Shown here one piece after another: positions 1 to 28,551 of a stretch of 28,551 nucleotides of DNA (the first letter of the stretch is position 1; the number at the start of each line of letters is the position of its first letter). Under the pieces are notes generated by a model. The model was not told the origin of the DNA. It ran no database searches and saw only the letters and a list, made by a program, of their open reading frames with translations. The position numbers and the translations under genes were made by a program. The DNA comes from Phycisphaerales bacterium (GTDB lineage: Bacteria; Planctomycetota; Phycisphaerae; Tepidisphaerales; Tepidisphaeraceae), in assembly GCA_028288875.1 (NCBI GenBank), contig JAQGHK010000536.1, positions 1-28,551 of the forward strand, given 5' to 3'.

Positions 1-458
1 GCTTTGGCGATGGCGATCGGGTCCGGCGTGGGCGTGGCCGGTGCGTACCGGTCGGCCGGGGGCTCGGTTGGCATTTGAAAGTTCGGCCGCGGAGGGGCCT
101 GCTGGTTCAGGGTCTCCAGGCGGGCGATGCGCTCGTCGGCGTCGTTGATCAAGGCTTCCAGCTTGGCCGAGCGCGTGTCGAGCTGGGCCGTCATCTTGCG
201 GCTCATCTCGCTGAACTCGACGAGCAGCGCCTCGAACTGCCGCTCGGTGCTGCGCTGCTGGGCCAGGCTGCGCGTCTGGAACGGCGTGTCCATCGGGTCA
301 CGCTTGGTCTTGCGCTTGTTCAGCCGCATCATCGTGTAAACGATGAACAGGGTGGCGCCGCCCATGATGATGTAGGTGGTCGTTTGGTCCTGCGGCGGCG
401 GCGTGACGGCGAGCAATGGGCTCATCGATGTCGCGAGAAGAAAGGTGATGTCGATCAC
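1..458 (-). CDS. Hypothetical single-pass membrane protein with coiled coil and Pro-rich linker (3' end runs off the window)
   Basis: Not in the ORF track; translated by hand: (M)IDITFLLATSMSPLLAVTPPPQDQTTTYIIMGGATLFIVYTMMRLNKRKTKRDPMD...QFEALLVEFSEMSRKMTAQLDTRSAKLEALINDADERIARLETLNQQAPPRP..., open to base 1. The GTG at 458 overlaps the prmC stop (GTGA) and has GGAGG just upstream; ATG at 425 is an in-frame alternative start. Confidence 0.75.
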   Translation of the reverse strand, partial: MIDITFLLATSMSPLLAVTPPPQDQTTTYIIMGGATLFIVYTMMRLNKRKTKRDPMDTPFQTRSLAQQRSTERQFEALLVEFSEMSRKMTAQLDTRSAKLEALINDADERIARLETLNQQAPPRPNFQMPTEPPADRYAPATPTPDPIAIAK

Positions 459-1357
459 TTGGCCTCCCCTTTCGTGGCGACCAGCACGCGCGGGTTACCG
501 CCGTAATCTCGAATGATCTTGGCGTCGGTGAAGACCGGATAATCGGCCGCCATGGCGAGCGCGGTTTCGTGCTGATCGAAGGCGATTTCCAGCATGATTC
601 GCCCGCCGTCGCGCAACCAGTGGCCGGCGGCGGCTTCCATGATTTTGCGGTGCGGCACGAGGCCGTCGGGCCCGCCGTCGAGCGCGAGCATCGGTTCGTA
701 ATCTTTTACGTTGCGCGGCAGGCCGGCCAATTGCTCGGTCGCGATGTACGGCGGGTTGGCCACGATCAGATCGAACGGCGACGGATCGACAATGCCCTTG
801 AGCGCGTCGAACAGATCGCCTTGATAAATGCTGACGCGGTCGGCGACGCCATTCGTTTCAACATTCTGCCGGGCGACTGTGAGGGCGGCTTCGGAAATGT
901 CGGTGGCGACGAGCTGGGCACCCTTCGCATGCTTGGCGATCGCCACGGCCACCGCGCCGCTGCCGGTGCACAGATCCAGCACACGAGGGCTTTCAAAGCC
1001 GATGACATTGCGGAACAGCTGCAGCACCTGTTCGACCAGCGTTTCCGTGTCCGGCCGGGGGATCAGCACGTCGCGGCTGACGTGCAATTCGCAATTGAAA
1101 AAGTGCGTGGTGCCGGTGAGATAGGCGATCGGCTCTTCCTCGCCGGCCCGCTTCACCAACTCACGCAGGCGGACGAGTTGGGCGTCTTCCAGTACGCGCT
1201 GGTAGTCGGTGTAGAGCTTGATGCGCGGCACGCCGAGCACATGGGCGACGAGCAATTCGGCACACAGGCGCGGGGCATCAATCTTCTTGCGCTCAAAGAA
1301 ACCGCGCGTCCACGCGAGGATGCGTTCGATCGTCCAGGCCAAATCCGTTTGTGCCAT
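455..1357 (-). CDS. prmC: Release factor glutamine methyltransferase PrmC/HemK
   Basis: DVLIPRPDTETLVE, SAM-binding LDLCTGSG, catalytic NPPY, and EP..ALDGGPDGL. Confidence 0.97.
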   Translation of the reverse strand: MAQTDLAWTIERILAWTRGFFERKKIDAPRLCAELLVAHVLGVPRIKLYTDYQRVLEDAQLVRLRELVKRAGEEEPIAYLTGTTHFFNCELHVSRDVLIPRPDTETLVEQVLQLFRNVIGFESPRVLDLCTGSGAVAVAIAKHAKGAQLVATDISEAALTVARQNVETNGVADRVSIYQGDLFDALKGIVDPSPFDLIVANPPYIATEQLAGLPRNVKDYEPMLALDGGPDGLVPHRKIMEAAAGHWLRDGGRIMLEIAFDQHETALAMAADYPVFTDAKIIRDYGGNPRVLVATKGEAK

Positions 1358-1365
1358 TGGGCGGG

Positions 1366-1371
1366 AGTATA
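1366..1371 (-). promoter_or_regulatory. Putative -10 box TATACT, 8 nt before the prmC ATG (leaderless signature)
   Basis: Minus strand reads TATACT-cccgccca-ATG, with no SD. Confidence 0.45.
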
Positions 1372-1375
1372 GGTT

Positions 1376-2479
1376 TTAAGGCGCCGCGGGGCGACACGCC
1401 GGCGTGAATGAGCCGAGGAGTGCCGGTTTTGTCGCGCCCGTGACCCGGGGCATGTAGCAGGGCAGGCGATCGAGATGGGCCGCACCGAGCAGCGCGAAGG
1501 CGGCGGCCTCGCGGGCTTGGGTGGGCATGCCGAGGGCGTCGGTCGGCCGCCAAGGGCCGGTGCCGGCGTCTAAAAGGGACATGAGATGCGTGTTTTGCAC
1601 GCCGCCACCTGCGACGAATCGCCCGCCGGTCGATCGGCCGATCGCTTTCTGAACGGCCATCGCGGCGATGGAATTGGCGGTGGCGAGTTGGTCCTCCAAG
1701 GATGCCTTGGCCCGGGCAGTTAAGGCTTTTTCAAACAGGGCGATCATGGCCGGGGTGTCGGTCGATTTCGGCGGCGGGCGGGTGAAAAAATCGTCGGCCA
1801 AGACCGTATCAATGACGTCTTTCATGGCCGCTCCGCTCGATGCTCGCTGGCCGCCAATATCAACGCCGCCGTGGTCTCGCATCAGCCAATCGCTCAGGCA
1901 ATTCGCCGGGCCGACGTCGTAACCCTGCACGTCTTCAAGCCCGCAGCCGCCCGGAAGGATCGTGACGTTGGCGATCCCGCCCAGATTCAGCAGAACGCGA
2001 TCTTCTGATGCCCGGAACATCACCCAATCGCCGAATGGCACCAGCGGCGCCCCCTGCCCGCCGGCCGCGCAATCGGCCCGGCGGAAATCGCTGATGACGT
2101 CGATCTTCGTCCGCTCGGCCAGCACGGACGGGTCAAACGCCTGCACCGTCAGCGGCGGCTGGTGGAATAACGTCTGCCCGTGAGCGGCCAGGGCGGTAAT
2201 CTCCGCCGGCTTTTGCCCCGTCTCGGCGAGCAGCGCCAGCACGCAGTCCGCGTACCGCTCGGCGACCGCGCTGGCGACCTGCGCTTCGGCCCGCACGCCC
2301 GATCCCGGTTTCCGGGCCAGGCGGATCAAATGGCGGGTTTCCGCGGCGTAATCGACCGAGGTCAGGTGCAGAAACGCCGCTCGCATCGCCGGGCCGGCGC
2401 CGGTCACGCGGACCAAGGCCGCGTCGACCCCGTCGCAACTGGTGCCGGACATGATCCCAATGAACAGACGCTCCAGCAT
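1376..2479 (-). CDS. anmK: Anhydro-N-acetylmuramic acid kinase
   Basis: IGIMSGTSCDGVDAAL, HGQTLFH, DFRRADCAAGGQGAPLVP, LNLGGIAN, PPKST, REAAAFALLG. Start moved to the ATG at 2479 because the conserved GxMSGTS motif follows immediately. Confidence 0.95.
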   Translation of the reverse strand: MLERLFIGIMSGTSCDGVDAALVRVTGAGPAMRAAFLHLTSVDYAAETRHLIRLARKPGSGVRAEAQVASAVAERYADCVLALLAETGQKPAEITALAAHGQTLFHQPPLTVQAFDPSVLAERTKIDVISDFRRADCAAGGQGAPLVPFGDWVMFRASEDRVLLNLGGIANVTILPGGCGLEDVQGYDVGPANCLSDWLMRDHGGVDIGGQRASSGAAMKDVIDTVLADDFFTRPPPKSTDTPAMIALFEKALTARAKASLEDQLATANSIAAMAVQKAIGRSTGGRFVAGGGVQNTHLMSLLDAGTGPWRPTDALGMPTQAREAAAFALLGAAHLDRLPCYMPRVTGATKPALLGSFTPACRPAAP

Positions 2480-2486
2480 GCCGGGC

Positions 2487-2492
2487 AGTGTA
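2487..2492 (-). promoter_or_regulatory. Putative -10 box TACACT, 7 nt before the anmK ATG (leaderless signature)
   Basis: Minus strand reads TACACT-gcccggc-ATG, with no SD. Confidence 0.45.
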
Positions 2493-2508
2493 GCTGCAGC
2501 GGTCAATT

Positions 2509-2587
2509 CGCGTAGCCGCGAGCTTGCTCGCGGTTGGGCTCCGTGAAATGAAGTCGACAGATGCGCGAGCAAGCTCGCGGCTACGCG
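2509..2587. repeat. REP doublet (GTAG type): perfect 24-bp inverted repeat with 31-nt spacer
   Basis: CGCGTAGCCGCGAGCTTGCTCGCG (2509-2532) and its exact reverse complement (2564-2587). Each arm is GTAG followed by an internal palindrome CGCGAGC-TT-GCTCGCG. Confidence 0.85.
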
Positions 2588-2621
2588 GCACCTCCATTTT
2601 CCCCTATCCGTTGATTGGTAT

Positions 2622-2650
2622 TTGGGTCTGGTTAGCGCCCGGCATATACT
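2622..2650 (+). promoter_or_regulatory. Putative sigma70-type promoter for the clpS operon
   Basis: TTGGGT-N17-TATACT; GGAG at 2657-2660 precedes the ATG at 2668. Confidence 0.45.
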
Positions 2651-2667
2651 GAATCCGGAGTACGCCC

Positions 2668-2997
2668 ATGCCCGACGACGACAAGAAAGTTCACCTGCCC
2701 AGCGGCGGCGCCGCCACCAAGGAAAAGCCCAAACCCCAGGGCCAGCCCAAGCCGCCGCAACCGCTGCCGCCGTGGAAAGTGCTGCTGCACAACGACGATA
2801 AGAACGACATGGTTTTCGTGATCGAGTCGATCGTCAGCCTCACGCCGCTGAACGAGCAGGCCGCTCTCGTCCGCATGAAGGAAGCCCACGACACCGGCGT
2901 CGCCCTCCTGCTGGTGACGCACAAGGAGCGAGCCGAGCTGTATCAGGAGCAGTTTCAGACCAAAGGTTTGACGGTAACGATCGAGCCGGCGGAATAA
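2668..2997 (+). CDS. clpS: ATP-dependent Clp protease adaptor ClpS
   Basis: PPWKVLLHNDD..MVFVI, MKEAHDTGVALL, ERAELYQEQF. Confidence 0.93.
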   Translation: MPDDDKKVHLPSGGAATKEKPKPQGQPKPPQPLPPWKVLLHNDDKNDMVFVIESIVSLTPLNEQAALVRMKEAHDTGVALLLVTHKERAELYQEQFQTKGLTVTIEPAE

Positions 2998-3014
2998 CCT
3001 GAAAAGGGGCTCGT

Positions 3015-3218
3015 ATGTATGCAATTGAAGTAGAGCAGGAAGTCGACGGCCGCTGGATCGCGGAAGTACCGGAGCTTCCCGGCGTGATGGCGTACGGCCC
3101 TTCCCGCGACGTCGCCGTGCGAGGTGCTCAGGCCCTTTCACTTCGAATTTTGGCCGACCGGTTGGAGCACGGCGAAGCGTTGCCGCAGGTTGAAAACGTC
3201 TTTTCCATCGTGGCTTGA
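3015..3218 (+). CDS. hicB: HicB-family antitoxin (short form, no C-terminal DNA-binding domain)
   Basis: EQEVDGRWIAEVPELPGVMAYGPSRDVAV is the HicB-like partial RNase H fold; adjacent to a HicA gene. Confidence 0.85.
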   Translation: MYAIEVEQEVDGRWIAEVPELPGVMAYGPSRDVAVRGAQALSLRILADRLEHGEALPQVENVFSIVA

Positions 3219-3220
3219 TC

Positions 3221-3433
3221 ATGTCGCAGTGGCCCTCGACCCGTGCCAATCGTGTGCTTTCAGCATTGCTTCGGATCGGATGGTCGATCAAACGGCAAAC
3301 CGGATCTCACCGGACCCTACAGCGGCCGAATTGGCCGGATGTCGTGTTCGCATTTCATGATCGCGATGAGATCGGGCCGCGCATGCTGGCCCGGATTGCT
3401 AAGCAGACCGGGCTCCAACCAGACGACCTTTAA
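3221..3433 (+). CDS. hicA: HicA-family toxin (mRNA interferase)
   Basis: GWSIKRQTGSHRTL (catalytic GSH), FAFHDRDEIGPRMLARIAKQTGL; ATG 2 nt after the hicB stop. Confidence 0.88.
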   Translation: MSQWPSTRANRVLSALLRIGWSIKRQTGSHRTLQRPNWPDVVFAFHDRDEIGPRMLARIAKQTGLQPDDL

Positions 3434-3436
3434 TCC

Positions 3437-4363
3437 ATGCCCGGCGAATTTGAATTCATCGACTGGCTTCGCGCCCGGCAGACGCCGAGTGCGCGCGTGC
3501 CGGTGCCGGCGGGTGATGATCTGGCGGCGTTGCGGTTTGAGGCCGGCGATGGCCTGATCTTGGTCGGCGTCGATCAGATTCTCGATGGCGTGCACTTTGA
3601 TGCGCGGTTGCACGCGCCCGAGCGCATCGGCCGCAAGGCGATGAATCGGAACCTGTCGGACTGTGCCGCGATGGCCTGTCTGCCGACGGCGGCGACGCTG
3701 TCGCTGGCGCTGCCGCGCGGGCTGCCGATCGATTGGACGAAGCGGCTGTACGAAGGCATCGAAGCGGCGGGTCTGGCGTTCGATTGCCCGATCATCGGCG
3801 GCGACACCGGCGTGTGGGACGGGCCGCTGGCGGTGACGGTGAGCATCATCGGCCGGGCGGGCGAAGAGATGGGACAAACGTCGGCGGCGAAGACCGCGGC
3901 CAAGACGATTCCGCCAGTGCGTCGCAGCGGGGCCGTGGCCGGCGACCGCGTTTACGTCACGGGCCCGCTGGGCGGGAGCATTCTTGGGCGGCATTTGGAT
4001 TTTGTGCCGCGCGTGCGCGAGGCGCGGGAACTGGTGGCCCGCCATCGCATCTCGGCGATGATCGATCTCTCCGATGGCCTGTCGCGCGACGTGGCGCACC
4101 TCGCCCGCGAAAGCAGCGTCGGCATCGTACTGAACGCGGCGGCCGTTCCGATTCACGGCGATGTCGCACGGCTAAACGACAACCGCGCGCCGCTGGACCA
4201 TGCCTTGCACGACGGCGAGGATTACGAACTCTGCTTCACCGGCGAAGGGGGGATCGCATCGGCCATCGAAGTGGGCCGAGTGGTTGCCGAGCCCGACGTA
4301 TGGATCGAATTTAACGGTCAGCGGCAGCCCCTGACGAAGGGCGCTTTCGAGCACCGATTGTAG
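3437..4363 (+). CDS. thiL: Thiamine-monophosphate kinase
   Basis: EFEFI, GDDLAA, DGVHF, GRKAMNRNLSDCAAM, IIGGDT, MIDLSDGL, GEDYELCFT. Confidence 0.95.
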   Translation: MPGEFEFIDWLRARQTPSARVPVPAGDDLAALRFEAGDGLILVGVDQILDGVHFDARLHAPERIGRKAMNRNLSDCAAMACLPTAATLSLALPRGLPIDWTKRLYEGIEAAGLAFDCPIIGGDTGVWDGPLAVTVSIIGRAGEEMGQTSAAKTAAKTIPPVRRSGAVAGDRVYVTGPLGGSILGRHLDFVPRVREARELVARHRISAMIDLSDGLSRDVAHLARESSVGIVLNAAAVPIHGDVARLNDNRAPLDHALHDGEDYELCFTGEGGIASAIEVGRVVAEPDVWIEFNGQRQPLTKGAFEHRL

Positions 4364-4369
4364 GACGAC

Positions 4370-4549
4370 CTCTGGCCCCTCGCCCGGCATGGCCGGGAGA
4401 GGGTTGGGGAGCGGGCTTCAAACGGTTATCACTGCGGACGCGCTCTGGGATAGCAAGTATGTCTGAACGTCTGAATTCACTTACACCGATCGAATCGTTC
4501 GTCGCCGGCCCTCACCCTAACCCTCTTTCGGCAGGAGAGGGGACCAGAG
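4370..4549. repeat. About 180-bp miniature inverted-repeat element (CCCTCTCCC/GGGAGAGGG-type hairpin arms)
   Basis: Termini CTCTGG...CCAGAG. The left arm ctctggcccctcgcccggcatggccgggagagggttggggagcgggc is an imperfect reverse complement of the right arm gccggccctcaccctaaccctctttcggcaggagaggggaccagag. Each arm has its own hairpin; the core is about 85 nt with no ORF. Confidence 0.7.
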
Positions 4550-4550
4550 C

Positions 4551-4982
4551 ATGACCTTTACTTCAAACAGTGTCGCGGAAACTGAGCGAATCGCCGGCGA
4601 ATTGGCGGCGACGCTGTGTGGCGGCGACGTGATCGCGTTGCATGGCGACTTGGGGGCCGGGAAAACGCAATTCACGCGCGGGCTGGTGCGAGCCTTTGGT
4701 GGCGACACCGGCATGGTCAGTTCGCCGACGTACGTGCTGCTGCATATCTATCCGACGCCGACGCTGACCATTTTTCACCTGGATGCCTACCGCGTGCACA
4801 GCGGCGAGGATTTTGATTCGGTCGGTTTTGACGAGTTGCTGGAGCAGAACGGCGTGACCGTTTTGGAATGGCCGTCGCGTATTGGCGACCGGCTGCCGGC
4901 AAAGCGGCTGGATGTGAAGATCCAAACAATCGACGAATCGTCGAGGGCGATCCTGATCGAGGATCATCGTTCGGCGGATTAG
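4551..4982 (+). CDS. tsaE: tRNA threonylcarbamoyladenosine biosynthesis ATPase TsaE
   Basis: LHGDLGAGKTQFTRG (Walker A), VSSPTY, HLDAYR, LEWP. Confidence 0.95.
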   Translation: MTFTSNSVAETERIAGELAATLCGGDVIALHGDLGAGKTQFTRGLVRAFGGDTGMVSSPTYVLLHIYPTPTLTIFHLDAYRVHSGEDFDSVGFDELLEQNGVTVLEWPSRIGDRLPAKRLDVKIQTIDESSRAILIEDHRSAD

Positions 4983-5012
4983 CGGGTTCAAATCAGCGCG
5001 GGGACATAAGGT

Positions 5013-5093
5013 CGCGGGTGTAAACCCGCGCACTGCCGCCGCCCTTCAACTCAGCCGCTCACCGTGACAAATCCGCGCGGGTTTACACCCGCG
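5013..5093. repeat. REP-like doublet: perfect 18-bp inverted repeat of a palindromic unit
   Basis: CGCGGGTGTAAACCCGCG (5013-5030) and its exact reverse complement CGCGGGTTTACACCCGCG (5076-5093); a related doublet lies at 28070-28161. Confidence 0.85.
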
Positions 5094-5102
5094 GCCATCG
5101 AG

Positions 5103-5108
5103 TATACT
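5103..5108 (+). promoter_or_regulatory. Putative -10 box TATACT, 7 nt before the purQ GTG (leaderless signature)
   Basis: TATACT-tgccgac-GTG, with no SD. Confidence 0.45.
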
Positions 5109-5115
5109 TGCCGAC

Positions 5116-5889
5116 GTGAAGCCCAAAACGCTAATCCTCCGTACGGCCGGCACGAACTGTGATGGCGAAACCGCCCACGCCTTTGAACTGGCCGGGGCGA
5201 CGGTCGACGTGATTCACCTGAACCGCATTCTGGAGCAGCCGACGCTGCTCGATGGCTACCAGATGCTCGCGCTGGCCGGCGGCTTCAGCTACGGCGACGA
5301 CATCGCAGCCGGCCGAATCCTGGCCAACCAAATCACACAGCGCCTCGGCGACGACGTGCGCCGGTTCATTGACGCCGGCAAGCCCGTCATCGGCATCTGC
5401 AACGGCTTTCAGGTGCTGGTGAAGACCGACCTCCTGCCCGGCAAAATCGGCGACGCCAAGGCCGGCCAGCAATCGGCCACCTTGACGCACAATGACTGCG
5501 GCCGGTTCGTCTGTGAATGGATTCGCGTGAAATCGGTCAGCAAGAAGTGCGTATGGACGGCCGACCTTGGCGAGATTGAATTGCCGATCGCGCACGGCGA
5601 AGGCAAGTTCGTCACCAAATCGCCGGCCGTGCTGGCGGCGCTGCATGAGAACGATCAGATCGCCCTCACGTACGTCGGCACAAACCCGAATGGCAGCACC
5701 GACGCCATCGCCGGCGTGTGCGATGAAAGCGGCCTGGTGCTGGGCCTGATGCCGCACCCGGAGCGGCACGTGCGGGCCGATCAGCACCCGGCGTGGACGA
5801 GCCGCGCGGTGCTGGGTGAAGGACAGGGACTCACGATCTTCCGGAACGCTGTGCGGCATGTCACGTCGGCCGTGGGCAGCGGGGTTTAA
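5116..5889 (+). CDS. purQ: Phosphoribosylformylglycinamidine synthase glutaminase subunit PurQ
   Basis: GTNCD, GGFSYGDDIAAG, catalytic GICNGFQVLV, PIAHGEG, NPNGS..AIAG, GLMPHPER. Confidence 0.96.
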   Translation: MKPKTLILRTAGTNCDGETAHAFELAGATVDVIHLNRILEQPTLLDGYQMLALAGGFSYGDDIAAGRILANQITQRLGDDVRRFIDAGKPVIGICNGFQVLVKTDLLPGKIGDAKAGQQSATLTHNDCGRFVCEWIRVKSVSKKCVWTADLGEIELPIAHGEGKFVTKSPAVLAALHENDQIALTYVGTNPNGSTDAIAGVCDESGLVLGLMPHPERHVRADQHPAWTSRAVLGEGQGLTIFRNAVRHVTSAVGSGV

Positions 5890-5955
5890 GAATTCGGAGA
5901 TCTTTCGATCGCCGGCTAGACGTGGCGTTGACCCGTTTCACGCGATTTTTGTGAA

Positions 5956-6861
5956 TCAGCTCGCCAGCACGGCACGAATCTGCTTCAACCCCGCCATCGC
6001 CGCGGCGGGCGGGTCCTGCAATTCCGTCGGGTCGATCGTCACCGCCGCGTGGTAATCGGCGGCGTCCAGCATTTCAAGAATCAGCCGCCATTGCACATCG
6101 CCGCGGCCGATCATCGTCGATTTCGTGCGGCCGCCTTCGCCGGCGACGGCGTCGCGCGCGCGAACGTGGCGGATTGTCGGGCCGAGGGCATCAAAGAAAT
6201 TGTCGGCCGACCAGTCGTCGCGCAGCAACGCCGTCGTATCAAAGTCCACGCCGAACCAGGGGCAGGAGACGGACTTCAGCAAAGCGTCCAGTGACGCCAA
6301 GCTGCTGAGTGTGCTTCCCATCGCCAGCATGACGCCGTAGCGGTCGGCAATTTCGCCAAGTGCGCCCATGGCCCGCTGCCAGTGGGCCACGACCAGCGGA
6401 TCAACTTTCGCGGCGGCCGGTTCCGGCTCGGCTTCGACGACGGGCTCCGGCAGGATGAGAAAGCCGGCCATCGCGCTCGTGACCGGCGGTTTGGGCTTAA
6501 TCACCTTCGGCGCCGGCGGCAGGCGACCGAGATCCAAACAAACGACAGGAACCGCCAGCGCCGCCGCGGCGCGCAGCACGCCATCGGCCCGGTCCAGCAC
6601 GCGATCCACATCGGCCTTGGGGCCGAGGCCTTCCGCGCCGGATTCCACGCGCAGCGCCACCGGCTGCTGGGCTTGGGCGCTCAGTACGTGCCGCAGTTCG
6701 CGGAAGCCCGTGCCGCTGAGCGTGGTGATATCGAGCGTGCGGGTGATGGCATCGATCGCCAGACCGTCAAACCCGGCGAGGCGCGCTTTAGCGGCGGCCG
6801 ACCGCAAATCATCGCCGAACACGCGGGCGACGGTCGCAAATTTCAGATCAATCACGGACAT
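5956..6861 (-). CDS. Xylose isomerase-like TIM-barrel protein with degenerate metal ligands and a Pro-rich insertion
   Basis: AAAKARLAGFDGLAI, IGRGDVQWRLILEMLDAADYHAAVTI resemble the sugar phosphate isomerase/epimerase family. Start placed at ATG 6861 because TAGCAT lies 6 nt upstream; ATG 6870 is an alternative. Confidence 0.8.
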   Translation of the reverse strand: MSVIDLKFATVARVFGDDLRSAAAKARLAGFDGLAIDAITRTLDITTLSGTGFRELRHVLSAQAQQPVALRVESGAEGLGPKADVDRVLDRADGVLRAAAALAVPVVCLDLGRLPPAPKVIKPKPPVTSAMAGFLILPEPVVEAEPEPAAAKVDPLVVAHWQRAMGALGEIADRYGVMLAMGSTLSSLASLDALLKSVSCPWFGVDFDTTALLRDDWSADNFFDALGPTIRHVRARDAVAGEGGRTKSTMIGRGDVQWRLILEMLDAADYHAAVTIDPTELQDPPAAAMAGLKQIRAVLAS

Positions 6862-6867
6862 TTCCAC

Positions 6868-6873
6868 CATGCT
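6868..6873 (-). promoter_or_regulatory. Putative -10 box TAGCAT, 6 nt before ATG 6861
   Basis: Minus strand reads TAGCAT-gtggaa-ATG. Confidence 0.35.
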
Positions 6874-6885
6874 ACGGTGAATGGC

Positions 6886-6916
6886 GAAAAACGTTTAGCA
6901 ATTGAAAACGTTTCGA
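6886..6916. promoter_or_regulatory. Tandem LacI/GalR-like operator palindromes
   Basis: Two AAACGTTT cores (6889-6896 and 6906-6913; gaaaaacgtttagc and tgaaaacgtttcga) between the divergent TIM-barrel gene and galM; they resemble the LacI-family TGNAANCGNTTNCA consensus. Confidence 0.45.
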
Positions 6917-6947
6917 CGCCGTATCGACCGCCGCACGCCCTTGGCGA

Positions 6948-6953
6948 TACACT
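6948..6953 (+). promoter_or_regulatory. Putative -10 box TACACT for galM
   Basis: TACACT about 35 nt upstream of the ATG; AAGGA SD at 6978-6982. Confidence 0.3.
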
Positions 6954-6987
6954 GCTCCGCTCAATCTTCGCTCAATCAAGGACTCTG

Positions 6988-8058
6988 ATGCCCGAAACCG
7001 CCGGTGTGAAACAAATTGCTGACTTTGGAACGACGCCCGACGGCACGGCGGTGGCGCGTTATGAATTGTCCAATGGTCGCGGGCTGCGGGCGGAAGTGAT
7101 CACGCTCGGCGGCATTGTGCTGCGTCTCTTCGTGCCAGGACGGGATGGCAAGGCGGAGAATGTGCTGCTGGGGCCGGCGAATGTCGGGCAAGTTTTTGAT
7201 GGCACCTCGCCGTACCTGGGCGCGCTGATCGGGCGGGTCGGCAATCGCATTGGCCACGCGAAGTTTTCGCTCGACGGAAGAGATTACGCGGTGGCCGCCA
7301 ATGACAGCCCGCACAGTCTGCACGGCGGCAAGGTCGGTTATGACAAGCGGATCTGGACGGCTGAGCCGATCGACGCTGGCGAAAATACCGCCGCGCTCAA
7401 GCTGACGTTGACCGATCCCGACGGCACCGAAGGCTACCCCGGCACGGTCAAGATCGAAGTGATCTACACGCTGACGGCCGACAACGCCTGGCGGATCGAA
7501 TACACCGCCACCACGGATGCCGCCACGCCGATCAATCTCACGCAGCACGCGTATTTCAACCTGCGCGATGCCGGCAAGACGAAAGTGCTGGATCACGTGG
7601 CCAAGGTCTTTGCGAGCAATTACACGCCGTCGGATGCATCGCTTTTGCCCAGCGGCGAGATCGAATCCGTCGGTGGCACGCCGTTCGATTACACGACGGC
7701 CAAGCCGATCGGGCAGGATTTCGCCCAGCTCGGCAACACGCCGCGTGGCGTCGATCACAACTTCGTCATCGACAACGCCGACGGCAAACTCCGCCCCGCC
7801 GCCGAGGTGCACGACCACGTCAGCGGCCGTCGCATGCGTGTGCTGACCACCGAGCCGGGCATCCAGTTCTACACCGGCAATTTCCTCGACGGCACGCTCA
7901 CCGGCCAAGACGGTTTCGCCTACGCGCAGCACACAGGCTTCTGCCTGGAGACGCAGCACTACCCCAATTCGATCAACGTGCCGCAGTTCCCCACCACGGT
8001 GCTGAAGCCGGGTGAGACGTATCACACGACGACGGAATATCGGTTTGATTTGATTTAA
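6988..8058 (+). CDS. galM: Aldose 1-epimerase (mutarotase)
   Basis: YLGALIGRVGNRI, SLHGG, GYPG, NLTQHAYFNL, DHNF, PGIQFYTGNF, FCLETQHYPNSIN; SD AAGGA. Confidence 0.95.
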   Translation: MPETAGVKQIADFGTTPDGTAVARYELSNGRGLRAEVITLGGIVLRLFVPGRDGKAENVLLGPANVGQVFDGTSPYLGALIGRVGNRIGHAKFSLDGRDYAVAANDSPHSLHGGKVGYDKRIWTAEPIDAGENTAALKLTLTDPDGTEGYPGTVKIEVIYTLTADNAWRIEYTATTDAATPINLTQHAYFNLRDAGKTKVLDHVAKVFASNYTPSDASLLPSGEIESVGGTPFDYTTAKPIGQDFAQLGNTPRGVDHNFVIDNADGKLRPAAEVHDHVSGRRMRVLTTEPGIQFYTGNFLDGTLTGQDGFAYAQHTGFCLETQHYPNSINVPQFPTTVLKPGETYHTTTEYRFDLI

Positions 8059-8066
8059 GCGAGTCA

Positions 8067-8648
8067 CTGCTGCTGCCCGAACTCTTCATCCTCGCCGGCG
8101 GCGCGGGCTCGCGCATGGGGCAGGAAAAACTGCAACTGCGCAGCGCCGCCGGGCGACTACTGATTCTGGATTGGTTCGATCGATTAAATTGGCCGACGTG
8201 GCCGCGGCTGGTGTTGCCACCGGGCGGGGCAGGGCCGGCGGAATTGGCGGCGTGGCCGATCTTGCATGATTCCGTCGCCGGCGAGGGCCCGTTACGCGGC
8301 GTGGCCACGGCTTTAGCGGCGGCGACATCCGACTGGCTTTTGATCACCGCCGTCGACATGCCGGGCATTGGGCGAGAACAGTTGGATTTTATCGCGAGCC
8401 ATCGTGACGCTGATCATGCCGGCCGCCTCTGGATGACGAGAAGGGCGGATGGCATTGAGCCATTTCCGTTGCTGATTCACCGGGAGATGATGCCCGCCGT
8501 CCAAGCACGCCTTGCCGCCGGTCGGCGATCGTTGCACGGTCTGGCTGAAGAGCCGGCGTCGCGTGTCGTGGATGCGCCGCTGCACTGGTCCGAGGGCGTC
8601 TGGCAAAATCTCAATAGACCAGACGATCTCGCCAATTATTTGAAGTGA
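8067..8648 (+). CDS. mobA: Molybdenum cofactor guanylyltransferase MobA-like NTP transferase; probable non-ATG (CTG) start
   Basis: The in-frame sequence upstream of ATG 8115 encodes LLLPELFILAGGAGSR, completing the LAGGxxSRMG motif; also GPLRGVATAL and AVDMP. The frame is closed by TGA at 8046-8048. The only candidate starts in between are CTG at 8067/8070/8073, so the exact start is uncertain. Confidence 0.8.
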   Translation: MLLPELFILAGGAGSRMGQEKLQLRSAAGRLLILDWFDRLNWPTWPRLVLPPGGAGPAELAAWPILHDSVAGEGPLRGVATALAAATSDWLLITAVDMPGIGREQLDFIASHRDADHAGRLWMTRRADGIEPFPLLIHREMMPAVQARLAAGRRSLHGLAEEPASRVVDAPLHWSEGVWQNLNRPDDLANYLK

Positions 8649-8678
8649 CCGTTGCCGTCGCACCCCCGTGCTCTAGGC

Positions 8679-9779
8679 TTAGCGCAACTGCAGCGACGCC
8701 TCGTCATACGTGATCCCCAGCGGCGAGATTTCCACCGCCTTGCGATCGCCCTGCTTCACCACCCGCCCGGCAACCCACGCGCTGTAGCCACCATCCGTCG
8801 CCGCCTTCACCGTCGCCGCGGCGGCTTCCTGCGGTACGAACGCGGCAAAGCCGACGCCCATGTTGAACGTGCCGTACATTTCCTGCGCATCCAGCTTCGC
8901 GTGCTCGGCGATGAAATCGAACACCGGCTGCGGCGGGCGGACGTCTTCGATGCGATAGACGAACGATTCTGATAGCCGCATCAGCTTCCGCCAGCCGTGG
9001 CCGGTGACGTGGGCGACGTAGTGCAGCGGCAGGCTGGCCTGCTGGCAACGGCGGACGAAATCGACATAGATCACGCTGGCATCCAGCAGCGCCTCGCCAT
9101 AGCTGCGGCCGTCGCTGAGCTTCGCGAGGTAGCCGCCGTCGACCAGCTCGGCCAGCTTGCGGCAGAGGGTCAGGCCGTTGGTCTGCACGCCGCTGCTTGC
9201 GAGGAAGATGATGGCGTCGCCGTCCTGCACGTCGCCGTAAATGCGGTTGTCTTTCGGCGCGATGCGCCCCACCGCGCTGCCGGCCAGCACGATGGCGTGC
9301 GGCTCGATGATGCCCTTCAGCGTCGGCGTCTCCCCGCCGCCCCACACGCAGCCGGCCCGGCGACACCCCTCGGCAAATCCTTCAGCCAACTTCTTCGCCC
9401 GCGTTTCATCCGCGAACCATTCGCTATCGCCCACACCCGCGTGCATGGCCACGCTGATCGGCAGCGCGCCGCAGGTGATCAGGTCATTGACGATCGTGGC
9501 GACCGTGTCGATCGCGATGGCGTCGTAAAAACATTGGCCGGTGAGCGTGGCCATCGCGTCGGCGATGAGATTCTTCGTACCAAGGCCTTCTTCGACATGG
9601 GCGAGGTAGTCGTTTTCGGATTCAATGAGATATGCGCTCTCGCCGCGCGTGGATTCCGGCTCGCGATAGCCATGGGCGGCCAAGTTACCGATCGTGGTCC
9701 GAGCGGCCACTTGGCAGGCGCGTTTGAAGGCATCAAGACGATCGTAGTTCACACCAGCGGCGGCGTAGGTGAGGGCCAT
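8679..9779 (-). CDS. purM: Phosphoribosylformylglycinamidine cyclo-ligase (AIR synthase), divergent type
   Basis: TYAAAGVN, EGLGTK, VNDL, GGETP, SSGVQTNG, AHVTGHG, EMYGTFNMGVGF. Confidence 0.9.
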   Translation of the reverse strand: MALTYAAAGVNYDRLDAFKRACQVAARTTIGNLAAHGYREPESTRGESAYLIESENDYLAHVEEGLGTKNLIADAMATLTGQCFYDAIAIDTVATIVNDLITCGALPISVAMHAGVGDSEWFADETRAKKLAEGFAEGCRRAGCVWGGGETPTLKGIIEPHAIVLAGSAVGRIAPKDNRIYGDVQDGDAIIFLASSGVQTNGLTLCRKLAELVDGGYLAKLSDGRSYGEALLDASVIYVDFVRRCQQASLPLHYVAHVTGHGWRKLMRLSESFVYRIEDVRPPQPVFDFIAEHAKLDAQEMYGTFNMGVGFAAFVPQEAAAATVKAATDGGYSAWVAGRVVKQGDRKAVEISPLGITYDEASLQLR

Positions 9780-9863
9780 GGGCCAAGTATCGGGACAAGT
9801 GGCGACGGGTCAACCAGGCGATCCGGGTGCGTTACCTGCCTGTCATTGGCATCAATGGCATGC

Positions 9864-10565
9864 TCAGTAAACGATGTGCTGATGCGGCCCAAAGGATTTC
9901 ACCACGCCAAAACTCGCAGTGATTGTGGGCGGGTCGCTCGCTAAATCGAAACGCACCTGCTCTTGGCGACCATCGATAAGCACAGGCAGGGTCCAGACGC
10001 TGGCCAATGCGTCAGGCTGTCCAGCGCATAACGTCGGCAGCGATTTGCCAGCGCCAGGCTCGAAGGTCAGATAGGCAAGGTGACGGTAGGCGAGCCGATG
10101 GCCATACCACGGAAATCTGCCCCAGATCATCTGATGTGCCTCCACCTCCAAAGTGAGATTTTGTTGAGGCAGTGTCCAAAGATCCATTTTGCTGGCGACA
10201 AATGCCGTGCCCGCAAAGGTCTGTCGCTCTTGCGCGAATAAATATGCGTGTCCAGCATCTAGCCGGCCGATCAACATAAGATTCTTGGACAGAAACGGGT
10301 CCGTTGTTTCTGTCCACATTTGCGACGGGCTCGCGATCGTCGGACTAAATAGAATTGTGCCGGGCGGTCGCTGATAATTCGTCAATGCAGCGGATCCCCG
10401 CAGGTAGTCAAGCTCATGTTGGTATCGTTTGTACGCCGGCCATACGGTCCGAACCGCCCACACAACCGCTATGGCCAACAAGGCAGCAATAAGCGAAATA
10501 ACGGCACGTCGAAGGTTGGAATGCAAAGGTGCTGATCGTCCATAGTCGAGTGTCGGTTGCGGCAC
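9864..10565 (-). CDS. Hypothetical membrane-anchored protein, lower GC than neighbours
   Basis: 233-aa ORF with one N-terminal hydrophobic helix (AVISLIAALLAIAVVWAV). GTG start with TATGAT 6 nt upstream. No family recognised. Confidence 0.65.
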   Translation of the reverse strand: MPQPTLDYGRSAPLHSNLRRAVISLIAALLAIAVVWAVRTVWPAYKRYQHELDYLRGSAALTNYQRPPGTILFSPTIASPSQMWTETTDPFLSKNLMLIGRLDAGHAYLFAQERQTFAGTAFVASKMDLWTLPQQNLTLEVEAHQMIWGRFPWYGHRLAYRHLAYLTFEPGAGKSLPTLCAGQPDALASVWTLPVLIDGRQEQVRFDLASDPPTITASFGVVKSFGPHQHIVY

Positions 10566-10571
10566 GGGCTA

Positions 10572-10604
10572 ATCATATCTCGCCGTTGAGGATGGGGTTA
10601 GAAT
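10572..10604. promoter_or_regulatory. Back-to-back divergent -10 boxes (TATGAT on minus at 10577-10572; TAGAAT on plus at 10599-10604)
   Basis: Each hexamer lies exactly 6 nt from its start codon in a 45-bp intergenic gap. Confidence 0.5.
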
Positions 10605-10610
10605 CGCGTC

Positions 10611-11444
10611 ATGCGTCCCCTCGCCTTCTCCTCCAACGCCTTCAAGAAAAACACCCTCGTCGAGGCGATCGATGCCTTGGCGGATATTGGTTACGCCGGC
10701 GTAGAACTGATGGCGGATCTGCACCACGCGTGGCCGCCGTCGTTTGATGCGGGGCAGCGGGCGGCGATCAAGCGGCTGTTGCAGGACCGCGGCTTGGTGG
10801 TCAGCAACGTCAACGCGTTCACCTGCTTCGTGCACGGCGACACGTATCACCCCACCTTCATCACCGACGACCCGGCCAAGCTGAAAATTCGTGTCGATCA
10901 CACGAAAGCCTCGCTGGAACTGGCAGCGGAGTTTGATTGCCGCACCGTCAGCATTCAGCCCGGCGGGCCGGTGATTGGCACGGGGCTGACGTACGAAGCG
11001 GCGGCCGAGCGGTTCGCCGAGGCGCTGCATGATTGCCTGCCGACGGCGCGGAAGGCCGGCGTGACGATCGCCGTCGAGCCAGAGCCGGGCCTGCTGATTC
11101 AGTCGGCCGAGGAATATCTGGCGTTCAAGGAGATGTACTTCGCCGACGAGCCGCTAGTCCGCATGAATTGCGACATCGGCCACCTCTTCTGCGTCGGCGA
11201 CGACCCGGCCACCGTCATCCGCACCATGCCCGAACAGATCGCCCACGTGCACATCGAAGACATCGGCGAAGACCATGTCCACCAACATCTGACGCCGGGC
11301 CAGGGCGTGATCGATTTCGCGGCCGTCTTCGCCGCACTCGATGCGATCAACTATGGCGGCTGGGTAACGGTCGAGCTCTATCCGTTCGTCACCACGGCGG
11401 CCGGCACGGCCAAGGCGGCGTGGGATGCGCTGCACGCGATTTAG
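10611..11444 (+). CDS. Sugar phosphate isomerase/epimerase family (xylose isomerase-like TIM barrel)
   Basis: GYAGVE, IAVEPEPG, NCDIGH, HVHIED, PGQGVIDF, VTVELYP; metal ligands E/D/H/E intact. Confidence 0.9.
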   Translation: MRPLAFSSNAFKKNTLVEAIDALADIGYAGVELMADLHHAWPPSFDAGQRAAIKRLLQDRGLVVSNVNAFTCFVHGDTYHPTFITDDPAKLKIRVDHTKASLELAAEFDCRTVSIQPGGPVIGTGLTYEAAAERFAEALHDCLPTARKAGVTIAVEPEPGLLIQSAEEYLAFKEMYFADEPLVRMNCDIGHLFCVGDDPATVIRTMPEQIAHVHIEDIGEDHVHQHLTPGQGVIDFAAVFAALDAINYGGWVTVELYPFVTTAAGTAKAAWDALHAI

Positions 11445-12685
11445 CCGCTGGTCACGAGCGGGGATGCCGTTTGAGCGCGGTCGAACGCAAAGAGCGCCGC
11501 ATCCTGATTTGGCCGGCCGTCGAGATCATCGCGCAGCAGACGGGCGGCTAAGAGCGCGAAGGTGATGCCGTTGCCGCCGTAGCCGAGGCTGAAATAGCCG
11601 TTGGGGAAGCGTGGGTGCTGGCCGATGTAGGGCAGGCCGTCGTGGCTTTCGGCGAAGGTGCCGGCCCAGCTTTTGGCGGGGCGGAAATCGATCGCGGGGA
11701 ACATCGTTTTGAATTTCTCGACGAGCTTAGCGGTCTTTGCGGGCAGGCTGGCGTCGCGGATTTTGGGGGCCATCAGCGGTTCGTCTTCGCCGCCGATGAT
11801 GATGCGGTTGTCGGCCGTCGTGCGGCAGTAGAAGTACGGCGTCTGGGCTTCCCAGATCAGGCAGCGATCGCGCCAGCCATCGAACGATTTGACCGGTTCG
11901 CTGACGACGGCGAACGTGTCTTCCAACTTCACGTACGACTGGCCAAGAAACTCTTCGGTTTCGTAGCCGGTGCAGAAGACAACTCGGGCGGCCTGCACGG
12001 TGTGGCCGGTGCTCGTAGTGAGCGTGACGCCGGCGGGCGTGGGGTCGTATTTCGTAACGGCGGTGTGGCCATGGATGGTCAGGCCTTGCTCGATAGAGCG
12101 TTCCAGCAGGCGATGGGTCAGGCAGACAGGGTCAACCTCGGCGGCGTCTTCGCTCAGCAGGGCCGCAGCGCGATCGATGCCGTATTCGGCCTTCAGCGTG
12201 GAGCGGTCGAGATACCGCACGTGAATGCCCGCCAGCCGGCGGGCTTGGTGTTCAGCCAACAGGTCCGCGGCGTTGGCATCATTGCCGGCGAGGAAAAGAC
12301 TCTGCCGACGCTGGTAGCCGCAGCAGCCGGGCTGACCATGGCCGAGGTCTGTCGTAATCTCATCGAAGTGACCGATCGCTTCCAAGCAGAGCTGGTACGC
12401 GCGCTCGGCATTTCGCCGGCCGACCTTGGCGGAGAGGTCGACCAGCGTCGTATCGATCTCGTATTGCAGCAGGGCCGTGCTGGCGGCAATGCTGCCGCGC
12501 GTAAGATCGCGCTTATCGAGCATCACGACCGATCGGCCGGCCGTCTGCGTCAGGTAGTACGCCGCCAGCGCCCCGCTGATGCCGCTGCCGATGATGACGA
12601 TGTCGGCCGCCGTATTGTGGTTCAGGGCCGGTGCGGGCAATGGGCGCGGCGTTGGCCAAGTTGAGCTGTCAGAACGGAGATTCAT
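11441..12685 (-). CDS. FAD-dependent oxidoreductase (DAO/PuuB-like family)
   Basis: DIVIIGSGISGA, ASTALLQYEID, VVFCTGY, IIIGGED, WAGTFAESHDGLPYIG, LGYGGNGITF; start placed at ATG 12685 (MNLRS). Confidence 0.9.
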   Translation of the reverse strand: MNLRSDSSTWPTPRPLPAPALNHNTAADIVIIGSGISGALAAYYLTQTAGRSVVMLDKRDLTRGSIAASTALLQYEIDTTLVDLSAKVGRRNAERAYQLCLEAIGHFDEITTDLGHGQPGCCGYQRRQSLFLAGNDANAADLLAEHQARRLAGIHVRYLDRSTLKAEYGIDRAAALLSEDAAEVDPVCLTHRLLERSIEQGLTIHGHTAVTKYDPTPAGVTLTTSTGHTVQAARVVFCTGYETEEFLGQSYVKLEDTFAVVSEPVKSFDGWRDRCLIWEAQTPYFYCRTTADNRIIIGGEDEPLMAPKIRDASLPAKTAKLVEKFKTMFPAIDFRPAKSWAGTFAESHDGLPYIGQHPRFPNGYFSLGYGGNGITFALLAARLLRDDLDGRPNQDAALFAFDRAQTASPLVTSG

Positions 12686-12881
12686 GCGGGTTTTCACAGC
12701 CTTTGACTGGAGTGTATGGCTGATGCGACGAACCGCCGGCAGAAATCGGCGACCAAGCTGTTCCGGGCGAAAATAAGACTGGCATCATCGACGAACGTAG
12801 TTTAGATTATTCGGCGGAAAGCGGCCGTTCGTAGGGAACGAGCAGCCGACTTTCAGCATTTCTGAACGGACAAAATCAATC

Positions 12882-13046
12882 ATGCGTGGTGTTTTCGGTC
12901 TGATTGTCGGCATTGTCTTCATCGCGGGCGGTCTCAGCGGGCAAATGGTGCTCATCGGCACCCATAGCGGCCCCGCCTTGGCGGCAGTTGGCGCGGTGCT
13001 CTGCGTTATCAACGTCCTGCGCATTATGCAGGCCCGCGCGAGCTAA
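12882..13046 (+). CDS. Small (54-aa) two-helix membrane protein, absent from the ORF track
   Basis: Hand translation: MRGVFGLIVGIVFIAGGLSGQMVLIGTHSGPALAAVGAVLCVINVLRIMQARAS*. Two hydrophobic helices, GC-ending codons, and it fills an otherwise empty gap. Confidence 0.75.
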   Translation: MRGVFGLIVGIVFIAGGLSGQMVLIGTHSGPALAAVGAVLCVINVLRIMQARAS

Positions 13047-13205
13047 CCGGCAGGCGAAGGCCTGTCCTTGCAGCGCGGGTCACGGCATATGCCTGCTTTT
13101 TGGAAGCCGATGGAACTGCGGCTTTCGCGGCCGCGTCGGCTCTTTGCCTGCGACATCGGACCACCCCGTTGCGTCCACGGCCGAACCGGCGAGAATTGCC
13201 GGCCC

Positions 13206-14489
13206 ATGGATTTTTTCAATTACCGCGACGGCCAGTTGTTCTGTGAAGGCGTTCCTGCCGAGAAAATCGCCAAGGGAGTCGGCACTCCCGCCTACGTATA
13301 TTCGAAGGCGACCCTCCTGCACCACTACCGCCAGGTGGCCGACAGCTTTAAGGCCATCAACCCCACGATCTGCTTCAGCATCAAAAGCAGCGGCAACATC
13401 CACCTTTGCCGGGTTCTTGCTGAAGCCGGCTGCGGCTTTGACGTAACCAGCGGCGGCGAACTGTTCCGCGCCTTAGAGGCCGGCGGCGATCCGAAGAAGA
13501 TCATCTACGCCGGCGTCGGCAAGACCGACGACGAAATCCGCATGGCTATTGATGCCGGCATCGCGGCGTTCAATATCGAATCCGAAGCCGAGATCGAAAA
13601 CATCGACAAGGTCGCCGGCGAGATGGGGAAGAAGGCCATCGGCGCCGTCCGCATCAATCCCGATGTCGACCCGAAGACGCACAAGAAGACCAGCACCGGC
13701 ACGAAGGAAACGAAGTTCGGCGTCGACATCGAACGGGCCGAGCGCGTGTTCGAGCAATATAGGAACCTCACCAACCTGCGCATTGCCGGCGTGCACGTGC
13801 ATATCGGCAGCCCGGTATATGAGATTCAGCCGTACATCGATGCGGTGAACAAGATGACGGCGCTCATCGACAAGCTGAAGGCCAAGGGCCATCCGATCGA
13901 GTGGCTGGACCTCGGCGGTGGTTTCGCGGTCGACTACAAGAAGCCCGGCCAGGCGTTGCCGGTGACGGAGCACGCGAAGGCCCTCGTGCCGCTGCTGCAG
14001 GGGAAGGATTACCACATCGCCCTGGAGCCCGGCCGCTACATGGTCGGCAATGCCGGCATCCTGCTGACCAAGGTGCTGTATCGCAAGCAGGGCGGGGAAA
14101 AGAAGTTCGTCATCGTCGACGCCGGCATGAACGACCTGATCCGGCCGACGCTTTACGAGAGCTACCACTTCGTCTGGCCCGCCACGCCGAGCGAAGGCAA
14201 TGTGATCACGGCCCGCGACGAGAGCTTCGTGCCGAAGAACGGTGAAACCGTCGACGTCGTGGGCCCGATCTGCGAAAGCGGCGATTACCTGGCGAAAGAT
14301 CGGCCCCTGCCGATCACCAAGCGCGGCGACCTGCTCGCCGTCTTCACCGCTGGCGCGTACGGCTTCGCGATGGCCAGCAACTACAACAACCGACCGCGCG
14401 CGCCGGAGGTGCTGGTGGACGGCGACAGCTATAAGGTCATCCGGCGTCGTGAGACGTATGAAGATTTGGTCGCGGCAGAAAGGGTATAG
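13206..14489 (+). CDS. lysA: Diaminopimelate decarboxylase
   Basis: TPAYVYS, FSIK (PLP Lys), FDVTSGGEL, HIGS, LDLGGG, EPGRY, VVGPICESGD, GAYGFAMASNYN; start at ATG 13206 (MDFFNY). Confidence 0.96.
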   Translation: MDFFNYRDGQLFCEGVPAEKIAKGVGTPAYVYSKATLLHHYRQVADSFKAINPTICFSIKSSGNIHLCRVLAEAGCGFDVTSGGELFRALEAGGDPKKIIYAGVGKTDDEIRMAIDAGIAAFNIESEAEIENIDKVAGEMGKKAIGAVRINPDVDPKTHKKTSTGTKETKFGVDIERAERVFEQYRNLTNLRIAGVHVHIGSPVYEIQPYIDAVNKMTALIDKLKAKGHPIEWLDLGGGFAVDYKKPGQALPVTEHAKALVPLLQGKDYHIALEPGRYMVGNAGILLTKVLYRKQGGEKKFVIVDAGMNDLIRPTLYESYHFVWPATPSEGNVITARDESFVPKNGETVDVVGPICESGDYLAKDRPLPITKRGDLLAVFTAGAYGFAMASNYNNRPRAPEVLVDGDSYKVIRRRETYEDLVAAERV

Positions 14490-14500
14490 GCAATCAAAAC

Positions 14501-15409
14501 ATGAGCGACAAAAGCTTGATGCCAGTAGACCGTGTCGGCGAATTGATGCACGCAGCGCTTAGCGAGCTTGTCGCGCAAGGTGGCGAAGCACGGGGCTCCG
14601 ATGTAATTGGCGCCGTCGGCAAACGGTTCGTGTTTTCTGCCGTAGAACTCGAAGCTTATTCCAACGGTACACCCCGATGGGAAACGAATCTCCGTTTCTA
14701 CACCACGAACTGCGTCAAAGCCGGCTGGCTTCGCAAAAGCAAAGGCACCTGGCAGATTACGACCGAGGGTCGGCAGGTACTTTCTCTTTCGCCGGGTGAG
14801 CTGGTTCGCGAATCAACTCGCAAATATAACGAATGGAATCGAACGCGTTCCAAGTCTTCAATTTCCGAAGAAACGCAGTCGCTGACGATTGAGACTGCGC
14901 CCGAACTTGTTGTCCGGGAAAACACATTCGAGCAGGCAGAAGAGCAATCGCGGCGAGTCATCGAAGACCATTTGTTCACGCTCAGCCCTTATGAGTTCCA
15001 AGATCTTGTAGGCCACCTACTGCGGGCTATGGGATATTTTATAGCCCACACTGCCCCACCGGGCCCAGACGGTGGCGTCGACCTGATCGTCTACAAAGAC
15101 CCACTCGGCACCGTCGCTCCGCGTATCAAAGTGCAGGTCAAGCATCGCCGCGAGAGCAAAGTGTCCTCTCGCGAAATCCGTGAACTGCAAGGCCTTATCC
15201 AACACGAGGAGGTTGGTCTGATGGTCTCTAGTGGTGGCTTTGCGAAAGATGCCGCTAACGAAGCCCGCCGCGCATCCAAGCACATCGATCAAATCGATCT
15301 TGAACGCCTGATCACTCTCTGGCAGGAGCATTATCCCAAGCTATCGGAAGAAGGCCGGCGAATGTTGCCACTTGCGGCGATCTACCATTTAGCACCGACC
15401 GAAGACTGA
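14501..15409 (+). CDS. mrr: Mrr-family type IV restriction endonuclease (Mrr_N winged helix plus Mrr_cat)
   Basis: N-terminal RWETNLRF...KAGWL...GTWQITTEG; C-terminal YEFQDLVGHLLRAMGY, DGGVD...VQVK, SSGGF..A..EA. Confidence 0.88.
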   Translation: MSDKSLMPVDRVGELMHAALSELVAQGGEARGSDVIGAVGKRFVFSAVELEAYSNGTPRWETNLRFYTTNCVKAGWLRKSKGTWQITTEGRQVLSLSPGELVRESTRKYNEWNRTRSKSSISEETQSLTIETAPELVVRENTFEQAEEQSRRVIEDHLFTLSPYEFQDLVGHLLRAMGYFIAHTAPPGPDGGVDLIVYKDPLGTVAPRIKVQVKHRRESKVSSREIRELQGLIQHEEVGLMVSSGGFAKDAANEARRASKHIDQIDLERLITLWQEHYPKLSEEGRRMLPLAAIYHLAPTED

Positions 15410-15440
15410 CATGTCCTCTGTATTTCGATGAAACTGACCT

Positions 15441-16130
15441 GTGCTGAAAGTATTTCACAAAGCCCGCTGGATCTTCTTCGACGTCGGCTACACGCTGTTC
15501 GACGAAACGCCGGCGTGGCAGGGTCTGTTCCAAACCGTGTCGGCTGAGTTAAAACGGCGCGGGCGCGACGTGCCGGCCGAGGCGATCTGGCGGACGTACG
15601 ACGACATCTGCGCGACCTTCGCCCCCTTCCAGTGGCGAGGCCTGTGCGAGCGGTTGGCGGCCAGTCCCGCCGAGGCGATCGAGCTGGAGAAGCTCTCCGG
15701 CAGCGGCTGGTCGCACGACGGCGAAGTTGTTTACCCCGGCGCGATCGATACCGTTCGCAGCCTGCACGGGCGGTACCGGCTCGGGGTGATCGCCAATCAG
15801 CATGAAGGCACCGTGCGTCGCTTGGCCGAGCGGAACCTGGGCGAGTATTTCGACCTTGTCATCGGCTCGGCTGAGGCGGGCGTGCGCAAGCCTGATCCGG
15901 CGATCTTCCAGATGGCCCTCGCGAAGGCCGGCTGCCGGGCGGATGAGGCCGTCATGGTCGGCGACCGCATCGACAACGACATCCGCCCCGCCAATGTCAT
16001 TGGCATGCAGACGATCCACGTCCGCCAAGGCGGCAGCGGCCGACAGTGGCCACGCTCGGCGGAAGAGACGGCGACGGTGACGGTCGATACGATTGGCGAG
16101 GTCGCCAACCTGTTCGGGAGCCGAAGATGA
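15441..16130 (+). CDS. HAD-superfamily hydrolase (subfamily IA)
   Basis: FFDVGYTLFD (motif I), IANQ, KPDPAIF, MVGDRIDNDI. Confidence 0.92.
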   Translation: MLKVFHKARWIFFDVGYTLFDETPAWQGLFQTVSAELKRRGRDVPAEAIWRTYDDICATFAPFQWRGLCERLAASPAEAIELEKLSGSGWSHDGEVVYPGAIDTVRSLHGRYRLGVIANQHEGTVRRLAERNLGEYFDLVIGSAEAGVRKPDPAIFQMALAKAGCRADEAVMVGDRIDNDIRPANVIGMQTIHVRQGGSGRQWPRSAEETATVTVDTIGEVANLFGSRR

Positions 16131-16621
16131 CCGACTATCCACCGCCGATTTTAGACGCCCCGCTTCCTAATGTCGCGCCAAACAGCCTGGCGTACGCGAC
16201 GCTCGCACCGTACTCGGCCGATACGGAACACTTGCGGCTGCTGTCGATCTTTCATTTCATCGTCGGGCCGGTCCAGCTCCTCTTCGGGCTTTTCCCGGTC
16301 ATCCATCTGGTGATGGGTATTCTGATGCTCAACGGCAAGTTCGGCACGCCCGGCGGCCCGAATCAGCCCGACATGAGTTTTATGGGGTGGATGTTTATCG
16401 CCATGGCGTCGGTGTTCATTCTAATCGGCATGGGTTTTGGCATCCTGACGCTAATCAGCGGTTTCCAGATCCAAGCCCGCCGCCGCCGCACCTTCAGCGT
16501 CGTTGTCGCGGCGGTGAATTGCATTCACTTCCCTTTTGGCACGACATTGGGCGTCTTTACGCTTATTGTGCTGCTACGCCGCTCCGTGGAGGAACTGTAT
16601 CGGTCGACCGCCAGGACGTAA
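16127..16621 (+). CDS. Hypothetical membrane protein (about 4 TM helices)
   Basis: ATG overlaps the HAD stop (ATGA); HLRLLSIFHFIVG..., NCIHFPFGTTLGVFTLIVL; multiple hydrophobic segments. Confidence 0.8.
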   Translation: MTDYPPPILDAPLPNVAPNSLAYATLAPYSADTEHLRLLSIFHFIVGPVQLLFGLFPVIHLVMGILMLNGKFGTPGGPNQPDMSFMGWMFIAMASVFILIGMGFGILTLISGFQIQARRRRTFSVVVAAVNCIHFPFGTTLGVFTLIVLLRRSVEELYRSTART

Positions 16622-16627
16622 TGCCTC

Positions 16628-17473
16628 ATGGCTCTTCACGAATACCGCAGCCGCGATGGCGTGATGGTTTACACGCGCCGCGGCATGGGCGATCCGCTGC
16701 TGCTGGTGCACGGTGTCTACCCCGGCGCCAGCCATCACGAATTTGATCACAACGTTTCGGCGCTCTGCAGCCGGTTCACGGTGTATGCCGTCGATCTGAT
16801 CGGCTTCGGTCAGAGCGATTCGCCGCGCCGGGCGCACTCGGCGCAGATGCACCAGCACCTGCTGCGCGACTTCATCAAAGACGTCATCACCGCGCCGGCG
16901 GTCGTCGTGGGTTCAGGCCTGAGCACCGGCCTGGCCGCGCGGCTGGGGGTGTATGACGACGGTTGGCTCAGCCACCTGGTGCTGCTCGCCCCGCCGAACA
17001 AGCAGGTCTACCACGAGCCACCAGGCTTGGCGGACAACCTCAGCCGCTTCCTGCTCGGCACGCTGGCGATCGGCACGTCGTACTACACGGTCGCCGCCAG
17101 CCGCGGCGGGTTGCGGGAGTTCCTCAAGGAAAGCTACCACGACCCCAAAGCCATCACGCGCGAGATCGTTGAGCAGCTGTTCACCGAGGCCAATGAGCCG
17201 AACAAGATGATGCCGTTCATCAGTGCCCTCTGCGGCTATTTCGATACCGACCTGGCCAACTGGCTGCCGTACGTGCGGCGCCCGACGCAGATCATCGTCG
17301 GCCAAGACCAACTCCCCGTGCCTGAGGATCGCTGGCTGAAATACGCTCAGTGGTCGATGGGGAAACGCCTGGACGTCATCGACGATTCCCGCGACTTCCC
17401 GCACCAGGAGCAGAGTGCGAGGACGAACGAGACGATGTTGACCTTCCTGGGTGCTGACGCAGTGAAGCCTTAG
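16628..17473 (+). CDS. Alpha/beta hydrolase fold protein
   Basis: LLLVHG, VYAVDLIGFGQSD, PTQIIVG, PHQE; atypical nucleophile elbow GSGLS. Confidence 0.88.
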   Translation: MALHEYRSRDGVMVYTRRGMGDPLLLVHGVYPGASHHEFDHNVSALCSRFTVYAVDLIGFGQSDSPRRAHSAQMHQHLLRDFIKDVITAPAVVVGSGLSTGLAARLGVYDDGWLSHLVLLAPPNKQVYHEPPGLADNLSRFLLGTLAIGTSYYTVAASRGGLREFLKESYHDPKAITREIVEQLFTEANEPNKMMPFISALCGYFDTDLANWLPYVRRPTQIIVGQDQLPVPEDRWLKYAQWSMGKRLDVIDDSRDFPHQEQSARTNETMLTFLGADAVKP

Positions 17474-18084
17474 GCCGCGCCGGCGAGCCGGCGCAATTGC
17501 ACCCGCTGCAGGTGGCTCGCCATTTTTTCCAGTGTGCGGCGGCTGGGCGTGTTCTTGCCGGGGATATACAGGCCGAATCGCAGCTTGCCGCTGGGCAGGG
17601 CTTTGACGCCTTGTACTTTCATCTTCTCGACGACGCTGAAGGCTTCCATTTGCAGGTTCACGTCCACCGTCGAGCCGACGACCAGGGGCTTGGGGCTGAT
17701 GACGCCGACGCCTTCGGGGCTGACGTCGGCCAGGATGCAGCCGGCCACGCGATCGACGCCCACCGGCAGGTTCAGCATCACGGCCGTCGTGCGGAAGCTG
17801 CCGCGCTGCTCGGCCGATACGGGTTCGCCGACCAAGGCGAAGGCGATCGTCGTGATGCCGTTCTCAAACGTCTCGCCGGCGACGGTGGCCCCCTGCTGGA
17901 AGAACTTGCCCCGCGTCTCGGCGAACAGCGTCACCTCCGTGCCGACGGCCAGCCCGGCGACCTGTTCAAAATCAAGCTGGCAGCTCGTCACGCCTTCAAT
18001 CGCGCGGACCTTGCCTTCGCTCAGCACGCGCTTGTTGTTCTCATTCGGAATGGCCAGAAACGCTGCGGTGTTGAGCTTAAGCAT
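17470..18084 (-). CDS. PilZ domain protein (YcgR-like two-domain layout, putative c-di-GMP effector)
   Basis: QRGSFR (RxxxR) and DVSPEG (D/NxSxxG) c-di-GMP-binding motifs after an N-terminal beta domain; SD GAGGGA. Confidence 0.85.
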   Translation of the reverse strand: MLKLNTAAFLAIPNENNKRVLSEGKVRAIEGVTSCQLDFEQVAGLAVGTEVTLFAETRGKFFQQGATVAGETFENGITTIAFALVGEPVSAEQRGSFRTTAVMLNLPVGVDRVAGCILADVSPEGVGVISPKPLVVGSTVDVNLQMEAFSVVEKMKVQGVKALPSGKLRFGLYIPGKNTPSRRTLEKMASHLQRVQLRRLAGAA

Positions 18085-18118
18085 GATGGGTTCCCTCGTT
18101 ACGTCGATCTCTCAATTC

Positions 18119-18147
18119 GTATCGGCCGCCGAGGCGAGGATCGTTGA
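18119..18147 (-). promoter_or_regulatory. Possible sigma28 (FliA)-type promoter for the PilZ gene
   Basis: Minus strand reads TCAA-N17-GCCGATAC. The -10 matches GCCGATAA at 7/8, but the spacer is 2 nt longer than the usual 15. Confidence 0.25.
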
Positions 18148-18716
18148 ATGATTCACGACCCATAAGAGGATTCCATCAGCCGGCTTGTCGATGTAGAGGC
18201 GATTGGCCTAAGTGTTCTTTTGAGCGCGAATCTTGCTCCGTCAAATTACATTCGCGCAGCGCAGGTTAAGTGCTGGCCAAGTATAAGTTTGCAACGAAAA
18301 AACGAGCGCCGCGAGCGCGCCTAACTTGCCTAGACCGCCATGTGACTTATGGCCGGCGATGCATGAGCATGTAATGGGTTGATGGCCGGCGGTCGTTCGC
18401 GACTTCGCCGCCACACGCGGCAGGGATGGGCCGACCGATTCTGCAGATTCTTCGGTGCTCCGAATTACATCAACCGCATGGTCGTGGCTCATCGCTTCTC
18501 CAATCAAAATCGCCCGCACAGCCTTGGTGGTGCGTCGGCTTCTGGAACTACCGAAATTTTATCGCCGGCCTGCCGAAAAGTCGGCCAAAAAACAGGCGTT
18601 TTGGCGAAATTCCGGCCGCCGTCCAAACGCTGCGGCCGCCCCTGCCAAACTCGGGATCGGATTCCCACGCAACCCGCGGCTTGGTCGCGCGTCCAACGTC
18701 ATGGAGAATTCGAGCC

Positions 18717-20261
18717 ATGCGGATCGCAGAAATTAAAAGTCGTAGCCGGGCGTTTGCCGCTGCCGTCGTTCTAGGGGCAGCGCTCGCCCGCGGGCAGGCC
18801 CTGCCCGCGCCAGAGCCGCGGTTTGCCTTGACCGTCTATTCCAACGCCGACCCGGCGACGTTTGACCCCAAGGGCGACCCGCAGCAGAACACCTATCCGC
18901 CGCAGCGCGCCTTGCCCGGCTACGGCGTGGTGCGCGAGCGGCGGGAGATCGATCTGAAAAGCGGCATCAACACGCTCCGCTTCAGCGATGTGGCCGCCGG
19001 CATCGATCCGACGACCGTCAGCTTCGAAAGCCTCACCGACCCGGCCGGCACGGCGGTGCTGGAGCAGAACTACGAGTTCGATCTGGTCAGCTCGGCCAAG
19101 CTGCTGGAAAAGTACATCGACAAGGCGGTCGTGGTTGAACGGCCGATGGGCGACGGGAAGATCGAAACGATCGAAGGCACCCTGCTGTCGGCCGCGCAGG
19201 GATTGGTCATCAAAACCCCAGATGGCGGCGTGCGGATCATCAACGGCTACAGCGGCATTCGCGTGGCCGACGCCGCGGGGCTGATCACCAAGCCCACCCT
19301 CGTCTGGCAACTGACGGCCACCAAGGAAGGCAAGCACGACGCGCTGGTGACTTATCAAACCAGCGGCCTGACCTGGCGGGCGGATTACAACATCGTCCTG
19401 AACGAAAAGAACACGGCCGCCGACGTGGGCGCGTGGGTGACGATGGTGAACCGCAGCGGCGTGAATTACCCGGACACGCGCCTGAAACTGGTGGCCGGCG
19501 ACGTGCAGCGCGTGACGCCGCCCCAGCGCGCGGAGGTTCAGTTCGCCGCCCGTGCCATGAGGGATGCGGCAGAGGCCGGCGCCGGCGGCTTCGTCGAAAA
19601 GTCCCTGTTTGAATACCACCTGTACACGCTCGGCCGAACCACGTCGCTTCCAGACAATTCCACAAAGCAGATCGAGCTGTTTGAGAAAAAGCTCGACGTG
19701 CCGGCGAAGAAAGTGTTCGTCTATTACGGCCTGCCCGAACAGTGGCGTGGATTTTACTCCCCTCAGCCGTACCAGAACCGCGACCTCGGCATCGAAACGA
19801 ACAAGAAAGTCGACGTCTATATCTCGATCGACAACAAGGAAGCCGCCGGACTGGGCATCCCGCTGCCGGCCGGGCGGGTGCGCGTCTATCAGCGGGACGA
19901 CACTGAAAAGACGGCCGAATTCGTCGGCGAAGACGTCATTCAGCACACGCCCAAGGACGAGAAGCTGCTGATCCGTGTCGGCAGCGCGTTTGATATTGTC
20001 GGCGAGCGGAAGCAGACGGATTTCACGGTGAACGTCGACGGCCACGTCATTACCGAGTCGTTCGAGATCAAGCTGCGGAACCATAAGAAAGAGGCCGTTT
20101 CCGTGATCGTGAAGGAGAACTTGTTCCGCTGGGCGAACTGGGAGATCACGGCCAAGAGCGACGCCTTTGAGAAGCAGGACTACCGCACGGTGCATTTCCC
20201 CGTCGACGTGCCTGCAGACGGCGAAAAGGTCGTCACGTACACCGTGAAATACACGTGGTAG
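18717..20261 (+). CDS. DUF4139 domain-containing exported protein
   Basis: Signal-like N-terminus, LTVYSN, VLEQNYEFDLVS..KLLEKY, YQTSGLTWRADY, LFEYHLYTL, LGIPLPAGRVRVY, GSAFDI; start ATG 18717 with GGAG upstream. Confidence 0.85.
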   Translation: MRIAEIKSRSRAFAAAVVLGAALARGQALPAPEPRFALTVYSNADPATFDPKGDPQQNTYPPQRALPGYGVVRERREIDLKSGINTLRFSDVAAGIDPTTVSFESLTDPAGTAVLEQNYEFDLVSSAKLLEKYIDKAVVVERPMGDGKIETIEGTLLSAAQGLVIKTPDGGVRIINGYSGIRVADAAGLITKPTLVWQLTATKEGKHDALVTYQTSGLTWRADYNIVLNEKNTAADVGAWVTMVNRSGVNYPDTRLKLVAGDVQRVTPPQRAEVQFAARAMRDAAEAGAGGFVEKSLFEYHLYTLGRTTSLPDNSTKQIELFEKKLDVPAKKVFVYYGLPEQWRGFYSPQPYQNRDLGIETNKKVDVYISIDNKEAAGLGIPLPAGRVRVYQRDDTEKTAEFVGEDVIQHTPKDEKLLIRVGSAFDIVGERKQTDFTVNVDGHVITESFEIKLRNHKKEAVSVIVKENLFRWANWEITAKSDAFEKQDYRTVHFPVDVPADGEKVVTYTVKYTW

Positions 20262-20452
20262 GCCGCCGAGAAGCGCAAGGCGGCAAAGTAGACCCGCTTT
20301 ATTGCATCGGCAGCGGCACTCCACCGGGAAAAGCAAATAACCGTTGACCGCGGTGCTGTGGAAAATTAGCCTCTGCGGTTTGTTCGCATGGTGATCGGAC
20401 TTTTGGCTATTGCCGAGGCCGGCGCTTTACGGTTCTTCAGGGGCGGGGGTTC

Positions 20453-22435
20453 ATGAGAGGTCTTCGTCAAACGCACACGCGTGCGGTACTTCTGTTGGCC
20501 GGTGCGTTTGTCGTGTTAGCCATCGCGCGGCCGGTGGCGGCGGATACGACCGTCACCGCTGCAAACCTTCCGCTGAAATCCAGCGGCTCGGCCAGTGGGT
20601 CGAGCTGGAACCTCTCCACCAACGGCTATCTCGGCACGTATGTTCGCCTGGACAAGAGCGGCACGCTGAAGCTCACGATGAACGCGCTGGGCACCAGCTC
20701 CAAGGGCGTTGCCCCGGACCTGACGCTGGCGATCGCGGATTACAAGAAGTCCTTTGCCGTCACGAGCACGACCGGCGGCTACTACACATACACGTCGCCG
20801 ATCCTGCCGGCCGGGACGTACTTCGTTCGCACGCAGTTGGACAACAGCCGGACGGTTCGCCTGAACAACGCGCCGGTGACGCTTACACCGAAGCTGACGC
20901 TCAAGAGCCTGACGGTGGGCGCGAACGCGAAGGTGCTCAGCAGCAATACCGACGACAACGTCCGCGCGGCGGCCAATACGTATATCGATAACTTCCGCCA
21001 AGGCACGGCGACGCTGAAAATTCCCGGCCTGACCGCCGGCCAGGCCGTGCACGTGCGGCTGACGAACAATGCCTTCAAACTCGGCACCTATGTGCCCGGG
21101 ACCAGCCTGAACGACGTGAACGATTACCTGGGCAGCAACGCGCCGGCCGGCTCGCACGCAGCCAATTTTCAGTCGTTCATCAATGGGCGATTCAACTCGC
21201 TGGTCGCTTCCAATGCCGCAAAATGGGGATCGAACGAACCGAGCCAGGGCAATGTCGACATGGCCGGCTCGGACGCGATGATGGCCTATGCCCGCTCGCA
21301 CGGCATGCAGGCGCGCATGCACAACCTGCTCTGGGGCGACCAGCAGCCGGCGTTTGTGAACGACCTGGTCAGCCGGGCGCAGAACGGCGACGCGGGTGCG
21401 AAGACATCGCTCGTGAACGCGATCTCCCAGCGCATCACGTACACCGTCAGCTACAACAATTACATCAACGGCGCGACGCGCGGTAACACGTTCACGCAGA
21501 TGGACGTGCTGAACGAATCGCTGCACAACAGCAAGTATTGGAGGGTGCTGGGCGCATCCGGCGTGGCCGACATCTACAAGAAGACGGCCACGGCGCTGGC
21601 CGGCATTGGATCGAACGCGAAGCTGTATCTGAACGAGTACAACGTGCTGCAGTACTCGCCGAGCACGTATAGCACGAGCACCGGTACGCTCAGCGGCAGC
21701 GACTCGTACGCGAACTGGTACCGCCAACACATCACCGATGTGAACAACGCGGGCTTCGCCGCCGGCGGGACGAAGAACGTCGTGGGCGGGATCGGCATGC
21801 AGTATTACTCGACCACGTCGGGCAATATCCCCAGCGTCGGCACGATGCAGAAAGCGCTGCAGAACTTCTCCATTGAAGGCCTGCCCATGTCCCTGACGGA
21901 ATTCGGCGTGCAGGATACCGTCCGCGACGGCACGGCCCCGCAGATCATGGATGACGCCATCCGAATGATGATGGGCACGGCCGGCGTTGACACGTTCATG
22001 TACTGGGGCTGGGACCCGGGCGCGACCGATCGCCTCGGCAGCGGCTCCACGCTGGTGAATTCCAATTGGCGAAGGGCCGACGGCAGCTGGGATCTGACGG
22101 CTGTCGGGAAACGATTCGAATACCTGTACGGCCGTGGCCTGGATCCGACCGCGCCGGGGGCGAACGCCGATGGATCGAATCCGAAGCCGTGGTCGACGGA
22201 TCTCACGCGCACCGTGAACGCCGACGGCACGATTAATTTCAAAGGCTTCTACGGCGACTACGCGGTTGATGTCGGCGGGAAGACGTACAACTTTACGTTC
22301 AACAAAGGAACGAACAGCTACACGCTCCAGTCGAGCGCAGGCCGGCTGTTTGCGTCGGACATGCCAGAGCCGGTGGGGCTGGCGATTTTCGGTATGGCCG
22401 GCATGCTCGGCCTCCGGCGATCACGGAAGTGTTAG
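20453..22435 (+). CDS. GH10 family glycoside hydrolase (endo-1,4-beta-xylanase-like) with PEP-CTERM anchor
   Basis: Signal peptide; NAAKW, RMHNLLWG, DVLNE (acid/base), LNEYN, GIGMQ, LTEFG (nucleophile); C-terminal MPEPVGLAIFGMAGMLGLRRSRK. Confidence 0.88.
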   Translation: MRGLRQTHTRAVLLLAGAFVVLAIARPVAADTTVTAANLPLKSSGSASGSSWNLSTNGYLGTYVRLDKSGTLKLTMNALGTSSKGVAPDLTLAIADYKKSFAVTSTTGGYYTYTSPILPAGTYFVRTQLDNSRTVRLNNAPVTLTPKLTLKSLTVGANAKVLSSNTDDNVRAAANTYIDNFRQGTATLKIPGLTAGQAVHVRLTNNAFKLGTYVPGTSLNDVNDYLGSNAPAGSHAANFQSFINGRFNSLVASNAAKWGSNEPSQGNVDMAGSDAMMAYARSHGMQARMHNLLWGDQQPAFVNDLVSRAQNGDAGAKTSLVNAISQRITYTVSYNNYINGATRGNTFTQMDVLNESLHNSKYWRVLGASGVADIYKKTATALAGIGSNAKLYLNEYNVLQYSPSTYSTSTGTLSGSDSYANWYRQHITDVNNAGFAAGGTKNVVGGIGMQYYSTTSGNIPSVGTMQKALQNFSIEGLPMSLTEFGVQDTVRDGTAPQIMDDAIRMMMGTAGVDTFMYWGWDPGATDRLGSGSTLVNSNWRRADGSWDLTAVGKRFEYLYGRGLDPTAPGANADGSNPKPWSTDLTRTVNADGTINFKGFYGDYAVDVGGKTYNFTFNKGTNSYTLQSSAGRLFASDMPEPVGLAIFGMAGMLGLRRSRKC

Positions 22436-23610
22436 GCGGCCACGCGCCGCGTCCGCCGCAGGAGCACCGCAAAGCCGACCAACGAAAGCATCGCCGGCTC
22501 GGGAATTAAAATCGATCCGGCGAGATACGGGACGAGGAATTCGGCCTTCGGTGTGCCGAGGCCGGTGACCAAGTCATACCCCGTTGTTGCCGGAATCGGA
22601 TTGCTGCCGGTCGTGATGTCATTGAACGCCAGGGCGTAGTACGGCGTGTTGTAGAGCGCGTAGAGCATGGTCAGCGTCTGATCACCGGTCAATGATTCCA
22701 GCCCATTGGCGGCACGACCTTCGTTGGCTAACGCAATCAGGCCAGCCCACTGCGGCGCGCCGGCGCTCGTGCCGCCAATCTGAATGAAATTGGCGTCGCC
22801 GGTGCCGGTGCTGCCGTTGAGCTGGTTGTAGATGAGGAAACCTGTTTGCGGATCGGCGTCGTAGGCGACATCAGGCACGGTCCGATCGGGACCGTCATGG
22901 ACAGCGTCTTGGTACGCAGGTCGAGTGAAACTTGGACTGACACCACCGCCGGACTTGCTCCACGCCGTTTCGCCCGTGGCGGTGATGGTGGTGCCGCCGA
23001 CGGCCAGGACATGCGGCGAAGTCGCCGGGTAGTTCGCCTGTATGCCGCGATCGCCCGAGGCGGCCACGAAGCTCACTCCGGCGTGATTCGTTGGCTGCGT
23101 GAAGGCTTCATCGAAAAAGCTGTAGCCGCCGTAATCCTGACCGGCGAAGCTCATGCTGATGGCCGACACGCCCGGGACGGATTTGGCGTAACGAACGGCG
23201 GTGAACAGATTCGCATACGTTGGCGATTCGGCGGCGACGACCAGAATATTCGCCTGCGGCGCGATCGCATGGGCGTACTGGATATCGAGCGCGCTTTCGT
23301 ACTCCCAATCGTGAGAGCCGGTGGGTTCCTGAGACGGCAGCGTGCTGCCGCCCGTCTGGTTGACGATCGTCAGCGATGGCGCCGGCGTGAGGCCGAAGTG
23401 CGCGTCGAAGTACGCAAGGTCGGACGCAGTGCTGGGATCGGTGTAAGCGACGATCACGGCGATCGTCTGCCCGGCGCCGGTATTGGAAAGTTGATCGAAG
23501 CCATAAAACGAGCGGATGCTCGACGGCGTTTGGGCGGCGCCGAACGACGACGCAACAGCAATCGCCGACGCGAGACCGGCCGAAGCAATGCAACACGCCG
23601 ATCGCCGCAT
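22432..23610 (-). CDS. S53 (sedolisin/kumamolisin-like) serine peptidase with PEP-CTERM anchor
   Basis: ESALDIQ (Glu/Asp), ASGD (oxyanion Asp), GGTSAGAP (Ser), Ca-site DITTG...GYDLVTGLGTP; C-terminal IPEPAMLSLVGFAVLLRRTRR; SD AGGA. Confidence 0.9.
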   Translation of the reverse strand: MRRSACCIASAGLASAIAVASSFGAAQTPSSIRSFYGFDQLSNTGAGQTIAVIVAYTDPSTASDLAYFDAHFGLTPAPSLTIVNQTGGSTLPSQEPTGSHDWEYESALDIQYAHAIAPQANILVVAAESPTYANLFTAVRYAKSVPGVSAISMSFAGQDYGGYSFFDEAFTQPTNHAGVSFVAASGDRGIQANYPATSPHVLAVGGTTITATGETAWSKSGGGVSPSFTRPAYQDAVHDGPDRTVPDVAYDADPQTGFLIYNQLNGSTGTGDANFIQIGGTSAGAPQWAGLIALANEGRAANGLESLTGDQTLTMLYALYNTPYYALAFNDITTGSNPIPATTGYDLVTGLGTPKAEFLVPYLAGSILIPEPAMLSLVGFAVLLRRTRRVAA

Positions 23611-23790
23611 GGGTGAAATCCTGTCCGCTCGCGCCGCGACTCAATCATGCCACGTCTGGCCGATTCGGCAACGTCCGAGTTGGCGGGCGGATAATGCCCA
23701 TAGCCTGCCAAAACGGGCCAAGTGGCGGCCCATGAAGCACTTCGCGGGTTTATTCCGTTTAACCAATCGGCGGTTGCGCAGTGCTGCCCG

Positions 23791-25728
23791 TTAGAACGGA
23801 ACGGCTTGGTCCATCCAGTCGTCGCTGCGGAGCACCTGCTTGCGGTTGAAGCGGGCGAGGCGTTCGGCGCGGGCCTGGGCGAGGTTGATTAGGCGCTGGC
23901 CGCCGATCGCGCGCCACATTTTGCGGAAGCGCGGGGCATGGCGGATGAACAGTTCGTCCTCGGCGCTGGCAAAGGTCTGGGCACAGCCGGGATCGCCCTG
24001 ACGAGCGGCGCGGCCGTAGAGCTGGCGATCGATGCGGCCGCTGGGCTGGGGCTCGGTGTTGATCACGTGCAGGCCGCCGAGTTCGACGACGCCGCGACCG
24101 AGGTGAATGTCGGTCCCGCGGCCGGCCATGTTGGTGGCGACGGTGATTTTGCCGATCTGCCCGGCTTCGGCGATGACGTTGGCTTCCTGTGCGTTCTGCG
24201 CCGCGTTCAACACGCGGTGCGGCCGGCCGAGCGCGGTGAGGCGCTTGGACAGGTCTTCGCTGGCATACACGCTGCGCGTGCCGACGAGGACGGGAATACC
24301 CTTGTCGTTGAGCTCAATAATGCGCTCCATGATCGCTTCGTATTTATCCGCGGCCTTATCGAAAAAGCGCAACGGCAACTGAGTGCGAATGCACGGCTTG
24401 TTCGTCGGGATCTTCACGATCGGGCGCGTGTAGATCTGCCAGAATTCGGGCGCGCTTTCCCAGGCCGTGCCGGTCATGCCGCCCATTTCGGGGTATTGGC
24501 GGAAGAAACGCTGGAAGCTGATGCGCGCCAGGTTTTCCTTGTCGGCGGTGACCTTCACGTCTTCTTTGATTTCGATCGCCTGATGCAGGCCGTGCCGCCA
24601 GCTGCGGTCGGCCATCACGCGGCCGGTGAATTCGTCGATGATCTGAACCTTGCCGTCCGGGTCGATCAGATAATGCTCGTCGCGATGGAAGCAGTGCTTG
24701 GCCGTGAGAGCCTGCTGCACGAGTTCTTCGCGCCGGCGACTGCCTTTCCAGAAACCACTGGTATCGCTGGCGCAGATCTCATCGAGGTGGTCGCGGCCTT
24801 GCTCGGTGAACTCCACCTGGCGCACTTCAGTGTCGATCGTGAAATCGACATTCTTGATCATCAGGTCGGCCAGCGTAGTGGCGGCGCGGTAACGCTCGGC
24901 GTTGGGTTCGTCATCCGGCGAGTTGCTGATGATCAGCGGCGTGACGGCTTCATCAATCAGCAGGCTGTCGGCCTCATCAACAATCACCTTCGCCAGGCCG
25001 GGCACCAGCACACTGCTGCGCATGGCCGAACCGCCGAGCAGCGTGACGGCCGTCGCGCTGCTGCTGCGAAGCGTGCCGAGCATGATCTGGTCGCGCAGGA
25101 AGTCGGCCACCAGTTCTTTGCTGGTGACGTAAACGACGTTGCGACGGTAGATGTCGATGCGGTCGACGGCATCGGTATCGTGAATCACATAACCGGCCTT
25201 GTGGCCCATCATGCGATAAAGCGGCGTCATCAGTTCGGCGTCGCGCTGCACCAGGTAATCATTCACCGTGATGATGTGCACCGGCTTGCCGGAGAGCGCC
25301 ATGATGCTGGCACCGACGGCGGCGGTGAGGGTTTTGCCCTCGCCGGTGGCCATCTCGGCGACGGCGGCTTCGTGCATCGCCATCGCGCCCATCAATTGGA
25401 CGAGATAGGGCCGCTTGCCGATCGTGCGGACGGCGGCCTCGCGGGCGAGCGCGAACGCGTACAACAACTTCTCGTCTTGCAGCCGGCCCAGCCGCGCGAG
25501 CACGCGCACTTCTTCCACTTCCTCTTTGAACTTCGCGTCGGCCAGCTTCTGAACGTCCGGCTCCATCGCCTCGATCAGCTCGGCCTGGCGCTTGAGGCGC
25601 GGCAATACGCGGCGGCGATTCTTCACCCAGCCCGTCGCGGCGTGCGCGGGGATATCCAGGCCCTTGAGCTCAGGCGCTTTCACCCGGCGGGCATCGAAGA
25701 CGTTGTACAGTTCGGCGGCAGCGGTCAT
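23791..25728 (-). CDS. Truncated SecA paralogue (NBD1, preprotein-binding domain and NBD2 only); probably not the housekeeping SecA
   Basis: MATGEGKT, TVNDYLVQRD, DEADSLLIDEA, IIDEFTGR, GLHQAIEIKE, GMTGTA, VATNMAGRGTDI, RIDRQLYGRAARQGDPG. Only 645 aa; it ends at the start of the scaffold helix (RKQVLRSDD). Confidence 0.92.
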   Translation of the reverse strand: MTAAAELYNVFDARRVKAPELKGLDIPAHAATGWVKNRRRVLPRLKRQAELIEAMEPDVQKLADAKFKEEVEEVRVLARLGRLQDEKLLYAFALAREAAVRTIGKRPYLVQLMGAMAMHEAAVAEMATGEGKTLTAAVGASIMALSGKPVHIITVNDYLVQRDAELMTPLYRMMGHKAGYVIHDTDAVDRIDIYRRNVVYVTSKELVADFLRDQIMLGTLRSSSATAVTLLGGSAMRSSVLVPGLAKVIVDEADSLLIDEAVTPLIISNSPDDEPNAERYRAATTLADLMIKNVDFTIDTEVRQVEFTEQGRDHLDEICASDTSGFWKGSRRREELVQQALTAKHCFHRDEHYLIDPDGKVQIIDEFTGRVMADRSWRHGLHQAIEIKEDVKVTADKENLARISFQRFFRQYPEMGGMTGTAWESAPEFWQIYTRPIVKIPTNKPCIRTQLPLRFFDKAADKYEAIMERIIELNDKGIPVLVGTRSVYASEDLSKRLTALGRPHRVLNAAQNAQEANVIAEAGQIGKITVATNMAGRGTDIHLGRGVVELGGLHVINTEPQPSGRIDRQLYGRAARQGDPGCAQTFASAEDELFIRHAPRFRKMWRAIGGQRLINLAQARAERLARFNRKQVLRSDDWMDQAVPF

Positions 25729-25729
25729 G

Positions 25730-25834
25730 GTCAGTAGGCAGACGGCAGAAAGCAGTAGGCAGAATGCACATCAACTTATACGGCAATAGCCCGTTTAACG
25801 ATGTCTTCCTGCCGTCTGTCTTCTGCCGACCGCC
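25730..25834. repeat. Inverted arrays of degenerate heptamers (consensus about GGCAGAA) flanking an AT-richer core
   Basis: Left: gtcagta ggcagac ggcagaa agcagta ggcagaa (25730-25764). Right, as reverse complement: ggcggtc ggcagaa gacagac ggcagga (25834-25807). Confidence 0.8.
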
Positions 25835-25842
25835 CTCTCCTC

Positions 25843-28050
25843 TTAGCTTTGCGAGCTTTGCATCGTCAGCTGTTGGAACCAGCGGTACGCCTGCATGGCC
25901 AGCGGCTCGGGGTTGTTGCTCTTGAAGCGGACGTAGGCGCGCTGGCCGGGATAGAACAGCTCTTCGCCCGTTTTTTCGTCGCGAATCGGATTGTTGAAGA
26001 TCATGCGCGCTTCGTAATTCTGTGCTGCGGTGGTGGTGCCTTTGGGGTCGCTGGCGTCCGGAGCCTCGGTGCCGCCGCCGGCGTGCGTGAGGGCGGCCGA
26101 GCGAACTTCACGCTTGGCGGCCGGGCCGATGCGGATCTTGGTCGTCACTGGGACCACATGGTTGATATCGCCGGCCACGCGCAGCTCGGCGTGGTAGTTG
26201 CCGATGCCGACGTTATTCAGCCGGTCACGATCGGCCTGATCGATCAGGACGAACGCCTCCAGATCCTTCACCTGCGTCACCTCGGCTACTTCTTGCGCCT
26301 TGGGCAGGAACGAGCCTTTCAGGTTATCGATCTGCGGCGCGACTACGCGGCCGTTGATGGGCGAGCGGATTTCCAGCTTGCTGACTTTGTCTTTCTGCTC
26401 GTTGAGGATTTTAGTTAGCCGGGTTTGGCGTTCCAGATCAATCCCATACTTCGCGGCGTCGCCGACACGGCTGCTCTGCAGTTCCATGCCGACAACTTGA
26501 AGGTCGATCGCGCTGGTCAGCAGTTTGTTCGATTCGTCGTCGTTACGAAGCACGATGAGCAGCTGGCCTTGCTTCACGACTTCGCCGTCTTTGACGAGCA
26601 CCTTGTCGACAAAGCCGGGCGTTTCCACGCGCAGGGTCTGTCGGGCTGCGGCTTCAAGCACGCCTTCGGCGCGAACGGTAACGGGGAATTTCACGATACC
26701 GACGAGCGCGATCAGGATCGCGGCGACTGCAACGCTGAAGGCGACCGCCCGGCCGCGCTTGCGGTGCAGTTCGGGCTCGGTGGCCAGATACTTGGCGAAT
26801 TTGAACAGCGGGAAGATGGCGAAGGTGCCGAACGCCGTCGCGCCCATGATCAGGCCGACAACCTTGATTTCCTGTGGCAGCGTGAAGAACAGCATGTACG
26901 CGATCGCCAGGCTGACGAACACGCGGTAGCCGCTGCTGGCAATGGCGTAGACGAATAGTTCGATGCGCTGCTTCAGCGGCGGCAGCGGCTGCTGCTGCTT
27001 CACGCGGAAGATGTGCCGCTTGACCAGGCCCAGCGCGTATTCGCTGGCCTTGCGCTGCAGGTTCGGGATTTCCCAGAAGTCGGACAGGATGTAATAGCCG
27101 TCGTAACGCAGCAGCGGGTTGGCGTTGAAGACGATCGTGCTGACCGAGGCGATCAGCATCGTGTTGTAAGCGAGTTGATTGACCAGATTCGCGCCGCTGC
27201 CGTAGGTGGCTTTCCAGATAAAGGCGCAAATGGCGGCGACGAACAATTCAAAAATCATGCCGCCCGCACCTACGAACACGCGCTTCCACTTATTCGGGAA
27301 CGCCCAGGCCGTGCTCGCATCGACATAAGGCGTCGGCACGAGCACCAGCAGCATGATGCCCACTTCATGCACCTCGCCGCCGAAGCGACGACAGCTGAAC
27401 GCGTGGCCCATTTCGTGAATGAACTTGATGACGACGAACGTCACCCACAGCCAGGCCCAGTTACCCGGATCGATGGCGTTCTTCGCGGCGCCCTGCAGTT
27501 CGGTCCACATCGGAGCGATGCTGATGACCGCGGCGATGATCACGCCCAGCCACACGATCGCCCCAAGCCAGCTGAGCAGCAGGCGGATCGGCGGCATCCA
27601 GGTTTTGATGAACATGTCCGGATCCCACACGGGAATCCGCGGGAACAGGATGTTCATCAGCTTCTGCTGCATCTGCCGCTGGTTGTGCATCTTCTGCCGC
27701 TTGAGAACGACGGCCGAGTCGGGGGTGACGTCGGTCTCGATCAAGTTGGCGGCAAAGAGCTGTGACAGGATTTGAATGACTTCAGGTTGCGTGGGCGCGT
27801 CATCGGCGAGCTGGCCGCCGACGAGGTCCCAGGCTTCGCCAATGGTGCGGCTGCCATCGAGCAGGCCGACGAAGCGGTACGCCGGATCAGAAAGGCGATG
27901 GAACTGATTGCCGGCCGGATCGCGGACGACATACCAGCGCTCGCCGCGGAAATACTGACGGCTGATCTGCGCCGTCGGCCGAAGCCGCGGGCGCAGTTGG
28001 ACGACGCGGTACCAGGACTCCGAAAATGTGGGACGAAGGGCGAGGGTCAT
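25843..28050 (-). CDS. Fusion protein: PqqD/RRE-like N-terminal domain, M50 (site-2) metallopeptidase, HlyD-type periplasmic adaptor
   Basis: HEMGH (residues 212-216) and NANPLLRYDG M50 motifs with several TM helices. N-terminal winged-helix-like segment YVVRDP...LLDGSRTIGEAW...ILSQLFAANLI. C-terminal ETPGFVDKVLVKDGEVVKQGQLL, a coiled hairpin, and IRSPINGRVV. Confidence 0.88.
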   Translation of the reverse strand: MTLALRPTFSESWYRVVQLRPRLRPTAQISRQYFRGERWYVVRDPAGNQFHRLSDPAYRFVGLLDGSRTIGEAWDLVGGQLADDAPTQPEVIQILSQLFAANLIETDVTPDSAVVLKRQKMHNQRQMQQKLMNILFPRIPVWDPDMFIKTWMPPIRLLLSWLGAIVWLGVIIAAVISIAPMWTELQGAAKNAIDPGNWAWLWVTFVVIKFIHEMGHAFSCRRFGGEVHEVGIMLLVLVPTPYVDASTAWAFPNKWKRVFVGAGGMIFELFVAAICAFIWKATYGSGANLVNQLAYNTMLIASVSTIVFNANPLLRYDGYYILSDFWEIPNLQRKASEYALGLVKRHIFRVKQQQPLPPLKQRIELFVYAIASSGYRVFVSLAIAYMLFFTLPQEIKVVGLIMGATAFGTFAIFPLFKFAKYLATEPELHRKRGRAVAFSVAVAAILIALVGIVKFPVTVRAEGVLEAAARQTLRVETPGFVDKVLVKDGEVVKQGQLLIVLRNDDESNKLLTSAIDLQVVGMELQSSRVGDAAKYGIDLERQTRLTKILNEQKDKVSKLEIRSPINGRVVAPQIDNLKGSFLPKAQEVAEVTQVKDLEAFVLIDQADRDRLNNVGIGNYHAELRVAGDINHVVPVTTKIRIGPAAKREVRSAALTHAGGGTEAPDASDPKGTTTAAQNYEARMIFNNPIRDEKTGEELFYPGQRAYVRFKSNNPEPLAMQAYRWFQQLTMQSSQS

Positions 28051-28069
28051 ATTGGGCTCGAGTCACTGA

Positions 28070-28161
28070 CGTCTGTGGTTGCGGGTATAAACCCTCGCAA
28101 ACACGGTTCGTATTGTGGCGATGTCAGTTTCTGGGCGGGTTTACACTCGCGATCACAGACG
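28070..28161. repeat. Degenerate REP-like doublet of the same family as 5013-5093
   Basis: The left arm cgtctgtggttgcgggtataaaccc and the reverse complement of the right arm cgtctgtgatcgcgagtgtaaaccc match at 21/25; core GCGGGTGTAAACCC. Confidence 0.75.
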
Positions 28162-28168
28162 CACTTCT

Positions 28169-28551
28169 TTAAATCCACAGTTTCAGGCGCGTCCACTCCC
28201 AGAGCCGGTGCAGGCCGTGCCAGTAGAGCGGCTTCTTTTCGACATCGATCCGGGCTTCGCCGAGCTGGCCAGGCTGCCACTTGGCATCGAAGCCATCGAT
28301 GCGGGCGTACACGCGGAACGTGTTGGCCGCTTCCTTGGTTTCGCCCAGCGGCACGATGCGGGTGATTTCAACCGCGTGGCGTTCGTTCGGGCTGCTCTTG
28401 GTGGCCAGGGTGCCGGTGCTGCCGACTTTCAGAAGCTGAATGTCACGTTCGTTGACGGTCAGCTCGCTCTGCAGGTCACCTTTGTGGCCGATGGGGGCGA
28501 TTTCCATGAGGGCGTCGCCCTCTTTGACTTGGCTGTTGATCTTTTCTTTCA
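28169..28551 (-). CDS. HlyD/efflux periplasmic adaptor protein, C-terminal part (5' end outside the window)
   Basis: The frame is open to the window edge: ...KEKINSQVKEGDALMEIAP...ELTVNERDIQLLKVGSTG...WQPGQLGEARIDVEKKPLYWHGLHRLWEWTRLKLWI*. This is a lipoyl-like half plus a beta-barrel tail typical of adaptor proteins. ATG 28507 in the track is internal. Confidence 0.85.
   Translation of the reverse strand, partial: KEKINSQVKEGDALMEIAPIGHKGDLQSELTVNERDIQLLKVGSTGTLATKSSPNERHAVEITRIVPLGETKEAANTFRVYARIDGFDAKWQPGQLGEARIDVEKKPLYWHGLHRLWEWTRLKLWI

Follow-up and report, generated by a model that had tools for sequence, protein, structure and literature searches.

Three genes on the minus strand at the end of contig C112 form the larger part of a cassette that we read as an export and maturation machine for proteins with LEPR-XLL-type leaders, type-I-like and coupled to TolC but devoid of an ABC transporter, a reading to which we assign a probability of roughly 55%. 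The observations behind it are the domain make-up of the encoded proteins, the conservation of catalytic motifs, the gene linkage, the absence of an ABC partner, and the co-occurrence and adjacency of tagged proteins; purely by inference, the SecA paralogue would be the energiser and the M50 domain the conduit.

By its sequence, the cassette is an ordinary further member of a module described in silico by Kamneva et al. (Kamneva, Poudel and Ward, 2015, PLoS One 10:e0129066, PMC4452313), here from a soil Tepidisphaeraceae-like MAG. The published locus, exemplified by META1p2399-2402 of Methylobacterium extorquens AM1, comprises a SecA_DEAD protein without wing and scaffold, a Peptidase_M50 protein with HlyD, a GAF-HlyD protein and a HlyD/biotin-lipoyl protein; it has no ABC transporter and an occasional OEP neighbour, was found in Planctomycetes, and was proposed to use SecA_DEAD as ATPase and M50 as pore (PMC4452313). 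The sequence-only reading had taken the machine to be undescribed, which must be withdrawn, since the module and the same idea of an ATPase with an M50 pore are contained in that paper. Our cassette agrees with the published module in its four protein types, in the absence of an ABC transporter and in the proposed roles, and shows no difference in gene content, but the 2015 paper makes no mention of an RRE domain and names no cargo. All four features of the module were recovered: a second, wing-less SecA_DEAD protein, an M50-HlyD fusion, no ABC transporter, and the GAF-HlyD and HlyD proteins, the last two being documented by the related loci L086, L010 and L017, as the DNA analysed here holds only the last 126 aa of GAF-HlyD. 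No experimental characterisation of the module or of any of its members was found in the literature. Apart from the 2015 paper, the literature searches met the module's key phrase only in a 2017 study in PLoS Comput Biol (PMC5313232).

Composition of the cassette

The window, that is, the whole stretch of DNA analysed (28,551 nucleotides), is the entire contig C112. Gene calls and translations confirmed the three co-oriented minus-strand genes with intact M50 and SecA motifs that had been reported from it: the C-terminus of a GAF-HlyD adaptor (P0003; 28169..28551, with the gene call at 28169–28549, the last 126 aa, open at the contig end), an RRE/M50/adaptor fusion (P0002; 25843..28050, 735 aa, assigned by Pfam, NCBIfam, an AF2 model and VIA-align) and a short SecA paralogue (P0001; 23791..25728, 645 aa). 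Because the window ends with the contig, the assembly holds no further sequence to the right, and the missing part is supplied by the 96%-identical relative contig L086, which encodes a GAF-HlyD protein of 651 aa (P0245) and a secreted HlyD protein of 285 aa. The earlier identification of P0003 as a partial periplasmic adaptor stands (HlyD_3, 6.6e-9) and can be refined, as the fragment matches the C-terminus of P0245. Two more relatives, L010 and L017, likewise carry GAF-HlyD and a further HlyD adaptor upstream, so that both the GAF-fused and the plain adaptor anticipated beyond the window were seen in all three loci. The complete operon has four genes, encoding in this order the secreted HlyD, GAF-HlyD, the RRE/M50/HlyD fusion and the short SecA, and its downstream three quarters lie in the window. 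In relatives, complete GAF-HlyD proteins of about 650 aa consist of a cytoplasmic N-terminal region with GAF, one TM helix and the adaptor, the GAF domain having been detected in the L017 and L010 orthologues.

Each of the two intercistronic regions is occupied by a long imperfect inverted repeat, and the gaps of about 115 bp that had been called repeat-filled are therefore filled by hairpins: their sizes (114 and 118 bp) were given correctly, but the repeats are inverted and not direct. Between the M50 fusion and the secA-like gene (25729..25842, minus strand, 114 nt), the hairpin contains the inverted repeats I5 and I11, stops just ahead of the secA-like ATG, has an MFE of −53.8 kcal/mol (z −6.71 versus shuffles) and is retained in L086 with changes in both arms. 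The region between GAF-HlyD and the M50 fusion (28051..28168, minus strand, 118 nt) contains inverted repeat I1 with 35-nt arms (MFE −41.6 kcal/mol, z −4.79 versus shuffles). The stretch was found in soil DNA runs only, and no RNA runs containing it were found.

Motor, protease and adaptors

The short SecA paralogue matches the Pfam families SecA_DEAD (2.7e-90), SecA_PP_bind (1.4e-27) and P-loop_SecA (8e-48); SecA_SW and SEC-C are absent from its Pfam matches. NBD1, the preprotein cross-linking domain and NBD2 are present, together with about 40 aa of the scaffold helix, whereas the helical wing, two-helix finger and SEC-C tail are missing. The protein aligns to residues 16–562 of B. subtilis SecA in 3jv2_A (13–559 in other entries) and is about 40% identical to solved SecA across the motor. 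Walker A (ATGEGKT, aa 127–133; 25330..25350, minus strand) and the DEAD box (aa 251–254; 24967–24978, minus strand) were located by translation and alignment columns, the further motor motifs TGTA, TNMAGRGTD and GRAARQGDPG were read in the translation, and across an alignment of 28 homologues the motor motifs are invariant or nearly so. Family members are 643–664 aa long in more than 120 clusters and share a conserved N-terminal extension and a conserved C-terminal ...DDWMDQxLPF end.

As had been expected, a separate full-length secA exists elsewhere in the genome, namely on contig C370, where it encodes a canonical SecA of 1352 aa with SecA_SW and SEC-C. The short paralogue remains below the cut-offs of the canonical SecA profiles NF009538 and TIGR00963 (560.9 bits against 814 and 544 against 800) and of each of the SecA2 profiles TIGR03714, TIGR04221, TIGR04397 and NF012136. 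With housekeeping SecA and with the SecA2 of Gram-positive bacteria or mycobacteria it has the DEAD-like motor (NBD1, PPXD, NBD2) in common, but in contrast to both it breaks off within the scaffold helix, before wing, finger and SEC-C. Unlike SecA2, it is also not accompanied by SecY2 or Asp partners; neither a SecY2/Asp nor a mycobacterial SecA2 context was found among the conserved neighbours or at L086. A Woeseiaceae match (L015), considered as a cross-phylum short SecA, has a frame of 956 aa and is thus a canonical SecA.

The fusion is a predicted three-domain inner-membrane protein composed of a PqqD-like RRE, an M50 membrane domain and a periplasmic adaptor of the MexA/MacA type. Pfam recovers Peptidase_M50, HlyD_3 and Biotin_lipoyl_2, together with a weak PqqD match below the cut-off (E 0.009), and the AF2 model has a pLDDT of 85.7. 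In this model, the N-terminal domain (aa 21–106; 27733..27990, minus strand) is of the RRE-type fold, for which leader-peptide binding is predicted: VIA-align gave Z scores of 9.7 to leader-bound TbiB1 (5v1u; 81 of 84 residues aligned) and 9.4 to a lasso-peptide B1 protein with leader (6jx3), both matches covering 81–84 of 84–85 RRE residues with a winged-helix fold. The catalytic membrane core (aa 196–393; 26872..27465, minus strand) scores 29.8 bits against PF02163 (cut-off 27.2) and resembles Aquifex RseP (9j83; Z 9.2 across 167 residues). HEMGH (aa 212–216; 27403–27417, minus strand) and NANPLLRYDG (aa 309–318; 27097–27126, minus strand) were read in the translation, and H212, E213, H216, N309, N311, P312, D317 and G318 are invariant in 45 aligned homologues; motifs and S2P fold match place the protein in peptidase family M50, among the site-2 proteases. 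The adaptor (aa 456–712; 25915..26685, minus strand) matches MexA (Z 16.5), MacA-MexA (15.8), AcrA (15.2) and HlyD (11.5), with a Foldseek E of 5e-13, and in the model has a short alpha-hairpin of helices 504–530 and 532–557. Adaptors of the MexA/MacA type dock TolC-family channels.

The RRE-bearing M50 peptidases of RiPP pathways show the same order, an RRE ahead of an M50 core that contains HExxH and NxxPxxxxDG. Accordingly, the daptide_HExxH family NF041824 matches aa 21–415 (4.7e-43) and the YydH/LiaK family NF058609 is also hit (8e-11), and JGI names the fusion's family 'putative peptide zinc metalloprotease'. Both NCBIfam matches, however, stay below the family cut-offs (147.8 bits against 300 and 42 against 225), and the protein of the cassette differs from those peptidases in its appended periplasmic adaptor, in its linkage to a SecA-type motor and in the absence of RiPP biosynthetic genes nearby.

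Genomic spread and candidate cargo

Spread was assessed in 401 Planctomycetota genomes, 104 of which contain the M50-HlyD fusion and 297 of which are M50-negative. The sequence-only reading had tied the short SecA to M50-adaptor fusions, and this co-occurrence was borne out: the short SecA lies directly downstream of the fusion in 23 of the 26 loci with room for it, and each of the approximately 52 genomes for which the matches listed include a short-frame SecA is M50-positive, statistics that are inflated through shared ancestry. Only one of the 297 M50-negative genomes (G098) has a short-frame SecA among the matches listed; the tally is a lower bound and covers the best 150 of 392 matches. 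Where the two genes are unlinked, their copy numbers are equal (G344, G270, G330 and G008). An M50-HlyD and HlyD pair without short SecA occurs in G043 and G300, so the protease-adaptor can work without the motor, at least as a paralogue.

The claim that no ABC energiser belongs to the operon also held. Neighbour Pfam scans and a motif scan for Walker A plus LSGGQ revealed no ABC or RND gene in the window, and no ORF with Walker A plus LSGGQ was found by motif scan in 28 loci, including the window and L086. In 5 of 27 loci, the cassette has TolC-type OEP genes as neighbours; the genome studied here has about ten OEP genes, located away from the locus. No ABC, TolC, giant or cargo gene is present within 10 kb of the cassette in L086, nor are giant repeat proteins or TolC within 10 kb in L010 and L017. 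Sigma or anti-sigma genes were not among the conserved neighbours in 27 loci, and no RiPP precursor or modifying-enzyme gene is conserved in them. An S8/S53-like PEP-CTERM peptidase downstream of the short SecA was rejected as a conserved member, being confined to L086 while L010 and L017 differ, and the small ORFs that separate GAF-HlyD from the M50 gene in L010 and L012 were rejected as precursors, being mutually unrelated and apparently inserted. A small DUF3467 protein is encoded next to the cassette in 4 of 27 loci and, in the genome studied here, at an unlinked site on C402. Its AF2 model (pLDDT 81) yielded a best Foldseek E of 0.29 and a best VIA Z of 5.5, to COMM/PC4/Pur-alpha-like beta3-alpha folds; as SecB was not among the structural matches, the idea of a SecB-like chaperone was dropped.

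Proteins with an LEPR-XLL-type tag co-occur with the cassette and adjoin some of its copies, and are its putative cargo. Of the 401 genomes, 52 contain a match to the tag profile NF012209 above cut-off, and 49 of these 52 are M50-positive (odds ratio 87); a profile of the tags of the MAG itself matches 51 genomes, including 43 M50-positive ones; the M50 fusion was not detected in 10 of 73 tag-positive genomes. In the MAG, one NF012209 match is above cut-off, and about 45 ORFs carry a ΦExLExRxLΦ tag at the N-terminus, among them lyases, peptidases and RTX or Ig-repeat proteins. Of 52 matches to a relaxed motif, 47 fall in the N-terminal 160 aa of long frames. The tagged set consists of exoenzymes and proteins of surface type, some of which contain RTX calcium-binding repeats. 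The tags, as read in the sequences, have no hydrophobic Sec-type core. Many have RR; a reading as Tat signals was judged unlikely because charged or polar residues follow closely behind the motif and many tags have a single R.

Beside the cassettes of other genomes there are indeed TolC genes and giant proteins that have a conserved leader at the N-terminus, as the sequence-only reading had suggested there might be, but none is near this locus. A tagged giant ORF lies 147 bp after the short SecA in G135, and such ORFs adjoin the cassette in G351 and G008 (all three read directly) and, by coordinates, in G274, G302, G398, G397, G101, G190, G370, G292 and G157. In the genome studied here, the candidate cargo is a dispersed set of about 45 proteins, ranging in size from ordinary to large, and not a neighbouring giant.

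Proposed export route and alternatives

In the proposed route, the leader would be bound by the RRE of the M50 fusion on the cytoplasmic side, where the two should meet because the RRE is predicted to precede the first membrane helix. The short SecA, which retains its two nucleotide-binding domains and its preprotein clamp but no longer has the SecY-engaging parts, would clamp the unfolded chain and feed the membrane part using ATP. The M50 site-2-type protease would remove the leader, and three kinds of adaptor (one fused to the protease, one with a cytoplasmic GAF sensor, one soluble) would form the bridge to a TolC-type channel encoded elsewhere. No M50 protease is known to act as a pore for proteins. 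In this organism, the four-gene machine probably exports the approximately 45 tagged enzymes and surface proteins.

With type I secretion and the peptidase-containing ABC exporters (HlyB-HlyD-TolC; LapBCE; PCAT1/CvaB) the cassette has adaptors of the HlyD/MexA class and a cytoplasmic ATPase in common, and RTX repeats in some of the candidate cargo are a further parallel; a TolC-type outer channel, whose gene adjoins the cassette in some loci, would be another, and by analogy with PCATs, leader removal may be coupled to export. A HlyD/MFP-class adaptor is thus present, but a dedicated ABC transporter is lacking in the window, in L086 and in 26 other loci. The ATPase is instead SecA-derived, the adaptors are of three different kinds, an M50 intramembrane metalloprotease takes the place of a C39 cysteine protease, and the putative cargo signal is N-terminal and not C-terminal. 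Tentatively, at somewhat less than even odds, the cassette may represent a distinct, unnumbered secretion pathway of diderms, in which a SecA-derived motor replaces the ABC transporter, the ΦExLExRxLΦ leader is read by the RRE and cleaved by M50, and export via TolC proceeds in one step; here it would serve as a general outlet for some 45 exoenzymes and surface proteins rather than being dedicated to giant adhesins.

Alternatively, the assembly might only process and hand over cargo that crosses the inner membrane by other means, cleaving the tag and passing periplasmic cargo to TolC, with the short SecA as a cytoplasmic targeting or holdase factor. MacAB-TolC, which takes periplasmic substrates, offers a parallel, and the adaptor indeed resembles MacA and MexA. 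Moreover, M50 (S2P) proteins are proteases and not known channels, the best match of the membrane domain is RseP, M50-HlyD pairs exist without the short SecA, and a co-fold of the short SecA (645 aa) with aa 1–350 of the fusion, which scored 0.23 (mark 0.32) and speaks neither for nor against, gave the conduit no support. We nevertheless consider such a device unlikely: the tags have no hydrophobic Sec-type core, the SecY-engaging parts are lost from the short SecA, no alternative energiser was linked in the motif scan of 28 loci, and the predicted topology would have the leader met in the cytoplasm. Even less probable is a module for regulated intramembrane proteolysis or signalling, in which GAF would perceive a ligand, the SecA-like ATPase would unfold a membrane-anchored substrate or pull it out for S2P cleavage, and the adaptors would do no more than tether the assembly to the envelope. 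S2P family membership with an invariant active site, the GAF sensor domain in the partner and the separate expression of the GAF gene in M. extorquens (PMC4452313) fit such a function, but three adaptors of the TolC-docking type with recurrent adjacent TolC genes suggest transport, as does the strong association with dozens of tagged extracellular-type enzymes, and no linked sigma or anti-sigma genes turned up among the conserved neighbours.

The likeness to the daptide and YydH/LiaK metalloproteases, the resemblance of the RRE to leader-bound lasso-peptide B1 proteins and the JGI family name would suit an exporter and leader peptidase for a small, RiPP-like ribosomal peptide. The chance of this is slimmer still, as the NCBIfam scores are far below cut-off, 27 loci revealed no conserved gene for a precursor or a modifying enzyme, the small ORFs of two loci are unrelated inserts, and a SecA-type polypeptide motor together with the tag association better suits large proteins. 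That the genes are merely neighbours, the short SecA being a decaying or redundant secA copy, has nothing but the truncation itself in its favour and a probability close to nil; it is already contradicted by the gene order fixed in 23 of 26 loci across families, the matching numbers of unlinked copies, the length kept in more than 120 clusters, the conserved termini and the motor motifs.

If the export reading is true, much of what many soil and aquatic diderms, including Planctomycetota, Verrucomicrobia and Proteobacteria, export as extracellular enzymes and giant surface proteins would leave the cell by a pathway distinct from both Sec/Tat plus type II and classical ABC-driven type I. SecA would have been recruited in evolution for a second purpose, driving a machine linked to TolC, RRE-mediated leader recognition would extend from small peptides to whole proteins, and the tag would predict the cargo list. 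The value of this particular window is modest, as it adds a further copy, and an incomplete one, to a module in the literature since 2015 (PMC4452313); the RRE fold and the link to the LEPR-XLL tag are additions beyond that paper. Carriers of the module are available in culture, among them M. extorquens AM1 (PMC4452313) and Humisphaera borealis, whose short SecA is 69% identical to the one described here.

Truncated locus and four-gene cassette

According to the sequence-only reading, three minus-strand genes encode a candidate, previously undescribed export machine composed of a SecA paralogue, an M50 protease fusion and an adaptor, without an ABC transporter. All three are present as open reading frames, with domains named by Pfam and NCBIfam: a short SecA paralogue of 645 amino acids (P0001; 23791-25728, minus strand), an RRE/M50/HlyD fusion of 735 amino acids (P0002; 25843-28050, minus strand) and a C-terminal fragment of 126 amino acids (P0003; 28169-28549, minus strand), which is open-ended at the contig end and represents the terminal part of a HlyD-type adaptor. 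The window is an entire contig (C112) of a soil MAG that is 79% complete, consists of 713 contigs and has its closest relatives among Tepidisphaeraceae/Tepidisphaerales MAGs. The missing upstream part can be read from a 59-kb ENA contig (L086), which carries a copy of the fusion with 96% identity. Here the operon encodes a HlyD adaptor of 285 amino acids with a Sec signal peptide, a 651-aa GAF-HlyD protein whose C-terminus matches the partial frame of the window, the 735-aa RRE/M50/HlyD fusion and a 645-aa short SecA; GAF-fused adaptors had been foreseen as a possibility. The operon is preceded by a divergent 2-oxoacid:ferredoxin oxidoreductase and followed by genes for the S8 peptidase, GH10 and DUF4139 proteins that the window also encodes. 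Since two remoter relatives (L010 and L017) retain the same four genes in different surroundings, the unit is a four-gene cassette. No ABC, TolC or giant genes occur within 10 kb of it in the lineage of the window. The remaining window genes covered by a Pfam scan (6976-22435) encode metabolic enzymes, an Mrr-type restriction nuclease, a GH10 and a DUF4139 protein, and include no ABC, RND or TolC genes.

The window copy is an ordinary member of a module published in 2015, truncated by assembly. Kamneva, Poudel and Ward (2015; PMC4452313) described SecA_DEAD proteins in a conserved locus with Peptidase_M50, GAF-HlyD and HlyD proteins, sometimes accompanied by an OEP gene and never by an ABC transporter, and proposed the SecA_DEAD protein as the source of ATPase activity, with the M50 protein as the possible pore. 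The claim of novelty thus falls, for the module as well as for the same hypothesis of an ATPase and an M50 pore. Literature searches turned up no experimental characterization; a 2017 paper (PMC5313232) contains the key phrase, and the M. extorquens AM1 locus tags (META1p2399-2402) gave no further literature matches. Carriers in culture include Humisphaera borealis and M. extorquens AM1.

Two neighboring genes deserve mention. Downstream of the short SecA, and co-oriented with it, lies a gene (22432-23610, minus strand) for an S8/S53-like serine peptidase that has a Sec signal peptide and whose C-terminus carries a PEP-CTERM-like anchor (...IPEPAMLSLVGFAVLLRRTRR); as this placement is conserved only in the nearest relative, L086, the peptidase probably lies outside the cassette. 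The Mrr-type restriction endonuclease (Mrr_N and Mrr_cat; 14501-15409, plus strand) is located in the kilobase with the lowest GC content of the window (0.58 versus approximately 0.63) and may have been acquired horizontally.

Architecture of the fusion and the short SecA

The fusion contains Peptidase_M50, HlyD_3 and Biotin_lipoyl_2 domains plus a weak PqqD match (Pfam/NCBIfam), and residues 21-415 match the daptide intramembrane metalloprotease model at a sub-threshold 4.7e-43. In an AlphaFold2 model (pLDDT 85.7), three parts were matched independently to structures. The predicted fold of residues 21-106 resembles, at almost full coverage, lasso-peptide RRE proteins in complex with their leaders (5v1u, Z 9.7; 6jx3, Z 9.4), that of residues 196-393 the site-2 protease RseP (Z 9.2), and that of residues 456-712 MexA, MacA and AcrA (Z 15-16.5; Foldseek E 5e-13), including a predicted short alpha-hairpin similar to those that dock TolC. 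Across 45 homologs the M50 motifs do not vary, and across 28 the SecA motifs of P0001 vary little or not at all; both sets are intact as had been claimed. The HExxH glutamate of the fusion is E213, and the Walker A lysine of P0001 is K132.

P0001 possesses SecA_DEAD, SecA_PP_bind and P-loop_SecA domains; wing/scaffold and SEC-C domains are absent (Pfam/NCBIfam), and all SecA and SecA2 equivalog models of NCBIfam stay below their cut-offs. It aligns to residues 16-562 of B. subtilis SecA in chain 3jv2_A (13-559 in other entries) and continues for about 40 residues. What is missing relative to this enzyme is the helical wing, the two-helix finger and the C-terminal tail, whereas NBD1, PPXD, NBD2 and the beginning of the scaffold helix are retained. 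Lengths of 643-664 amino acids are shared by over 120 homolog clusters. Three elements of this family look like candidate docking elements, judging from sequence: a conserved N-terminal extension (ELxxxFDARRVKAPELKGLD; aa 1-38, 25615-25728, minus strand), the extreme C-terminus (...RKQVLxxDDWMDQxLPF-COOH; aa 600-645, 23794-23931, minus strand) with a nearly invariant F645, and some 18 extra residues within NBD1 (aa ~220-243) relative to B. subtilis SecA. A separate full-length secA, the existence of which was a proposed check, is found on contig C370 of the same genome and encodes a normal SecA of 1352 amino acids with SecA_SW and SEC-C.

Linkage, tagged cargo candidates and probable function

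Among 401 evenly drawn Planctomycetota genomes, 104 encode an M50-HlyD fusion. In 23 of the 26 loci with sufficient room (from the 29 best loci), a short SecA is the next downstream gene on the same strand. About 52 genomes have a short-frame SecA copy among the best 150 of 392 SecA-like matches, and within these best matches all of them are M50-positive, the sole exception being G098 (83% complete). In genomes with the pair at separate sites, the copy numbers of both genes are equal (two each in G344 and G008, one each in G270 and G330). The expected co-occurrence is thus borne out, and mere gene neighborhood is excluded by the conservation data. Clustering of ORFs from 27 loci yielded four conserved families, which are the four cassette genes; a TolC-type OEP protein adjoins them in five loci, and four (L047, L060, L062 and L063) have a neighboring small protein of the DUF3467 family (105-151 aa). 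The DUF3467 gene of the source genome is unlinked (C402:4065-4331), and the modeled structure, a three-strand sheet with one helix, resembles COMM/PC4/Pur-alpha folds only weakly (Z 5.5) and SecB not at all. In agreement with the postulated absence of an ABC energizer, a Walker A and an ABC signature were not found together in any ORF of 28 loci.

Candidate cargo is marked by an N-terminal LEPR-XLL-type tag. The corresponding NCBIfam model NF012209 (24 positions) gives above-cut-off scores in 52 of the 401 genomes, 49 of them M50-positive (odds ratio 87; Fisher p 6e-30, which is overstated because relatives are not independent). Tagged frames beside the cassette include one of 5105 amino acids that starts 147 bp past the short SecA in G135 (...FEQLEPRVMLDA), one of 8711 amino acids divergent from the cassette in G351 (...LEELEPRILLSA), and a large ORF in G008 that begins MNKRKKLLLEPLEQRIMLDA and extends past the end of the locus after at least 1435 amino acids. 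Because the profile missed the last of these, it understates the association. Judged by coordinates, tagged ORFs also adjoin the cassette in G274, G302, G398, G397, G101, G190, G370, G292 and G157. In genus g59, genomes with two M50-HlyD fusions (G239, G357) have short SecA and tag matches, whereas those with a single fusion (G043, G300) have neither; G043 possesses an M50-HlyD and HlyD pair without short SecA in the full listing, and G300 a single SecA-type match with canonical-like score among the matches listed. The G043 pair implies a SecA-independent paralog class, and the contrast within the genus suggests that the protease-adaptor falls into two paralogous groups, one tied to motor and tag and one not.

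Frames of at least 250 amino acids in the source genome contain 52 instances of the relaxed motif LE[PSQRAT]R.[LMV][LMF], 47 of them inside the first 160 residues. The consensus is a basic stretch followed by ΦExLExRxLΦ[A/S], with no Sec-type hydrophobic core thereafter. About 45 tagged long ORFs, lacking a hydrophobic signal-peptide core, are scattered over about 44 contigs (for example C477:936-5555, C647:330-4640, C504:2375-4825 and C235:4244-7747). NF012209 recognizes only one of them above cut-off; a profile built from 20 of these tags matches in 51 of the 401 genomes, 43 of which are M50-positive. Among the products are a PL11 rhamnogalacturonan lyase, an M36 peptidase, reprolysin-like peptidases, an S8 protease with P-domain, and CBM96/fn3, dockerin/SdrD and RTX-repeat/beta-propeller proteins. 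Their sizes are lower bounds, because in this fragmented MAG 13 of 44 tagged frames reach a contig end. The tag is thus found here on extracellular-type enzymes of many kinds and is not confined to giant adhesins. On C370, a tagged gene for an S8 protease with P-domain (7486-10587, minus strand) is only some 1 kb away from the canonical secA, probably by coincidence.

The reading that fits best is a machine for type-I-like export and leader cleavage that works without an ABC transporter. A putative leader-reading domain, an intramembrane protease predicted to be active and an adaptor of the TolC-docking type are united in one polypeptide, which is accompanied by two further adaptors and by a SecA-derived polypeptide motor that lacks the SecY-engaging parts. 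The cassette has no ABC partner, and TolC genes and tagged candidate cargo genes recur beside it. Which component would form the inner-membrane path, how the motor would dock, where the leader would be cut and what the GAF domain would sense are matters of inference. Co-folding of the short SecA with residues 1-350 of the fusion provided neither support nor counter-evidence. It is unlikely that the cassette only processes and hands over its substrates without forming an inner-membrane conduit. A signaling S2P module appears improbable, and slightly more so a RiPP-type peptide exporter. The proposed export machine is partly supported: apart from its novelty, the GAF adaptors, second secA, co-occurrence and lack of an ABC partner agree with it, as do the TolC-type genes and tagged giants, also among the proposed checks, that adjoin the cassette in other genomes.

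Intercistronic hairpins

On the minus strand, the two gaps of the window operon, 114 bp between fusion and short SecA (25729-25842; z -6.7) and 118 bp between adaptor and fusion (28051-28168; z -4.8), each form a long imperfect hairpin. The first hairpin is kept in the 96%-identical L086 with changes in both arms, and the sequence of this gap differs in the remoter relatives L007 and L008. The hairpins may serve mRNA processing or stability, or may adjust how strongly the following cistron is translated. Two relatives carry mutually unrelated small genes between GAF-HlyD and M50-HlyD (L010:7216-7587 and L012:3192-3623), one of which has the look of a four-helix-bundle 'intervening sequence' type; evidently, the operon tolerates insertions at a site that bears a hairpin in the window.

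What the first reader, a model, noticed from the sequence alone, without database searches (positions are those of the whole stretch)
23791..25728. SecA paralogue ends exactly where the SecY-engaging machinery begins
Seen: after motif VI (GRAARQGDPG) only about 55 residues remain. They end in INLAQARAERLARFNRKQVLRSDDWMDQAVPF, which resembles the first part of the helical scaffold of canonical SecA (AQRKVE..NF..RKQLLEYDD). Established: canonical SecA (about 800-900 aa) continues with the rest of the scaffold, the wing domain, the two-helix finger that inserts into SecY and the C-terminal tail. Inference: this ATPase keeps its preprotein-binding domain but cannot drive SecYEG in the standard way and lacks the IRA1 autoinhibitory hairpin, so it probably works with a different partner. 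The clean stop with no downstream remnant in the 180-bp gap argues against a recent pseudogene.
Basis: partly seen in the sequence, partly recalled or inferred. Interest (0 to 1): 0.72.

Follow-up and report, generated by a model that had tools for sequence, protein, structure and literature searches.

The report
Short SecA motor, ABC-less exporter
This gene encodes a naturally shortened second copy of the protein-export motor SecA; the family and its operon of membrane-protease and adaptor genes were described by computer in 2015 but never tested, and the operon probably exports proteins that carry an unusual N-terminal 'LEPR-XLL' tag.

Summary
ORF 23791-25728 (-) encodes a 645-aa SecA paralogue with an intact DEAD motor and preprotein cross-linking domain. 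It stops inside the first long scaffold helix, at about B. subtilis SecA residue 610. The wing domain, two-helix finger/IRA1 and zinc tail are missing.

It is not a pseudogene. dN/dS is 0.09-0.14, and 0.05-0.10 in the tail. Of the 150 nearest 50%-identity representatives, 146 end within about 10 residues of the same point. A canonical 1352-aa SecA lies elsewhere in the genome.

The gene follows an RRE-like/M50/HlyD fusion gene, as in 15 of 16 loci from Planctomycetota, Verrucomicrobiota and Proteobacteria. The two adaptor genes that complete the operon lie partly on the abutting contig C220.

[quoted passage not shown] This scan has also reported it on other DNA.

What I checked beyond the paper: LEPR-XLL-tagged proteins, some over 10,000 aa, abut the module elsewhere. 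In 201 genomes of the phylum, the tag occurs in 22 of 25 genomes with this module and in 1 of 144 genomes with no such fusion gene. This genome has three candidate cargo proteins.

The parts
23791..25728 (-). [quoted passage not shown]
25615..25728 (-). N-terminal extension, residues 1-38, upstream of the part that aligns with canonical SecA; low model confidence (pLDDT about 60) but dN/dS 0-0.1
25330..25353 (-). Walker A motif MATGEGKT (residues 126-133); T128, G129, E130, G131 and K132 are invariant in 51 family members
25000..25080 (-). Family-specific insert in NBD1 (residues 217-243) that canonical SecA lacks; pLDDT about 58
24967..24978 (-). DEAD box (residues 251-254); D251, E252 and D254 invariant
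24571..24900 (-). Preprotein cross-linking domain (PPXD), residues 277-386
   Evidence: PF01043, E 1.4e-27, profile positions 3-110 of 110
23929..24396 (-). NBD2 (residues 445 to about 600), with motif V TNMAGRGTD at 24109-24135 and motif VI GRAARQGDPG at 23986-24015
23803..23901 (-). Terminal helix, residues 610-642: the retained stub of the long scaffold (HSD) helix. R629 is kept in 149 of 150 representatives; dN/dS 0.05-0.10
23611..23790 (.). 180-nt spacer after the stop codon; no remnant of a SecA C-terminus
25843..28050 (-). Upstream gene of the operon (735 aa, P0002): RRE-like N-terminal domain, M50-type membrane metalloprotease (HExxH at H212/E213/H216, invariant) and periplasmic HlyD-type adaptor. 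Conserved partner of the short secA
28169..28549 (-). C-terminal 126 residues of the large (about 650-aa) HlyD-type adaptor. The gene runs off the contig and continues on contig C220 of the same assembly, which also carries the small adaptor gene

Best explanation
P0001 is a working ATPase derived from SecA. It keeps NBD1, PPXD, NBD2 and a stub of the scaffold helix, and it has left the SecYEG pathway. It serves as the cytoplasmic motor of a four-gene envelope-spanning exporter: a small HlyD adaptor, a large HlyD adaptor, an RRE-like/M50-protease/HlyD fusion, and the short SecA. This exporter resembles a type I secretion system with no ABC transporter.

Proposed mechanism (inferred, not shown): cargo proteins carry an N-terminal 'LEPR-XLL' leader instead of a Sec signal peptide. 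The cytoplasmic N-terminal domain of the M50 fusion binds the leader, and the M50 site cuts it. The short SecA holds the unfolded chain in its PPXD/NBD2 clamp and uses ATP to feed it, N-terminus first, into the membrane part of the machine. The three adaptors, together with a TolC-type channel encoded in or outside the locus, carry it across the periplasm and outer membrane.

Shown here: the domain content, the conserved endpoint, purifying selection, the conserved gene order, and the co-occurrence and adjacency with LEPR-XLL proteins.
Inferred: ATPase activity, physical docking, direction of transport, leader cleavage, and independence from SecYEG.
For: Motor intact: the Walker A, DEAD, motif III, V and VI residues are invariant in 51 members that share as little as 36% identity. 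The fold matches SecA at Z 40-43.

Under selection: dN/dS is 0.09-0.14 overall and 0.05-0.10 in the tail.

One old family with one endpoint. In a tree, 30 short and 66 canonical SecAs are split by one branch with SH-aLRT 100.

A canonical SecA with SecA_SW and a zinc tail is present elsewhere in the genome.

Synteny: the M50/HlyD fusion gene lies directly upstream in 15 of 16 loci from Planctomycetota, Verrucomicrobiota and Proteobacteria. In a sample of 201 genomes of the phylum, 22 of the 28 best-scoring fusion genes have a short secA within about 200 bp, and 5 more sit at contig ends. TolC-type OEP genes lie in some loci.

The operon is complete in this genome once contig C220 is joined.

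Cargo: giant DUF4347/RTX genes with a LEPR-XLL motif abut the module in A. piechaudii (10,915 aa), G251 (11,128 aa), L009, L021 and G398 (5,105 aa). In Humisphaera borealis, the genome's only DUF4347 gene (7,632 aa) starts 14 kb from the short secA.

Co-occurrence in the phylum sample: LEPR-XLL is found in 22 of 25 genomes with the best-scoring class of fusion (which includes this window's), 3 of 32 with only lower-scoring fusions, and 1 of 144 with none.

This genome encodes LEPR-XLL-like N-termini with no hydrophobic signal-peptide core on contigs C25, C124 and C409.

The same role for the ATPase was proposed independently by Kamneva et al. 2015.
Against: Nothing has been tested biochemically, here or in the searched literature.

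A second class of M50/HlyD modules (OEP, HlyD, HlyD, M50/HlyD) sits beside LEPR-XLL/DUF4347 giants with no SecA-like gene and no other ATPase in the locus. The machine can therefore exist without a linked short SecA.

In some large complete planctomycete genomes (G333, G358, G419) and in L010, short SecAs and fusions are both present but unlinked.

An M50 domain of about 7-8 membrane helices has no precedent as a protein-conducting channel.

No DUF4347 giant was found in this 79%-complete assembly, and the three candidate cargo genes are unlinked. Two of them score below the family cut-off.

Genomes in the co-occurrence counts are related, so the P values overstate the case.
Confidence: 0.55

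Rival explanations
1. Cytoplasmic targeting factor or unfoldase, not a translocation motor. The short SecA binds LEPR-XLL cargo, co- or post-translationally, keeps it unfolded and hands it to the membrane machine. Transport itself is driven by something else, such as proton-motive force or extracellular Ca2+-dependent folding of the RTX repeats.
For: The PPXD and the clamp are kept, while every element that canonical SecA inserts into the channel is gone. SecA-less modules with the same cargo type exist, so a linked motor is not obligatory. Many cargo proteins carry RTX repeats.
Against: The catalytic motifs are strictly conserved, and the gene is tightly coupled to the membrane fusion gene (intergenic gaps of 0-200 nt, sometimes overlapping). 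Both features fit a stoichiometric machine part.
Confidence: 0.2
2. Accessory SecA that still uses SecYEG, alone or as a heterodimer with the canonical SecA, as in the 'SecA2-only' systems of actinobacteria. It would deliver a special set of substrates across the inner membrane, and the M50/HlyD/TolC parts would then act in the periplasm.
For: LEPR-XLL cargo must cross the inner membrane somehow. SecA-less modules could rely on the housekeeping SecA. Kamneva et al. place the clade next to actinobacterial SecA2.
Against: There is no wing domain, no two-helix finger and no C-terminal tail. From memory, the E. coli N68 truncation is inactive in translocation. The protein scores below the cut-off of every NCBIfam SecA and SecA2 model. 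The cargo N-termini seen here have no hydrophobic core. No secY2 or asp-type gene is in the locus.
Confidence: 0.12
3. ATP-dependent feeder for the M50 protease. The motor threads the leader or whole substrates into the intramembrane active site, by analogy with AAA+ partners of proteases. Its role would be maturation or quality control rather than export.
For: It is always paired with a protease domain whose HExxH and NPxxxxDG-type motifs are invariant. That domain is related to RiPP leader peptidases (daptide HExxH protease, E 4.7e-43).
Against: Three HlyD-type adaptors, and OEP genes in some loci, point to transport across the envelope.
Confidence: 0.1
4. Decaying fragment of a duplicated secA (pseudogene).
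For: Only the truncation itself.
Against: dN/dS is about 0.1, in the tail as well. The endpoint is conserved across phyla. All catalytic residues are kept and no remnant follows the stop.
Confidence: 0.01

Closest known systems
'Secondary SecA_DEAD domain proteins' and their conserved locus (Kamneva, Poudel & Ward, PLoS One 2015, PMC4452313)
   Same: The same architecture (SecA_DEAD plus PPXD, with SecA_SW absent or a small fragment). The same clade apart from canonical SecA. The same neighbours (GAF/HlyD, Peptidase_M50/HlyD, HlyD, sometimes OEP). The same phyla. The same proposed role as the ATPase replacing an ABC transporter.
   Different: The paper names no cargo, does not describe the RRE-like domain, and reports no test. 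Phycisphaerae/Tepidisphaerales members such as this one were not in their data set as far as I read.
Swiss-Prot 'Protein translocase subunit SecA 2/3' of Gram-negative bacteria (Q3AQA7 Chlorobium chlorochromatii, Q2YAJ4 Nitrosospira multiformis, A0L9N3/A0L9Q5 Magnetococcus marinus, Q5LPY3 Ruegeria pomeroyi, Q2L0B4 Bordetella avium, Q7UWI5 Rhodopirellula baltica)
   Same: 649-666 aa, the same fold over the whole length (TM 0.76-0.93), 38-42% identity.
   Different: These entries are named by similarity only. No paper in the searched library mentions these accessions.
Canonical SecA (own genome P0287; B. subtilis 1M6N/6ITC, E. coli 2FSF, T. maritima 3DIN)
   Same: DEAD motor, PPXD and the start of the scaffold helix; 36-41% identity; Z 30-43.
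   Different: It lacks the rest of the scaffold, the wing domain, the two-helix finger/IRA1 and the zinc-binding tail. It has a 27-residue insert in NBD1 and a 38-residue N-terminal extension. It is below the curated cut-offs.
E. coli SecA-N68, an engineered C-terminal truncation (PDB 5K9T)
   Same: A motor-plus-PPXD fragment; Z 40.8 over 517 residues. From memory, N68 has deregulated, elevated ATPase activity and does not translocate.
   Different: N68 is a laboratory construct that ends about 50 residues earlier (E. coli residue 610, from memory). The natural protein keeps the scaffold-helix stub, which is under selection.
Accessory SecA2 of Gram-positive bacteria (M. tuberculosis 4UAQ, C. 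difficile 6SXH)
   Same: A second, non-essential SecA paralogue for special substrates.
   Different: Those proteins keep the scaffold and the two-helix finger (about 780 aa) and work with SecYEG or SecY2. This protein scores 437-499 bits against cut-offs of 725-1100.
SecA_DEAD/PPXD domains without scaffold and wing embedded in giant proteins of Omnitrophota and Actinobacteria (bioRxiv 10.1101/2023.11.21.568195)
   Same: A SecA motor without SecA_SW, linked to giant surface proteins and proposed to export them.
   Different: There the motor is a domain of the giant protein itself. Here it is a separate 645-aa protein in an adaptor/protease operon.
Type I secretion systems (HlyB-HlyD-TolC; LapBCE for giant RTX adhesins)
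   Same: HlyD-type adaptors, a TolC-type channel in some loci, and RTX-repeat or giant cargo.
   Different: There is no ABC transporter. The cargo tag is N-terminal (LEPR-XLL) rather than C-terminal. The ATPase belongs to helicase superfamily 2.

Membership tests
Canonical SecA (NCBIfam TIGR00963 / NF009538) | DEAD-type motor with Walker A, DEAD, motifs III, V and VI | tested here: met
   PF07517 E 2.7e-90 and PF21090 E 8e-48; motif residues invariant
Canonical SecA (NCBIfam TIGR00963 / NF009538) | Preprotein cross-linking domain inserted in NBD1 | tested here: met
   PF01043 E 1.4e-27, full profile length
Canonical SecA (NCBIfam TIGR00963 / NF009538) | Scaffold and wing domains with the two-helix finger (Pfam SecA_SW) | tested here: not met
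   No PF07516 hit. The alignment to canonical SecA stops at its residue 828 of 1352. The model ends at B. subtilis residue 610.
Canonical SecA (NCBIfam TIGR00963 / NF009538) | Score above the curated equivalog cut-off | tested here: not met
   561 bits against a cut-off of 814; 544 against 800
Canonical SecA (NCBIfam TIGR00963 / NF009538) | ATP-driven translocation through SecYEG | not testable with these tools
   Needs biochemistry or genetics
Secondary SecA_DEAD domain proteins (Kamneva et al. 2015) | SecA_DEAD protein additional to the canonical SecA, with SecA_SW absent or only a small fragment | tested here: met
Secondary SecA_DEAD domain proteins (Kamneva et al. 2015) | Belongs to a clade separate from canonical SecAs, shared by Planctomycetes, Verrucomicrobia, Proteobacteria and Chlorobi | tested here: met
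   One branch with SH-aLRT 100 splits 30 short from 66 canonical rows; the short rows have long branches, so attraction cannot be ruled out. Taxa come from record titles and Swiss-Prot.
Secondary SecA_DEAD domain proteins (Kamneva et al. 2015) | Encoded in a locus with Peptidase_M50/HlyD, (GAF-)HlyD and HlyD proteins | tested here: met
   The M50/HlyD fusion is directly upstream. The large and small adaptors lie on the window end plus contig C220. I did not test this genome's large adaptor for a GAF domain.
Accessory SecA2 of Gram-positive bacteria (TIGR03714, TIGR04221, TIGR04397, NF012136) | Score above the curated cut-off | tested here: not met
   480/930, 437/725, 499/1085 and 368/1100 bits
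Accessory SecA2 of Gram-positive bacteria (TIGR03714, TIGR04221, TIGR04397, NF012136) | Retains the scaffold and two-helix finger; works with SecY or SecY2 | tested here: not met
   The scaffold is truncated. No secY2 or asp genes were seen in 16 loci. The partnership itself is not testable here.
Type I secretion system | ABC-transporter ATPase in the inner membrane | tested here: not met
   No ABC transporter gene in the conserved module of any locus read. Kamneva et al. report the same.
Type I secretion system | HlyD-type membrane fusion protein | tested here: met
   HlyD_3, Biotin_lipoyl_2 and RND_mfp hits in P0002; adaptor genes found
Type I secretion system | TolC-type outer-membrane channel | tested here: inconclusive
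   OEP genes lie in some related loci (L011, L095, L096). I did not look for one in this genome.

The most novel reading that the evidence does not exclude
The short SecA, the RRE-like/M50/HlyD fusion, two further adaptors and a TolC-type channel together form a distinct class of secretion system. In it, a SecA-derived superfamily-2 ATPase replaces the ABC transporter. Cargo, from proteins of about 300 aa to giants of over 10,000 aa, is selected by an N-terminal LEPR-XLL leader that the M50 domain removes. Neither the cargo link nor the leader logic appears in the searched literature.
Probability: 0.45. Interest if true: 0.85.

Novelty: new member of a known kind. Interest (0 to 1): 0.45.

Why it matters
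SecA is the textbook motor of the general secretory pathway. Here the same motor has been cut down to its ATPase and substrate clamp and joined to type-I-like envelope parts. This has happened across at least four phyla, and the module occurs in roughly a quarter of the planctomycete genomes sampled. If the proposed mechanism holds, it adds a secretion route with a new energy source and a new N-terminal targeting tag. It would also explain how some of the largest known bacterial proteins leave the cell. The family has had a computational description since 2015 and no experiment. The concrete cargo candidates and culturable carriers listed here make it directly testable.

Tried and rejected
1. 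Complex prediction of the short SecA with residues 1-157 of the M50 fusion gave no verdict (score 0.28, mark 0.32, controls not run). This says nothing either way.

2. phmmer of the last 61 residues against PDB sequences found no SecA chain. The tail's likeness to the scaffold helix shows only by profile alignment and by fold.

It returned mostly canonical SecAs; only about 12 of the 80 loci were short forms.

4. The listing of cluster members gave almost no taxonomy for distant representatives.

5. DUF4347 as a general cargo marker: it is absent from this assembly and from 9 of the 10 planctomycete or verrucomicrobial genomes checked besides this one. The exception is Humisphaera borealis. 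It was present in 3 of the 4 proteobacterial genomes checked in the same calls. The LEPR-XLL motif proved the better marker.

6. I first took the 121-aa gene between the adaptor and the M50 fusion in L006 and L007 for a possible precursor. It looks like a VapD-type insert and is absent from this window and from Humisphaera borealis.

7. Early literature searches (SecA+M50+HlyD; SecA+Planctomycetes+paralog; 'truncated SecA'; the Swiss-Prot accessions) missed the 2015 paper. A note from this scan gave the lead, and I then read the paper myself.

8. Pseudogene reading: rejected.
Full report
**Observation**

The minus-strand ORF 23791-25728 encodes 645 residues. Pfam finds the SecA DEAD-like domain (36-430), the preprotein cross-linking domain (277-386) and the second nucleotide-binding domain (from 445). 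It finds no scaffold/wing domain, SecA_SW. The protein scores far below the curated cut-offs of all NCBIfam SecA and SecA2 models.

A profile of 51 family members was aligned to the genome's own canonical SecA (1352 aa, contig C370). Residues 42-638 pair with canonical 55-828. The tail ...RKQVLRSDDW lies on canonical ...RKNLLDYDEV, and the canonical protein then continues for 524 residues, ending in a CPCGSGKKYKNCHG zinc motif.

The AlphaFold2 model (pLDDT 88) ends in one helix, 610-642. Structural alignment puts the C-terminus at B. subtilis SecA residue 610 and E. coli residue about 659. The protein therefore keeps most of the first long scaffold helix and lacks everything after it. Otherwise the description is accurate.

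**Not a pseudogene**

- The 180-nt spacer after the stop holds no SecA-like remnant, and neither does the rest of the window.
- Against orthologues at dS 0.6-0.9, dN/dS is 0.09-0.14 for the whole gene and 0.05-0.10 for the last 40 codons.
- The 120 nearest proteins are 643-664 aa long.
- Of the 150 best representatives of 50%-identity clusters, 145 are 620-700 aa. R629 is kept in 149, and 146 end 7-16 residues after the W638 column.
- All ATPase motifs are invariant.
- In a tree of 96 sequences, the 30 short forms are separated from 66 canonical SecAs by one branch with SH-aLRT 100. The short forms sit on long branches, so this grouping alone should be read with care.

**Context**

The gene directly upstream (25843-28050) encodes a 735-aa fusion protein with three parts:
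- a conserved cytoplasmic N-terminal domain, with a weak PqqD/RRE-type hit;
- an M50-type membrane metalloprotease with an invariant HExxH, related to RiPP leader peptidases;
- a periplasmic HlyD-type adaptor.

The window then ends inside a large adaptor gene. Contig C220 of the same assembly carries residues 1-527 of that adaptor and, upstream of it, a small adaptor gene, so the four-gene operon is complete in this genome.

The same order occurs in 15 of 16 loci with a short SecA. These come from Tepidisphaerales, Phycisphaerales, Planctomycetaceae, Opitutaceae, Burkholderiales, Gammaproteobacteria and Achromobacter piechaudii. In 201 sampled genomes of the phylum, 57 have such a fusion gene. 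Of the 28 best-scoring fusion genes, 22 have a short secA within about 200 bp and 5 sit at contig ends. In a few large genomes the two genes are unlinked.

**Prior art**

A note from this scan pointed to Kamneva, Poudel & Ward 2015 (PMC4452313), which I then read. The paper covers all of the following:
- It describes 'secondary SecA_DEAD domain proteins' that lack SecA_SW or keep a small fragment of it.
- It describes their locus with GAF/HlyD, Peptidase_M50/HlyD and HlyD proteins.
- It notes that no ABC transporter is present.
- It proposes that the SecA-like protein supplies the ATPase and the M50 protein the membrane passage.

No experimental follow-up was found. Members are also in Swiss-Prot as 'SecA 2/3'. 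A 2023 preprint reports SecA motors without scaffold and wing inside giant proteins.

**What goes beyond the paper**

Giant genes with an N-terminal DUF4347 domain and RTX repeats abut the module or lie close to it:
- a 10,915-aa ORF ends just before the adaptor gene in A. piechaudii;
- an 11,128-aa ORF does the same in G251;
- ORFs of more than 7,577 aa (L009) and 5,105 aa (G398) start just after the module;
- the only DUF4347 gene of Humisphaera borealis (7,632 aa) starts 14 kb from its short secA.

Their N-termini carry the short 'LEPR-XLL' motif (NCBIfam NF012209) or a close variant, and none has a hydrophobic signal-peptide core.

In the phylum sample, the motif scores above its cut-off in:
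- 22 of 25 genomes with the best-scoring class of fusion, the class this window belongs to;
- 3 of 32 genomes with only lower-scoring fusions;
- 1 of 144 genomes without a fusion.

It scores above the cut-off in none of the 14 control genomes. The genomes are related, so the P values overstate the case, but the positives span at least 14 family codes.

This genome has one hit above the cut-off: a protein with RTX repeats and a calpain-like protease domain on contig C25. Two look-alikes lie below it, on contigs C124 and C409. Earlier follow-ups of this scan reached the same cargo reading on other genomes. My counts are an independent check, not independent discovery.

**Complication**

In Burkholderiales, a second class of module (OEP, HlyD, HlyD, M50/HlyD) lies beside other LEPR-XLL/DUF4347 giants with no SecA-like gene and no other ATPase gene in the locus. 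In five genomes, all seven DUF4347 genes lie within 15 kb of an M50/HlyD fusion. The tag therefore seems tied to the fusion protein, and the short SecA is an add-on of one class. This keeps the chaperone/unfoldase and SecYEG-assisted readings alive.

**Verdict**

The protein is a real, selected, motor-only SecA, and a new member of a known but untested family. The most likely role (0.55) is ATPase of an ABC-less, type-I-like exporter for LEPR-XLL-tagged proteins. Docking, direction of transport, leader cleavage and independence from SecYEG are inferred. The one complex prediction gave no verdict.

Noticed in passing
window 28169-28551 and contig C220 of the same assembly (L101:2-2413): The window's contig ends inside the large adaptor gene. 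C220 carries residues 1-527 of that adaptor on its minus strand from position 1585 down to 2, and the small adaptor at 2413-1652. A divergent TPP-enzyme gene follows, as in the syntenic relative L007. The two contigs abut: the last 12 nt of the window match the first 12 nt of C220 at 11 of 12 positions.
   Followed up: yes
own genome, C25:5102 onward (L097:1435-3054); C124 (L098:1-1692, minus strand); C409 (L099:2-688, minus strand): Three proteins have a LEPR-XLL-like motif 25-65 residues from the start (LESRMLMA, LEQRALLSA, LERRSLMSA) and no hydrophobic signal core. One has ten RTX repeats and a calpain-like cysteine protease motif. These are candidate cargo of the module in this genome.
   Followed up: partly
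L095 (A. piechaudii G001:C12:12000-30000) and L096 (G135:C2:844000-862000): SecA-less sister modules (OEP, HlyD, HlyD, M50/HlyD) lie directly beside giant DUF4347/LEPR-XLL genes, with no ATPase gene in the locus. What powers them is unexplained.
   Followed up: partly
L008:1055-5110 (own genome C370), canonical secA: The housekeeping SecA is 1352 aa, with large insertions in NBD1, PPXD and NBD2 and a split SecA_SW match. This fits the planctomycete SecA_SW rearrangements noted in PMC4452313.
   Followed up: no
window 22432-23610 (-): The gene after the 180-nt spacer encodes a 392-aa subtilase-like peptidase (Peptidase_S8, E 8e-11). It has a signal-peptide-like start and a C-terminal PEP...hydrophobic...RRTRR tail typical of PEP-CTERM sorting. 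It is not a conserved neighbour of the module.
   Followed up: no
L006:7240-7608 and L007:7283-7648: In two close relatives, a 121-aa gene is inserted between the large adaptor and the M50 fusion. By eye it resembles VapD/Cas2-like proteins. It is absent here and in Humisphaera borealis.
   Followed up: no
window 25000-25080 (-), residues 217-243: The short SecA family has a 27-residue insert in NBD1, between the helicase motifs and the DEAD box, that canonical SecA lacks. It has low model confidence and is a possible docking loop.
   Followed up: no
G264, G309, G313, G364, G406, G455 (phylum sample): Some Phycisphaerae-type genomes carry 6-17 LEPR-XLL-tagged ORFs of ordinary size (about 120-2,000 aa). 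In this phylum the pathway may therefore serve a whole family of secreted proteins, not only giants.
   Followed up: no

Follow-up and report, generated by a model that had tools for sequence, protein, structure and literature searches.

A PqqD-like domain, an M50 membrane protease and an HlyD adaptor fused in one planctomycete protein: a candidate leader-reading core of an ABC-less exporter

Which substrates would be handled by a membrane protease that carries a leader-binding type of domain at one end and a periplasmic adaptor at the other? The question is raised by a gene on a 28,551-nucleotide stretch of DNA from a Phycisphaerales bacterium (the window), where the first-pass annotation had described a three-domain protein of this kind. 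No strand had been given for it; an ATG open reading frame (ORF) of 735 aa is present there on the minus strand, and the three parts that had been claimed, a PqqD-type RiPP recognition element (RRE), an M50 protease and an HlyD-type adaptor, were all found in it. Database searching matched the 735-aa fusion to more than 5,000 proteins of comparable length; the gene is therefore real and widespread, and a chance ORF is excluded. Relatives are 96 to 50% identical to it over the full length, and a comparison with them indicated that the N-terminus, MTLALRPTFSESWYRV, is kept from residue 5 onward. No RNA datasets were listed for the gene, and the best match among DNA datasets was a soil metagenome, probably the sample of origin. 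Each of the three parts is individually known.

Architecture of the fusion protein

The full-length model (pLDDT 84, seven transmembrane [TM] helices) predicts a topology with the N-terminus inside and the C-terminus outside. Averaged over relatives, identity is 89% in the RRE, 66% in the M50 core and 37% in the HlyD part, so that the RRE is the best-conserved domain of the protein. The features are as follows.

25843-28050, minus strand: whole RRE-M50-HlyD fusion gene (P0001), ATG ORF, 735 aa
27970-28050, minus strand: conserved N-terminal extension (RPTFSESWYRV..LRPRLR), residues 1-27, from residues invariant among relatives
27736-27969, minus strand: PqqD-like RRE, residues 28-105, a winged helix predicted to be cytoplasmic (Pfam, AF2 model, structural alignment)
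27580-27735, minus strand: linker leading to TM1, residues 106-157, with a basic helix at 112-135 and a short strand (full-length model)
26686-27579, minus strand: polytopic M50 (site-2-protease type) membrane core, residues 158-455, seven TM helices (Pfam, NCBIfam, model)
27403-27417, minus strand: HEMGH motif in TM2, residues 212-216, with the zinc ligands and catalytic Glu (H212, E213, H216; sequence motif)
27097-27126, minus strand: NANPLLRYDG, residues 309-318 (N309..D317 G318), the second site-2-protease motif, whose Asp is the third zinc ligand
26695-26757, minus strand: last TM helix, residues 432-452, membrane anchor of the adaptor (hydropathy, model helix)
25846-26685, minus strand: periplasmic HlyD-type adaptor, residues 456-735 (Pfam, NCBIfam, model)

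In the N-terminal extension, R6 to V16 are invariant among 50 relatives and R15, L23 and R24 do not vary between phyla; residues 1 to 9 have low pLDDT in both the N-domain and the full-length models. A PqqD-type winged helix had been proposed for residues ∼35 to 105. The Pfam PqqD profile (PF05402) matches at residues 40 to 104, covering model positions 2 to 67 of 67 at an E value of 0.009, with a score (16.8 bits) below the gathering cut-off of 23.4. Of 50 full-length relatives, 47 are matched by the same profile at E ≤ 0.01, with a lowest E value of 1.4e-5. Since a profile search of the N-domain against PDB sequences reached PqqD only at an E value of 0.16, a comparison of folds was needed. 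The AF2 model of residues 1 to 135 (pLDDT 78) consists of strands at 28-34, 37-43 and 50-53 followed by helices at 55-62, 70-84 and 88-100, corresponding to the three-stranded antiparallel sheet and three helices of a predicted winged helix-turn-helix. Structural alignment (VIA-align) superposed the N-domain on leader-bound TbiB1 (Z 8.9, 84 aa, 3.0 Å) and on PqqD (5sxy; Z 8.4, 89 residues, 2.5 Å). Alignments were also obtained with the RREs of ThcOx, LynD/TruD, PbtF, CteB, MccB, MibB, NisB, MadB, SuiB, TglI and TbtB, so that over 10 further RiPP enzymes with an RRE were matched. The top structural match is not an RRE: it is the C-terminal domain of the carbamoyltransferase GdmN (Z 11.1). Lack of a PqqD/RRE fold had been named as what would overturn the earlier reading; the model and the alignments instead place that fold where it was proposed. 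Near-invariant residues of the domain lie in β3 (N48, F50, R52, L53) and helix 3 (P86 to Q88, L95, L98), the leader-binding places of RREs. In the linker, the full-length model has a helix at 112-135, a strand at 138-142 and a helix at 145-158.

The assignment of a polytopic M50 domain with an intact zinc site, proposed for residues 160 to 450, also held. Pfam Peptidase_M50 (PF02163) matches residues 203 to 308 with 29.8 bits (cut-off, 27.2) and was found in all 50 relatives. The modeled TM helices span residues 161-192, 195-222, 254-282, 289-309, 359-390, 393-424 and 432-452. HEMGH lies within helix 195-222 and is invariant in 50/50 relatives, as are N309, P312, D317 and G318 of the NxxPxxxxDG-type motif; the position of HEMGH puts the predicted catalytic Glu at residue 213, where the first-pass annotation had it. 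YydH/LiaK (NCBIfam NF058609) and classical site-2 proteases (RseP, SpoIVFB) share the M50 core, HExxH and the NxxPxxxxDG-type motif with the fusion. They lack an RRE or HlyD fusion and the architecture free of PDZ and CBS domains seen here (a Pfam search found neither in the fusion), and they occur in another genomic context. The NF058609 match is weak and partial (residues 171 to 334, E = 8e-11, 42 bits against a cut-off of 225).

A closer counterpart was found in MpaP. The RRE-M50 module, residues 21 to 415, aligns from end to end with the NCBIfam model daptide_HExxH (NF041824; model positions 1 to 369 of 379, E = 4.7e-43); because the score of 147.8 bits is below the 300-bit equivalog cut-off, the fusion is a homologue of MpaP and not an equivalog. 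MpaP is described as the RRE-dependent intramembrane leader peptidase of daptides, in which an RRE is fused N-terminally to a site-2 protease, and its substrates carry an acidic N-terminal ELExMEAP leader motif (bioRxiv 10.1101/2023.03.08.531785). The order of RRE and M50 is the same in both proteins, but MpaP has no HlyD domain.

The periplasmic adaptor that had been claimed for residues 455 to 735 was recovered as well. Pfam HlyD_3 matches residues 561 to 615 with 26.9 bits (cut-off, 22.2), and Biotin_lipoyl_2 and HlyD_D23 (Pfam) and RND_mfp and type_I_hlyD (NCBIfam) also match this part. The model contains a lipoyl domain, a short α-hairpin (residues 504 to 557, two times 25 residues) and a β-barrel, with the strands of sandwich and barrel at 458-502 and 560-711; together with the anchor helix, these are the elements of an HlyD-family adaptor. 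Hydropathy peaks at 2.87 over residues 435 to 453. The basic loop KYLATEPELHRKRGR precedes this last helix, with six K/R in residues 416 to 434, and is predicted to be cytoplasmic by the positive-inside rule.

The SecA cassette and known systems

The genes on either side of the fusion bear on its function. Both conserved neighbors are on the same strand.

28169-28549, minus strand: upstream GAF-HlyD adaptor gene, C-terminal 126 aa, cut by the contig end (Pfam HlyD_3, E = 6.6e-9)
23791-25728, minus strand: downstream short SecA paralogue, 645 aa (Pfam SecA_DEAD, SecA_PP_bind, P-loop_SecA)

The GAF-HlyD fragment is 91% identical to the end of a 651-aa GAF and HlyD protein in a relative (L002) whose fusion protein is 96% identical. 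The short SecA has the DEAD motor, the PPXD and the second RecA-like domain without the C-terminal domains and is likely the motor of the cassette; a full-length SecA ORF (1,356 aa) is encoded elsewhere in the same genome. Across related loci, the next gene downstream of the fusion is short SecA in 57 to 58 of the 62 that could be tested, and the next one upstream is GAF-HlyD in 61/64. The window carries the GAF-HlyD fragment, the fusion and short SecA, and L002 has all four cassette genes. Thus, M50/HlyD, GAF/HlyD, HlyD/biotin-lipoyl and short SecA_DEAD genes occur together, as in the secondary SecA_DEAD locus.

That locus was described in silico by Kamneva, Poudel and Ward (PLoS One 2015, PMC4452313), including a "Cluster 1" Peptidase_M50/HlyD protein and, as an example, META1p2399-2402 of Methylobacterium extorquens AM1. 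The gene set and order (HlyD, GAF-HlyD, M50-HlyD, short SecA_DEAD) are the same as here. A type-I-like secretion role was proposed, in which SecA would be the ATPase and the M50 protein might be the membrane component. In that article the M50 similarity is called weak, PqqD or RRE is never mentioned (0 occurrences), and no substrate or signal is named. Our literature search returned no published link of PqqD/RRE, M50, HlyD and SecA together.

In the window, the neighbors of the fusion are adaptors, short SecA, an S8 protease and a GH10 enzyme. The S8 protease, a PEP-CTERM protein at positions 22432 to 23610, is retained only in the closest relatives. It was considered as cargo, as was a 1,608-aa PEP-CTERM protein at another related locus (L003), and both were rejected because they have ordinary Sec signal peptides. 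A TolC-type outer-membrane efflux protein (OEP) gene is absent from the window; about 10 OEP genes are present elsewhere in the organism's own genome, and in G398, a variant locus, the fusion gene has a TolC-type OEP gene overlapping it.

RseP and SpoIVFB are examples of M50 proteases with a part in regulated intramembrane proteolysis, and the fusion might likewise be a signaling or quality-control protease that would cut an anti-sigma factor or a membrane protein that has stalled, its HlyD and PqqD-like parts only sensing the state of the envelope. In one related locus, ECF sigma genes are located 6 to 10 kb upstream. However, no conserved sigma/anti-sigma pair adjoins the fusion among 80 loci, where its partners are two adaptors and an ATPase, and the lack of PDZ and CBS domains also counts against such a role. 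As it would further leave unexplained the co-occurrence and adjacency with leader-bearing genes described below, we regard this explanation as highly improbable.

Classical type I secretion combines an ABC exporter with an MFP and TolC; no ABC transporter gene was found in the cassette here, in L002 or in L003, and the cassette ATPase is SecA-like. In peptidase-containing exporters (PCATs) of the colicin V CvaAB-TolC type, a protease built into the exporter recognizes and removes an N-terminal leader, working with an HlyD adaptor and TolC. The machine proposed here would share with them the reading and cutting of a leader by the inner-membrane exporter's own protease. It differs in having an RRE and M50 in place of a C39 cysteine peptidase, a SecA-like ATPase in place of ABC domains, an adaptor fused to the protease, an ExLExRxLLA leader rather than a double-glycine one, and a cassette without an ABC gene.

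Leader-bearing proteins and their association with the fusion gene

The first-pass annotation had speculated that substrates might be predicted from an LExRxLL-type N-terminal motif and stated that no such substrate was visible in the window. We likewise found no leader-bearing gene in the window. In the rest of the genome, from a soil member of the Tepidisphaeraceae and 79% complete, at least 65 proteins have an N-terminal leader of the form [ILV]ExLExRxL[LMF][AST]. The leader is placed ∼18 aa after the start, following a polar region, and has no hydrophobic core. Extracellular-type domains (RTX, S8 with dockerin, M10, GH88, CBM96, calpain-like) were present in 9 of 10 sampled leader ORFs. 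These matches correspond to the "planctomycete-specific signal peptide" RRLxxExLExRxLLA of Studholme et al. (2004), as cited in PMC8567305, also called LEPR-XLL. The same motif defines LEPR-8K (NCBIfam NF012209), is found on 8 of the 10 longest proteins of Tuwongella, and is carried by the giant Chlorochromatium proteins Cag_663 and Cag_665, both of which lack known transport signals according to a 2026 preprint. No publication linking the leader to the SecA_DEAD locus was found in the literature search. Because NF012209 proved too narrow for these leaders (one match over the cut-off in the genome and 10 at E ≤ 10), two profiles of our own, A4 and A5, were built.

To relate the leader to the fusion, matches at E ≤ 0.01 were counted in genomes with and without the fusion gene. 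Among 200 genomes of Planctomycetota, leader matches occurred in 16/54 fusion-positive and 4/146 fusion-negative genomes (Fisher P = 2.5e-7), and in a sample of ∼200 Verrucomicrobiota, with a profile trained without that phylum, in 13/46 and 2/155, respectively (P = 8e-8), P values that overstate the association because related genomes are not independent. The fusion-negative genomes with leader matches were G002, G024, G106, G183, G280 and G372. A class of false positives of A5, ORFs of ∼530 to 560 aa aligned only at model positions 2 to 20, lies entirely above E = 0.01. Co-occurrence is incomplete, with a match at this threshold in only ∼30% of fusion-positive genomes, which results in part from the poor sensitivity of a 32-residue profile. 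A4 misses leaders that a regular expression finds in distant genomes (e.g., L079), and the fractions are therefore underestimates.

The genes are also adjacent. Of the 13 fusion-positive Verrucomicrobiota genomes with leader matches, 7 have a leader ORF no more than ∼5 kb from the fusion (chance P of ∼5e-13), and in this phylum such an ORF often starts right after the short SecA gene. In four genomes (G389, G308, G374 and G305) it begins 300 to 400 nt past that gene on the same strand, and ORFs in this group reach 18,984 and 9,178 aa. A leader ORF directly after the cassette was also seen in L057 and L080, and the arrangement recurs in several Verrucomicrobiota and Planctomycetota; in G204, the genome's only leader match is a 5,606-aa ORF adjoining the cassette. 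The fusion also has leader ORFs on its flanks in two variant loci, G398 and G317 (in G398, on both sides at 3.7 to 5 kb), where neither short SecA nor GAF-HlyD was detected within ∼6 kb, so that the fusion is the constant neighbor. Within Tepidisphaerales, cassette flanks are not enriched in leader genes because these are so numerous genome-wide. The link to LExRxLL substrates, speculative before, is now the best-supported part of the earlier interpretation, as judged from comparative genomics.

This adjacency bears on whether the fusion could instead act on small ribosomal peptides, maturing and exporting them in the manner of MpaP with daptides and of YydH/LiaK with epipeptides, with precursors encoded elsewhere and the association with large proteins incidental. 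RRE domains have so far been known mainly from RiPP pathways, and the best NCBIfam matches of the fusion are the two RiPP leader peptidase models described above. Their scores are nevertheless far under the equivalog cut-offs, and several genomes have a leader ORF of 1,000 to 19,000 aa immediately behind the cassette. RiPP tailoring genes were found neither in the window nor in 80 related loci, and the genes of a daptide cluster (short Thr-ending precursors, decarboxylase, aminotransferase, methyltransferase) were absent from the fusion's own neighbors and from the same 80 loci; what is conserved beside the fusion is a set of adaptors and a SecA-type motor, and such a motor suits long polypeptides. 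We consider the small-peptide explanation improbable. The fusion differs from MpaP in its partner, a SecA-like motor, and in its likely substrates, entire proteins from 200 to over 18,000 aa long. The ELExMEAP motif of MpaP substrates resembles ExLExR of the leader.

If leader proteins are the cargo, the leader could still be read by another component, either the preprotein cross-linking domain of short SecA (SecA_PP_bind), which is retained, or the large adaptor through its cytoplasmic GAF domain. In that case the PqqD-like domain might dock the motor, gate the protease or bind a small regulatory peptide, and the M50 domain might still trim the leader. The match to GdmN as the best structural neighbor would fit this, as would the invariant extension at residues 5 to 27, which has no assigned role. 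Co-folding based on the N-domain alignment (A3) and the leader alignment (A4) gave a score of 0.01 against a mark of 0.32, which speaks neither for nor against a leader-binding RRE. Against another reader, the RRE-protease homologue MpaP has been described as depending on the leader, the strong conservation of the RRE is what would be expected if it recognized a leader motif that is conserved to the same degree, and it is the fusion that stays beside the leader ORFs in the two variant loci. Several invariant Arg and Asp residues of the RRE could pair with the invariant E, E and R of the leader. A different reader is unlikely in our judgment, and we favor the RRE itself.

A proposed leader-guided export route

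Taken with moderate confidence, the preferred reading is that the fusion forms the core, in the inner membrane, of a dedicated type-I-like exporter without an ABC transporter, in which the RRE reads, and the M50 protease cuts, the ExLExRxLLA leader. The machine would be the secondary SecA_DEAD locus, made up of the small HlyD adaptor, the GAF-HlyD adaptor, the fusion and the short SecA motor. The cytoplasmic N-terminal RRE would capture the short, non-hydrophobic leader of the cargo, [ILV]-E-x-L-E-x-R-x-L-[LMF]-[AST]. The adjoining M50 zinc protease, whose active site would look to the cytoplasmic side of the membrane, would then clip the leader. The cut would probably fall on the LL[AST][AG] boundary, at which conservation ends, or immediately behind it. 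Substrates of classical site-2 proteases are membrane helices, and the non-hydrophobic leader is unlike these, a counterpoint to cutting by the M50 domain.

Short SecA would push the chain, N-terminus first, and the C-terminal HlyD domain and the two other adaptors would bridge the periplasm to a TolC-type outer-membrane channel. No M50 core is known to serve as a protein-conducting channel, a point against this route. The whole would be a counterpart of PCAT/CvaB-type exporters, the RRE and M50 replacing the C39 peptidase and the SecA-like ATPase replacing the ABC domains. In the Tepidisphaeraceae genome, the cargo would comprise the leader-bearing proteins, including proteases, glycoside hydrolases, RTX-repeat and β-propeller proteins; in other phyla it would mostly be a few giant proteins.

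A broader claim, on which our judgment is evenly balanced, is that the fusion serves as signal receptor and signal peptidase of a distinct class of secretion system that is SecA driven, TolC coupled and ABC free. Such a system would recognize the short acidic/basic leader through a RiPP-type recognition element, would be a general route for these enzymes and adhesins in Tepidisphaeraceae and would elsewhere export the largest known bacterial proteins, of up to ∼19,000 aa. Three orphan observations would then fit one testable system: a leader signal on record since 2004 with no known pathway, a SecA-like/M50/HlyD locus on record since 2015 with no known cargo, and a domain, the RRE, that has until now been associated with small-peptide natural products and would here read a signal on whole proteins. 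If true, this would explain the secretion of giant surface proteins in PVC bacteria and others, account for a large share of the secretome of this soil planctomycete, and make secretomes predictable from a simple motif.

Domain architecture of the fusion protein

The genome surveyed is metagenome assembled (79% complete, 713 contigs), and the window is its complete 28.5-kb contig C112; nearest relatives are annotated as Tepidisphaeraceae (Phycisphaerae, Planctomycetota), and the best DNA dataset containing the sequence is a soil metagenome. The protein under study matches more than 5,000 database proteins of comparable length, frequently labeled "putative peptide zinc metalloprotease" or "HlyD family adaptor," and full-length identity ranges from 96 to 50% among the best 120 of them. 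The first-pass annotation had divided it into a PqqD-type RiPP recognition element (RRE), an M50 site-2 protease, and a periplasmic adaptor; all of its residue ranges proved right, as did the placement of E213.

25843-28050, minus strand: fusion gene, ATG ORF of 735 aa (ORF call)
Fusion residues 212-216: HEMGH, zinc site, invariant in 50 relatives
Fusion residues 309-318: NANPLLRYDG, invariant in 50 relatives

Pfam PqqD spans its whole model on residues 40 to 104, with an E value of 0.009 that lies under the gathering score, and the match recurs at E ≤ 0.01 in 47/50 relatives. An AF2 model of residues 1 to 135 (pLDDT 78) has three strands followed by three helices. Foldseek and VIA-align matched it to TbiB1 with bound leader (Z 8.9), to PqqD (Z 8.4), and to the RRE-bearing ThcOx, LynD/TruD, PbtF, CteB, MccB, MibB, NisB, MadB, SuiB, TglI, and TbtB, which cover nearly the entire catalogue of RRE-bearing RiPP enzymes. 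The top match was residues 572 to 665 of GdmN (PDB 7vzq/7vzu; Z 11.1, 87 residues, 1.9 Å), the C-terminal winged-helix-like domain of an ansamycin carbamoyltransferase, also present in NovN. Because the N-terminal domain scores this domain above any RRE, the model comparison raises the prospect that the GdmN/NovN domain may be an unrecognized RRE-like module. The RRE is the best-conserved domain of the family (mean identities: RRE, 89%; M50 core, 66%; HlyD, 37%). Ahead of its fold, residues 1 to 27 (window 27970-28050, minus strand) hold an invariant RPTFSESWYRV...LRPRLR, of which R15, L23, and R24 are kept across phyla; model confidence is low at the start of this stretch, which may dock the short SecA or contribute to the leader groove.

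The Peptidase_M50 match exceeds the Pfam cut-off, and Pfam HlyD_3 and Biotin_lipoyl_2 match the C-terminal part. The full-length model (pLDDT 84) contains seven transmembrane helices and a C-terminal domain with a lipoyl sandwich, a short alpha-hairpin (residues 504 to 557), and a beta-barrel. Together with a strongly basic loop preceding the last helix, the seven helices predict an N-in, C-out topology, under which the RRE and zinc site would face the cytoplasm and the adaptor would sit in the periplasm.

The NCBIfam model of the daptide intramembrane metalloprotease (NF041824) aligned end to end with residues 21 to 415 (E = 4.7e-43) at 148 bits, below its cut-off of 300. The daptide protease MpaP is a site-2 protease with an N-terminally fused RRE that removes leaders bearing an ELExMEAP motif (bioRxiv 10.1101/2023.03.08.531785). 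Taken together, the alignment and this description make the RRE-M50 module, by sequence, a homolog rather than an equivalog of a known leader peptidase, and the score and gene context put the fusion outside the daptide family.

The SecA-containing cassette

28169-28549: end of the GAF-HlyD adaptor, upstream fragment
23791-25728: short SecA paralog, 645 aa, lacking C-terminal domains, downstream of the fusion gene (Pfam)
22432-23610, minus strand: S8 subtilase, 392 aa, directly after the short SecA gene

The complete cassette (small HlyD, GAF-HlyD, fusion, and short SecA) is present in two relatives' loci, L002 (96% identical) and L003 (50% identical). Among 80 species-genome loci, the gene immediately downstream of the fusion is the short SecA in 57 to 58 of the 62 testable cases, and the one immediately upstream is GAF-HlyD in 61/64. 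The window locus corresponds to the "secondary SecA_DEAD" locus of Kamneva, Poudel, and Ward, whose 2015 comparative-genomics study proposed a type-I-like secretion role, leaving the PqqD-like domain unnoticed and the cargo unnamed (PMC4452313). Since the cassette has no ABC gene, the system falls outside classical type I secretion; its working principle would resemble that of peptidase-containing ABC exporters in leader-dependent type I secretion, with unrelated parts.

The S8 subtilase, retained in the closest relatives only, combines a standard Sec-type signal peptide with a PEP-CTERM-like anchor at its C terminus (IPEPAMLSLVGFAVLLRRTRRVAA). Its position in L003 is taken by a 1608-aa Gly/Ala/Thr-rich protein likewise ending in VPEPASL...RRRRRP. 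A DUF4139 protein (611 aa) and a GH10 xylanase-type enzyme (660 aa; window 18426-22435, plus strand) are convergent to the cassette and also flank it in L002.

Leader-bearing proteins and their co-occurrence with the fusion

As previously annotated, no leader substrate occurs among the window's genes. In a scan of the 79%-complete genome, at least 65 ORFs carried [ILV]-E-x-L-E-x-R-x-L-[LMF]-[AST] about 18 residues past the start (e.g., C25:5102-7264, C370:7483-10626, and C621:13945-15717). The stretch ahead of the motif is polar, with small net charge (median, +1), and no hydrophobic core was found in this set. Median length is 590 aa; 12 ORFs exceed 1000 aa, and 11 have RTX repeats. Of 10 sampled leader proteins, 9 had domains of an extracellular type (among them RTX repeats, S8 with dockerin, matrixin, GH88, CBM96, and calpain-like domains). 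The motif is NCBIfam LEPR-XLL/LEPR-8K, the "planctomycete-specific signal peptide" (Studholme et al. 2004, as cited in PMC8567305), carried by 8 of the 10 longest Tuwongella proteins (PMC8567305).

A 32-residue profile (A4) built from 20 of these leaders was searched against 200 Planctomycetota genomes at least 85% complete and hit 16/54 fusion-positive versus 4/146 fusion-negative genomes (Fisher p = 2.5e-7, with related genomes not independent). Outside Planctomycetota, inspection of 20 weak A4 hits in genomes bearing the cassette showed 19 to be true N-terminal leaders, mostly on giant ORFs of 1,300 to 8,700 aa. A second profile (A5), trained without Verrucomicrobiota, hit 13/46 fusion-positive versus 2/155 fusion-negative genomes when run on 200 Verrucomicrobiota genomes (p = 8e-8, related genomes again not independent). 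Such short profiles are insensitive, and at the strict threshold about two thirds of fusion-positive genomes went without a hit. Many cassette-free Verrucomicrobiota encode a conserved protein of about 530 to 560 aa that repeatedly matches profile positions 2 to 20 at E values of 0.02 to 0.09 (e.g., G295:C56:3366-3422 and G379:C140:4086-4142) and is apparently a systematic false positive, produced by a basic stretch at the N terminus.

In 7 of the 13 A5-hit, fusion-positive Verrucomicrobiota genomes, the fusion gene has a leader ORF no more than about 5 kb away (chance P, ∼5e-13). Four genomes (G389, G308, G374, and G305) share the one-strand order small HlyD (undetected in the G308 cassette), GAF-HlyD, fusion, short SecA, and leader ORF, with 300 to 400 nt from the SecA gene to the leader ORF start; two of these leader ORFs encode 18,984 and 9,178 aa. 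The former, right behind the cassette in G389 (C1:3960259 onward), is followed immediately by a 6,574-aa leader ORF. Leader ORFs of 19,216, 13,828, and 6,237 aa occur in G269. A leader ORF likewise adjoins the cassette in planctomycete loci L057, L080, and L054, and the single leader hit of genome G204 adjoins its cassette.

Two variant loci encode a more distant fusion paralog (27 to 28% identity):

G398:C1:5143500-5157000: locus L129
G317:C6:179000-192000: locus L130

In both, leader ORFs lie 3.3 to 5 kb from the fusion on both sides, and the surrounding region out to about 6 kb yielded neither short SecA nor GAF-HlyD. A TolC-type outer-membrane factor gene overlaps the fusion gene in G398. 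A LuxR-type regulator and a Wzt-like ABC ATPase are near the variant loci.

A proposed leader-dependent secretion route

The reading with the best support, which we moderately favor, has four steps. The cytoplasmic RRE would capture the leader; alternatively, the leader may be read by the PPXD of SecA or by the GAF domain. Following RRE capture, the M50 site would cleave the leader off at the membrane's cytoplasmic face, the short SecA would drive the chain N-terminus first, and three adaptor modules would link to a TolC-type channel; the genome holds about 10 OEP genes. The parts have already been published separately (signal, 2004; locus, 2015; RRE-site-2 protease fusion, 2023); our literature search found no published link between locus, fusion, and leader signal, and a preprint from 2026 that deals with giant LEPRxLL proteins states that these lack known transport signals.

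Most other searched genomes had 1 to 5 strict leader hits, far below the at least 65 found here, which suggests that the pathway's clientele has expanded specifically in the Tepidisphaeraceae lineage. A leader family of this size is specific to the present genome, and because enzymes of ordinary size make up most of it, the route is suggested to act here as a general secretion pathway.
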